Of a DNA stretch of 64,000 nucleotides, positions 1 to 64,000 are shown piece by piece. This DNA comes from Botryllus schlosseri. Lineage: Eukaryota. The position numbers and the translations under genes are program-made. The stretch's first letter is position 1. The number at the start of each line of letters is the position of its first letter. The stretch lies in the NCBI GenBank assembly GCA_051294905.1, contig CM119372.1, forward strand, positions 39,806,001 to 39,870,000, given 5' to 3'. The notes beneath the pieces were generated by a model, which worked only from the letters and a program-made list of their open reading frames with translations, was not told the origin of the DNA and ran no database searches.

Positions 1-2344
1 TGCTTCAAAACCCACAGAACATGCTATTCACTGTCATCAATCACTTCTTCTTCTACTTCCTCATTATTACCGTTAACCCGTCCAGCGGGAAAAGCAACCA
101 TTCCTACCAAATCCGTGTTGTTCGCGCGCAACAACAGAGGGCTTATGGCAACTCAACGACAATTCTGCCGTGACCATCTCAAATATGACACACAGTTCCG
201 TGAAGTATAACCGGGCCTACACGAGACTAACATTTTGATGTCAGCATTTATTACTACAACGCATACTTCAGCAATGAGCTTCGGTGACCCCACCTTACAT
301 TCTACAACGGGGAGTCACAACAAGATGCAGCAATCCTGCATTTACATAATATATCAATGCACAAAGCACGTTTTCACTACGCATATTTTTACTTTACGCG
401 ATTCAACGATCGATGATGCAGCAATCCTGCATTTACACAGCGTATTAATGCACAAGGCACAATTTTTAATCATGCGTATCTATATTCTACGCGATTTACT
501 GCAACACATAATCATTCAAATGTCTTGGTCTAACAATTCGTCTCCCTCTGGACGTATATCTTGGACTTGACTCGTTGAGAGTTCTGCCTTCATTACATGT
601 TTGGGTCTTAGATTTGGATTCATGTCCATTATTATCGCGATCGACATCAATAGGTAAGCATTCAGATGTACGCTCTCGAGACGCGTCACTAACACTACCC
701 GGACAGTCGCTACCGCTGTCATCACAACTAGACAAAATTACATGCACGTCACCCGGATTTCCCGCGGAGTTTACAAATCAACAACATTAGGCGATCAAAA
801 AAAACACAAACATCACTTAATACCTCAAAACAACACATACACGATATTACGGCAACATTAAAGGACACATTACATTGGGCATTCAGAAAACCGATAATAT
901 CACTCGCACACGAACTAATTAGAAAGATACTGTTATTGGTATAAAAAAAAATCGAATTTCCACCTGCAATCATTTTATTCTAAATTGATATGAAACTTCC
1001 TAATTCATATCACGTAGCATTTAACATTGGTATATACCAACAGAACGAGAGTGTGCCCTATTTATTGTATTACATGCAAAGCAATGTTTGCAAATATCAT
1101 GCACTACCGCGGTGCATATTTTCTCAATGATATACTCGACATAAGGGTATCGTCGTATGGCAGAGGCCTAATATCTCTTCATAAGGCTTGCAATATATCA
1201 TCGTTCATCACACATAAATAATAAGCTATTCAGCTATTGGATGCATCATGGCATCGAATAAATAGGGTAGCCTTCTTGCCACGGGTTTACCCGCACACAT
1301 CTCTTATCAAAACATTATGCTATATAAGCACCTGCGTCATACATCTGCAAACAGCGCAGTATTTGACCCGCAGGAAATGCGACCCCTATCTGGGTAGAGA
1401 AACCAATGATTGCAAGTTACTTTACAAAACTATACTTTGTCAATATCCCAATAACAGCAACCAACTAACGTCGTAGTGCAAGAAAATAAAATCGATCTAC
1501 CTTACATTTTTCTAATCCGTTTGATGCATTAATCAGCGATTTCAGAGCTCTGGGGTTCATGCCCGGAACTGCCTCGGCATAAAAGTTATTTAACTTCTGA
1601 TTAGTCGGGACATCAACACGGTCCAACAGAACCTTTTTAAGCAAGTCGTAGCAATTAGGATCATGTGAGCTCGGAACACTTCCGTCAATAGCGGCGAATT
1701 GCGCGTCATTCAAGTTCCTCAGCAAAATGATATATTTAGATTTTTGCGACCGTACATTCTCGCCTTCAAGTTGACATTCTAACGTCATGAAATACCGTGC
1801 CGGAGCATTCTCGTTAAAAGGCCGATTGATATTGATCTCGCGAGAGGTGAATCTGTCCAGAGGTTCGTTGTCACTACTTTCCACTTCCATTTATGACAAT
1901 GAATAGCAATTGCTCATGCGAGAATTGAAAATGATTACCTTTTCCGTTGCCCGTACACGCAAATGTCGCACTGCACACAGACGAAGATTCCGCAGCAAAA
2001 ACAGCTCAGCTTCTAGCACGAATTATTGGCTATATCACTGAGAAAACAAAATTACAGTAAGCCACCTGGAATTTACACCGAAATACTAGAAATTGTCTAC
2101 TTTTAATTAACTTATTCGATCGGATATAGAATATTCATACACAATACACCTTTACAACATATCCCGACTCTCTGACATGACTCAAAGAATGAATTCTGAT
2201 ATTTATGCACTTCACTACACACTCCACCGTCTCTGAAACCGAAATAAAATGCAAAGCCCTCTCCGGGAATGCTACTTAACTTCAAAATATGTTACAATCC
2301 TCCGTATCTTCTGCGCAGGCGCTCTTCGTTGTCAATTCTTCTTG

Positions 2345-2622
2345 CGAGAACGCGCGATTGCTTTTGATGTCCGTCCTCGTCACTGATTGTGGATTGAACG
2401 TTCCCACCGTCGCCGTTTTGCAAGGCGAATCTTTATATTGATCGTTTCCGTGGTCCGTTGCTGTATTGCTCTTTCTCGCCGTCGTGCAAGGCGAATCTTC
2501 GATTGTCAATTCGTTTTGCGAGAACGTCGCGATTACTTTTGATGTCCGTCCTCGTCACTGAATGTTGATTGAACGTTTTCACCGTCGCCGTTTTTGCAAG
2601 GCGAATCTTTATATTGATTGTC
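2345..2622. repeat. Imperfect ~177-bp tandem duplication
   Basis: cttttgatgtccgtcctcgtcactga...accgtcgccgttttgcaaggcgaatctttatattgat occurs near 2361 and again near 2537. Confidence 0.85.
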
Positions 2623-2960
2623 TTCGGTCGGTCGGCCGGTCGGTCGGTCTTGATTGATTGAACGTCGGAAGGTCACCACTTTAACGCAGAGCGAACGTTT
2701 GTAGTTGTATAATTGTATATCTGACTCCAAGAAGGTTGCGTTTACAATTCGCTGCGTGTTCTCCTTCCGTTCGACGGACCGGCTAACCACGCCTTACGAC
2801 CTTGTTGGCTGACGTACCCCGAAGCCTGTCTATTGCACACGTATTCGATGGATCACACTGACGAATATATTTTGTTTCCGTCTCCCCGACTTGTAACTTT
2901 ATTGAATATCACGTACGGTTCAAAATGCAATATATATTTCTCGCAATTGGCGAAGTCTTT

Positions 2961-3045
2961 ATGAATGTCTATCGACTTCCGAACCAGCTAATAATCATGA
3001 ATGTATATCAACTTCCGAACCAGCTAATAATCATGAATGTATACA
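2961..3045. repeat. 36-bp tandem repeat, about 2.3 copies
   Basis: Unit atgaatgt(c/a)tatc(g/a)acttccgaaccagctaataatc. Confidence 0.9.
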
Positions 3046-3888
3046 TCAATACCTCTACGTGGTATTACACGTATATCTCGAAATGAACCCAACGTCGTAC
3101 GATTTCATATTTCGTTATCTACGTCCACACGACAAATTATACGACTCACAAAGGTATTATCAGGTTTCAGTTCAGGGAATTAGGCAAGGTTCACAACACT
3201 CCCTATTGTTCAAATCTTAAAATGGTGTGAACAATATATTTCGTTAAAATATTCCAGTAAATGTTTGCAGATAAAAGGCTTTTGAACCATGGCCTGCATG
3301 GTTATGAGTCAGCCGAAAAGCGTCGGGAATAACTATGAATATAATATTCAAATGCGCCATGAAGTTCTGTACTCCAAAGCGTCTCTTTGTAAAGCTCATT
3401 CTCTAATGAGTAGTATTGGCATGACTCGAGTCAACTTTTTGGTATGACTTGACTTGACTAGAGTCACCTTGAAAAATTGACTTAACTTGACTTCACGCGG
3501 CGTTACCGAAATGTGGATTGACTCGTGACTCAGGGCAAACTTTACGAGTCAATTTCTAGTCATAAAGTAATCGATGACTACTATAAATCGCTGTATTTCG
3601 TGTATATTCGGATTGTTCTCGATGCATCACATAGTTACGTCACAAATAAATTGACCTCAAACGAAATGATCATAACTTATCTTGTTGTTGTTCTAGCGCA
3701 GTGGTTCTCTTTTTGTCTTTGCGACCCCCTTTGGACCGCTACGGACCCCCGCGGACTCCCATGTCTTAATGCAAATTGACTCCTATTGTCATGCAACCGT
3801 CATCTGTCTTCTGCAAATATTAACTTAAGGCTAGTGATAAAAACAGCAAAATTACCTTTTTAAAAAAATAGCATCATACTATTTATAC

Positions 3889-5966
3889 CAGTGGTTCCCA
3901 AACTTTTTCAGTGTGAGGGCCAAATTTAGAATTTCAGAGTACGGTCGGGGCCGCACGAATACCACGGCTATGAAACGGACCCAAACAGTCATCATGGCTA
4001 TTTCGGAGTAGTTTTAATGCCCTGGCGCGATTTCGAAACTGTACACTGTTTACAGCTAGCGTACTTATCTGCTGCATTGGGTGTCCGTTGAGTGAATGAG
4101 CTTTTCTCGCCTAAAGGCGCGAAGCGCGAGAAATTTCTTTAGTTTCATCACTGAATCGGTCAATATGATCGGGAATTGCATGTAGGCTATTGCTATCAAT
4201 TTTCATCCTGTCTCTGTTCACGTAATCTGATTTACCGGTAGAGCTGAGTGAGGTGTGTTTGAAAAGGTATAGGCCCCCTAAATAGTAATTAAACATATCC
4301 GGGGGTATACCCGTTGGCAGGAACGTAACAGCACTTCGTCGGGACCCCGGGCTCCCATAGGGTGATAAACTGACCCCGCATCACGTTGTTCGCTTTTGTC
4401 ACGAAATTAAAGTTGTACTGTTTAGTGAGACAGCGCGACGGGCGAATACTTCGATAATTCATGATAAAATCGGTGAATAAGATCGGGAATTGCATGGTTG
4501 TCCTCTTTGCCCGGTAGAGCTGAGTGAGAGGTGTCTTTGAAACTGCAGACCCCGTAAAATTAAACATCTTCGGGCGGGCGGACCCCTAGGTATGACTTTT
4601 TTACATGATGTTATTTCGTGAATTCCTGTCTGCTATATCAAAAAATGAAGAATTGCCCAAGCCTACTAAACTGAAAGATCACACGATTTCAGATTGGTAT
4701 TTCTTCACTGGCTTATAATTTTCTTTCCTGCGAGATGGTATTTGTCTTGTGAAGTTCAGATTGCCAAGACAAGAACATTCGGCGCCAGTCATTTAGGTGC
4801 CTATATGGACAATTAAACCTATATGTATTTGTATATATACCGAAGTTTTTGGTATTTCGAAGTTTTTGGTCAGCATAAAAGTAGTCCTTTACGGCCAAGG
4901 CTTTCTCGCTGCCGATCGTTCTGACATACTTCTTGGACTCACATGTTACATGGCCTAAAACTTTATTTGTCTTGGTGCGTTGTGGTGCGGTCATGGCCAA
5001 CGCTGATATGCCCGTTTCTATAAATCTTGCGTATTTTTTCTTAGGGAAGAGTACCCAATAATCAAGATAAGTGGCGAATTGAAATCGCGCAACGCGCGAA
5101 AATTTTTTGGAAAAGTTGCATAAATTTTCAAAAAATACTCCATAATTTATGCTAATTCACGAAATAATTTTGGGCCCCCTTCGAGCTCGGCCCCCCTCAA
5201 TTGGGGGGTTTGGGGTGCGGCAGTTACGGACCTGACTATAGGACTACCAATTATGCTGCTTTAAGCCGACTAAGCAGTATGCATCTCGGCGTATTCAACC
5301 GTGAGTCACGTGTTGCACATCTAGTTATCATACGTCGTCTTTTTAAGATGATTTGTCCTCTTTTTTGATTTTTTTTTTAAAGTGTCCTCGGAGGACGCCC
5401 AAATGTCACCTTTTTTTGAGATTTTGTCTTCTTTTTTGAGGATTTTGGTTACATATAGGGCCAAATTCGACTGATATAGGCCTACCTTAAGACAGCACTG
5501 TAGGAACGCTACGGCGGCTATTTCGGGAGCGGGACCAGAACATTGACCTTTTTTTCAGTCAACCACCTGCTAATATGAAAGAAAAACTGTATTTTCCGGG
5601 AGTTGAGCCTCTTTTTCTTTTTAATTTAAGCCACCACGAAGTGGAAAAAATATACCATTTTTTCAGGATTTTCCTCCGGTTTTGAAAGTTATCAATACCT
5701 ATTTATATATATAGCTACTGCTCGTTCAACTGGAAAGTTAGGGCACATTGCATTGAAACAGCAGAGACGTAACGTTAGCAGTCTATACTCACAACTTTCC
5801 TGCAATTCTATAATTAAAAACTACAGAGGCCAAGCCAAGCAAGAGTATTTTATTAATATAAATTTTATTTTTTGTCATAAATCAATTTCTTAATATATTT
5901 TGGGGGCCGCAAGAAGGCTATCTGGGGGCCGCACGCGGCCCTCGGGGCCGCACTTGGGAATCACTG
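3889..5966. mobile_element. Non-autonomous hAT element (family A), copy 1, with nested insertions
   Basis: TIRs CAGTGGTTCCCAA / TTGGGAATCACTG. Both ends are near-identical to 12556-14541. Contains a 5'-truncated family-B copy (~4090-5234) and a GAGGAC-family fragment (~5328-5686). TSD not conserved. Confidence 0.85.
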
Positions 5967-6378
5967 CTTTAGATCACTCGTCAACAGAAGTAGGCTTAAA
6001 TTGTTTTCCGGATGTGTAGATGGGTGGTGTATTCACTGTCTTGCGTCATCACTTTGTTCCAACTTCTCGAGGTTTCGTATTCGATCCTCTATTTGGCTCA
6101 TAACTACAGTCTGGAGTTTTATATACTGTTACTCGCGTATTTTATCAGCAGTTCTAAGTACGAATAAGTGAAATAAACGTCTTTTTGAAATATATATTTA
6201 ATTTTATATTGGTTATTTGATTCAGAATAAATGACGAATCAATCTGCGTTTCAAACCGAATAGCAAAATGTAATCAATTTGTATCATCCCACATACTTCT
6301 AAAATTCAATTTGACTTAAATTGAGACTCAACTCGTAACTTCATTCACATTCCATCATTTCAAAATCCTCGTCTCCAG

Positions 6379-6478
6379 GGCTCGAGGAATTACATCAAGG
6401 GACCAGGGAAGGAAATATGGAAATGGAAATCAACATGATCACGAAAAATGCGGGAATTCATTGGGTGGCTAAATACAG
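6379..6478 (+). CDS. Fibrinogen C-terminal domain (FReD; ficolin/tenascin/angiopoietin-like) gene, penultimate coding exon
   Basis: Acceptor gtctccag|GG. Translates (G)LEELHQGTREGNMEMEINMITKNAGIHWVAKY(S), matching the FReD 'GLE.IH.LT...L.I.....G....A.Y' segment. Ends TAC AG|gcaagc in phase 2, compatible with the exon at 11154. Upstream exons were not found in the window. Confidence 0.8.
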
Positions 6479-6927
6479 GCAAGCTTTATTTCGTTACATC
6501 AAATAATGCACAAATCGGTACAATAAAATGAGCAACAAAACTAAACGAAATGTCCGCAGGTTAAGAGCCGCTGTATTAGAGTGTGTATGCGAAAGTATTT
6601 CGTGTTTTGTTTTAAAATGCATTGTGAGCGTCAGCGTGACTGTCTTCGGGCGAATATATGATTCAGTAATGGGATCTATAAGCTGAGTCGTCATCGCAAT
6701 GATAGAAAATATCATATAGCCTGTCGAAAATCTGACGGGAAATGGTATCTCGTAGTTGCCTTTAGAAATTCAATAGCACCCGAACTGTGTTTTTTGGTCG
6801 AGGCAGGTTGCGTGTGTTTGGTCTTGAAATCTGAACAGGCTGCATGGCAGCATACGGAAAATTCAGTACAGAGTTGCGCACGTTAATCGAAGTAATATCT
6901 ATCTGTTAAGTCGTGATCAATATACAT

Positions 6928-7319
6928 CAGTGGTTCCCAACCTTTTTTGACTCATCGCCCCCTTATCAAGCTCAACCCCGATCATCACCCCCCCCCCCCC
7001 ACATTTTGTGAACCGAAAAATCGGTATACAATCTGTAATCATCGGCGGGTTGACTAAAAAAAGGTCAACTTTTCGGCTCGGTGTCGAATTTTACACTTTT
7101 GCAACTAAATTTCCGTGGGTTGACTATAAAAAAAAGGTCATTTCTCCGACTTGACTCCAAAATAGCCGTTTTAACGCGTCATCGCCCCCCTATCGCCCCC
7201 TTCGCTATTTTCGCCCCCTTTGTCCATTTTCACCCCCTATCGCCCCCTTCGTCATTTTCGCCCCCCTAGGCCGCCAAATCGCCCCCTGGGGGCGATATCG
7301 CCCACGTTGGGAACCACTG
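6928..7319. mobile_element. hAT MITE with (T)CGCCCCC subterminal repeats, copy 1
   Basis: TIR CAGTGGTTCCCAAC; perfect 8-bp TSD atatacat. Confidence 0.95.
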
Positions 7320-7749
7320 ATATACATCATGGCCACAAAGTGCAGTGAAATAGGCATGGCCGAAAACATACCAAATCATATTAAATGAGCTTTAGAACTG
7401 ACATTATATTCTTTAAGGTCGGATATAAGGAAGGCCTAGCTATTTCGTTCCACAACTTCCAATATATTTCATACTGGTAAATACTCGGGCGATATTTTTG
7501 AGATGTCAGAAAAAGTCGAAATTTTGTCAAAATTGTAGCGTTAGGTCCACAAATTGTCAAAATTGTCTACAAAGTCAAAAAATATTTCCAATCTGCAATT
7601 TGTTTGTATCGCAGATGTTTCCACAGTCGATGAGCTTATTTTACATTGTACCGCTTGTAGCATACTTTATAGGCCTACCGTTGTAGGCGGCCTATTGTCT
7701 GCTTACTGTGAATCATAAACCGTCAAATAGGTTGACATGGTACCGCAGC

Positions 7750-8021
7750 GTGCCGGAATATCCTAACTGAAGCAAGACTGCGTGGGCATTGGTTCTTGTA
7801 TCAAGACTCGCATAATGAAAAATTGTGATGTGGATCATATTGTTAGAATGAAGCAACACGGTTTGTCACCAGCAGTGTACGCACAACTTCAGTGTTGCCA
7901 GCCAACAACTTATCCTGTTGAACGTTCTTTCTCCATTCTTATGAAGCTACTTAGTAAGGAAAAACAATCACTACGAGAGAATGTAGGAAAGTATCTTTCG
8001 TTGTATCACAACATATTTTAA
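7750..8021 (+). pseudogene. hAT-like transposase C-terminal (dimerisation domain) fragment
   Basis: CCQPTTYPVERSFSILMKLL resembles the hATC P.TS..VERSFS motif; followed by AGGTCAAA-type subterminal repeats to ~8340. Confidence 0.6.
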
Positions 8022-8955
8022 TTATTTCTACCATAATGCATGATGTAGGCCCAACTACTGAAATTCAGATTTCCTTAAAATGAAGTTTTTTTAGGTCAAA
8101 CTTTGACAGGTTTTAAATCCAAACAGTTTTATCAGGCCAGGGTATTTCGTAAGGACAGACAGTTCCAACAAGAAATGAAGATAAGTAGTACAATTCTAAC
8201 ATTATGTGCTAAAACACCTAAAACACCACGAGGTCGATTTTTTTCAAAATTAAGTTTTTCAAGGTCACAAATGTCAAAATTTTGATTTTTAGGTCGAAAT
8301 CCTCCGTTTTATAGGTCAAACTAAATCGCCCCGTTATGACGTTATAACGATTAGCACTAGAATACTCGTCTCGACTCGACGCCCAATACTCGATGGGAAT
8401 CGAATCATTCAGTTACTAGATTTGCCCAGCCCTAATGTTGATGAGGTGTCGCTATGAGTGGGAAATAGACAATGCGCATGCCTTTCTTATAGTTTGGCTT
8501 ATTTCGTAAACACACCGCAGTCTGAGAGAATTTTTTGGATTCTCTCATTCGTATCTTTTTAAAGCCGACCAGTCAGGTGCCAATAACTGTGGCTTGGATA
8601 TGTCACTAACGGGTATTTGATACGATGTTGTGACGTCGGTTATAGACTCCGAAGCCCAGGTGCTGTGAATGCTCCAACTAATGCAGTGACTTGGAAAACT
8701 AGAAACTTATTATCTTTGCCAAATTAGAATATCATTAGAATTACACCTATAGATTTTTTCCAAATTAAACTAGAATAACAATTATACCAACATTGTGTTT
8801 ATTCTTTAAATTAAATTGAAATTAGACTTACAGCTATACATTTTTCCAGACTAGATTATATTTAAAATGAATGAAATCAGCAAAAAATGAAATTTTAATC
8901 AAGTTTGGCTTACATCAAATCGTCGTTCATTCTCATGAGCATGAGAAATCTAATA

Positions 8956-10623
8956 CGGGGATCACCAACACGCGATTCACGGGCCGCATGCGGTCCAGTA
9001 GGTCATATTTTGCGGCCCGCGACTTGATTTGAGATTGCGAAAAAATGCTAAAAAAAAGCATTTTGAAATGCTGAAATTGATTACAGTTTTAACATATTCT
9101 TGTTGTTGTTTTAAAATAAACCGTTGTCCTGAGCCCAACATCACTATTCCTCACTAACTAAAACGGCTTTGGCGGTGGCAACAGCATTTCATCGAGGGAA
9201 AATCAGCTGATATGAATGAGTCAGTGTTGGGATGACTCGAGTCACCTTTTTCGTATGACTTGACTTGACTCGAGTCACTTTGTTAAAATGACTTGACTTG
9301 ACTTGACTCGGCGCATCAGAAATGTGGATTGACTCGTGTGACACGAAGCAAAATTCACGAGTCAATTTCAAGTAATCAAGCAATCGAGGTCGATAAAAAT
9401 CACTGTATCTTGCAATCGCAGTAAAACGCACGATCATTGAATGATTGTTCGCGAAACGCTGGTATAACCCGTGAGAACGACCAATCATTCAATGATCGTG
9501 CGTTTTACTGAGCCTATATTGTTCTCTAACAAATAAACTAATTGCTTACGAAGTGATCGAAGCTTACAGCTTACGCTGTCGTAAACTAGCATAGTAAAGT
9601 ATTTTAATCGAAAAATGTCTATTACTTCTCTCTGTACCTGAATCAAACGTCTTTATTGAAATTAAATTCGAAGATAGTTTATATAGTCTTCGACCATTGG
9701 TGCAGGCTCGAATTGTATCATATCCATTTGTAAATGGGTAATGTATTGCATCTTATCAATTCGTTTCTCTATTCTCTATATTGGCTGGTAACTATAAACT
9801 GAGGCTATGCCATTATAATTGCGTAGTTCAGCATTTATACGTATATGTGAGCGATACAGCGCCGTCTTACGTGTATATTTAACTTCATATTCGTTCATCG
9901 GTTCAAAATCAATGACCGGTTAATCTGTATTTCAGACAGCTAGCAAAATGCAATTGCGTAGGCATTCGAAAAGGCAACTTGACTTGAAATGTGACTTGAC
10001 TCGTGACTTGAGTTGACTTGCCTCGACTTGACTCGAATAACCTCCAAAAATCGAGTGACTTGACTTGACTCGAGTCACCTTCGAAAATCGATTGACTTGA
10101 CTTGACTCGAGTCAAAATGTGCAATGACTCGAAATGACTCGTGACTCGAAGGTAGTGACTTGATCCCAACACTGGTATGAGCATATTGCCTTGATGTGCA
10201 ATGAACCAAACACTGCCAAGACCGAGAAACGCTTAGAAAACGGCATAGAACTTCGCCATATAATCAATCTTTACGTGAAGACGATCTTTCAGCTAGTTAC
10301 CTCACTCGCTAGCCCTAATATCGATTCCTCAATCACTGAAAAGCGTTGTCAGGGATCGTGCACAGCTCAGAGTTCACAATAAAATGAAATTGATCATCAG
10401 GATTTTTGATGTATTTGTATTCATTTGATAAAATATTACTTCCTTTGTGGCAACTATGCCCATCGCCTATATTAGATAGCACAGCGTTGTACTAACATGA
10501 AATTTGTAAACGTGGTTGCTAATCTGCGTGGCCTATTTTATATCAATATTGAATTTCTGCGGCCCGCGGCCGCTACGAAATTGGAAAACTGACTCGCGAC
10601 CCGTTTTGAGTTGGCGACCCCTG
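8956..10623. mobile_element. Non-autonomous hAT element (family C) inserted in an ATTAGA-rich repeat and hosting a GACTT/GACTC MITE
   Basis: Ends cggggatcaccaac / gttggcgacccctg; TSD atctaata/atctaatg (7/8). Reverse-complement homologue of 15682-16676. Confidence 0.8.
9222..10174. mobile_element. hAT-type MITE with GACTT/GACTC pentamer arrays (related pieces at ~3412-3690 and 55395-55612)
   Basis: TIR CAGTGTTGGGAT / ATCCCAACACTG; degenerate TSD gaatgagt/gtatgagc. Confidence 0.85.
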
Positions 10624-10854
10624 ATCTAATGGACTTATATCGCACTATGCAGTTCTCCTGTAGCATCTACACTTTTACAAATCCAGAAATTATATTAGAA
10701 TGAAAATAAGAGCATAGAAACATTTCATAAATGAGATTATAATTATATTTGAAGTAAAAAAACATTTTCACAAATTAGATCAGAATTAGATCCCGGCATT
10801 TCCATTTGATAATTGGTCTAATTTGTCAACTAAAATTATCTAATTTAATGGTAC

Positions 10855-11012
10855 ATTCATATTGACACGAACCGGAATATTTTCTGCTGACACTCGTCAG
10901 GGGTGATCGTCAGCAACCTGACGAGTGTCAGCCGAGAATATTCGGGTTCATTTCAATATGAATATTGTAATAAATTGTATATTGACGTTCTGTACCTCTA
11001 AGAAGCTCTTAA
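10855..11012. mobile_element. Penelope-like pseudo-LTR fragments in inverted arrangement, each with a decayed hammerhead motif
   Basis: attcatattg...ctgacactcgtcagg / cctgacgagtgtcag...caatatgaat form inverted arms; same family as 38337-38487. Confidence 0.8.
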
Positions 11013-11153
11013 AATTATTTTGTTCCCAAAGTCGGCAAGTCTAAACTGAAGAGCACATACGGGGCCGCATTCCTATTATCATAGTATTCCAGATATCTGA
11101 TCTCAAACTCTATTGATATCACAATCGACTTTCTTCAATGTTATCTATTTCAG

Positions 11154-11469
11154 CAATTTTCAAATCGGATCAAGTTCCGACAATTACAGACTGACCTTTT
11201 CCGGATATTCCGGGAATGCAACCCTCAATTATCTGGTATTTAACAACGGTCAACAATTCTCAACGAAAGATGCCGATCACGATCCTTGGGGGCGAAATTG
11301 CGCTTCTGACCACGAAGGAGGCTGGTGGTATCACGCGTGCGGCTGGAGCGGTCTGAATGGAATCTTCAACAAAACTTGGTGGCAGGGAATTTGGGTGTAT
11401 GACGGTGCCACCCTCACACGGCTGCGCTACTCGGAGATGAAGTTTCACAGAAAAATAAAGGATGAATAG
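11154..11469 (+). CDS. Fibrinogen C-terminal domain gene, terminal coding exon
   Basis: Acceptor tatttcag|C. Translates NFQIGSSSDNYRLTFSGYSGNA...NNGQQFSTKDADHD...NCASDHEGGWWYHACGWSGLNG...WWQGIW...SEMKF, with the hallmark FReD motifs FSTxDxDxD, NCA, GGWWY..C...LNG and EMK. Stop TAG at 11467-11469. Confidence 0.93.
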
Positions 11470-12555
11470 AGGCCTGAAAAACGCAATCAAATAACGTTTT
11501 GTAGTAAACTATGGACCTACCCTGACTGATTCGTTGTTCATCTTCGTTAGTATTCGAAATATGTTAGAAATGACTATATGTAGACTGAGTAGACTAGTAG
11601 CAGTGGTTTTTAACCTTTTTCGTCTCGCGGGACACCTTTTGCCGATAGCTTAGCTAAAGCATAAAACAAAACAAACATACAATTGTAAAGAACTAGTTAT
11701 ACAATTAGCAGTTCTACCGTAAAAATCTGAACACCTTGTGAATCCAGTGTATCTTCCGATACAACCCTAAACCCGGATTCATCCCCTAAATATTTCAAAA
11801 TTCCCTAAGGGAGGAATTCCCCCGGTTGTGAACCGCAGGAGTAGAGAATCTGTCGAATATATGGAACTTTACATGTAGTTTATTCAGTTTGATGAAAGGA
11901 AACTGACTTTTGTAGATACTCTTACTCCCACTGCCTCATTATTGGTTATTTCTCCTTACAGTTGGTAGCGTTTGTTGGTCGAAAACCACCGCGGGTCGTA
12001 AGACACAGTTTCCCCGACTGCCAATTATATAAAATTTATTTTCTGCGTGACTGCTTGATCGAGTTCTAACGTACAACAGTAATGCTTGCCAGAAATTTTA
12101 CAAAGGGTAAATATGATGACCAGTGATCTCGATTTCACACAAGATAGATGGAGTTGAATGGTCCTCGTGAAAATAGTTTTGCAGCATATCGTATACGGTC
12201 GCTTTCTGAGGAAAACGGCTGATGTAAAATATTTGTCACGGTTGAGACATTAGTTTTAGGTCCCCATGATATATAGGGTCCGTGGACTTATGAGCATGCG
12301 ACATAATAGGTTAGTTTGGGGGTTATAAAGTCACATGCTCAAGTAACATATGTTAACGCGTTGCACGCTCAAATGTAATACCATGATGGTAGCAGCACAT
12401 TTATTGTCATCATTAAATTGGTATTATGACAGTATTTATGACGGCTAGGCTACAAATGCCTTCGCAGTCATTATCAGATGAATACTGTTCGAAGTATCGT
12501 ATATCTAAAAGGTATGGTAAACAGCTCCCACGTATGACTTGCTGACTGTATTAAC

Positions 12556-14541
12556 CAGTGGTTCCCAACCTTTTTCGGTGGCAGGGCCAAATTTAGAATT
12601 TCAGTGTACGGTCGGGGCCGCACGAATACCAGGGCAATGAAAGGAACCCAAAATAGTCACCAAAATATGAAAATTCGCATTGTTTCGATCATTCGCTCGA
12701 CGCCATTGGCCATTGTGTTGCCGCGCTCCCGTTGTTCAGAACAATCAACCTTTGCTGGCTATTTCGGGGTAGTTTTATTGCCCTGTCGAGATTTCAATTC
12801 GTATTTTTGGAATCAGCGCGACACCTCCTTTCGATAAACACCGTCATATCAAAGTATTCGGACGCTTGGGTCGCGAGCTATAGGACTACGAATTATGCCG
12901 TTTTTGCCGGCCGAGAAGTACGCATCTCGGCGTATTCAATCGTGAGTCACTTGTTGCACATCTATCCGTAAATTAGTTATCAATACCCAGGGTCGTAACA
13001 GCACTTCGTCAGCCCCCCACCCCCCCCAAAAAAAACGTTGCTCTTGGCCCCCTCAGGCTATAGATGGCTGTTTACCGCTGTTTACCGTCTAAATCGGATG
13101 TCCGCTTTAGGCAGCTTCTCTCGACTAATCGCGCGAAGCGCAAAAAATTTATATAATTCATGATTGAATCGGTCAATGTAATCGGGAATCGAAAATATAT
13201 TGGTATCGATTTTTATCCTCTCTCTCCTCACGTAATCAGATTGAGCGGTTGAGCCGAGTGAGTGTTTGAAAAGGTAGGACCACTCCATAATAATTAAATA
13301 TCTTCGGGCGTATACCCGTTGGCAGTAACGAAACAGCACTTCGTCAGGCCCCTCAAAACACTTAGGTCTTGAGCTCCCATAGGGTGATAAACCGACACCC
13401 CGTCCGGTTGTTCGCTTCTGCCACGAAATCAGGATCACCGTTTAGTGAGCCAGCGTGTAGCGCGAAAATTTTCGATAATTCAAAATAAAATATAGGTCAA
13501 TAAGATCGGGAATTGCATATATATTGCTATCAATTACTTGTCCTCTCTGCTCACGTAATCGGATTTACCGATAGAGTTGAGTGAGGTGTCTTGGAAACTG
13601 TAGGGCCCGTAAATAATAATTAAACATATTCGGACGGCGAACCCGTTGGTACGACTTCGTTACATAATGTTATTTGTTATTTCGTGATCTCCAGTCTGCT
13701 ATATCAAGAAATATAGAATCGCCCAAACATACTAAACTAAAAGATGCACACGATTTCAAATTGTTAGTTCTTCACTGGCATATAATTTTTCGCTGCGGGA
13801 TGGTAGCCTATTTGTCTCGTGACGTTCAGATTGCCAAGACAGGAACATTCGGCGCCAGTCATTTAGGCGCCTATGGTCAATTATACCTATATGTATTTTG
13901 AATATACATAACGAAGTTTTCGTTCAGCGTAAGGGCAGTCCTTTTCGGCCAAGGTTTTCTCGCTGCCGATCGTTCTTGGAGTCGCATGTTACATGACTTA
14001 AAACTTTATATGTCCTCGTGCGTCGTGGTGCGGTAATGGCCAACGGCGATATGCCTACTTCTATAAATCTTGGCGTATTTTATCTTTGTTGAAGAGTACC
14101 GAATAATTAAGGCACTAGGAAACGTGAAATCGCGCGCAGCGCGAAAAATCTTTGAAAAAGTTGCATAAAATTTCAAAAAAATACTCTGTAATTTATGCTA
14201 ATTCACTATATAATTTTGGGCCCTCTTCGAGCTCGCTCCCCCCAATTGGAGGGCTTGGGATGCGGCAGTTACGGTCCTGTCAATACCTATATCTATAGGT
14301 ACTGCCCGTACAACTGGAAAGTTAGGGCACATTGCATTGAAACAGCAGTGACGTAATCTTAGCAGTCTACTCACAACGTTACTGCAATCCTAATTGAAAA
14401 CTCCTGACTCCAAGCCAAGCAAGAGTATTTTACAAATATAATTTTTTTTCATAAATCGATTTCTCAATATTTTTGTGGGGGCCGCAAGAAGGCTAGCTGA
14501 GGGCCGCATGCGGCCCGCAGGGCCGCGGTTGGGAATCACTG
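12556..14541. mobile_element. Non-autonomous hAT element (family A), copy 2
   Basis: TIR CAGTG(G/A)TTCCCAACC; perfect TSD gtattaac at 12548-12555 and 14542-14549. Confidence 0.95.
12988..14279. mobile_element. ~1.3-kb non-autonomous hAT element (family B) nested in family A
   Basis: TIR CAGGGTCGTAAC / GTTACGGTCCTG; perfect TSD tcaatacc; internal ~325-bp duplication. Confidence 0.95.
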
Positions 14542-15199
14542 GTATTAACTGTATGCTTCCTTAATTTTATGGAATAAATCATGAATAGTGCGCCGGTTGG
14601 AATTACATAATCAATATTTCACATCACAAGCGGTAACATAGAGCAATATTGTTTTATTCATCATACCAATTATACCGTTTTACATAGAGGATTATTCAAT
14701 TACTTGTATTATTTGATAATCATAATCCGAATAAATCGTTTGTATAAGAGCGCGTGGACATGGCGGAAGAATGAAACGTATAAATACCTAAATAGATTCA
14801 CGATATTTACAAAGCAAATATCGATTACGCCTATCTTGGCCAACCTTGGAATCATACATGACACTGGTGACGTTACGCCCAATGCCCGACCCGCGCATTA
14901 AATGCTTATGAAATTGTCTCGATTTTCTCAGTAACAAAACCATAAGCTATTGAAAGCGCTTATATTTTCGTAAAGCAATGCACGTGCGATATGCGAGACG
15001 CCCGGCGATGCACTGAGAGAGAGAGAGATAGTCTTTATTTTCATCCAACCAAAATACATAACACACGGCATGCAGTGATGGTGGTACAGAAAATATACAT
15101 GCACAGTATTCGGTATTAGATAGGAATGATCGATAAGACCGTGAAGGTCATCTGTTCTGATCACACCAGCATCAAACACGTACACTTGACTCTGAACAG

Positions 15200-15673
15200 T
15201 CTGGCTGTAAAAAAAATGTTAGTTAAAAAAGGAAAATAGAAGAAAAATTAAACAATGGTAGCAAATGATCAATGAAGCAATGTTTGGGCGAGATAGGGCA
15301 ACAGTGTCAGTATAACGACAGGAGGTGATCAGGTAGGTCTTTTTTGAATCTATTATAAGGCAATTCACGGATATATGGTGGTAATGCATTCCAGATGACA
15401 GGTCCCGAGTAGTCGATAGATCTCTTAGTTAGGTTGCTATTGGGAGGGGGTAAGTAGATATTTCCCTTTGACGAGGATGTCGTGTAATGGGAGTTGACAT
15501 TTTTAGCAGGTATGAAAAAACATCAAACACAGGAGGCAGACTATTGGAAAAATATTTGTGAATAACTTTTGATACTTCGAAGCGATATAGTTCGTCAACT
15601 CGCAAAATTCGATGCTTACGGTAGTAAGGCGATAACTTAGTACGTAAAGGTACAGATGAGATCAGCCGTGTCA
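15200..15673 (-). mobile_element. 3' end of a CR1/L2-group LINE (ORF2 C-terminus and 3' UTR)
   Basis: PLRTKLSPYYRKHRILRVDELYRFEVSKVIHKYFSNSLPPVF resembles the L2/CR1-group ORF2 tail (P.Y..L.IL...DLY..E....M.K.....LP..F). Confidence 0.65.
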
Positions 15674-15681
15674 CACTAAAG

Positions 15682-16676
15682 CAGGGGTCGCCAGCTCGAA
15701 ACGGGTCGCGGGCCACTTTTCAAATTTCGTAGTGGCGACGGACCGCATGAATTCAATTTCGATGTAACATAGGCAACCACGTTCTGAAACTCTACGTCAG
15801 TACAACACTGTGCAATCTAACATAAGCGATGGGCATAGTGACTCTAATCGAAGTAATATTTCAATAAATGAATACAAATACAACCAAAATCATTATAATC
15901 AATTTCATTTTAATTTTAACTCAGAGCTGTGCACGATACCTGGAAACGCTTTTCAGCGAGAAAGGAATCGATATCGGGGCTAGCGAGATACGTTACTAGC
16001 TGAAAAACCATCTCCACGTAAAGATAATCTTGTGGGGAATCCCTACGCCAGAGGTTTTCAAACTTTTTTTGACGCGCCCCCTTTATGATACTAAAAAATC
16101 TCGCGTCCACCCCCTTATCGTCATATCACAAAATGCAACCAGAATGTCAGCAATCACAACGGATAGTTTGATGGCATGGAAGGTTATGACTGCTGATGAG
16201 AAAACTCTATATTTTGAATTCTGGACTATACACAGAGTAGTAACTATTAATCAGAGGAAATCGCGGGAAGCGCGAGAAAATTTTCAGTCGAGCGCAGCTC
16301 TGCGCCTCTTTAGATTCTTTCACGCCCCCGCATGGGAGCACGCCCCCCAGTTTGGGAGCCACTTCTCTAAGCAGTTTTCTAAGCGTCTCGGCCTCGACAG
16401 TGTTTGTGCCATTGCACGTCAAGGCAATTTGCCCATCCATATCAGCAGATTCTCGCTCGATGGAATGCTGTTGCCATCGCCGCAGCCGTTTCACCTAGTG
16501 GCGAATAGTGATGTTGGGCACAGGAGAATAGCTTATTTGAGACAGCAACAACCATATGTTGAAATTGTACTCAATTTCAGCAGTTCAAAATGGTTTTCTT
16601 AGCTTTCTTCCGAAATCTCAAACCAAGTCGCGGGCCACAAATTATGACCTCGCGGGCCGCGTGCTGGTGACCCCTG
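15682..16676. mobile_element. Non-autonomous hAT element (family C), with a small MITE nested at 16049-16364
   Basis: TIR CAGGGGTC(G/A)CCAGC; perfect TSD cactaaag. Confidence 0.93.
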
Positions 16677-16684
16677 CACTAAAG

Positions 16685-18003
16685 CATGGGTCACCAACGC
16701 GGTGCCCGCGGGCCACCAGTAGCCCGCGCGCCTGCTCTAGAAATAGATCGAATAGCAGCATTTACCAGTATTCGTCAGATTATTACCGGTGAGATTTTAA
16801 ATATATAGATTGATTGATTTAGCTATTCTTGTTTATGATCACGCTAACATGTAACTTACTAATGACAATACATGTATACAAACACTCGAAATGATGATAT
16901 CAAATATCCTCAATTACAATTAGTAATATACTAGGGTCATCATATTTTGGAATCGGGAAAAGAAGGACACTTTTTCAAAATTTTCAGATTTAGTATGTGG
17001 GGTAAAATTCGGAAAAATGGTAACTTTTTTCCCGACTTTGTGGTTGGTTAACAAAAAAAAAGGTCGGTACTTTCGTTTGGAACACGAATGTCCTATATAG
17101 CGTCATTTATGCTCATTTCTTAGCTCTAAAAGCTGTGAAGGAGGACGAATTCCCAGAGAGGAGGACATTTAGGCATCCTCGGAGGACATTTTCAAACACC
17201 TGAAAAAGGAGGACAAATCCTCTCCTAAAGAAGGACGTATGTTAACCCTATAATATACCAGCACGTGATAGAATCACAACATAGCGAAGACGTAGGATTC
17301 GGTGCACTGCCTATATACAGGCGACATGACGGAATGCCATCCACGGTCTTCGTGAAATGGCCGGGTGCTCCGGTATGGTAGCTCGACGTCTAGGACAACG
17401 CTTAAGTAGTAAACAACATTACTATTTGGTAGCAGATTGCCGTGCTCCGTGAAGTACCAGCAGATTTTCAATATAGGTACGTCGATTACGTATTGCAGCT
17501 ATTGACACAGCTTGTTTCTCTTACACTCAACGCTGTCTAGTACCATGTTTCTAACTTTCTGTAATCGTTGCTGCTGTCCGGTATAACGGAATCTGTCATG
17601 TCTGAATGCTGAACAGTTGAAGATTGAAATTGGAACGCTGCAAAATGAACTCCACTGCCACTAGGCTGCAGCACACTTTTGGTGCCATGTTGACACGGAA
17701 AAGTACAGTGTATGCGCCGCAGCTATGAAGGTTGCACGCGTGTTTGGTTCAACTTATCCTTGTGAATCAGCCTTTTCGGACATGAACTTCATCAAAAACA
17801 AACACAGAACACGCCTCCCTAATGCGCATGGAATACACTTTCTCAGAGTTGCAGCGTCAAATTACATACCCGAGTACAGCGCATTGGTTGACAGCAAGCA
17901 ATGCGAGGCTTAATACTGACAGGTATACAAACAGATAACATAGTGTCCAGTCTAAAGTACGACATGATTTATTTTAAAATTCGAGTTGACTGTTGTTGTA
18001 TAG
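16685..18003 (+). mobile_element. Deleted Buster/Charlie-type hAT transposon with transposase C-terminal remnant (~17600-17913)
   Basis: Begins catgggtcaccaacgcggtgcccgcggg. ORF FGSTYPCESAFSDMNFIKNKHRTRL matches the Charlie/GTF2IRD2-type FGSTY.CE..FS.M...K.K.R.RL motif. Right end not found. Confidence 0.8.
16932..17250. mobile_element. GAGGAC-repeat hAT MITE
   Basis: TAGGGT...ACCCTA ends; perfect TSD taatatac. Confidence 0.9.
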
Positions 18004-20750
18004 CATTGGTCAACACAATTTTTGTTGACTTTAATCAGACAATTGATTGTGACTAACTTTTGGGCGCTGAATTCAAAGTTGACTTCCGTTTTTCTGTAGC
18101 ACGTCAAGTTTTTGGGTTATAGACACTCACCACATTGTCTCATAACCCACATCAAAGCACTACTTTTAATAGTTTGTGTTTATTGTATAAAACGTTTCAA
18201 AAACCACAAGCAATGGAAAGTAAATCAATAGACTTCAAATAAACATTTGCACTGCTTCATTTGGTTGCTTTTCCAGGACAAATAAAGGGCGGGTCGCAGG
18301 GTTCAAATTCATGCTAATAACTCATAATTCAGTGAGTTGTCCCGTTTGATACTCGAGCAATAGTCAACTAACTACTGTAAGCTCCAATCTACTCTGGTAT
18401 CTTACCCCTATCATCTTCAGATAATGGGGAACACTTTCTCCTTGTCCATCGCTGACTATGCCAAGGTTTTCGGTGAATTATTTAGATATTTTAGCTTTTT
18501 TGAAGGTCTGCTGTCTGACGTAAACATGTGCCAGTGGCACATGTGCATCAGGGTTACATGTAAAATGTGTATCCTCATTGTCTGACCACTAAGAAAACAC
18601 AATATTTCAAATCTGGCACATGATCCAATCGTGCTTGTGATATTGCAACAATTCAGTGTTTCTGGATTATTCACGAAGACTAACTGAGTGTGTAATTGTT
18701 ACTGCCGCTAAGACGTTGCAACTTTGGAGAATGCCACAATTTAGGATCCTGTTTGAGCCACCAATGGACATTTGCCATTAACTCGAGTTGTAAATCGGGA
18801 TTCCTGACTCCTCCAGCAACCCATGGTAACAGTATCATACCAATGCCAGTATCACGGCAATACGCAAAGCTACCCAAAGTAGCCCTACGATGAAAACGTC
18901 GTTTCTCATGATCGAAAGTCAGATATCTTCTTTGTCTTGCAAAGTATTTTTTTCTCAAATCGCAAGGATGCGAAAAGTTCCGAATATTTCGATTTCAAGT
19001 CCGAAAGCCAATGTACGATCATTTAACTTGTGTTGATGGACTACTCTACGTTCAGAATCATCTTCGATTTCAAAATCTTCATCATGAGAGCTGTTATCCC
19101 AATGATCTTCATCTTGATCCAAATTACCGAGCGTATATTAGGGTTGCCATACATCCGGAATTTCCCGGACATGTCCGGAATTTCACTGTTCAATCTAGCG
19201 TCCTGGAGGAATTTCTAAAATATGCCAAATATCCGGAACTTTGAAGACTTGACGTAGGCTCATAATTTTTTCGTAAATCAACATAAAAACCTTATTTTGG
19301 GGACTATTTATGCTTATGCATGATATTTTTCTTCGCGCTGCGCGCGATTTACTATCACATTTATTGATTTTAATGTGGACACTACCAGCCTCGCAAAAAC
19401 TGCAATAAAATATAAATAAAAACAACCCTCATTTACTGGAAAAAGCCTAATTGTAATCGCAATTATACGAGAACGGTATATTCCTAGGTATCGTTAAGGT
19501 CGTTTAAATGCTTTAGTCAAAGATAGTGGTTCCAAACGTGTGGGTCGTTTGCCTTTATTCTGGGGTTTGCGAATATGTGGAACGTAATCAGTTTCCGAAA
19601 TAGCCGTGAGTAAGTCTGGGCAAAGGTGCTGACTTCTTTTAGTAATCAGCCCGTCAAATTTTGATCTGAGCCACGGAACATTTTCAAATTGGAGATGGAG
19701 TCGCGACCATAAAAGGTTAGAAACAACTGGATCTGGGGTGTTGATAAAGTTCCGTGGTGCGCACCGGCATAAGGCTGATAATTAATCTTATCGGCAGGAC
19801 ATGAACATGACTTTACGATGTACATTTAGGCTTTCTGTATTTTCGAACTCATCATCCTCCACCAGCTCTACCGCTAACTCTGATCATGTGGGCGGAGAGT
19901 AGTATCTATATAGTAATATATGGAACAGCCAATATTATTGACAGAATTCATTCAAAAAATTTAACGACCAGATGCATATAGAAAGCACCCCCCGCCCATA
20001 ATTAAGTTGCATCGATTACCCCATAGTGTGGCTGGAAAGGGGCTGAAAACATGTGCTTTCGGTCCCGGGTGCACAACACACAGTCACTTACTCCTGAACC
20101 GGGTCGTGACCCCCTCTGGTCTATGAACAAAGCTTTGCTAGTGTGACGTCATAACTCATTTTGAAATCCACTAGTGGGCGCTGAAGAGTGTCCGGAATTT
20201 GGGTCGCAGAAACATGGTAACCCTAGCGTATATGAATGTCAAGTTACACTTAAGCTGAATGGGACTTTGGACCTATAGCTGATAGTAAATGTAATGTTTA
20301 TTTTTCTTGCCATATCCTGCAGTTTGCATCAAATATGTGTCCGAAATCTTTTCAATGTATCGCAGTCTTTTGGTGTTTTGAAATGATAAAAATTCCAAAT
20401 AAACTGTCCTGAACTGGTAGCATACTCGATTCGAATCACTATGCTCAGCCCTAGTAATGTTACAGTTAAGGCACAATTTTCTGTAGCGTGATCCGAAGGT
20501 CATTAATCTCCCGACGGTACGGTTCGACTTTTGTATGATTTATCCCCATACAGGTATTATCAAATCATCGTGAGCATCGTAAAGGATTATATTGATTCAC
20601 CCGCCAGACTGTTCGCTATTCATAAAGGAATTCCGCAGTAGTGCAGTCTGGAGAAGCCGGGTGAAAAATCGTGATTATACGCAGCATACAAACATTACAT
20701 AATTTCTACGCCTCATCCGTCCAATTATACCTTACTGGCACTTCCGTTTG
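18004..20750 (-). mobile_element. Decayed Chapaev3-like (CMC) DNA transposon
   Basis: Minus-strand peptides in order: TAGYGKKNKHYIYY; YNSS*WQMSIGGSNRILNCGILQSCN...THSVSLRE (cf. EWRLFIDSSK.SLK.VLLHNGN...HSV..KE); LQYHKHDWIMC; ENLGIVSDGQGESVPHYLKMIGVRYQSR (cf. ENLGAVSDEQGERFHQDI..ME.RYQGRW). Terminus cattggtcaaca resembles the CACTG-type end. 5' limit approximate. Confidence 0.72.
19139..20225. mobile_element. hAT MITE with TCCGGA repeats, inserted in the Chapaev3 remnant
   Basis: TIR TAGGGTT(G/A)CCAT; perfect TSD gcgtatat. Confidence 0.92.
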
Positions 20751-22010
20751 TAAGTATTACACCGTCGAAGTATCTTGCCAAACAGTTGTGCAATGTGCAT
20801 TTATACAATACAATACATTGAAACAGGTATGGTCGCATATAGGTTATATATTTGCACATCATTCATACTGTTGCAACGTCACAATCATTGGAACTCGAAT
20901 AATTGACTTGAACTCGATTCAGGATCGGTTGACTTTTATACTCCGTTTTGCCAAGCCCTTTTGGTAAGTCTAGTTTGTATTTGGTTACATTGTATCAACG
21001 CAACGATGATCTGTGATTTAGGCTGAGAAATATGCATCGTAGGAGAAACGTGCCGTATTAGCGTACTTGTGAGGCGACCAAATCCGTGGGACAAGATACA
21101 TAAGGGATATGATGTCGCTCAGAGAGAGAGGCGATGCCGTAATCATCGCTATTGATAGTCTTGATAGAAATCGACGTACTCATACAAGCATCACCGACTC
21201 TGAACGACGTCATAGATATGTAAAGATACATTGAACGCCGATTTGGCACTTGGTGAATTTAGCATTAGAAATGCAAATGCTATTGCTAAAATAAAAGCTA
21301 TGCATCAATAAATGAATGTTTCACTTATAAATGAGCATGAATTGGACATGCGGCTCTTGTTATATATGTAACAATGTATTCGGGTTATGTAACGCAGAGT
21401 TAAGTTATGGGTTAGGTTAAGTTGAGGTTAGGGTTAAGGGTTGCGTGAGGGTAGGTGTCGGGCAATAGCGTAATAGTAGGATACGAATATGATTGGAGGC
21501 TGAATATACCGGTAACCAACCGCAGTTTTATTGCATTTTCCGAGCTAAACCTACAGAACGAGATAAGAAAGTCAAAATATATAAAATTTTGCGTCAAAAT
21601 CATGATAAAGATACTTGTCATGTTGAACACTAAACGCGTGTCATGTCCCATAAAATCCTAGTATTCCCATGATGTCACAAACTGCATTCAATATTACTTG
21701 GTTTCGGTCGTAGTCGAACTTTTGTGGTATATTATAACTTTTGTATCGAAGTACTATTTTTGTTTAATTATCTTAAGACTTTCGTGCAGATTAAGCGAGT
21801 CGTTTTGTTGCTATGAATCAATTGATAATATCGACGCCCTGAGATGTACCCCACGAGAAGTGTACACTTTACAGTTTAATTTATCGGCTCTCGTGCTCGC
21901 AAGATACTTGGTGAAAAGAGTATCTTTAGCCCGGATTGTCTAATTTCAGGAGGTTATTGGAGGAACAGAACCTCTATATACAATTGAATAGTATATTGAT
22001 ATTTATATGA

Positions 22011-22044
22011 ACTCGAACGTTTTCGACTGACACTCGTCAGGGGT
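22011..22044 (-). ncRNA. Minimal type I hammerhead ribozyme motif (PLE-associated)
   Basis: Minus strand ACCC CUGACGA GUGUCAGUC GAAA ACGU UC GAGU: intact core, G10.1-C11.1 pair, palindromic stem III AACGUU, UUC cleavage triplet; one mismatch in stem I. Confidence 0.65.
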
Positions 22045-22153
22045 AGCCTAATCGCCAGCAACTATAGTAGAGAATTGGAAAGAGCATTGTATATTAACAT
22101 ACACACTAGGGTTGTCCAAAATTTTGTAAAATCTCAAAATAGTGCGTATCCAT

Positions 22154-24157
22154 TAGGGTTGTCCATAATTCGGAAAATCTCAAAAAAGATGCGTAATTGC
22201 GTATCCATGTCTCATTCTGTAGATTATTGATAAAAAACGTCAATGAACCTGCAATAAGCTCATAGTGAAGTCGTTAACATTTGTCTAAATGCGTTTGAAA
22301 GTAGCTGCCGTAGAGTGGGCGTGTTAGCGACCATAGAACGGCGAGAAGACTGGTAATCACGAAATCACGTCTCTTGATTGGTTATTCAGCTATGCTTGAA
22401 TGATCACGACCACAGTGGCTTGCTGATTATGTGCTTCTAAGGAGATCGCTAACGGCAATGGTTATGTAAGCGCATTGTACATTGGTGATTTAAAAATAAA
22501 ATGAGACATCTGGTCATTGAATGTTTTAGTGTTGAAACTAGGTAACGATAGGTTTAGAGCAACAATAGCCTGTTACAGTTGGCTTACCATACGTCCTCTT
22601 TTAAGAGGATTTGTCCTCTTTTTTGACTTTTTTGAAAGTGTCCTCGGAGGACGCCCTTTTGTCCTCTTTTTTGACATTATGTCCTCTTTTTTGAAAATTT
22701 AGGTCAGATTTAGAGGAAATCGCGAGTGATATGCCGTAAATTAGCGCAGAAGTGAAGCTCCGGCGGGTATTACGGAGGGAAAAGTGGTGATTTAAGACCT
22801 TTTGACTTTTTTTTTTTTTTAGTCAAACACCTGGCAATGTGTAGAGAAAAACGTTATTTTGAGCTCTTTACCGGTTTTTGAGAATTCTTCTCCAGTTTTG
22901 CATGTCTGAAATTTCTGAATAAGTGTCCTCTTTTTACATTTCCAAAATGTGGTAAGCCTATGTTACAGGCATGACAGAGGTGAAACAGCGAATGATAGTG
23001 AACTTATAGAACTAAGTATAGATCCAAGAAATACATATATGATATGCTTGATATTACGCCAAGTGGTCCTGCTTTTCTGGGTGCAGGTAAGACATATTAG
23101 ACATCACCAAAATGGTGCAGCATAACATGTAAGATGGATGCTGGACACAATCCTGTATGCTCAGAAGATATGTGGGCCTACCAGGTAGTTTACATTGGAT
23201 TTCTGAAGAAGAGTGTAACTACCACACCGCTTCAATCCATCCCTTTTTTGTCCATGTCTGGGTTGATTCAAGCATTAGTCGTTATGCAGCCGGTAATGAT
23301 CTAACATTCATCAAGGACATGCTAAGCAATGCAAGCAAACTGTCTTTTTGCTGGTGCTACCAGCACAGTCTGTGCATATCTTTAGACCTCTTTGCCCGGC
23401 ATCATTGAGGACTTTGACAGCACTTGCGGGTATGATTCATTATGCTGCAAGTATCTGACAGGTGCCAAGCATAAATGACTGATTCATTCAGCACTTACAG
23501 CATTCAAAACTTCAATTATGTACCACGACAACAGAACAATAAGATCAGACAAAGTAATGTCAATGTCAAGCTTTATATTTGTATTCAATGATTGTACATC
23601 CCCTCTGAAACTAGAAATTCGTTTGCCACTTGCATAAGCGCCTTTCTAGTATTTTTCCGCGTGTTTTAGCGCTTTCCATCAAAGAAATCAAGGCATACAG
23701 GCTACAACGATTACCTTCACACTAAGCCATCCAGCCATGTATTTAAAGATATTGTGAAGCAGCTGTTCTTGTAGTTCATCACGTATTTCGTAACTCAACA
23801 TGTTCCGAATATATCCTAAATCACTAGTTGCGGACCAACCTACAATGCACTTACAGAATCACCGCCGTCAGCCGACTCCTTGACCAGCTAATCAACAAGC
23901 CGCCAACGTTGTGATCATTGAAGCATAGCAGATTAGCCAATCAAACGCCGTGATTTCGTGATTACTAGTCTGCTTGCCGTTCTATGGTCGCTGACACGCC
24001 CAATCTACGGCAGCTTCTTTCAAACGCATTTAGACAAATGTTAACAACTTTCCTGTGAGCTTATTGCAGGTTCATTGACGTTTTTTTAACTATAATCTAT
24101 AGAATGAGACATGGATACGCATAAATTTTGAGATTTTCCAAATTATGGACAACCCTA
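22154..24157 (+). mobile_element. hATm-like deleted transposon (inner copy of the same family)
   Basis: Same TIRs; perfect TSD gtatccat at 22146-22153 and 24158-24165; ORF 23157-23408 contains AAGNDLTFIKDML. Confidence 0.92.
22579..22960. mobile_element. GAGGAC-repeat hAT MITE nested in the inner hATm copy
   Basis: Ends ttggcttaccat / tggtaagccta; perfect TSD tgttacag; absent from the outer copy at the equivalent site (~24545). Confidence 0.93.
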
Positions 24158-27100
24158 GTATCCATATGTCTCATTCTGTAGATTATTGATAAAAAACGTC
24201 AATGAACCTGCAATAACCTTACAGGAAAGTCGTTAACATTTGTCTAAATGCGTTTGAAAGTAGCTGCCATAGAGTGGGCGTGTTAGCGACCATAGAACGG
24301 CGAGAAGACTAGTAATCACGAAATCACGTCTCTTGAATGGTTAATCAGCTATGCTTGAATGATCACGACCACGGCGGCTTGCTGATTACGTGCTTCTAGT
24401 AGTTCAAGAATTACGCTAACGGCAATGATGATTCTGTAAGTGCATTGTACGTTGGTGATTAAATAATAAAATGAGACACTTGGTCATTGAATTTTTAGTG
24501 TTAAAACTAGATAACGATAGGTTCAGAACAACAATACCCTCTTGCAGGCATGACAGCTGAGGTGAAACATCGAATGCTTCTGAACTTATAGATCCCAGAA
24601 ATACCTATCTGATATGATGAGATTACGCCAAGTGGTCCTGCTTTTCTGGGTGCAGTGCAGGTAATGTAGCCTATATTAGTTATCGCCAAACTGGTGCATC
24701 ACACCATGTGAGATGGATTCTGGACACAATCCTGTATGCTCAGAAGATATGTGGGCTGGCGAGGTAGCTTACATTGGGACTCTGAAGAAATGTAACTACC
24801 GCACCGCTTCAATACATTCTTTTTTATGTCTATATCTGGTTTGATTCAAGCATTAGTCGTGATGTAGCCGGTAATGATCTAAGATTCATTATGGACATGC
24901 CAAACAATGCAAGCGAACAGTCTTTTTGCTGGTCCTACCAGCATAGTCTATGCTTGCCTTTAGACCCTTTTCCGGGGCATCATTGAGGACTTTGACAGCA
25001 CTCGCGGGTATGATTCATTATGCTGCAAGAATGTGACAAGTGCCAAGCATAAATAGCAGATTCATCCAGCCCGTACAGCTTTTAAGAGTTCAATTATATA
25101 GGCTACCACGATAAGATAAGATCAGACACAGTAGCGTCAATGTCAAGTTTTATATTTGTATTCAATCATGATACATCCCCTCTGAAACTAGAAGTTCGTT
25201 CGCCACTTGCATAAGCGCCTTTGCAATATTTCTTCTCGTGTTTTTGTACTTTCCCTCGATGAAAACAAGGCATACAGGCTACAACGGTTGCCTTCACAAT
25301 AAGCCATCAAGTCATGTATTTAAAGTTTTTGTGAAGCAGCTATTCTTTTTTCAACATGTATTTCGTCACTCAACATGTTCTGAATTAATCTTAAATCATT
25401 ATCTGCGGACCAACCTACAATGCGCTTACGGAATCACCGCCGTTAGCCGACTCCTTGACCTGCTGATCAGCATGCCGCCACCGTCGTGATCATTGAAGCA
25501 TATCAGATTAGCCAATCAAGCGCCGGGATTTTGTGATTACTAGTCTGCCTGCCGTTCTATGGTCGCTGACACGCCCACTCAACGGCAGCTACTTTCAAAC
25601 GCATTTAGACAAATGTTAACGACTTTCCTGTGAGCTTATTGCAGGTTCATTGACGTTTTTTTTATCTATAATCTAAAAAATGAGACATGGATACGCATAA
25701 ATTTTGAGATTTTCCAAATTATGGACAACCCTAACATATACATGTTGATATACAATGTTCTTTCCAATTCTCTACAAGTTGCTGACGAATACTCCTGGCG
25801 AGTGTCAGTCGAAAATATTCGGATTCATTTCAGTATGAATATAGCCTACTACTCCATTTCCAATCCTGTTATTCGAAATCATGAATTTTAGATTCTTAAC
25901 TTTATTCATTTCATCAATGTCCTGATTAACGAAGAATTCCCGACGAAATAATGAGCCCCATCCCTGAACCTTATTTAACCTCTTCACCTTCTGCGCCAAG
26001 TCATAATGGGCTCATTTCATCAATCAAATGCTGGTTACGTGCTAGAAATAATTCACCAACATTATCTTGGTAATACGGTGAAGATCAATTACTTCGTATA
26101 TAATGCTTGAGCTTTCGAAACACCATCGTCACAACTATACCCAAGTCTTACTTTGAGATGTACACAAAACCTGAATATCTGTTTAATTTTGTTTATGTAC
26201 GGATTTTGGAACAAGTTTGTTACCGTAGGAATTTACCCTCTTTGGAGTCGCATTTGCGTGTTAAATATCATGTATATCTGGGCAATAGTGTTGTCAAACT
26301 TGAATTCATGACACAACTTGTAGAATTGAGGGAATATTCTGGTGTTTGCCGAGTGTAGTTGACAGTATCAGATGTCATAATGCCCGTGTAATTGCTCCTA
26401 ACCCCAATGCGAGAGAACCAGCGGTGGGTAAAAGGTAGTCGCGGAGGAACATAACGACATCGGTTCGATCTTCAAACATAATATGACATGAAACAGCGCT
26501 GATAGGGATAGCTAGACAGGGATCTTCTGAGCATACTTGGAGTACTAGAAAATTTTCAGCTTTTCTAGATTAGATTAAATTTACTGACGGGATTTGTTAT
26601 GTCCTTACCCGTATTAGACAGTCGATTGGTTTTCGATGTTTTTTGACGCCGTCATATTATCAAAAATTGTTCGTCCATCTATTAGTATATATCTTCATAT
26701 AATCGCTTGACGTGGATTTCTAGCTGATAGTCAGAAGGTATATATGCATCGCATTTGCAATCTGAGGTAGAATACATGGTTCGTTGCCGTGTAGAAACGG
26801 CTGATTAGTCAAAGATTCTGTTGGACAGTGTGAAATATTAATGGAAGAAAATTATAATGAAAGACTGCTTTTCGGTGGTAGAATATTCCGGTGTAGGGCA
26901 CATTATCGCTGCAAGTTTTGATATTGTACAAAAATGGTGATTGCTTGTTGGAGCAGTAAAGTTGCAAAGCGACCAAAGTGAATGATAATAGGGATAAGAT
27001 TTTTTTCCAAAACCCGTGATTGGTATCGTTAATTGTTTTTAAGTAGCATGTGCGATGTTGATATTTTAAGAGCGATAGATGGAGAGGAAGTCGTTCGTTC

Positions 27101-27741
27101 CATTGTCACAGTCTGGAAATCGCAACTGAGCAGGCATGGGCAACTAGTTAATCATAATTGTATAATTAGACCAATTAAATATAAATTTTTATGATTTGTG
27201 AGATACTTCTAATATGCTCGAATTGTAATTCTTAAGTAATTTGTGGAATCTTTCCATTCTCTAATTGCTATTCTATTCTAATTACTGGTTTTCCTGAAAT
27301 TGCTACCGGAGAACTGTATATAGTGCGGAAACGTACCGAAACCCAGTGTAGAGACATACCACATTCTCATGCTTATGAGGATGAGCTATGCTTTGATGTA
27401 AACTGAGCTTCATTCTTGGTGTATTCCTTCCTTCGTTCGAATTTAATTCAATTTCAAAGTGTTTGCGTGATTGAAATTCTAATTTAATTTGAAAAAAGGC
27501 GTAGCTATAACTGTAATTTTAATCTAACAACTAGAGACACCCCAGCTCTCCGTACTCATTTCTGAAATAGAATCCATTAAAATACCGTGAAAAGTTGATT
27601 AGAACTCGATCACAATATTAAGATCTTTGTAATATAATACGAGCATTGGTATTTTTTGCATTCATCTCGTTTCAAATTGAAGAGACTGTTTGATGACAGA
27701 GTTTCAATATGCAATGGAATAATATATGCATATTGAAATTA

Positions 27742-27775
27742 ATCCGAATATTTTCGGCTGACACTCGTCAGGGGT
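27742..27775 (-). ncRNA. Minimal type I hammerhead ribozyme motif (PLE-associated)
   Basis: Minus strand ACCC CUGACGA GUGUCAGCC GAAA AUAU UC GGAU: intact core, palindromic stem III AAUAUU; one mismatch in stem I. Confidence 0.65.
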
Positions 27776-30700
27776 CTGAGGCACTAGTAGAGAATGGAAA
27801 ACTTTATTTCAATATGAATACGTTATGCGATTCAATTTCTTATTACGTTACGTATTGCTCATCCGTTTCGAGGACGAAATAGCCACAAAACCACTACCAA
27901 ATCTATTTGAAGGTAATCAATGTGTGAGGTGGTCATTTGCGAGTATGTTGATATCGAATCACATGAATTTTGAGCGATGAAATCGCATTTTTCTGTACCT
28001 GGTACCGTATGCTGGCCGTTCAACTTCAGTCGAGTGGCGAGGCGAACGTAATGAGATCGTGAGATTGATTGGATCTTGAGGGCGGAACGATTTGTTCCCC
28101 CTGTCAAATCTGCGAGGAAGCTTTGTCTCGAGTGTTGTTGAATAAGTTGTTTGTTTTGGTTTGATCCTGTTTATCAGCGATGGAATTAGCTGCATCGTTT
28201 GCTGTACTGCGGGCGCAGAGTTCACCACGAAGCCAGACTAATGATGGCTTGTCGTTACATCCCTGACGCTTCCATTGCTCTTATTATGGCCGGCATTTTG
28301 AGACTTATCAAGGACACTGTCCTGATGTAATGCTCGCGTGTAAGATAACTTAGCGCGCTCTGTCTTTTTTGCGCAAACAATGAAACAAAGTGTACTTAGA
28401 TGATCTTACAACATCCACGATGCTTGATCCCTGCATTAACTCCTTATCAAATAATTAGACTCGGAAAACCAACTATATAGCAATTAACATTGCGTTGAAG
28501 GGAAGATCAGAATTCATTGCGTTGTATATCCAGCGCTTGATCGATTCCGCGAAAAAAGAAAAAATAGGACGAGACTACTTTTAGAATGGGGTGTGGAATA
28601 AAATGACGGCATATATGCTGAACACAAAGTCGTGAAATTTCGAAATCTTTCGAAATTGATCGCCCGGTCAGACATATAGCATAAATATCCGGGAAAATAT
28701 TTTAGGGCGCACAGAACTTCGTTATACAATTGAATAATATTTTCATATTGAAAGACACACGAGTAATTTCGGCTGACATCCATTGGGGGTCATCGTCATC
28801 AACTAGTAGAGAATTGAAATAACATTTATGTCAATATGAATAGATTATTCAATTCTATATTTACTAAAAGTGATTAGATAATTACGTGGTTTGAGGTCGC
28901 CAGTCGATGCTGTCGCGGTGCGGTCTTGTCGGACGTGACTTCAGACCCGAATTGTGGAACTCTGTCGGAAAACGTCAATTTATATGGTTGTCTTGCTCCC
29001 ATGTTCTTTGACGGTGTATTCTCAGTGATTTTCAGGTCATGTTCAACCATAAGCCTTATCTATGTGGTCTGGTAAAACGCAAATTAAAATAATGATAGTG
29101 AAATGTAACTCGATTTTTATATCGCGATGTCTTAATTAACTATATGCAGTGAAGCTTCGAGTTTAGTGGGTTTTGGACAGATTGATTTACAAACGATGTA
29201 ATGTATATTGAATTATTGATACTTGACGCTGATTCAGTCGAAACTTGTGTCAAGTGATCGATGAAGCTCTTTGAAGTTGTGGATCCACTATTCAGATATC
29301 ACTGCGAATATCTCGAAAAGTATGTACGCGGTGGGAAGAATGCGTTGTTTAGAGCAAAATTCTGCGATATTGAGTAGATTTCACTTTAGGATACATACTC
29401 TTTTATTTGCAAGATATTTTAGATACAAACGATGTCCAATGTACGCCAATAGAATGATATTCTGCCTGTAATACACTATCTAGCGACGGCATAGGGTTGA
29501 ACCAAAATAAATAATAATGCTATTGTGATATATTCACCCAGTAAATCTCTGTTAAATCCATCAAAATTGCAGCATAATTCCAAATCAAGTTCACAGTCGC
29601 TCTCAGATGCATTGCACAGACGATCGAACCACAAAGAGAAACATTACAGTCTCAGTAGCCTTGGAAGATATCATTATGCCATATAGGTCTCACGACCAAT
29701 TATAGAATAGTTCGCACGGACAACATCAATATTTACGCAATTTGAACTGAACTGGAACGCCAATATCATCGACGCAGAGACGCTAGTAGCACGCGAGTCG
29801 CGATTCACGCGAATTGAAATCGATTTTCCTGTCGACGGTCTGTCTTATTGATATACCATGGTTAGCGTACCCGAATCTCAAACGATTGTGAATTCTAATG
29901 ATTCCAGTCGAGTAGTGAGACATCATGATACGCTCTTTACCATTAATAGTTGATTTATCAACGTGAATTATAGTTCCCATGCTAATTTCCACTACGGGGG
30001 CTCGTATTTCGGTTGTATCCAATATGGAAGCTATACGGATAAGAGAGGAAATAATAGCGGAAGCAATAGCGAAACCAACTGCATTATCGCAAAGTGCAAT
30101 GAAATATAGGTATTGCCGAAAAAATATAAAACGTGATGTAAAACTGACATGATATTTTTTGTGGCCCCATAAAACGTACATATATTTGAAATTTGTACCT
30201 CATGCATGCTGTTGTGACGTAATATTGAGTCTAACAATTTAAGGCTAATAATCGATTCGAATCGATTAACTCAGGTACTTGATCTTACCCAGCCCGAGTA
30301 TTAATCGACTGGCCATGGCCATGTTCACGAGCCAAGCTGTTCTGTTCAACTTTAACCATTATGGACTTCTTTGTATGTAGATCCCTGCTCTGCTCAAGTA
30401 AAGATATGCAACATTTGATACCATCATAAACAGATATTAGAACAATAACCAAGGCTCGAGTATAGCCGACGTTTCTGTCTTTTACTTCATATTTACCGCA
30501 TTGGTTCGCATTTTCACTTTCAATTAGTTTTATTGGGACATTTCGCATTACATTTTCCCGTATATAAGGGGTATATTTTAAAAGGCGTACACTCTTTTGA
30601 AAGGCAGTCAGCGTCGACCAGTGTCAATTGGTACGATATCTCACCATATTCGAAGAAAAGTTAAGAATCCTGTGATCCTCGTGCGATGCAATTATCCTTT

Positions 30701-31449
30701 GATCCTAAATTGCAAGGATATACCAAATATGCATTCCAATAAGGCGCGTGAAAAGAATTTGTTGAAAACCACCCTAGCTCATTTCCAGGTATAAAGTATC
30801 GCTTAAGCAGTTTTCTAGCACCTCACGAGACGGGTTCGAGCCAAGTCCAGTAACTTGATAACGGCTATGTTTACAATTTCCGAAAAGGAGCCATTTTTCA
30901 TACAGAAATTCAATCTTTTCTTGAATATAGATACTATCTTGATAACAGTCCTCTTCTCACTCTATGATTACTCCATAATCCGTCGCGCAGTTGGTATATT
31001 ATGATGGCTATGTAACTTTATCGCTTGCTTCATTCCATTCTCTGTACGCACGAGACTTGTACTGGAATCTTTCTTTTGGGCTAGTAGTTCTAAAAATGAT
31101 AGCGTCTAATCATTTATCACAATAATTTACTTTTATTACTAATTTACCACGATAAGCATGAATCACGCATCCACGATCGATTTCTATTGTTATTTGCACA
31201 GTAAAATGTTTATTGGAGTAAAGATCTCTGTTATTATTACTGATATTATTGCAATCTTGAAAGCTCATAACTAGCAGTATTAGAAGCGTCATGTTCGTCT
31301 AAATTCTACAACTAATTTCTACGAAATCACATGGCATCTGGCAAATGCAGCCGCATCGCACCGAATAAAATCAATGATTCCCAACCCATTTTTGTTACAC
31401 TATCTCGATTACACTGGTCCATTCTCAATTACGATTCGTTCTACACAAG

Positions 31450-31842
31450 ACTTGGCCACCAGAATAATTTCAGATTTTCTATGACGTAGATTAGCATTAT
31501 AAGGATAGCTATACATTTTACCAAATTACGCTAGAACTATATTTATATCTACACGTTTTATCCGAACTAGATTCGATTTAAGATTACTGTATTCGCGAAA
31601 GCTTGGAATTTCAATCAAGTTCGGTTCATATCATATGAGAATTCGTTCTCATGAGCATGTGGCAGATGTCTGTGCGGCAAGATTGGCCGTTTCGCACTAT
31701 TCTGTTCTCCTGTACCACCTTCAGGAAAACCATAAATTAGATTAGAATGAGAGCAAAGAAAAATTCACAAATTAGATTAGAATAGGTTTACCGGCATTTC
31801 ACTATACTGGGTCTAGTTATGCTACTAGTTTTCCGAGTCTGC
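31450..31842. repeat. Dispersed ATTAGA/AATTAG-rich repeat family (also ~8685-8947 + 10624-10830, 27220-27530 reverse, 35270-35620, 56390-56710, 62760-62980)
   Basis: Shared blocks aaattagattagaat, tcaagttcggttc.tatca, ttctcatgagca(t/c)g, cagttctcctgtag and ttaccggcattt; probably an old MITE. Confidence 0.75.
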
Positions 31843-34699
31843 TCTATGGATCACACCAGATTGATTTCAAGTATACCTGATGCAACAATCGCTAATCCAG
31901 GTCAACTTGTATGTGTGTATAATTAGAAATGGTGCGTGCAACTGCGAATGGTCATTGCACCATATCATTTAAATATGGTCAATGCTATTTTATACTATAT
32001 ACGGACGATCCTAATGTTAGATTTCTCTACCTGATAATATGACAAATTCAAATATCATATTGTATCCACATAATCGTCTGAACGAGACCTATGTCTGTTA
32101 CATAGCTGATGAGGTATTTCATTTAAATTAAGAAGAGAAAATGCGATGTAAAGTTAGCTGATGTAAATATGTTAATATCAATGCGCATGGGTACATATGT
32201 AGGGCGCTCGTATGTACACAAATGTTAATTCAGTCAGTGATTCTACGTATATACGATACAAGGTCATGAGATCAACTGAAATTATGTTTATGGAAAAACA
32301 GCGTAGGTATTGTCAAGGTAGCTCTGTATGACTCTACGTTCGAATATAAATTAAGAATATTGTTGATATACAATGCTCTGTTCCATCTTCTACTAGTTGC
32401 TGACGATCACCCCTGACGATTGTCAGCCTAAAATATTCAAGTTTATTTTGATATGAATATATGATACAATTAATGAATATTGACCGAAATAATGAAACTC
32501 TTCTCGGAGATTAGGAAACTACGGATCAAATCATTCTATAGAAGCCAATATTATAGTTCGTTCCAGTTATTTTTAAATCTACGAACATCAATATACACCT
32601 GAATACTATATTCATATTGAAATCAAACCGAACATTTTTGACTGAAACTGGTCAGGGGTAATCGTCAGCAACTAGTCGAGAATTGGAAAGCACATTGTTT
32701 ATCAATAATCGTAACATATTCGGTGATACGATTGTTGATATAAAATGTTCTTTCCAAGTCGGCTTCATTTCAATTGGAATATTCAATATTATCATAATAC
32801 TTCGTAAGTTTTGCTTCCTATAAAAATAATGTCATCATTGACAGATGACGAGACTATACAGCGCTACCGTGCGCAACCAAGTGCTCCTAATTGGACGCAC
32901 AGCGACTAATACACAGATTTCAACAGATCGACCTTTCGCGTGTGAAATATCCTACTTTCTATGGAGAATATCCACGTAGCGCGTTTCCAAAATCGGCCCT
33001 CAACGACAATACATATTAATATTCTTGGCAGGCAAGTGTCAGTAAGGAGAACACACGCAGATGGCCGGTTTTGTCTTCCAAGCGCACCAAGGCGAGAGCA
33101 AATAATCAGTGCCGAACCGTATCATAATAAATAGACGCAGAATGATAAACGGCAGTCGTAAAGAATCGCCAGAATTATTGTTTCCAATTCATGTCTCATG
33201 CTTTCTACGATTTACTCGCATTTTGAATTAGCAAGTTCAGAGTTACCCACGGTCCAAGCGCAGGACGCAATACGCATTATAATGCCCACTGTACATAAAT
33301 ATCACACGATTGTTATGCTTAGACAGATTGGATCAACTATAAAATTGTCAAATTTTCCAAATTAGATTAGAATTAGAATTATTGCTGCACAGTGTTTTTC
33401 AAATTATTATAAAATTGGGCAAAGATCATTAAAAGTTTAACTGTATACTAGAAACTTTCTGACGCTTTATCTTCTTATGTTCGAATGATTATGACGAGTA
33501 TACACGTGTCGCGTTATTTGCCAAATGTTGACGATGTCGTGTTCAATGTTTATTTACTCTTACAATTCTGGAAAATCGTCGACAAATCGTTGCTACAGAA
33601 TTTTCAGCATTTGAAGAGTAAACAAAGTGCGACTGATACTTTTCCAGTGCTGCTAAATCGTAACAAGTCTTCAGCAAACACGACTGCTGCAGCTTTAAGC
33701 TGATTCGTGCGACTCGGTAGGGCGTCTTACTGGAGACCTGGCGATTTTTATGAAATTTTAGGGAATCTCTACAAGTATAAATGCGATGCAAATAAAGAAT
33801 TAACCTCACTGCAAGAAATTTAATCAAACTTAAAGATTGAATCACCTTATAACACAAAACGCAAGTTTTGAACCGCGAAATGCATCGTGAAAATCGTGTC
33901 ATATAATAGTTTGGAAGGTGAAGCCTGCATATGAAATTAATAACATACTAGTTTTAATTACCATAGACGTAAGAAAATATATAATCTATATTGTGATCTC
34001 TATAACAGTATTGACAAATATCATTACCAATTCGTCTCGTGAATTCCTAATGCTGCTATTTCATTACCAGTGGTATTACTTCAGCCAGATCGCCATTATA
34101 ATTATGTTTATACATGCATTGACTTCATTGTCAATATATCTCATTATGTAACATTAGTATGAAAAGAATCATGTCCTTCGCAAATCAAATCTATGTAGCG
34201 TATGTACCGATTGTAGTCGTTCTACAGTAAAGCGTAATTGACTATGAAATTTCATCCGCTATGTTGTCACCTCAAACTAAATACGGCATTCGCGAAACAC
34301 ACGCATTCGTTGATGATCGTGGGTCGGAAAACTTTTAGCTTGCGTTTACGTATACACAACTAGACTGTATGATATACCCAGGATCCGAAAAGCAAGTGCA
34401 AAGGTGATCTGTAACTATGTACTGTGCCATGGGAGTGTGTGACGGTAGCTTGGCTGAGTCAGTAAGGTGTTTTATACCGCGCACGACCTTTACCACTATC
34501 AACATATTCAGTTGCGTATAACTGCTTTTGGGGACTATATTATGTCACCATTACCTGCGTGTAAAAGTATTATAATCGGTTTTGTACATCCTGAAGTCAT
34601 TATGGCGATAGTACGTTTCAGGTGGCATAATACAGCGTACAGTTATAGTACTAAGCAAATGTTAAGACATATCGCACACTCAAACTCTTAAACGTAGAA

Positions 34700-35260
34700 C
34701 TTTATGTTCAGGAAGCGTATTAATGGTAGTAATATTTATATATTTTCGTACTGTAATTGGTGTACATATTATCAAAGTTTCTAATAAGGATCAAAAGGTT
34801 GTTCATTTCATTGGAAAAGGTGTTAATTTTTTCAGTTTTTAAATTTTTGCGTCGGAGGATAGAAGGTATTCGTGAAATACGAATAAATCGCAAAAAGTAT
34901 GTTTGCTTCTGTTTTTGATTTCAATTGAGGACGTGTGTCATCTTGTAGGGTAACTAAACATTTGCGTTGAAATAGGATTTATTGGAAGATTTAGGAAATG
35001 TTATGTTTGTTAGTATGGCTGGAACTCAATTTTTAGGTTGCTATTCGCCAGATATATATTTAGAAAGTGTGTGGCTATGTCCTAGCGCATTGTTCGATAT
35101 AACCGCTATTAATACTGTAGTAGTTTTTACATAATATTCATCAACTCCTAACAAGCACGAACTGATTGGAGATTTCGGACATGGGGGTAACGAGACGAAA
35201 ATTCGGACAGTATTGTGAGGTTAAGTTTTCCATATGTTTTGTTCTCATGTCCGCGGCAGA
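34700..35260 (-). mobile_element. Highly decayed LINE reverse-transcriptase fragment
   Basis: Weak minus-strand matches to LGP.LF.IY and YADDT (LQDDT) motifs in the expected order. Confidence 0.35.
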
Positions 35261-36207
35261 GTTTCGCAACTACGAGATTTTCACATTTCTCAGATTAGAT
35301 TACAATTAGAATTTCAGCTACGCAGTGTTTTTTTTCAAATGATATCAGAATTACTGAATTCGCCAACGCTTGGTAATTATTGAATTCCATTCCGAATTAA
35401 AACGAAATACAACGAAAATCAAGTTCGGTTCGTATCAAATCAGAATTCAATCTCATAAGCACGAAAACGGCAAATGTCTGTACTGCAGACTTGGCTCGTT
35501 GCGCACGATACAGTTCTCCAGTAGTATTTTCAGGATAATCATAGACATTATAACAGAATTCAAATGAGAGCATAGAAACATTTCAAAAATTAGAGATTAC
35601 CGGCTTTTCGCTCTACTAATCTGTTTTGCTATCATGAATTTATTCCTATATCAATTTTTAACGTCAAAAGTATCCAAAACTGTTGATGTACTTTGCCAGC
35701 GTACGGTAAACATCCAAATTCATAAAAATTGATTACCGTAACATTACTATTCAGTCTCTTAGTGGTAGGTGGGGTCATTTACAGTACGATTCCAAAATAT
35801 TTAGCAAGAATAGGCCTACGCGTCAAATGAGAAATACTTTCACGTAAATTAGCAATATTCCGAGATTCCGCACCAATGACCACACACCTCCCGTTAAGTC
35901 CTGTTGACAATTCGTTACCCAATTACGATTATTACGTACACAAACAAAAATTCCGGACGACACGCTGACCAAGCTTGTCCGAATAACCCCATTCTTACGC
36001 GCTTTGCGAATCTAATTATTTCAAGAAAACGCTTTTTCTCGACATTACCGACATTCTATAACTATTATTAATCACTTTTAGTCTCAATATCCAGAAAATA
36101 TAGCAATATTCTAAGGTGATGACTCCTATTTTGGCTGTACTTTGATCGAAGAGGATACGGATTTCAGGATACATTAAAAATCGGAATCTATAAAATCGCC
36201 CGAGAAT

Positions 36208-36272
36208 ATGAAGAATATTGGAGTAACTAAAACCCATACAGCGTGGATTTCCATGATTATTTATTTGCTCAG
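36208..36272 (+). CDS. Wnt10: Wnt10, probable first coding exon (signal peptide)
   Basis: ATG...MKNIGVTKTHTAWISMIIYLL followed by AG|gtgagt, a strong donor. Phase 2 fits exon 2 (AG+T = Ser). Basic then hydrophobic N-terminus. Assigned by phase and character only, not by homology. Confidence 0.65.
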
Positions 36273-38094
36273 GTGAGTACGCCCAGATACTTTAGCCTTA
36301 GTTAAGACAGAATATGCCATCGATCATGATGTATTACGGGCTCTTTCTAACAGGGCAATGACATCTTGTCATACAAAGCCTCCTTATTGCCTTACATAAT
36401 CACCCGCTCATGGTGGCGCAACCATTTTTCTGCCTCTCAGAATTTTGAGTGGTATTGTTTTCGGGAGAATGCGGTCGGGGAAGCCGATATAATTTTTGTT
36501 CAAATGTCCGCAAAAATATACGCTCATCAACGGATATACAACAATGAAACGAAAATGGGTACAGTAAAATTTAACGGAAGTGAATAATGAACTGCACGGA
36601 TATACAGTGTGGAAAAAAGATTTCAATGCAAATTTCAAATTCATAGCTGAAGAGCATCTTTGAGGTACAGAACTTAAGCGTGAATATTTCCAGCTGATAC
36701 TCGTCAGGGGTTAATCGTCAGCAACTAGAATAGAATTGGAAATATTCTTATTTCATCTGTGCTATTTACACTATGAATTTTCCACTGAATAAGTAGATAT
36801 TCCCTATTTGCACTTAAATAATTACTAAAATATTTATGATATTAGATTACTTTTACTTCTACAAGCCATTTTTGGGCCAAGAATATTTACATTTTACGTA
36901 CTTGAAAATTGCTACTTTTACTTACTTTCAAATCGCTAGTTTAGTTCGTTTGTTTACTTTGCGGGCGACAGGGTTGTGATTGATTCATGATTTAAATTAT
37001 TTTTGATCAATCGAACGTGCCAACGTGAATTCCTTACAACGTCCCTATGTGCCTACGTCCCGTCGCACCCCATTTCTACTTATTCTGGTTTCGCTAGCTA
37101 TTCAATTGTGGGATAGGCTCTACACTCTCGGCGAAATGAGCGTGTATTCACTTCACATCCAAGGGGCCGGAAAGGGTGGTACATTGAAGCAGAACCACCG
37201 AACTCTGAATTATATCGCTGTCGTAAATCAAACGTGCCTATACGCACATACCTCCCTACGTTCCTGTGCAAGCATCATTTGTATTAGAATAGTGTACTCA
37301 ATTTATACCGCGGTACGAGTCTGGGTTATGTTCTGGTTTCTTGTGCCATGAGTTTATATTCACACCCGTATAGCAGGGGTGGTGCACGGGTGGAAATACA
37401 CGCTCTTCCTGAACCATATTGTTCACCATTAGGGTGAACTATTTTCGACAAGATTCTAGACCTCGAAACATATTCAAGCCTAATGGAAGAAAGTCTGTGG
37501 TTCTCAGGTAGATATCGAATATATTTGCAATTCTCCATCCCACGACACCAAAAATACCAAACATTATTGCGCTAGTCACGCGATCAAGTCGAAATCGATG
37601 CGGATGTGTTACTCCTGTTACAAAGGAAACACCACAAGGTACGGATCTGGTTGATACCTTTCATTTGTATTCAAGCCGTCTGTCTAGATTTTGCGTAATG
37701 ATCACTTGTCGCTGCCCAATAAACACTGCATCTTGGTCGGCACTCAACTTGTGGTGGCTTTGAAGTGACACTAACTAACTTCGTATTTACCGGTGTGCGA
37801 TTTCTCAACGAAAGCGCGGCTATAGGTTTCTACGAGATATAATGTTGGAATTTGAGATCTCGATCTACGAAGTAATGAGGCGAAAATAATATTCGATATC
37901 AATGATCAGGTATGGGCACTCGAATCTGATTGAGTTTGAATTGTAATGATTCAAGTCGTGTAGTGCGACACGGTTTTTTCAAGTAATGAAATTACACATT
38001 AATTGATCAACGATAATCCTGGTTTCGAACCTGTTAAAGCCTTGAAACCTATAGATAGGTCGTCTCGCATCTTCCGTAGCTACCGACTTGTAGG

Positions 38095-38249
38095 CTTTTA
38101 TGAGACACCGCTTACACGGATGAGATGGCGAGGAGGGGCCTAGATAAACCTCCAACACTTAGGTAGGAATGCTGGAGTCAACCTCGATCGGACTCGAAGC
38201 GAACCCGCAACCCATTGGTGTTGCAGCTGTGGGTTATACCACTACGCTA
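38095..38249 (-). mobile_element. tRNA-derived SINE (5' part)
   Basis: Minus strand tagcgtagtggt (A box)...ctgcaa...ttcgagtcc (B box); same family as 47591-47872. Confidence 0.8.
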
Positions 38250-38336
38250 TTTTCATTTTCGTGAGGTCGTGACCAACCCACAGCTTTGCCAGAAGGTGCA
38301 ACGAAATAGGTATGGTCGTAAATGTACCAAATTATC

Positions 38337-39470
38337 TTTAAAGAGCTTCTTGGGGGTACAGAACTTCAATATACAATTGAATAGTATATTCATATTGAAA
38401 TATACCCGAATATTTCCGATGACACTCGTCAGGGGTAATCATCAGCAACTAGTAGAGAATTGGAAAGAACATTGTATATCAACAATCGTGTCACAAAATA
38501 TGACGTCACCAGCATGAAATTTCGTGAACGAGAGAGCGTTCAATGTACTATTTTTAGGTGGTACACGAACTCGTTTTGTTGACAGAGTTTGGGTTAGTGT
38601 ATTTTGATAAATGTCGACTCCAAGGCACACAAATGGAAGTGGGAACGGCCCCTCCCGATCTTGTTGGGACAATATCTTATTCGTACTACTACCGTGTCTT
38701 ATTATAATTTGGATATAAGGAAATTCGATCAATTGGAACTTCAAGCATTATACTGTTTCTGCCGTACTTCAAGATCGCGTATATTTACATCGGGAAACTT
38801 ATAGGACTTTGCGGCGCTGTAGGGCAGTTCATCCCCCTCCCAACGACTCGAAATCTGTCGTCTCGATAATTATTCGCACAAATTGGATTATCTATTAAAT
38901 GTTTGCCGATGGCAGAATTATAGGCCTTTGATCTGTCAGCATCAAGCTTAAGCGGATGAGTTAAGGGTGAGCTTCTCACCGAGCCTGATGCACGTGTTCT
39001 GATAAATCTGTGGTGTAGAACTCGCATTGTATTCTTTGCGGTCGCATAACAGATGTATATTTTAATTTCCAACGTCAAGCATAATGAGACTCGACTCAAA
39101 GTCTAATACGTGATTTACAATGAAATCATAATGATACTCAATTTTACTAGCCATAGTTGCATGAAGTGTATCGCATATACAGTATAGATTACTAATTCCG
39201 GTATTACTATTCCCGTTCGTGTTCGTAACTCGCTTCCAATTGGGCGCATAGCGGGGAATCACCGATATTCCGGACGTTCTCTGTCAATTCGATCCGGATA
39301 CGAAACGGATTCTTGGCAGTAATCTCGCACGCCCTGAATCTATTGGTCATATTCCATTCTGATATTGAACAAGCCAACGAGCTGTTTCTGTGCATATCGC
39401 ATTTCGCTCGGAGATATAGCTCAATGAAATCAACCCTCACGGGCACGCATTCACTGAATACTCTTTATTT
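38337..39470 (-). mobile_element. Penelope-like retroelement remnant: GIY-YIG endonuclease C-terminus plus 3' pseudo-LTR with hammerhead motif
   Basis: NSAIGKHLIDNPICANNYRDDRFRVVGR joins, across an insertion, to GRSHFHLCALESTFIKIH*PKLCQQNEFVYHLKI (cf. PLE SAIG.HL..N..CA..Y....F.I....R..FHL..LE..FI....P.LCRQKEFVY.L). Followed directly by the dispersed CTGACGAG repeat. Confidence 0.85.
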
Positions 39471-39481
39471 ACCATCTTGGT

Positions 39482-42314
39482 CAGGCGTGGGCAATTATTT
39501 TTCTCCGCGGGCCAAATAAGAAGCAGAAATATGTTGGCGGGCCGAGTCAGCAATATAGAATATCCAGCGTATTGATTTTATTTCTAAATTGGAAGCACTG
39601 TTTTACACGAATTGGTGCTCAGTGGATGTGTTGATATTGAGGAATGACAAAGTGACGGTTAATCACCCAAAAAAATATCTATTTGCCGTCATATTTTGAA
39701 ACAATGTTAAAAATGATACATTTTGAACTCTCTTTAAACCCCTATCCGCGTTTTTCTATCAATAACAGCCCCCATCGAGATGCACGATGCACGAGATGTC
39801 TTGTATGCCCTAATCACGCGAATTCAATCGATAAATAATATTGGTAATTGCAAATATATTGCTATATTTTTTAACCTCTCTCAGCCCACGTAGTGGCCTA
39901 CTCAGTTTTACCGCTAGTGATGAGTGAGGTACTGTCTTGGAAATATTCGGGAGGGCCCGTTGGTATAATTACTTCGTTACCTGTTGTTATTTCGTGACCT
40001 CCCGTCTGCTATGTGAAAAGATATTGAAATCGCCGAAGGGTACCAAACTAAAAAGACGACCCCGATTCCCGATTGACATTTCTTCACTGGCAAATATTAC
40101 CTACGGACAATTGGACTTTGTGGTTTTCAGTCAACATGAGGACAGTCCTTTTCGGCCAAGGTTTTCTCGCTGTCGAGCTTTATTCCCTTTACTTAGTTAA
40201 TTTGATCAGCAGTTGCAATTGCAGTGCCTTCTCGGAATCCCGCGTTGGCCTAAAGTTTATTTATCTTGGTGCGTCGTGGCGCGAAAATGGCTAACGCCGA
40301 AATGCCCATTCTAAAAACCATTGAATGAAGTTGCATAAATTTTCAAAAATATACCCTACAATTTTGTTCACTCATGAAATAATTTTGGGCGCCCGTCGAG
40401 CTCGCCACGCAATTGGGGGGTTTGAGGTGCGATAGTTACGGTCCTAAGGATAATATATAGCTTATTGTCTTGGTAGCTGGTTTCTGAGTAGTGTACACTG
40501 TGCAGCTTGCCGAAATGGCCTTGTTGATCAGCGAAGGTTGCAGTTATTACCCATCTTTGAATTTCAACTTTTGGCTTTCTTTTTTTTTGACAACCTTTAT
40601 GGGTGGTGATATATTCATAGAAATCATGGGCATTGATTCACTTGTTTCATGAATGGAAACACATCACGTAACAATTTAAAACACAGACCATGTAATGCGT
40701 AATGTGACAATGGCACCAAAGAAGGCTTGGTGATTTTTTGTGACTTTAATTCTAACGGCATAACTTGCTACATTGACTTTAGTTTTAGTCTGGTTTAGGC
40801 ATGTGAGCAGCACCGTAACTACCGCACCCCAAACCCCCGAATTGGGGGGGCCCAAAATAATTTCGAGCTCGAAAGGGGCCCAAAATAATTTCGTGAATTA
40901 GCATAAATCATAGAGTATTTTCTGAAAATTTATGCAATTGTTTCAAAATTTTTTCGCGCTGCGCGCGAATTCAAATACCGTTTTATCTTTATTATTGGGT
41001 ATTGGGCCCTTACCACGCCACGACCCACCAAGGCATACAATCAAGTTTTAGGCCATATAACATACGACTCCAAGAAGTGTGCCAGAACGATCGGCAGCGA
41101 GAAAACCTTGGCCGTAAAGGTCTATGCCCTTATGCTGACCTAAGACTTCGTTATATACAAAATACATATAGGTTTAATTGTCCATAGGCGCCTAAATGAC
41201 TGGCGCCGAATGTTCCTGTCTTTGCAATCTGAACCTCACAAAACAAATACCATCCCGCTGGGAAAAATTTTATGTCAGTGAAGAAATACCAGTTTGAAAT
41301 CGTGTGCGTCTCTTAGTTTACAAGCCTACGTTTGGGCGATTCTATATTTTTTGATATAGCAGACTGGAAGTCACGAAATAGCATCATGTAACGAAGTCAT
41401 ATCAACGGGTCCGCCCGCCCAAAGATGTTTAATTACTATTTAGGGGCCCTCCCGTTTTCAAGACACTTCACTCAGCTCTTCCGGTAAATCTAATTACGTG
41501 AGTAGAGAGGACAATAAATTGATAGCATAATAGATATGCAGTCGCCGATCTGATTGACCGATTTTATCATAAATTATCGAAAATTTTCGCTCTGGCTCAC
41601 AATACAGTACAGGTGATTTCGGGACAAACGCGAGCAACTTGATGGAGGGGTCGTTTCATCACCCTATGGGAGCCCAAGACCCACGTTTTGGGGGCCTGAC
41701 GAGGTGCTGTTTCGTTTCTGCCAACGGGTATACGCCCGAAGATGTTTAATTATTATTGAGTAGTCCTACCTTTTCAAACGCACCTCACTCAGCTCTACCG
41801 GCAAATCTGATTACGTGAGCAGAGAGAAGATAAAAATTGATAACAATATATATGCAATATATATGCAATTCCCGATCATACTGACTGATTCAGTCATGAA
41901 TTCTAGAAATTTCCCGCGCTTCTCGCGCTTAGGCCACAAATGCTGATTCACTAAACAAACTCCGAACGAATATGATAAATAGGTGTAAACAGGGTATTGC
42001 CGGAGGGGGGTCTGGGGGGCGAAGCTCCCCATAAGTTCGGTCTATAACCCTATGGGGGGCCCAAGACCAAAGTTTTTTGGGGGGGGGCTGACGAAGTGCT
42101 GTTACGGCCCTGCATGTGAGGTACGTATAGGCTGCGTAATCACGGTATGTTAATGAACAGGCTTGATAGTAAACGAATTTCTGGTCCAGTTTATACATCG
42201 TATGGTTTTAGTCCACGCAGCAACATCAAAAAGTAGGTTTGATATTTTAAATTTCAAGCAGCCTTTCGCGGGCCGCACAGAATCGCTCGGCGGGCCGCAC
42301 TTTGCCCATGCCTG
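39482..42314. mobile_element. Non-autonomous hAT element hosting two family-B copies
   Basis: TIR CAGGC(G/A)TGGGCAA; perfect TSD atcttggt. Confidence 0.93.
40808..42112 (-). mobile_element. Family-B hAT element, full length, reverse orientation relative to 12988-14279
   Basis: Ends CAGCACCGTAAC / GTTACGGCCCTG; perfect TSD catgtgag. Confidence 0.95.
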
Positions 42315-43140
42315 ATCTTGGTGATCTTCTAGGAAAATTCGGTGCCGTTGCATCATGCAATATTGGATTCTAACTATGCTTTATTGTTATAATATCCTTC
42401 AATCACAATAAAACTGGTAAATACGCACACAACCGGGGTCGCAATCTGCCCCTTAATCAGTAAAATGTCGAGATTTATGAGTTTTAAAATTTTACAAACA
42501 ATGTCAAATCGTTAATCCTATATGCATGAAGACTTGAAGAGGTTAGATTACAGAATTGTGGTAGATGAAACGTGGTCATTAATAATTTATATAAAAACAG
42601 AAGGTAGGGTGGCGCTTATCACTGGATATTGAATGAATAAGACAGTGGAATGCTGTTGGTGATATGTTATGTTTTGAATGTGTATGAGCTTTGAGAACCG
42701 TATTTATAACCATCATACTGCATGACGTACAGAGAAATGCTGATTAACAAGGCATCTCACAGTAGGGCAGTGCTGGTACTGTCTCGACATCGGCTAGCAG
42801 TTGAAGGTCACCATGATGCAAAACTCTACTAGACTGTCGCCCACCATACTCAGTATACATATATGTGTGCCTACCATTAGTAACATCAGCGTCGTAATAA
42901 CTGCAAGACAAGTGTCGACTGTGCCGTTTCGGATTACCTCTCACGCCGCAGGCATGGAGCAAATCTGGGATAGATTTCGCAGTTGCGAAATTTGAAACCG
43001 AATAAGTCACTTGCCTCGATTATTACTGGGAAAGTTAACGTCACACGCAATTCGCACAATCCATTATATATCAGTGATAGATATTTCGCATCAAGTTCTA
43101 TTGCCTTAGCACTGAGTAGTCTGAATTAGTATACGGATAT

Positions 43141-43634
43141 CAGTGATGAGCGGATAGTACTTTTCGAGACTCCGAATCCCTCCGACAACTTTAGTGTCTG
43201 AGGAAAACTCCCTCCGACTCCGAAGAGCTCAATCCCAGACTCCGAGATACTCCGATGAATCTCGTCAAGTATCCGAAACAGTGGCAATCATGGTACACTT
43301 GGTAATGTGTTTTTCTAAATTAATGTGATAATAGCGTTGGCCTCATAGTATTGTCTACTCTCCAGTCCCCAATTGCAGTGCAGATGGCTGATTTTTATGC
43401 ACTTGGCAATCATTTTTGCATGTTACCCGTCATATTGCAACTTTACAAGGTGTCAACTGTCTGTGTTTTGGTCTGTAATCATAATCAATAGTGTATTCTG
43501 GTCAGAGCTCTCCAAAGATATCGGAGACAAAAGTTACAATACTCCGAAATTATCCGAAAAATATTTGTAGTAAACTCCGACGCCGCTCCGACTGTCACGA
43601 AATCGGCAAAACTCCGCTCCGATGCTCATCACTA
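43141..43634. mobile_element. hAT MITE with ACTCCG repeats
   Basis: TIR (C/T)AGTGATGAGC; perfect TSD acggatat. Confidence 0.92.
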
Positions 43635-43868
43635 ACGGATATACAAAGCGCTGAGTTGAGCTCCACCAGTACCGATTTTCGAACCGATACCGATAAAACA
43701 GATAAGCGGCAGCTTCACCGATAACCCTGATATTCAAAAGATATAGCTTCTAGCTTAAGGCACATTTCCGAAACTTCACAGCATTTGAACAACTTCACCG
43801 CCGTTGCTATGCTTGGACGTAGAATAAACTAGAAAGGCTGCATCTGGACACTTGTAAGCTGTAATAAA

Positions 43869-44826
43869 TAGGGATGGTGTGAACGTGAGGTTAAAGTTCG
43901 CTTTCTGTGCGTGAACCTCGGAAATTTAGAGGTTCACGTTCACAAACGAATTTTGGTAGGTTCGGCACTGTAAACCTTTTTCATATATTACAATTATCAC
44001 GTCTTTATAACGCCTTTGGTTGAACTGTATTGCATTTCAATTGCGGGTCACTTTATGCCGCTGGCAGCATAAAAAATCACCACTAAACGAGCATGCACCT
44101 TGGCAATCTCAAAAGTTTTACCCGCTTTGTTACAAAAGTTTTCTCGAAATATCTAACTTTCCGTTTGTGAATATTTAGTGACTCTCTGGTGTGAGCTTGA
44201 CCCGCAATCACACAACATCAACAACGAAATACGCTACATGTCGGTAGTCAGCGAATGATGCTTATTCAACTAATCAATAAAACTGATATCGTTATCTGGT
44301 GTAAAAAAATCTAGCAAGCGTACGGGTCCATCTCGATTTCATATCTTTATTGTACCATAAAAACCAAATCCGTGCGATTGAGGTGTTGGCTACTGCTGTA
44401 TAACGTTTTACACTCTGCTCAATATCAACGTGTAGCAACACTCAAGACGCTGAATACATTTCTGGTCACGCCTAGACAGTCAAGGCGTAAGTATATATTC
44501 CCTTTGAAATCCTCGTCGAAATTGTTAGCAAAGCGACGGAAGATATTGATTTTATGGGATTATTATAGTATTTGATTGCTTCAGTTGATACATTTGGCAA
44601 CGTTTAAAAAGTCGATATGTGCTTCAGCATTGTGGCATTATGTGGCCCGAGTAGTCGCTAGGTATCGTGAACATTAGTATATATCACTTCACTGAAAAGT
44701 AAGGTTGGAATCAGCAATATGACATCATGTGACGTCATGAGGTTCACGTTCGCGTTCACGCAGACCCTCTCAAAAACGCTCGCGTTCACGCGAACCTGAA
44801 CCTTTCAGAGGTTCACACCATCCCTC
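43869..44826. mobile_element. hAT MITE with GTTCAC/GTGAAC repeats
   Basis: TIR AGGGATGGTGTGAAC; perfect TSD gtaataaa. Confidence 0.92.
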
Positions 44827-46858
44827 GTAATAAATAGATTATTATTCCCAGTCCAACAGTCGAGATTATAGTTCAACAACTCCCTATTACCATGCTGTTA
44901 TTTCACGGAAATCACCGATATTCTATTTTACCTCCAATGGCCGATACCAATATTGTCTCAAAGTGTGCTATCGACTCGATATTGCTGATAGGTTTCAATT
45001 GATCTCCTAATACGATATGTGTATCGCGGTTCCTATATTTCTCTTCATGATATAATCGTGTATTTAGATTCTGCAAAGACAGAGTCAACCAACAGCCATG
45101 AAACCTTTGTACAGGCCACCACCCTCGAGGCATTACACAAAATAATAATTGATAGAATGAGAGGGATTCTAGACATCCAAACGCGGTGATAATTCATGAT
45201 ATTTGAGCATTTTTCTGACAGTACGTCGATCCAGACAGTTGTAAATATAATCAGGCGATCGCATACACACAACATCATCGGAGCGGCTTTGCTATTTCAT
45301 CACGCCTCGTGTAGATTTCGGTATCCATAAGCCTGTAGTGCAATGATGGAATGGTGCGCAACTGCAATGATTCCTAATAGAATGATTTCGTGGTGGCTTT
45401 GGGAGATTACCGAAAAACATGGAAAAAGCTGCTAGCCAGCGATAACTTGAGGTCATTGGTGAAATTACCTTGCCTCAGTCAACATTACAACAAGTAATCG
45501 ATAATTTCGTAGCATTAACCTAAGTCTAAGTAAATATACAGACGCCTACAGGACGGAAGACCAATGTACCCTTAGGCTCAAAGTAAATACCCTCGAAATT
45601 GATACAAGATGTATCGTCAACAGCCCCTCCACAGCCAAGTTTGCAACGAAATTACATTGTTAACATATAAAAATTGGAGACTTGGGAGGTAGGGAAATTT
45701 TCCGAATTTAATGTGAATTTCTGTTTTACTTATTAAATATTAGGCCTACCCCAAACACCACTGCATTCCAGGACCACCATCATCAAATGATAAGAAACTT
45801 ATTGCATAATAATAAACAACAAATGAATACTATTAGAATGTTCGCGGGCAATAATCCACTAACATCTTCAAAATCGCCATTTTTCCGAAGTAGCACAATT
45901 ATGCCTGATTTGATATGTATGTTTTCAAAGTCATGGCCTAACGCCAGAGACCAGACACAACATCGTAGCTTGTAGGGCAGCATATCTGATGGGCATCAAT
46001 TTGTTCTTTTCAAAAGACACAGGAAAATGTGCCATAGGTAAGGAATTCCAAGGCCGATCTCTGCCGGGATGTTATCGTTGATTGAAAATGTCGGTCGCCG
46101 CGCCACACCGAGTGCTAACTCTACTTTAACATAGCGCCATCTTGCGAAACATTGAATTAAAATGGAGGGACTTCTCCTTAATTCTGCAAAACACAGAATT
46201 GTAAATAATCCAGCAATGAACAATAACCAACGAACGGACATACTTTGGTTTGGCGATGCTCCTTAATCCAATGCCAACTCTTGGAGTATTCTCTAAAACT
46301 TATTCGCCGATGTAACCACTAACCTGATTCAGTGGCAGGAATCGCCAAAATATATCCGTCCATAACTAAATATAACGCAGCCTACAAAGTACACGAGGCT
46401 GCTCAGAAATGACGAAACCATTCGATAGTTTACGGAGCCGGAGCAGCGGTATCAATGAGCTCAGGAGCTTGGATCCGGAGCTAGTTCATCATAGAAGAGA
46501 GCTCCGGAGCTTGAGCTGGAGCAGCTAAAATTTGTGCCAGCTCCAACGCCCTGGCATCAACAACAGCGTTAACAAAACTAAGCCATTAAAACACGATTTT
46601 CACACAAAACGAAATAATGATATGAATATTTACTCCAAATCAGTCTGACTTCTTCTGTACGAGTTGAGTATGTGTCTTGTACTCCAGCGAATCCCGGGTA
46701 ACCCTGGTTAAGAATCACTGCCCTATAGCATAGTATATTTCTCATCGAGAGACATTTTCCATTACGCAAGATAAAGAATATCTTCCACGTAAATACCCAC
46801 ACGGAATATTGGCATTCTCGCATAAGCGCTACAATGAATGTAATTAATAAATTCTCAG

Positions 46859-47030
46859 TTTGCAGGAGACCGTTTTCACGTCCAGTTTCGATGACGTCGT
46901 CGGCCTGGGTCTACCAAGCTCTACGCAGCGTATCAACACGAACACGATATGCGGTAACGCAGACGGCTTATCCAAAAAGCAGTACGAGATGTGCCTCAAA
47001 AATCCAGAAGCGGTGGCCTCCGCGATCCAG
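46859..47030 (+). CDS. Wnt10: Wnt10 coding exon 2
   Basis: ttctcag|T TTG...ATC CAG|gtaatg. Translates LQETVFTSSFDDVVGLGLPSSTQRINTNTICGNADGLSKKQYEMCLKNPEAVASAIQ, resembling the Wnt10 N-terminus (N.NT.C....GLS..Q...C...P...ASAIQ). Confidence 0.92.
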
Positions 47031-47239
47031 GTAATGTGAACTCTGATCAGAGAGAGAAATCGATATTTCTCAACCGTGCAAATCAACAACATCAGAAATG
47101 AAATTCAGTGAAATGCTATGTGTATAGACAAGCAATAAGCATGGTGCAGACCGGAGACTCGATAAAAATGTGCCATCAAAGCGCAATAACCCAGGCCAAG
47201 GCCAGATTTATTGGGGGTCACCTAACTACCGATTTTTAA

Positions 47240-47530
47240 GCAGTTCTAGTTCTAGTTGCGGATTTTGAAAAGTGAGTACCTCTAGTTTCAATTGTAGATT
47301 TCGAAAATTGAGTAGTTTTAGTTGATTTTGAAACGCGGTTTGTTCTAGTTCTAGTTCTAGTTCAGATTCTAGTTACTAGATTCGAAACGTGAATAGTTCT
47401 AGTTCTTGTCCTATGCGCGGATTTTGAAAGGTGAGTAGGGCTAGTTCAAGTTCTAGTCGCGAGTTTTGAAGAGATGAGTAGTTCTAGTTGATGGATTTGA
47501 AAAGTGTGTAGTTCCAGATCTAGTTTTATT
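47240..47530. repeat. GTTCTA-rich degenerate array (likely MITE subterminal region)
   Basis: Repeated tagttctagttc and gattttgaaa..gtgagtag units. Confidence 0.7.
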
Positions 47531-47590
47531 TGCTCAATTTTAAAACACAGAAGTCTGGTCAGAACCTTATAACTGTAGAAAACATCACCT

Positions 47591-47872
47591 TAAAAACTTG
47601 CGTGGCGGGATATCGGAGCGGTATAATCCACAACTGCAACACGAATGGGTTGCGGGTTCGAGTCCGACCGAGGTCAACTCCAGAATTCATACCTATACGT
47701 GTTGGAGGTTTATCTAGGCTATGCTCCACCTCGCCACGTGATCCGCGAAAGCGGTGTCTTATTAGAGCCGAGCTACAATTCAGCAGCTATGGAATAAAAA
47801 TGAAGAAAATTGGTTCGGTGTAATTGACCATAGCAGTCGACAAACACCGTGAATACCACGAACAACAGCAAA
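47591..47872 (+). mobile_element. tRNA-derived SINE, near full length (other copies ~49300-49570 reverse; tail at ~62566-62620)
   Basis: tRNA-like head with ctgcaa loop and B box GGTTCGAGTCC, followed by a shared body and tail (gtgtaa.tgaccatag.agtcgacaaacacc.tgaata). Confidence 0.8.
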
Positions 47873-48313
47873 CTTTAAAACTTAAGGTTAACTTATAAAA
47901 AATATAAAATAAAACTATTACCAATACACCAGAAATTGAGGTATGTGTAACATAAATTTCCGTACAAATCCATGAAAGTTCCACAAAAGTTAGTCGCTGG
48001 GAAGTGTTTTCGTGAAATAGATGTTTAGTTTTGCTGCGTCTGCTTTTCTGTCGAATATCCCCCGTTCGCGCTGATGAGCCGCAAAACTAATTACGTTTGG
48101 GAGATTACCAATTTATCGTCGAAAGTGTGAGACAACAGCGTGGTCGATGTCGTCATGGTAGAGGTCAGCATCAGCACCAGTTTGCTGGTAAATATTTTCA
48201 AACATAAATGAGAATGGACTGACCTTAGCAACCAATATCGTGATAAATAGCTGTCCGTTTTCGCAGGAGAATAAAATAGCTTCAAAACGCAATGTCAAAA
48301 GTATACACACATA

Positions 48314-49274
48314 GGGGAGATGTGGTACCGATGGATCACTGGGACCGAAAATACTTTGAAAATTCTCTATGATAATTCCATGATTACACTCCGTGAGCTT
48401 GTCTACAATTGCATGCTGGCAAAATCTTTCCTCACATACAAAAAAATTCGCCGTGCGCGAGCTATGGGGTCTCTCACAGATGTTTTTTTGTTTTGGGGGG
48501 TGTAAACTAAATTTAGATCGACATATACATTTTTCTTTGTAACCTTCAACACGAACTAACCTGCAATCATTTTTATTGTGAAGTCTAGAGCTTGTATCAG
48601 GCTATATAATGGAACCTATTATTTTTTTCAGTACTTTCCTTGAGTGGAATTTTTTTCGATTCATGTACAAAATTAGTAGGGTGGGGACCGATGATACAAT
48701 AGTCAAATCAAACAAAATAAGCAAGCATACTAATCATGAAACAAATGAAACATGACTACGTACAGAAAATCTTTATGTAAAAATTGCATATGATGTTTTA
48801 TCGCTATAACGAGGTATTTGGAAGTCACACGGTCGATTTTCGGGCAATATGTATGTACCGTCAAATTTATAAGTTCGAGCCTAAATCGAAACGTGATTTT
48901 ACGACAACATTTGAGTTAATATTTATCTATTTTTTGACGGTTGCGACCAAACATTCTTCTTTGGCTTGCTGTAGCTTAGATTATAATGCTGAGCAAAAAA
49001 GTTGTCACATCTGAGTTTTTTAGGGTATGTGTGTCATAGGTCCCCGGGTCGTGTGCCATTGGACCCACCGGGTGGGGACCGATGACACGTTCGAGCAACA
49101 AATTTTGAACGTCCGCAAATATTTTTTGAAAAGGCGGATATTCATGTATATGTGCGCGATAGGTAGAGCTTGTATCCAAGTGCTGAGCCAGCAAAAGATC
49201 TGCTGTTTTTAACTGAACATTTTAGGGCCAGCGATCATTTTCCAATTTTTGATCCATCGGTACCACATCTCCCC
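48314..49274. mobile_element. TA-flanked non-autonomous DNA transposon
   Basis: Perfect 25-bp TIR GGGGAGATGTGGTACCGATGGATCA, TA on both sides; internal ggggaccgatga repeats at ~48683 and ~49074. Confidence 0.9.
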
Positions 49275-50484
49275 TACATACATGTATACACTCAATCTGT
49301 TTGCTTGTGTTATTCACGGTGTTTGTCAACAACAACGGTCATTTACACCTGACCGACTGACCTTATTTTGATTACGGTAACTGCCGACTTGGAACGCTGC
49401 CCATTTCCAGGCTTTTTATACACTGCTTACCCGGATCATGTTGCGCGGAGGAGCCTGGATGAAATCCCACATTTAGGTGGGAATTCGTGAGTCGCTCTCG
49501 GGTTGGACTCGAACCCGCAACCCATTGGCGTTGCAGTCGTGAATCATACCACTATGCTATCTCGCCACACTATACATTTAGTATACATACCTCTTATTTA
49601 CATGTTCTACGTCCAGATGCGTGTCGCATTTCACAGTCCATGTTGTTTCGACATCTTCCGTTCTTTTAATTGTAACGCAGTCTTGTGGTGTTTTAATAGC
49701 TGAAAATATTGATAAAACTAGTACTGATACTGATACAGTATGCTATTTATAGATTACACAGTAAACTCACTAATTTGGCAACATTGAATGTACGACCTTA
49801 ACTTGTGACAAAACGTCTAACCATGTTCGGGTTTGATTGAGTTGGCGAGTCGTTTACGCCCATGACGAATTTGGACTACCTTCGATTAGTAGTTTCTGTG
49901 CGTACTAATGCCCGACCTTCATCATTGACAGATAAATTACGTAAAGTACTAGAGCAACTGGCTTTCAGCATAAGCCCGAAAACAATGCTATTTGCGTGCA
50001 CTCGATCAAAAATAAACATTCTCGAAGGCGATATATTAGAATCGATTATTGGTCGTCCATTTTAATCTAGTGCTGAGTTTCTTAATCTTGGGTAAATTCA
50101 CCCCCGGTGCTAAATTTATGCTTTTAGGTACCGAATTGATAAACGATCTAAAAATAAATCCAAATGCATATTCATCCGAAGGAAATATGAATAAAAGCAG
50201 TAATCGATTTCGTTGAAACTCCTTGACACCCCACGCTTCACTCACTCAAAGCGCACAAACATTCGTAGAATACCTGTTTCGCTCATTTGATTTTAATATA
50301 CAAATTAAATAATATATTCATATTGAAATAAACCTGAATATTTCCGGATGACTCTCGCCAGGAGTAGCCTAATCGTCAGAGACTAGTATAGAAAGTAGGC
50401 GTGAAAATATTTTGTAGTAAAATTTCTGTACCTTCATGGGTCTCTTGGTCTGAACAGGTTTTATATTCTTGTTTTCCGTTTTAG

Positions 50485-50599
50485 GGACTACAAATCGCTC
50501 TGTATGAATGCAAGCTCCAATTCGAGAACCACCGATGGAACTGCTCGTCTCTCGAAACCCGAAACAAAATTCCGTTCACGAGCGATTTTTTTTATACCG
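50485..50599 (+). CDS. Wnt10: Wnt10 coding exon 3
   Basis: ttttag|GGA...ACC G|gtaaaa. Translates [52 protein letters not shown] is characteristic of Wnt10a-type proteins. Confidence 0.95.
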
Positions 50600-50920
50600 G
50601 TAAAAGTCTACATTTATCCACAACGACTTTACGGGATATGCCATTTTGAAATCCTGGTCTTCCTTTACATTTTAAACTAGGAATTCCCAATCTGGTACCA
50701 TGAGCCTTTTACAGAGGGTCGTACAGGAAGTTTATAAAGACGATCATCACAACTGCAAATAAAATATAATAAATACAATAAAATACTATATTAAGGCAAT
50801 ACGCTACTACTCGATCTTGAGTTCAATTTCATATCTTCGCCACCAACCAAAAACTAAGACGATGTCAGAACAAAAACATACTCACATGTCACAGTAACTG
50901 AATCTGTAATAACTAATTAA

Positions 50921-51363
50921 TAGGGCAAGTTTTTGTTGCAGTTAAATCCGTGGAACGTTGCAGTAAAAAGTTGCATTTACTTTTTCAAAAAAGTTGCACT
51001 TAAAGACCACATTTTGCTCGGTTTACTAAAAAAAAAGGTCAACTTCCCAGTTTGACCAAAAAAAAATAAAGGTCAATTTTCCGGCTCAGCTCCCGAAATA
51101 CCCGTAAGAGCATTGCTTCAGTGCTGATTTCAGTCGAATTTGGCCGTGTATTTCACCAAAATCAAAAATATTTTCATGAAAAATCGAAAAAGTTGCAAAA
51201 TGTTTCAAAATATTGCATAAAAAAATGGAAAAAGGTTGCAAAAAGTTGCACTATAAGATTCTTTCAAACAGCTTAAAACAGCATTTTACATATCTTACGA
51301 GTATTCAGGAAGCTTCCGGAAGCTGTAAAAAAAAAGTTGCTAAAGTTGCAAAAACTTGCCCTA
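50921..51363. mobile_element. hAT MITE with AAAGTTGCA repeats
   Basis: TIR TAGGGCAAGTTTTTG; perfect TSD ctaattaa. Confidence 0.93.
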
Positions 51364-51637
51364 CTAATTAATGGTTAACTGCCTGTTATCATTGTAAATA
51401 CTGATTACTGTGTAAACGAATATTTTAATGAAAATAATTTTTAGGGGCTACAGTATCCTAATATTTTCAAATGTTTGAGAAATGCGGGAACATTGGTTTT
51501 TCAGAATTTTCAAAATGTTCCAATATGTAGAAATAGATTGAAAAGCCCTGTTTTAAAGCAATGAAAATCGTTAACCAGACTTTTTCAAATGATACAAAAC
51601 GACACCCGCGTTTAAACTTGAACTTGTTGACTTTCAG

Positions 51638-51783
51638 GTTATCGAGAGGCTGCCTTCTTTCACGCCATGTCGTCGGCCGCGGTTTCGTACGCTGTGGCGC
51701 ATGCTTGTGGCCTCGGAAAAATACCTGGATGCGAATGCCTGGCCGGGAGGCACCGAGAGGCCGCGTCCGAATACGTTCACCAG
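51638..51783 (+). CDS. Wnt10: Wnt10 coding exon 4
   Basis: ctttcag|GT TAT...CAC CAG|gtaatg. Translates (G)YREAAFFHAMSSAAVSYAVAHACGLGKIPGCECLAGRHREAASEYVHQ, the Wnt RE.AF..A...A......AC..G....C.C motif. Confidence 0.95.
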
Positions 51784-52216
51784 GTAATGGCCAGACAAAT
51801 GGTCTGTAGATGCCACTGATTGAGTATGGTATCGAAGCATTGCTTTCAGGGATGCGGTACAGATTGTCATTCATATTTTTAGAGTATATGTAGGACTTGG
51901 CAAAATCGAGTGCCTGAGTGTTCTGAATCTAGTATTAGGCTGCGAGTCGAGCATTCGAGTAAAACTCAATATGAGAGTCAAAGCAGTATGAAATATGTGG
52001 TAGGTTGATTTATCAATATGTGCCTTTTACGCGACCACAAAGAATAGAATGCCAGTTCCACATCATATTAAAGATGCTATAGTAATTTTTCGACCATGCC
52101 TATTTCATTGCACTTTGCGATGTGGATTCATCGCGACGTAATGTAATTCCGCTAACGTGCGTAACCTGGTACTGCATATTCCGTATGCAGCGATGCGAAA
52201 ACTAGAGGCATTAAAG

Positions 52217-52767
52217 CAGGGGTGGCCAACCCGCGAGAAGGTTTCGAGTGGCTCGCGCGGTAAATTTTGAAATAAGTTACGGTATCACAAATGAGTTGAC
52301 GTAATTTCATGTGAGCTTGCAAGCTCAACCAAATGTTTGATTAACTCCTGACCGCGGGATTGTGGTGTTGATGATTGAAAAGCAGATCCGACCCATGGTA
52401 GGCGAAAAAGGCCATGCCGCACGTTTTTCTTACATCTTTATAATTTTACGTGATAGAGTATTTCTGGCCCGATTAATGTAGCGTATATTTTTTTTTCGTG
52501 CTTCACGTGATTTAGTGCCACTCGATTTTTTGCTAATACATTCCTAAATGTTGAAATAATTTCGCCCCTCTTGCGGCTAGAACATGAATTTTTAGGTAAT
52601 AAATGTCAGTGGTTTCGGCGCGTAGTAAGACAAATCTTGCCCTCACCGCCACCTATTCTGCTCGTATCGTACACGACTATAAAATGTCATGAACGTTCAA
52701 GTGGGCCGCAAAATGGTTCGTACACGGCACGTGCTGGCCCCTTGGCCGATTAGGTTGGTCACTCCTG
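52217..52767. mobile_element. Buster-type hAT MITE (related to 60962-61646)
   Basis: Ends CAGGGGTGGCCAACC / GGTTGGTCACTCCTG; TSD cattaaag/ctttaaag (7/8). Confidence 0.85.
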
Positions 52768-53134
52768 CTTTAAAGCTACTACAACACAAAATACTGTCAA
52801 AATTATAATTTACGTTGATAAATCAACTCTTATTGGCAAGGATCGTGCAGGGCCTACTATAGTAGGCCCTGGATCGTGTCATTCCAGTTCTCAAACGAAT
52901 CGTCTCGACTACTCTTTTATTGCATTTTGTGAGAATTCTGTGGATCGATTACGGCTCCACAGATATGTCGTTTCCACGAATGTGAATGGCATTTTACTAC
53001 TTGGTTCGTGTGCTGTAGTACGGCCATAATGTTTCTTAATAAATTAGAATTAGCACTTTGAGGTTTGTGATCTTGAAATTTGTCGCAGCCCTAGAGCCAT
53101 CCCAGACAGATAAAAGTATATTCCACCTTCCCAG

Positions 53135-53320
53135 CAATTAATACAGAACGGCGGCGACGAGTCAGAAGTGGACGCAAACTTGCTGCAATACTCGTGGGGT
53201 CGTTGCGACCATGACATCAACTTCGCCATGAAATTCTCGAGGCGATTCCTAGACGAGCGGCAATCCTCAAAGAGTTTCTACGCAAGACTGACTCTTCACA
53301 ACAACAGAGTCGGACGCTTG
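53135..53320 (+). CDS. Wnt10: Wnt10 coding exon 5
   Basis: ttccaccttcccag|CAA (phase 0)...TTG|gtgagt. Translates QLIQNGGDESEVDANLLQYSWGRCDHDINFAMKFSRRFLDERQSSKSFYARLTLHNNRVGRL, containing Wnt WG.C, FS..FLD and LHNNRVGR. Confidence 0.92.
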
Positions 53321-53810
53321 GTGAGTCACCTCACTGTTATATACGTTTTGTGATTCTTACAATTCACACCTCGGGATTAACGAGGGTCAAGCAGTTTTTT
53401 GCGCTGCAAGGGGTCATGTTGACCGGAAAACACTCAAAGCTAACAAACATCCCAAATCATTCGACGCGGACTAGCTAATTTGAGCGAAATTCGAGTAAAT
53501 CGTTAATGCGGCTAGAGAATCTTGAAAGTAATCGATTGTAACTTGGCCTAGGCGTTGAGACTGCTATTTTTGTGCGGATTTACGTGTATGTTTTTAGTTT
53601 GAAACCATGAAATTAGTTTAAGGTCGAAAATTGCGTTTTCACACGGTGCACTTGTTTCGTTTATTCGACTGTGGAATCATTTTTGTTTCTTTGTGTGAAA
53701 TATCGACAGCAAAGAACATAGACTCTTTATTGCTCTCACGCTAACCGGATGAATTCGGACTTGAAAGATATATCACTTAATGTTGTTGGACTTACCGGGA
53801 CGATTTAAAC

Positions 53811-54202
53811 CAGTGGTTCCCAACCTTTTTCGACCCATCGCCCCCTTTTCAAGGTCAACACCGATCATCGCCCCCCAAATTTTGTGCACCAATAATTGGG
53901 CATACAGACTGTAATCACCGGCGGGTTGACTAAAAAAAAAGGTCATCTTTCTCCGCTCAGAGCTGAAAATAACGTTTTTTCTCTCCGAATTGCTAGGTGG
54001 ATGACTATAAAAAAAATAAATAAAAAAAAAGGTCAGCCGTTTTGACGCGTCATCGCCCCCCTATTGCCCCCTTCGCTATTTTCGCCCCCCGTCGCCCCCT
54101 TTGTCCATTTTCGCCCCCCTATCGCCCCCTTCGTCATTTTCGCCCCCCTAGATCGCCAAATCGCCCCCTGGGGGGCGACATCGCCCACGTTGGGAACCAC
54201 TG
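53811..54202. mobile_element. hAT MITE with CGCCCCC repeats, copy 2
   Basis: Same TIRs and body as 6928-7319; perfect TSD atttaaac. Confidence 0.95.
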
Positions 54203-54641
54203 ATTTAAACCATGGACCGTCGACCAGTGGCCCGCGAGGTAATTCTCGAAATTAGTTATAACCTCGGGTAAAATTGCAAGGCAAACCAAAATTTGATTAG
54301 CCTGACCGGGAAATTTTATGACGACTAAAACACCAGTTCCGACGCATTGGCGTAGCCAGGGGCCAGCCACATTTAACGCAGATCTTCGTATATGACCATC
54401 AAGTAAAATATTTCGTAGCAGATTGATTTGACTTGAAATTTTTCTTAGCACTTCGCATGATTTATTCTCACTAGATTTCTTGCATTTAGTATTGGAGCCC
54501 CATCCGGAAAATTATAAATTCGCATACTTTACAGAATTGAGTCTAACTATGTTCTCAATTAGGAAATTACCTGATTTAAACAGTCTATCTAATACCTATA
54601 GATACATAATACTCTAGATATACGAGTACGTACATATAGAG

Positions 54642-55060
54642 TAGGCTTACCATATTTTGGAAATCTAAAAAGAGGACACTTTTTCAGAAATTTGAGACTT
54701 GCAAAACCGGAGAGGAATTCTCAAAATTCGGTGAATTTCTCCCACTTTGTGATCGGTTGACTAAAAAAAAAGGTCAGCTTTCCCGCTCAGAGCCCAAAAC
54801 ACTGTTTCTTCCTCCACATTGCCGGGTGGCTGACTAAGAAAAAAGGTCATCTTTTCGCTCAGAGCTCAAAATACCGTTTGAGCGTCATTGCTGTGCTAAT
54901 TTACGGCATATCACTCGCATTTTGCTCTAAATGTGACCTCAATTTTCAAAAAAGAGGACAAAATCTCAAAAATGAGGACAAAAGGACGTCCTCCGAGGAC
55001 AGTTTTAAAAAAGTCAAAAAGAGGACAAATCTTCTTAAAAGAGGACGTATGGTAACCCTA
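54642..55060. mobile_element. GAGGAC-repeat hAT MITE
   Basis: TIR TAGG(C/G)TTACCATA; TSD atatagag/atatagcg (7/8). Confidence 0.92.
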
Positions 55061-56899
55061 ATATAGCGGGCTCTCTTAGCGAAGTGATGCGTATTTCCAC
55101 CCGTGTACCACCCTTGAGATAGTCCTACCGCAGTGTGAATATACACCCATGACACACGTAACCAGAACCTAACTCGGACTTGAACCACGGTAGAAATAGA
55201 GTACAGCATTTTATACAAATTACGCATTTCTCTAGGAACGTCGGAAGCTATGCACGTCGGCACGTATAGGATTTATGACCACGATATAATTCTAAGTTAT
55301 ACAATTGAATAGCATATTCGTATTGAAATGAAACGTGTGATTGAGTTGAGTTCTGTTTCATGTACCCCTGTTCTGCCCTTTGGGGGGTGAATACTAGGGT
55401 TGTAATGACTCTCGAGTCATTTGTTTATTGACTCGGACTTGGACTCGGACTCGAGTCATAATACCATGAGTCGGACTCGACCCTCTGCTCGCTGACTTGG
55501 ACTCGGACTTGACGCAGTGATGAATTGAAAATGACTCGACTTGACTCGGGTCAAAACTATAAAAGTGAGATTGACTTGTGGCTGGGAGCCTTGTGACTTT
55601 GTTACAACCCTGGCATGAACTAGGCTTTGGCAGAAGCTTAGAAGTTTAGAGTCCGGGTGAACTTTTCACCAATCCACCAACGATTGGTTCGACTGATTTC
55701 ACATATTGGATGAAAGCACAGCCTTTATTTCGAAAAATTTAACCTGTTAAACTAAACTTGTGAGGTAGTTAGTGTTCAATATTGTTCTATCTGTGTGTCC
55801 TGGATTGGTCATTCATCAGAATCGGCCAATCTATAGTCTTTTTCAACAAAAGCAATTAGAGTTTAATGTATAAATAAAGTACATTGAGCAAGCCATCTGT
55901 TCATCTCAATTATTAGAATTTCTATAACTGGTGACACGGTTTTTTATGTACAGTGACTATTACCCCTGACGAGTGTCAGCCGAAAATATACGGGCTTAGG
56001 CCTGCCCCCTCTGCACCAAATAATGGACCTCATGGTGACTTTTCGTTTGCTAGCGAAATGACCCCCTATTTTAACACCCTAATCCATGCCGACCTTGTAG
56101 AATTCGCCGAAGTATTTCAGTATTGTGCCTTATCGACGTGATTCACCGAGAATATGTCAAAATAGATTAAACGAAATGAATCATAGTCTACGCGGGTCGC
56201 GCGAAGAAACATAATTGCTGTGGGATTATCCTGTGTGAGGCGAATATCACCAGCCTACTGTACAATTGTGATATCACTTTCCAAACTCACGCCGTAATAT
56301 GCAGTCATAGCGCCCCCGAGACAAAATCTTGATCGGAATAGTTTGATGCCATGTTTGTTTTCTGCCTGAGTTGGACAACAAGGCAAGATTTAGCTTGTTC
56401 AAATTACATTATACCGTAATTAGAATGATAGCCACCGTTTTCTTTCGGATTAGATTATAATTAAAATTACGGAATTCGCACAAACTTGGTAATTATTTAT
56501 GTCAATTCCACATTGGACAGAAATACAACAACAATCGAATCAAACTTGATTCTCTTGAGCACGAAAATGGCAAATTGTTGTCCACCAAGCTTGACACCTT
56601 TCGCAGTCTACAGTTCTCTTGTAGAATTTTACAGAAAACCATAAATTAGATTTGAACTAAAAGATACCATAGAAACATGTTATTAGATTACCGGAATTTC
56701 GCTCTAATAAGTTAATTAGACAAGTTCAAGGATTTCTGCGTCATGGAATATGTTACGTTATTCCACGTATTACTACTCCTCAAAATATAATTTCAGTCAG
56801 GTGGCATTCTAATGATAACCGCACGAACATTGTGTCACTGTGATCGACTAGTCACACGAGACACCGTTATAGTTTTACTACATAGAAGCACACTTAACG

Positions 56900-57560
56900 C
56901 CTTATAGTAATCCAGGAATATGTCATAAAATATCTGCTCAGATATATAAACATTGTGCTCTTGTATACGTGAATTTATTCGAGTCTAACAAAGTAGGATC
57001 ATTATTACCGATGACCCGTGCCGCTACAGTGTAAACGGTGTTCATCCTAGCTCTTGAGATATTGTCAGGAATCTTGAGTCACTATTTTGTTTACGAAGGG
57101 GAAATCTGCTAGAAATCTTTACCGGGATGCGAAGATATCACTTCCAATGTAAACAGCAGTGTGTAAGCATAATCCAGGCGGACATAACTCACTTTACTAC
57201 TCTGTAGTTGTCATATCCAAAAACGCATCGAGATAGATATCGTCCACCGTGATGTAACAAGGAGTAATATTCATCCTTAAATGCAGAAGATTTAAGTTTA
57301 GAGTTCAAACAAGCTGGTAGAGTTATTAAATAGGGACAGTCTTGAGACTCCCAGGGACTGTTACATTAAACATAACCTATAGTAATTTGTGCCTACAAAC
57401 CTGTGATGTATTCAACTGATAGACGGTAATGAAATGAAACACATCTATTCAAGCCGATATATCATAAAGCTGTGTTTTCCTGCCTTGAAATCAGAGCGTC
57501 TCAATATCGGTTCGCCGATCATATCAAGTTGACATCTTGGATCACTTGGAAAGAAGGTAG
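56900..57560 (-). mobile_element. Decayed LINE reverse-transcriptase fragment
   Basis: Minus-strand order FQGRKT (GFR.GRST-like), LGVS..LSLF (GVPQG-like), TVDDIYL (YADD-like); heavily degenerate. Confidence 0.4.
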
Positions 57561-57622
57561 GTATCGGCCACTAGAAGTCAAAAATGCCAGGCATTTTCGT
57601 GACGTCACAACATGGTAGTAGG

Positions 57623-58067
57623 TAGGCTTACCATACGTCCTTTTTTAAGAGGATTTGTCCTCTTTTTTGATATTTTTGAAAGTGTCCTCGGAGGACGCCC
57701 TTTTGTCCTCTTTTTTGAGATTTTGTCCTCTTTTTTGAAAATTGAGGTCAGATTTAGAGCAAATTGCGAGTGATATGCCGCAAATTAGCACAGCAGTGAA
57801 GCTCCGGCGGGTACGTCGGAGTGAAAAAGGGTGATTTTAGCTCTGAGCGAAAAGATGACCTTTTTTTTTCAGTCATCCACCTGGCAATGTGGAGAGAAAA
57901 ACGGTATTTTGAGCTCTGAGCGAGAAGATGACCTTTTTTTTTTTTCTAGTCAACCGATCACGAAGTGGAAAAAATTCACCGGTTTTTGAGAATTCTTCTC
58001 CGGTTTGCAAGTCTGAAATTTCTGAAAAAGTGTCCTCTTTTTAGGTTTCCAAAATATGGTAAGCCTA
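57623..58067. mobile_element. GAGGAC-repeat hAT MITE
   Basis: Perfect TIR TAGGCTTACCATA; perfect TSD gtagtagg. Confidence 0.95.
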
Positions 58068-58480
58068 GTAGTAGGGAGTTGGAGAACTATCATCTGCGTA
58101 TGGTAGACTGCTGGGAATACTTGTCTATTTCTTATAGTTACAGGAAGAGGTGGTTAAAGTGGCCATCGTTGGTACTCAAGTAGAGGTAGAATTAGTCCCA
58201 AAAATTTATACTCGATTACATGTAGACGTGGCGCGTTGCAAGTAAGTAAAAAAGTAACTCTTCTAGTCCTAGTTTTATCCCTAAAAAGTGTTAAGTAGAA
58301 GTAAAAGTCTACAATCATAACCACTTGAGTAATTCGCGCAAGTAGACAAACGTACTTGAGTACTCTGATTAAGTAGAGATACTTCATTACCTTTACTTAC
58401 TGATGTCCAGTTGCTGCCTTTTTAGTTTTCGAGTTTCTTTTATGTCCGAGCATAGCGACGGCTGTAAAGCTATCCAAATG

Positions 58481-60699
58481 CAGTGGCGGCTCGTGACAAT
58501 ATCGGGTGGTGGGGCAAGGGCTGCAAGCGACTTTTTATCAAGATGACGTCACAATGGCGTTTTCCAACGTAAACAAGTAACTTAATGATGGTAAGGTCAG
58601 TGGTGGCCCTACGAACGGGGGGGGGTCTGGGCGAGACTTACCGGGGGGGCCCCTTATAAGTATCTATCCGAAACTTACGGATACGGATACAGGACTTTTC
58701 TAACAAATGCAGGGATTTGATGATGATTGACACATCTGTACGGAATCATATTCTTGCTTGGTGCACGGATTTCCATGTTTATTCGTCATTCTCCTTGAAA
58801 AAAGCGCAAAATCCAAATAGGGGGGGGGGGCTTCGACCAGGGGGGGCGGGCGACCGCCCACCTCGCCCACCCCAAAAGCCACCACTGGGCACGGTAACAT
58901 GAATTTCCCGCCAACAGTGATTTTAACGATGTGCCACGAGAGACCCGCCGGTGAGCTGTGACTTGAAGTGTGGTAACTGCGTAAACGGCGTACGGAACAA
59001 AGATTCAACATGGTTCATGTTCGCACTAGACCTGACTAATTATCTGCAGAAATGGAAATGACTATTCCTCGAGAGATAGCGTAAGCCTAATTGGAAAGGT
59101 CAACGAGTTCGGACAGATACGCAATTGTTATCTCATAGATTGGGCCTGTCATATTGAATCCAAAACATCATTCTGAAGAACTAAGAATAGCAGTCTCGGT
59201 ACAGCATAGGAGATTTTGGCCTTGAAACTGGAGACTGTAACACGACACATACGGCTTTATTACTGTCTATAGGGCTGCTGCGAAATCGCCTTTGGAAACT
59301 ATATTACCGAATAAATCCGTGGATGAAAGCCTTGAACTTAGTACACTGTTACATGACATCATCGAGAAGTGGCCTCATGGCCCTTTTCGGTATGGTACAC
59401 TGTCAAAATTAATGCGAACAGACCAACACCGAATTTTGCGTAAAATTTACTGAGGAATAGGCTGATCAAGTGATCAGCTGTTAGCCGCCATCGAAAACGA
59501 AGTAGCTATCGCGCTTGACAGGGGGTTGTAAGCAAAGGCTTGAAGGCCACAATTTCACGGTGAAATTGACATTGGAGAATATAATATCAAAGTAAATATT
59601 TGAATGCAAACTGAGAATGATATCATCATCTCAGTTAACGTTACCGCAGATACACTGGCTTTTGCGTGAAATCCGCAATGCGTTGTAGGCTGAAGTGTCA
59701 GATCGGAGTACATCTCTACCATACTCGACCTTGAAAACGAAATTACTGCCCTAATCATTGAGTGTCAACCATGAGACTTGGCACAGCGTTCGATACTAAA
59801 ATCAAGACATACCGTACAAAAGCTTATGACGGATCTAGGTAAGGAGCAACATTAAAATCAATAGAGACTAATACCGGCTTTGCGTATAATCTGTTAGCGA
59901 TAAATGACGAGTCAGCTCTCACTCGAATTAGGAAACGAAATTACCACTAACACAGTCCAGTGACAAACTTAAAACTTGGTACAGCGTTCGATACTAACAT
60001 TAAGACTTACCGTGCCAAATGTCATAACCGATCTCAGTATTGAACATCGTCAAAATCAATAGATACCAATACCGGCTTTTGAGTAAAATCTGTTTGCGAT
60101 ACATGACGGATCAGCACACACTCAACTTCGGAAACGGAATTACTACCCTAAACTTTAAGCAGAAACCCTGAAACTTGGGGCAGTGTTAAATACCACCATC
60201 ACGACATGACATACCAAGTTTCAAGAGTTTTCGTGGTGTGAAACACCATCAAAATCAACCCATACCAGCAAAGGTCGACCAAACGCATATGACGGTAACT
60301 GAGTTCAGCTATAGATACGATTGTTACATCACACCTTAGGGGCACAGAGCTATTGTGCCCCGGTTGCTCGGTAATTTTATGAATAGAAGAGAGTAAATCA
60401 CCGTTTCTTTATTGTGCGCGGCTTTGAGAGAATAGACAGTGAAAGCTTGTTAGGAGCGCTACCGGGGCATGCCCCGGCTAGGCATTCGCAAAGCGAAAAC
60501 ACAGAAGAGAATTCGATTTTCGCAGAGACTTCGCTATATATATGGGCATTTACAAGCGAAAGGACAAGAAGAATACCATTTTCGCTGTGATTTCGGTATA
60601 TATAGATTGGTGTGCGTCTATAAATGGTAAAGAATTGTTATTTAACAGAATTTTAGGTGGGGCAATGCCCCAGTTGCCCTATAGGACGAGCCGCCACTG
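58481..60699. mobile_element. 2.2-kb non-autonomous hAT-type element with nested MITE (58598-58887) and internal ~200-bp tandem array
   Basis: TIR CAGTGGCGGCTCGT; perfect TSD tccaaatg. Confidence 0.92.
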
Positions 60700-60961
60700 T
60701 CCAAATGAATGCACTGAAGGTTTAGAAATAACACGTGAACTAGATGTCATATCTTTTGAGTATCTGCAGAAGATATCGGGTTATCGGTTGAGGTGCAAGT
60801 TATCGGTTTATCAATATCGGCTCAAAAATCCTATGTCGGTCTAGCTCTAATTGCGATTCCAAGGCTTCCATCTGAGAAATATAATAACCAACAACAGTCG
60901 AAATCTTAACATTGAACAAAAATAAAAAGGTACAATGCAGAGGTATATACAGCCATTACAG

Positions 60962-61646
60962 CAAGGCCGGCCAACCCGTGGCCCGCGAGGTAATTTCCGA
61001 AATTAGTAATATTATCACAAATGGATTGCAAAGATTGTGAACTTGCAAGGACAACCAAAAATTTGATTAGTCTGGCCGCAACACTTGAGATGTGATGACT
61101 AAAATATCAGTTCCGCCGCATTGGCAGATCCATGAGCCAGTAACAATTTGGTAGATATTCGTACACTACAATAAAGCAGAATATTTTGCGATAGATTTAT
61201 CAAAAGTAAAAAATTTTCTTCACGCTTCCCGCAATACGTTGTCACTCGACTTCTTGCTTTTAATATTGGTACCCCTTTGTGAAAATGAAAGAACGCCTAA
61301 TGTATCAGATTGAGTATAACTATATTCGCGATTACGAGACAAAATGTCGTTCAACATATGCGACCTTGCGTTTGCGCTCGCAGAAAGACCGTCGACTATG
61401 AAACCTAGGCAAAAAATGATTGACGCAAGTTGGTCGAAGCTTTCGATATCGATATGTCCAGGCGCCGAATAGTCCATTCCTTGCAAACTGAGCCCAGCGA
61501 TATAAAGCAGGTCCACAATATAGTCAAGTGACAATATTATTGACCTATGAACTTCGAAAAAATTTCGCTCCAGTCGCGGCTAGTGGCCCGCGCAATAGTT
61601 CGCCAATCAAATGTGGCCCTTCGGCTGAAAAGGTTGGCCACCCCTG
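60962..61646. mobile_element. Buster-type hAT MITE
   Basis: Ends caaggccggccaacc / ggttggccacccctg; perfect TSD cattacag; GGCCCGC subterminal motifs. Confidence 0.9.
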
Positions 61647-63356
61647 CATTACAGCAAGCAAGATCCGGTCGTGATGCGGATCTAAAGTTTAACCTCAATG
61701 TTTAGACTCAAAGCAGGTTTGGAAAGATCTCTTATATCCGTAAATATTGAATGTAACGCGCCTGGCTCTAGACTTGAAACGTATCAAATATATCCATTCG
61801 AATTGCTTTTTCGCGGAATCTTCTGTTGATAGTAGACGTCGTTAATGACTTATTTACGTATTTGAAACATTGTTTACAGTCAACAAGAGGTTCGAGTCCT
61901 CAAATCCGAATCGAGTGTCAATTTCACTGATTCGAGTCGAGTGATGAGAGTTAATGTTTCCGAGTACCGAAATGATAAGTTGCCTAATATTTCATGAAGA
62001 AAAGGTTCGTTGATATGCTTCGACACTAAGGGCGTCTTAAAGCATAGTGTCCTATATGGCGTGGACACAAGCAAATCACACGGCTTAGTGAAATTGGTCT
62101 ACGTCACACTTTCCATTTGGCTAAAGGCAATTTGACGGTGATTTCTGACCGGCTTGCCGAGCATTAAATTTGATAAAACGGGTATCAATCGAAAGCTGCC
62201 GCTGCATTGATTACGAAAATATAAATTTTATTCCGCTCAGGGCCCTGGAACCCCCACAAGCAGCCTCAACTTTTGTATTGTTATGGAGATTGGCATTGAG
62301 AGGCGGCAATAATGTCTGGCTAAACGAGTGCGCAGCTCAAGAGCAACGGAGCGGCTGCCCATCGAGAGTGAAAGTGCTCAGCTAGCGTCGCGGCAATGAG
62401 CTTGTGTTTCGAAGTGCAATCGCGTCGCAGAGAAATTTTGCGCTGTTGATACTATTTATAGGCGCTTCGGCAGAAGCCCGCACACATTACCAGCCTTTCC
62501 TAGATGCCTAGAAGTGGCTCGTGCTACAAGTCGGCTGTGACGGAATAAAAGTGAACAATATTACCCTGGTGTAAATGACCATAGTAGTCGACAAACACCA
62601 TGAATAACACAAACAAAAAAGTATATAGGATCTGATTCAATACGTGCAACATAATACAGCGACTTCTATGTACAATATACAGTTAAGTGAAACTTCCATT
62701 CTTTATTTCGTAGCCGCATAAAAAGTACGTATTTAGGCATTTCCAGTTTGACAACTAAAAAATCTCCATCTTTTCCTAATTTGATTAGAAGTAAAATTAT
62801 ATCTTTGCCGTTTTTCCAAATTATTTAGAATTACTGAAGTCGCAAAAAAATTGGAAATTAAATTAAAGTAAAGTAAATTATTTAGTTCGTATTAAGTCAG
62901 GGTTTATTCTCATAAACAGAAGAAGGCCAAATGTCTGTACACCATTGTGCAGTTCTCTTGTAGCATTTCCAGGGATGCCGAAGTACAAGTTAATTTACAT
63001 CGCTACATTCCAATGTATTACAACGAAAAATAAAGTATACGAATATGGCTCTTCCGGCGGATACGTCTCCCTACCCCTACTCTAAGATTAAGGATACCGA
63101 ATGCCAGAAACCAATTCCTATCAGTTTAGAATGAAATTACGCATTTACTGCCTCGGGATGGGCCATTCAAATGAATATTAGTGTTTGGCGATGCTTAGAC
63201 TTTCGACTGCAGAACAGGCCACCCATACCCTCAACCGCTAACAAACGACAATTCATCTTCACCACATCAAAAGCGTGCCAGCGCGTGCCTTCACATTTTC
63301 AAGAATCCAATACCCAGAACTATAAACCCCTTATCGTAATCCGTCATTAATTATAG

Positions 63357-63514
63357 GTAGTCGCCAACAATATGCGCAAAAAGTGCTCGTGCCACGGCAT
63401 GTCGGGGTCGTGCAGCATTGAGACTTGCTGGCAGGAAGCCCCGGAAATACACAAGGTCGGAAATACGCTGAAGAAGCTCTACACGGCCGCCGCGAAAATG
63501 CCACACGACAACAG
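63357..63514 (+). CDS. Wnt10: Wnt10 coding exon 6 (gene continues beyond window)
   Basis: ttatag|GTA...AAC AG|gttggg. Translates VVANNMRKKCSCHGMSGSCSIETCWQEAPEIHKVGNTLKKLYTAAAKMPHDN, containing the Wnt signature CxCHGxSGSC...TCW with the lipidated Ser. Confidence 0.95.
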
Positions 63515-64000
63515 GTTGGGATGATTGATATGTGCTTTGGTACTATTTAGCGTCATACACTCTTAGCGGAAACAGCGCGTATTAACACCCAAAGGTGTCG
63601 AGCGAAGTCGCAACCTAGCTCAGAATTATACCGTTGTTTAATCAAACACAACATGTTAATTCAAATGATACTTGACCAATTAGAATCAGCGCAAATGACG
63701 TACAAACAAACTTAGGCGCATACTGACGTAGGAAAGTATGCATGAGATCATGATTAACAAAATACTTCTACTTTTCGAAGTACTTCAATTAGATTTTGCC
63801 TACTTGCATTACTTGACAGTTTTCTATTCTTTGGCTAAACTAGACCACCTAAAATATGTTCTCTTTACTTACTTCTAAATCGTTGATGATTTATAAAAAA
63901 ATGCAATTACAGCAATAATCCACATCTTGATTTTTACAAGACCAAGAAACCAGCAATTAAGACATTGTTAAAGCAAAAACGAGTTCAACCATCACAGTAT

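Follow-up and report, generated by a model that had tools for sequence, protein, structure and literature searches.

A Penelope-like retrotransposon of Botryllus schlosseri carries a probable hammerhead motif with a putative pseudoknot helix II ahead of its start codon

An abundant repeat in Botryllus schlosseri, present twelve times in the 64,000-nucleotide stretch of contig CM119372.1 analysed here (the window), is the 3′ end of a young and very abundant Penelope-like retrotransposon (PLE) of ~2.7 kb, family A. The repeat holds a motif that we read as a PLE hammerhead in which a pseudoknot would take the part of helix II and putative cleavage would fall before the AUG of the element's open reading frame; we give this overall reading a probability of about 0.65. 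What this work demonstrates is which element the repeat belongs to, where the motif lies within it, and how the motif is conserved and shows compensatory change.

The repeat is the 3′ end of a Penelope-like element

A sequence-only reading of the window had placed a repeat unit of 110-170 bp at twelve positions, and all twelve hold it. Ten match the pattern CTGACGAGTGTCAGYCGAAA with ≤3 mismatches (10881-, 10918+, 22021-, 25795+, 27752-, 32413+, 32636-, 36688-, 38413- and 55966+, the sign giving the strand; 0 in 100 shuffles), while the other two, at ~28760 and ~50335, have decayed further; they came out of repeat-family detection (D3, D10, D17) and align with the rest. The repeat is real but the unit was misjudged: what had been seen is the common 3′ end of 5′-truncated copies of the 2.7-kb element. 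The copies and the features within them are as follows.

10836..10916, minus strand: family A copy, head-to-head with 10918..11015; C11.1>A, G1.1>C
10918..11015, plus strand: family A copy, starting at the core, without the 5′ strand of stem I; GAAA changed to GAGA
21944..22090, minus strand: family A copy, 5′-truncated, the first of two singled out earlier; left arm of a local inverted pair with 25745-25843
22054..22059, minus strand: box X, GCUGGC here vs consensus GCUGAC; proposed 5′ strand of pseudoknot helix II (sequence reading and model)
22011..22044, minus strand: hammerhead-like motif ACCC/CUGACGA/GUGUCAGUC/GAAA/ACGUUC/GAGU; predicted cut 22015/22014; stem I mismatch at 22013
25745..25843, plus strand: family A copy, forming the right arm of the inverted pair with 21944..22090; core mutated to CTGGCGA, A6>G
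27696..27801, minus strand: family A copy, the second singled out earlier; upstream box deleted
27742..27775, minus strand: hammerhead-like motif ACCC/CUGACGA/GUGUCAGCC/GAAA/AUAUUC/GGAU; predicted cut 27746/27745; stem I mismatch at 27743
28693..28843, minus strand: family A copy, decayed; core destroyed
32363..32470, plus strand: family A copy; G10.1>U, G12>U
32583..32712, minus strand: family A copy, tail to tail with 32363..32470; G8>C, AAUGUU form
36650..36742, minus strand: family A copy; internal deletion, core mutated
38335..39009, minus strand: longest family A copy in the window; ORF residues 767-860 at 38543-39009; motif broken (GUCA-UC GGAA)
50268..50399, minus strand: family A copy, decayed, of a linker-insertion subfamily (GATTAGGCTAC); A6>G
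55950..55996, plus strand: short family A fragment; 20-mer intact, U16.1>A

The two copies singled out earlier as keeping the core do read as described on the minus strand, CTGACGA and GAAA included: ACCC CTGACGA GTGTCAGTC GAAA ACGTTC GAGT (22044..22011) and ACCC CTGACGA GTGTCAGCC GAAA ATATTC GGAT (27775..27742). Neither is intact, however, as each carries one mismatch in stem I (GAGT and GGAT, respectively, vs GGGT), and the copy at 27752 is without the upstream box.

The high copy number suggested by the window extends to the genome: a 20-base core with ≤1 mismatch occurs 10,654 times in 495.5 Mb, and its reversed control 0 times. Among the first 100 flank-anchored family A copies, 47 are identical to the consensus at all 43 inner positions (hand count). 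The genome-wide consensus matches the one drawn from the window, except that the stretch given as AYRT is ATAT in nearly all copies. Across ~6,965 family A copies, the inner palindrome is ATAT in 6,708, ATGT in 109, ACAT in 141 and ACGT in 7, the motif at 22011..22044 being one of these 7. These counts make AACGTT an infrequent double mutant derived from an AATATT master and not an ancestral CpG form; the series AACGTT, AATGTT and AATATT, for which CpG decay had been named as one explanation, does not represent covariation.

The 5′ ends of copies range from -3 to beyond -1499 and the 3′ ends are fixed near +58-65 or +95-105; RNA and DNA read ends accumulate at +49/54 and +94/98, that is, at two 3′ ends ~45 nt apart. 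Family A has a frame of 860 codons with reverse transcriptase (RT) and GIY-YIG-like parts, and a single ORF of ~848 codons from the first AUG. The ORF matches RVT_1 (7.8e-9, 36 bits, cut-off 29.6) and its translation contains YVDD and DKG. The C-terminal GIY-YIG-like stretch has a weak Pfam GIY-YIG match under the cut-off (E 0.026, 15.3 bits vs 22.6) and a VVYEY..C.C.C.YVGRT pattern judged by eye against the general consensus; PF01541 is carried by some homologues (precomputed matches). Tandem units of the element are 2692 and 2700 bp long. Within the first 100 places, all 13 opposite-strand motif pairs within 5 kb run '- then +', with their 3′ ends outward. PLEs are described as showing 5′ truncation, partial tandems (pseudo-LTRs), an inverted 5′-truncated partner and an optional 30-40 bp tail (PMC8557442). 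All the traits listed there are found in family A (5′ truncation, partial tandems, inverted partners, two 3′ ends), and together with the RT frame they bear out the PLE origin that had been proposed for the repeat.

Proposed hammerhead pairing across three lineages

The motif lies ~105 nt downstream of the stop codon, between the stop and the next AUG of tandem units (pseudo-LTR). On the sense strand of family A it reads, 5′ to 3′, GCUGAC (box X), GAUU, ACCC, CUGACGA, G, U, GUCAGC (box Z), C, GAAA, AUAU, UC and GGGU. Read as a type I hammerhead of the 'minimal' PLE kind, ACCC and GGGU would form stem I, and C3-A9 with G12-A14 the core, the G10.1-C11.1 pair being retained. The palindrome AAUAUU would stand in place of a local stem III, with a full helix III only between two paired copies (a double hammerhead), and cleavage is predicted after C17.

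Minimal hammerheads have been described in the pseudo-LTRs of metazoan PLEs (Cervera and de la Pena 2014, PMC4209133). Features given there and shared by the present motif are the location in the pseudo-LTR of a PLE (probably EN+ here), type I topology, a short stem I (4-5 bp), no local stem III, a palindrome at 15.2-16.2 implying dimer action, and G10.1-C11.1. Also shared are the U3-A8 core variant known in PLE hammerheads, found here in a sister family, and thousands of copies, mostly solitary and truncated, with some close opposite-strand pairs.

Seven aligned sequences were compared from family A, sister family B (271 copies, 68-70% amino acid identity to A) and metagenome relative C (51-53% identity), which make up only three independent lineages, C being one good copy (L051). 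From box X to the AUG the sequence is conserved across A, B and C, and the 3′ UTR farther upstream has strongly diverged. Next to stem I, the C3-A9 box is CUGACGA in A, UUGARAA with U3-A8 in B, and CUGAAGA in C. GAAA, A15.1/U16.1 and G10.1-C11.1 are present in 7/7 sequences, and H17 is C in A and B and U in C. Within stem I, CCC/GGG is invariant and the fourth pair is A-U, G.U or U-A.

Eleven columns are substituted between columns 5 and 55 of the alignment (A2). Eight of them make up four compensated pairs, namely X1-Z6 (G-C/U-A), stem I (A-U/G.U/U-A), C3-G8/U3-A8 and 15.3-16.3 (U-A/G-C), and no pair is broken. The other three are N7, H17 (C/U) and a gained fifth pair of stem I; all motif substitutions among the lineages are compatible with a hammerhead, in which N7 and H17 are free to vary. 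Covariation had been proposed as a check on stems I and III: the changes in the fourth pair of stem I are compensated across lineages, and the stem III palindrome covaries only between families (AAUAUU in A vs AAGCUU in B and C). The covariation score is 0.241 vs 0.086 in shuffles (0/500 reach 0.241), and slid controls of the hammerhead pairing yield 0 compensatory pairs. Compensatory changes in three diverged PLE lineages thus support the hammerhead features assigned earlier, namely the core, stem I, the palindromic stem III and the UUC cleavage site.

The Rfam covariance-model search suggested earlier returned no hammerhead match: none of the hammerhead models, RF03152 included, reached its gathering score in the window, and none gave E≤10 for 21950-22110 or for intact A, B and C copies. 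A whole-genome RF00163 scan scored only 73 of 70,463 candidates with silent controls, and is uninformative.

A candidate pseudoknot helix II

In the PLE minimal hammerheads shown in the main text of PMC4209133, helix II is a long hairpin of 6-8 bp and an unpaired base separates A9 from G10.1. The present motif has neither: the interval from A9 to G12 is 9 bases in A and C and 10 in B, with neither a hairpin nor an extra base after A9, leaving one G-C pair and a 'loop' predicted to pair with a box upstream of stem I. The region described earlier as a 1-bp stem II with a loop probably takes part in a pseudoknot helix with the upstream GCUGAC. Box Z, at the position of loop II, would pair with box X, 4 nt upstream of stem I, in a 6-bp pseudoknot helix stacked on G10.1-C11.1.

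The X-Z pairing was proposed from family A alone, ahead of the comparison with B and C. All 6 bp are paired in 7/7 aligned sequences, with a single compensatory event (G-C to U-A), and on balance we favour the existence of this helix. Some subfamilies whose linker between X and stem I is longer by 4 to 11 bases have transposed, as expected if the linker is a loop. Inspection by eye of the A, B and C junctions revealed no conserved helix IV with box X in its loop.

The PK (RAGATH-1) hammerheads (RF03152), whose known members are to our knowledge bacterial or phage, offer a comparison. In their crystal structure a 6-bp pseudoknot helix plays the role of helix II (PMC11300833). As described there, the class shares with our model a 6-bp pseudoknot that joins the 'loop II' strand to one lying 5′ of helix I, and the order PK strand, linker, stem I, CUGAnGA, PK strand, GAAA, helix III, cut, stem I. 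It differs in holding the partner strand in the loop of a helix IV, in its A-rich linker and triplex (the linker here is GAU(U)), and in its local helix III, where the present motif has the palindrome only. In hammerheads where a pseudoknot between stems I and II serves as a tertiary contact, mutational tests showed that fast cleavage depends on the pairing (Perreault et al. 2011, PMC3088659). There too, loop II pairs with a tail beyond stem I and the two stems are held parallel, but a normal multi-pair stem II is retained, unlike here.

Possible cleavage, competing explanations and possible role

We give about even odds to cleavage in vivo, which would involve a dimer and might be assisted by the element's protein. 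In bulk RNA-seq of the same species, at ~600-fold depth over the motif on both strands, no site where molecules begin or end was reported and nothing marks the predicted cut (1526|1527 of L004); 98% of reads continue into unlike sequence. If cutting requires a dimer, none is expected from solitary copies, so the lack of such ends is not decisive. All genomic copies span the cut site; the RNA that was reverse-transcribed was therefore uncut or religated.

Both observations would also suit a vestigial or re-purposed PLE hammerhead, selected as a binding or folding signal for RT/EN or for ligation or circularisation, with no useful cutting rate. We consider this unlikely, though the hairpin stem II has been lost and the competing hairpins are strong; published PLE minimal hammerheads are described as cleaving poorly in vitro (PMC4209133), and in a lizard PLE, hammerhead mutants left insertion in vitro unaffected and cutting required protein (PMC11167929). 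Against it, the change from C3-G8 to U3-A8, with only N7 and H17 free, reflects the constraints of a catalytic fold and not of a generic binding site. The competing hairpins, moreover, follow inevitably from the hammerhead core, the palindrome and the complementarity of X and Z, and display no compensatory change.

Less probable still is a chance look-alike, that is, a 3′-UTR hairpin pair or a DNA-level promoter element of the pseudo-LTR that contains CUGAnGA and GAAA. The minimum-energy fold of one copy consists of two hairpins, CUGAC/GUCAG and CCGAA/UUCGG, at -10.5 kcal/mol, with the core and cut site buried, vs a score of +0.5 for the hammerhead pairing alone. This two-hairpin fold is 92.9% paired across the three lineages, and other PLEs are described with bare 'HHR_core' strings lacking fitting stems (Craig et al., PMC8557442). 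All four compensatory pairs nevertheless occupy hammerhead positions, whereas the two-hairpin alternative has 0. When the same numbers of substitutions are placed at random, at least as many compensations arise without a broken pair with P = 5e-4 (B) and 5e-5 (C), and the motif sits at the canonical location of PLE hammerheads.

A DNA transposon or MITE origin, with the repeat as terminal inverted repeat and its palindromic boxes as transposase sites, is refuted despite the many inverted pairs with outward-pointing motifs, since copies are 5′-truncated at all lengths with one fixed end, long copies encode RT and not transposase, tandem direct units exist, and inverted 5′-truncated partners are a described PLE trait (PMC8557442).

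In the tandem or pseudo-LTR arrangement, the predicted cut lies just before the ORF AUG. The conserved N-terminus (MNILFNC...) has its first AUG 14 nt (A), 10 nt (B) or 3 nt (C) past this cut, and cleavage of read-through or multimeric RNA would therefore release a transcript whose 5′ end nearly coincides with the start codon. Ribozymes just upstream of a start codon have been described among the HDV-like ribozymes of non-LTR retrotransposons and the hammerheads of RNA-virus UTRs, and their self-cleavage is reported to allow cap-independent translation (PMC13725137). They likewise cut a few nucleotides 5′ of the AUG (7 nt in one of the viral cases); that work concerns viruses and HDV-like ribozymes, and for the present element a part in translation is suggested by position only. 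We infer that the motif may serve in 5′ processing or translation of the element's RNA, and not in making the template for reverse transcription.

A Penelope-like element ending in the repeat

All 12 repeat positions proposed in the sequence-only reading aligned to one reference copy. A 20-base core matched 10 of them with at most three mismatches (100 shuffles gave none), and the remaining two, at about 28760 and 50335, are copies in greater decay (repeat families D3, D10 and D17). The two stretches singled out by that reading, 22011-22044 (AACGTT form) and 27742-27775 (AATATT form), both on the minus strand, have the sequence it described. The claimed abundance was confirmed, with the core at one mismatch or fewer found at 10,654 places in the 495.5-Mb genome and its reversed control at none. 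Within the window a single copy (38335-39009) extends into the open reading frame; all others are short stubs.

Truncation was analysed in 30 genomic copies, all oriented by the motif. Their upstream limits of mutual similarity varied from -3 to beyond -1499, and the downstream limits fell at two places only, ~+58-65 or +95-105; in four public runs, read ends piled up at +49/54 and +94/98. Scattered upstream ends together with two fixed downstream ends are the signature of 5′-truncated retro-copies with an optional tail of ~45 bases. The two insertion ends, ~45 nt apart, both lie in the first ORF codons (locus L004:1549-1598; +49/54 and +94/98), and they recall the two adjacent internal reverse transcription start sites and the 'tail' ascribed to a lizard Penelope-like element (PLE) in PMC11167929.

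On the strand of the motif, long copies contain an open frame that matches RVT_1 (1.7e-8; 7.8e-9 for an 860-codon frame) and includes YVDD and DKG motifs. Its C-terminal stretch gave a weak Pfam GIY-YIG match under the cut-off (E 0.026), and a PDB sequence search returned a single weak reverse transcriptase match. Full units, with a motif-to-motif length of 2692 bp, occur both as tandems and as inverted pairs. The first 100 genomic motif places include 13 opposite-strand pairs no more than 5 kb apart, and in all 13 the 3′ ends face outward; the window pair 32413+/32636- has the opposite orientation. The PLE traits listed in PMC8557442 include truncation at the 5′ end, pseudo-LTRs made by partial tandems, a 5′-truncated partner in inverted orientation and a tail of 30-40 bp. 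Truncation, tandem units, inverted partners and tail agree with that list, bearing out the earlier derivation of the repeat from a PLE, and the retro-copy pattern, reverse transcriptase frame, tandem units and PLE-type traits rule out a DNA transposon. Family A, as this element is called, is a young and very large family whose ORFs are uninterrupted.

A protein search returned 877 related PLE ORFs with E ≤ 1e-10. Among the matches listed, many relatives (40-64% identity) come from contigs about as long as a single element unit (2.6-3.1 kb), which may be transcripts or circular or tandem assemblies. Only one relative carried an informative name, the Chrysogorgia stellata (octocoral) 'reverse transcriptase' at 45%; the remaining named ones were labelled 'hypothetical protein' or as a MAG RT domain. 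Head-to-head junctions of paired 5′-truncated copies form long perfect hairpins (L032:570-687), which give sub-threshold matches to miRNA precursors (MIR807, 52 bits vs a gathering score of 113).

The window also holds a local repeat complex, with both inverted and direct repeats, flanked by two PLE stubs with their 3′ ends outward, as well as features of other kinds.

21992-25843: the inverted and direct repeat complex
21992-22486 / 25409-25843: its inverted arms, 74% identical
22963-24157 / 24542-25733: its direct repeats, 85.5% identical
23834-24456: palindrome within the complex
11101-11466, plus strand: open frame, Fibrinogen_C (4.8e-14), adjoining a head-to-head PLE pair at 10836-11015; probably a host exon
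1468-1890, minus strand: open frame, DUF7041 (8.9e-9); probably part of a different mobile element
7164-7292 and 54035-54176: C-rich repeat with CGCCCCC-type units, in two copies (families D11, D13)
47242-47529: array of about six loosely similar units, each 27-73 bp, with AGTTCTAG and GATTTTGAAA words (family D7)
4609-5213, 13675-14259 and 39985-40428: three copies of a dispersed repeat of at least 600 bp, unrelated to the PLE (families D8, D9, D16, D18)

The segment at 22.0-25.8 kb was considered as a dispersed non-autonomous element with a PLE tail. Among the 41 matches listed, nothing but the second arm in the window itself matched across the boundary of stub and inner sequence; the segment is thus a local duplication rather than a dispersed chimeric element.

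The junction motif in three lineages

In tandem units the motif lies ~105 nt past the stop codon, and the open frame of the next unit starts within it. The first AUG of family A units is 14 nt beyond the predicted cut (UUC|G, after C17) and opens an N-terminus, MNILFNC..., that is conserved between families. Canonical PLEs carry their hammerhead in the same pseudo-LTR region, according to PMC4209133 and PMC11167929.

Variation inside family A alone is without power to decide whether the motif is a hammerhead. In a hand count of the first 100 flank-anchored copies, 47 were identical to the consensus at all 43 inner positions, and the remainder showed scattered differences. Genome-wide, stem III occurs as ATAT (6,708), ACAT (141), ATGT (109) and ACGT (7). 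The stem III series offered in the sequence-only reading thus fails as within-family covariation, as independent changes predict ~2.3 ACGT copies vs the 7 counted; the AACGTT copy at 22011-22044 carries two changes relative to an AATATT master, a rare combination, and the counts rule it out as a subfamily or an ancestral CpG state. The suggested check against Rfam was likewise negative: no model matched the whole window at gathering score, and at E ≤ 10 no hammerhead was found in 21950-22110 or in intact copies of families A, B and C (L032, L042, L051).

Two sister lineages make the motif readable by evolution instead of pattern matching. Sister families came from a protein search of the own genome and lineage C from a metagenome scan. 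One sister family (88-89% identity) has a motif identical to that of family A. Family B (68-70% identity) has many uninterrupted 859-codon frames, 2700-bp tandem units and 271 motif copies. Lineage C (51-53% identity) comprises two loci from one metagenome sample, one good (L051) and one decayed (L050); its box pair UCUGAC...GUCAGA had no matches in the own genome. For further lineages, a pattern scan of viral contigs gave no matches, and protein scans of viral and genome contigs found none.

Junction motif in lineages A, B and C. Order of entries: box X (upstream); linker; stem I 5′ strand; core; stem II region; G12-A15.1; palindrome and site; sequence after the cut.
A: GCUGAC; GAUU; ACCC; CUGACGA; GUGUCAGC-C; GAAA; AUAUUC; GGGU...AUG
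B: GCUGAC; GAUU; GCCC; UUGARAA; GUGUCAGCUC; GAAA; AGCUUC; GGGU...AUG
C: UCUGAC; GAU; AUCCC; CUGAAGA; GUGUCAGAC; GAAA; AGCUUU; GGGAUG

Between A and B the 3′ UTR upstream of the block is barely alignable; the hammerhead-like block is kept. Eleven columns of the block are substituted across the lineages, eight of which compensate one another in four pairs. In the core, C3-G8 becomes U3-A8, a variant known from PLE hammerheads (PMC4209133); at the centre of the palindrome in stem III, U-A becomes G-C; the fourth pair of stem I is A-U, G.U or U-A; and the pair of the upstream box's first base with the last base of the GUCAGN box changes from G-C to U-A. The substitutions outside these pairs are N7 (C, G or A, the G and A forms each in multi-copy B sublineages), H17 (C/U) and a change that gives C a fifth stem I pair. 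No pair of the hammerhead model is broken across the aligned lineages. Covariation in stems I and III, which the sequence-only reading had proposed to test, is present between lineages, that of the palindrome only there.

The covariation score was 0.241 compared to 0.086 for shuffled alignments, with none of 500 shuffles reaching 0.241, and six of six slid controls gave no compensatory pairs. Random placement of equal numbers of substitutions matched or exceeded the observed outcome with P = 5e-4 for B and 5e-5 for C, values that are not independent because the palindrome change is common to both. All of these comparative counts rest on only three lineages.

The alternative to a hammerhead is the fold predicted for one copy, two hairpins of -10.5 kcal/mol in which core and cut site are buried, vs +0.5 for the hammerhead pairs alone. 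In the same lineages the two-hairpin model has no compensatory pairs. Moreover, the competing hairpins are an automatic by-product of the hammerhead core, the palindrome and the complementarity of the two boxes, and so give no independent evidence for another function; in a model of the hammerhead, they could act as an off state. Bulk RNA reads of the same species, from raw public runs, cover the motif ~600-fold on both strands, with 98% continuing into unlike sequence, and no site where molecules start or stop was reported over the motif. Because these reads come mostly from solitary stubs in other transcripts, where a dimer-dependent ribozyme is not expected to cut, the missing ends weigh only lightly against a hammerhead. 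Taken together, the pseudo-LTR junction of the family A PLE holds a conserved block of hammerhead type; the constraints on the block match the catalytic fold, with a dimer-type stem III and, probably, a long-range helix replacing stem II.

A candidate pseudoknot for helix II

The '1-bp stem II with a loop' of the sequence-only reading is the weak point of the classical fold. Its 'loop', GUCAGC (box Z), can pair with GCUGAC (box X), located 4 nt upstream of stem I in family A. This pairing was proposed on family A alone and then checked with B and C: it is perfect in all seven aligned sequences, and the sole variable pair changes on both sides. One compensatory pair and the architecture point to the pseudoknot variant at the sequence level.

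According to PMC11300833, a 6-bp pseudoknot replaces helix II in the RAGATH-1 hammerhead crystal and 'fulfils the same role'; it joins the 'loop II' strand to one lying 5′ of helix I. The 5′-to-3′ strand order is identical to that of the PLE motif, so this structure, as described there, answers the steric question for the X-Z pairing; in the accounts available, the architecture has been crystallised so far only for the RAGATH-1 type. The two differ in other respects. RAGATH-1 has a helix IV, for which the PLE motif has no conserved counterpart presenting the upstream box (pairing around box X, judged by eye, was weak and not conserved), the linker is GAU(U) rather than A-rich, helix III is a palindrome only, and the RAGATH-1 model RF03152 does not match the motif.

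Subfamilies with 4 to 11 extra linker bases have spread, which fits the linker being a loop. In one family A subfamily these bases (TAGGC-type) lie between box X and stem I (L053, L056, L069, L079), and the window has the insertion at 22045-22053 and in the copy near 50335. In this longer form UAGUU/GAUUA could close a hairpin with the box in its loop, which would be similar to helix IV of RAGATH-1. An abstract-level literature check found no published description of a PLE hammerhead with helix II as a pseudoknot to an upstream box, and the motif had no match in two supplementary files of Cervera 2014.

Proposed working and significance

Two sense copies present in tandem or read-through transcripts would pair via the palindrome and cut after C17, perhaps assisted by the element's own protein, by analogy with the lizard PLE hammerhead, which cleaves only with its protein as reported in PMC11167929. 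The cut would free an RNA beginning 3-14 nt ahead of the AUG. All genomic copies extend across the cut site, so the template for reverse transcription was uncut or religated RNA, and the ribozyme is more likely to act in translation or in processing the mRNA 5′ end than in making the template. For RNA viruses, PMC13725137 reports ribozyme-dependent cap-independent translation with cuts a few nt ahead of an AUG, and HDV-like ribozymes of non-LTR elements are cited there for the same role.

A bolder joint reading, put at a probability of about 35%, is one in which this animal retrotransposon hammerhead has a pseudoknot for helix II and a helix III formed only in the dimer, and cuts 3-14 nt before the AUG to give a near-leaderless mRNA for the reverse transcriptase-endonuclease. 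An off state would come from box Z pairing with the core instead (CUGAC/GUCAG), and RNA folding or the element's own protein would choose between mRNA (cut) and transposition template (uncut).

PLE hammerheads as a kind are not new: they have been known since 2014, and certain highly successful PLEs lack them. Those studied cut poorly in vitro (PMC4209133). If the pseudoknot is not real, the finding is one further PLE hammerhead family. If it is real, it would tie the 'minimal' hammerheads of eukaryotes to the fast ones of pseudoknot type and would account for descriptor and Rfam searches overlooking such motifs. The element would then offer a small system in which to ask whether PLE hammerheads form the 5′ end of the element's mRNA, and whether an RNA switch splits its transcripts between translation and reverse transcription.
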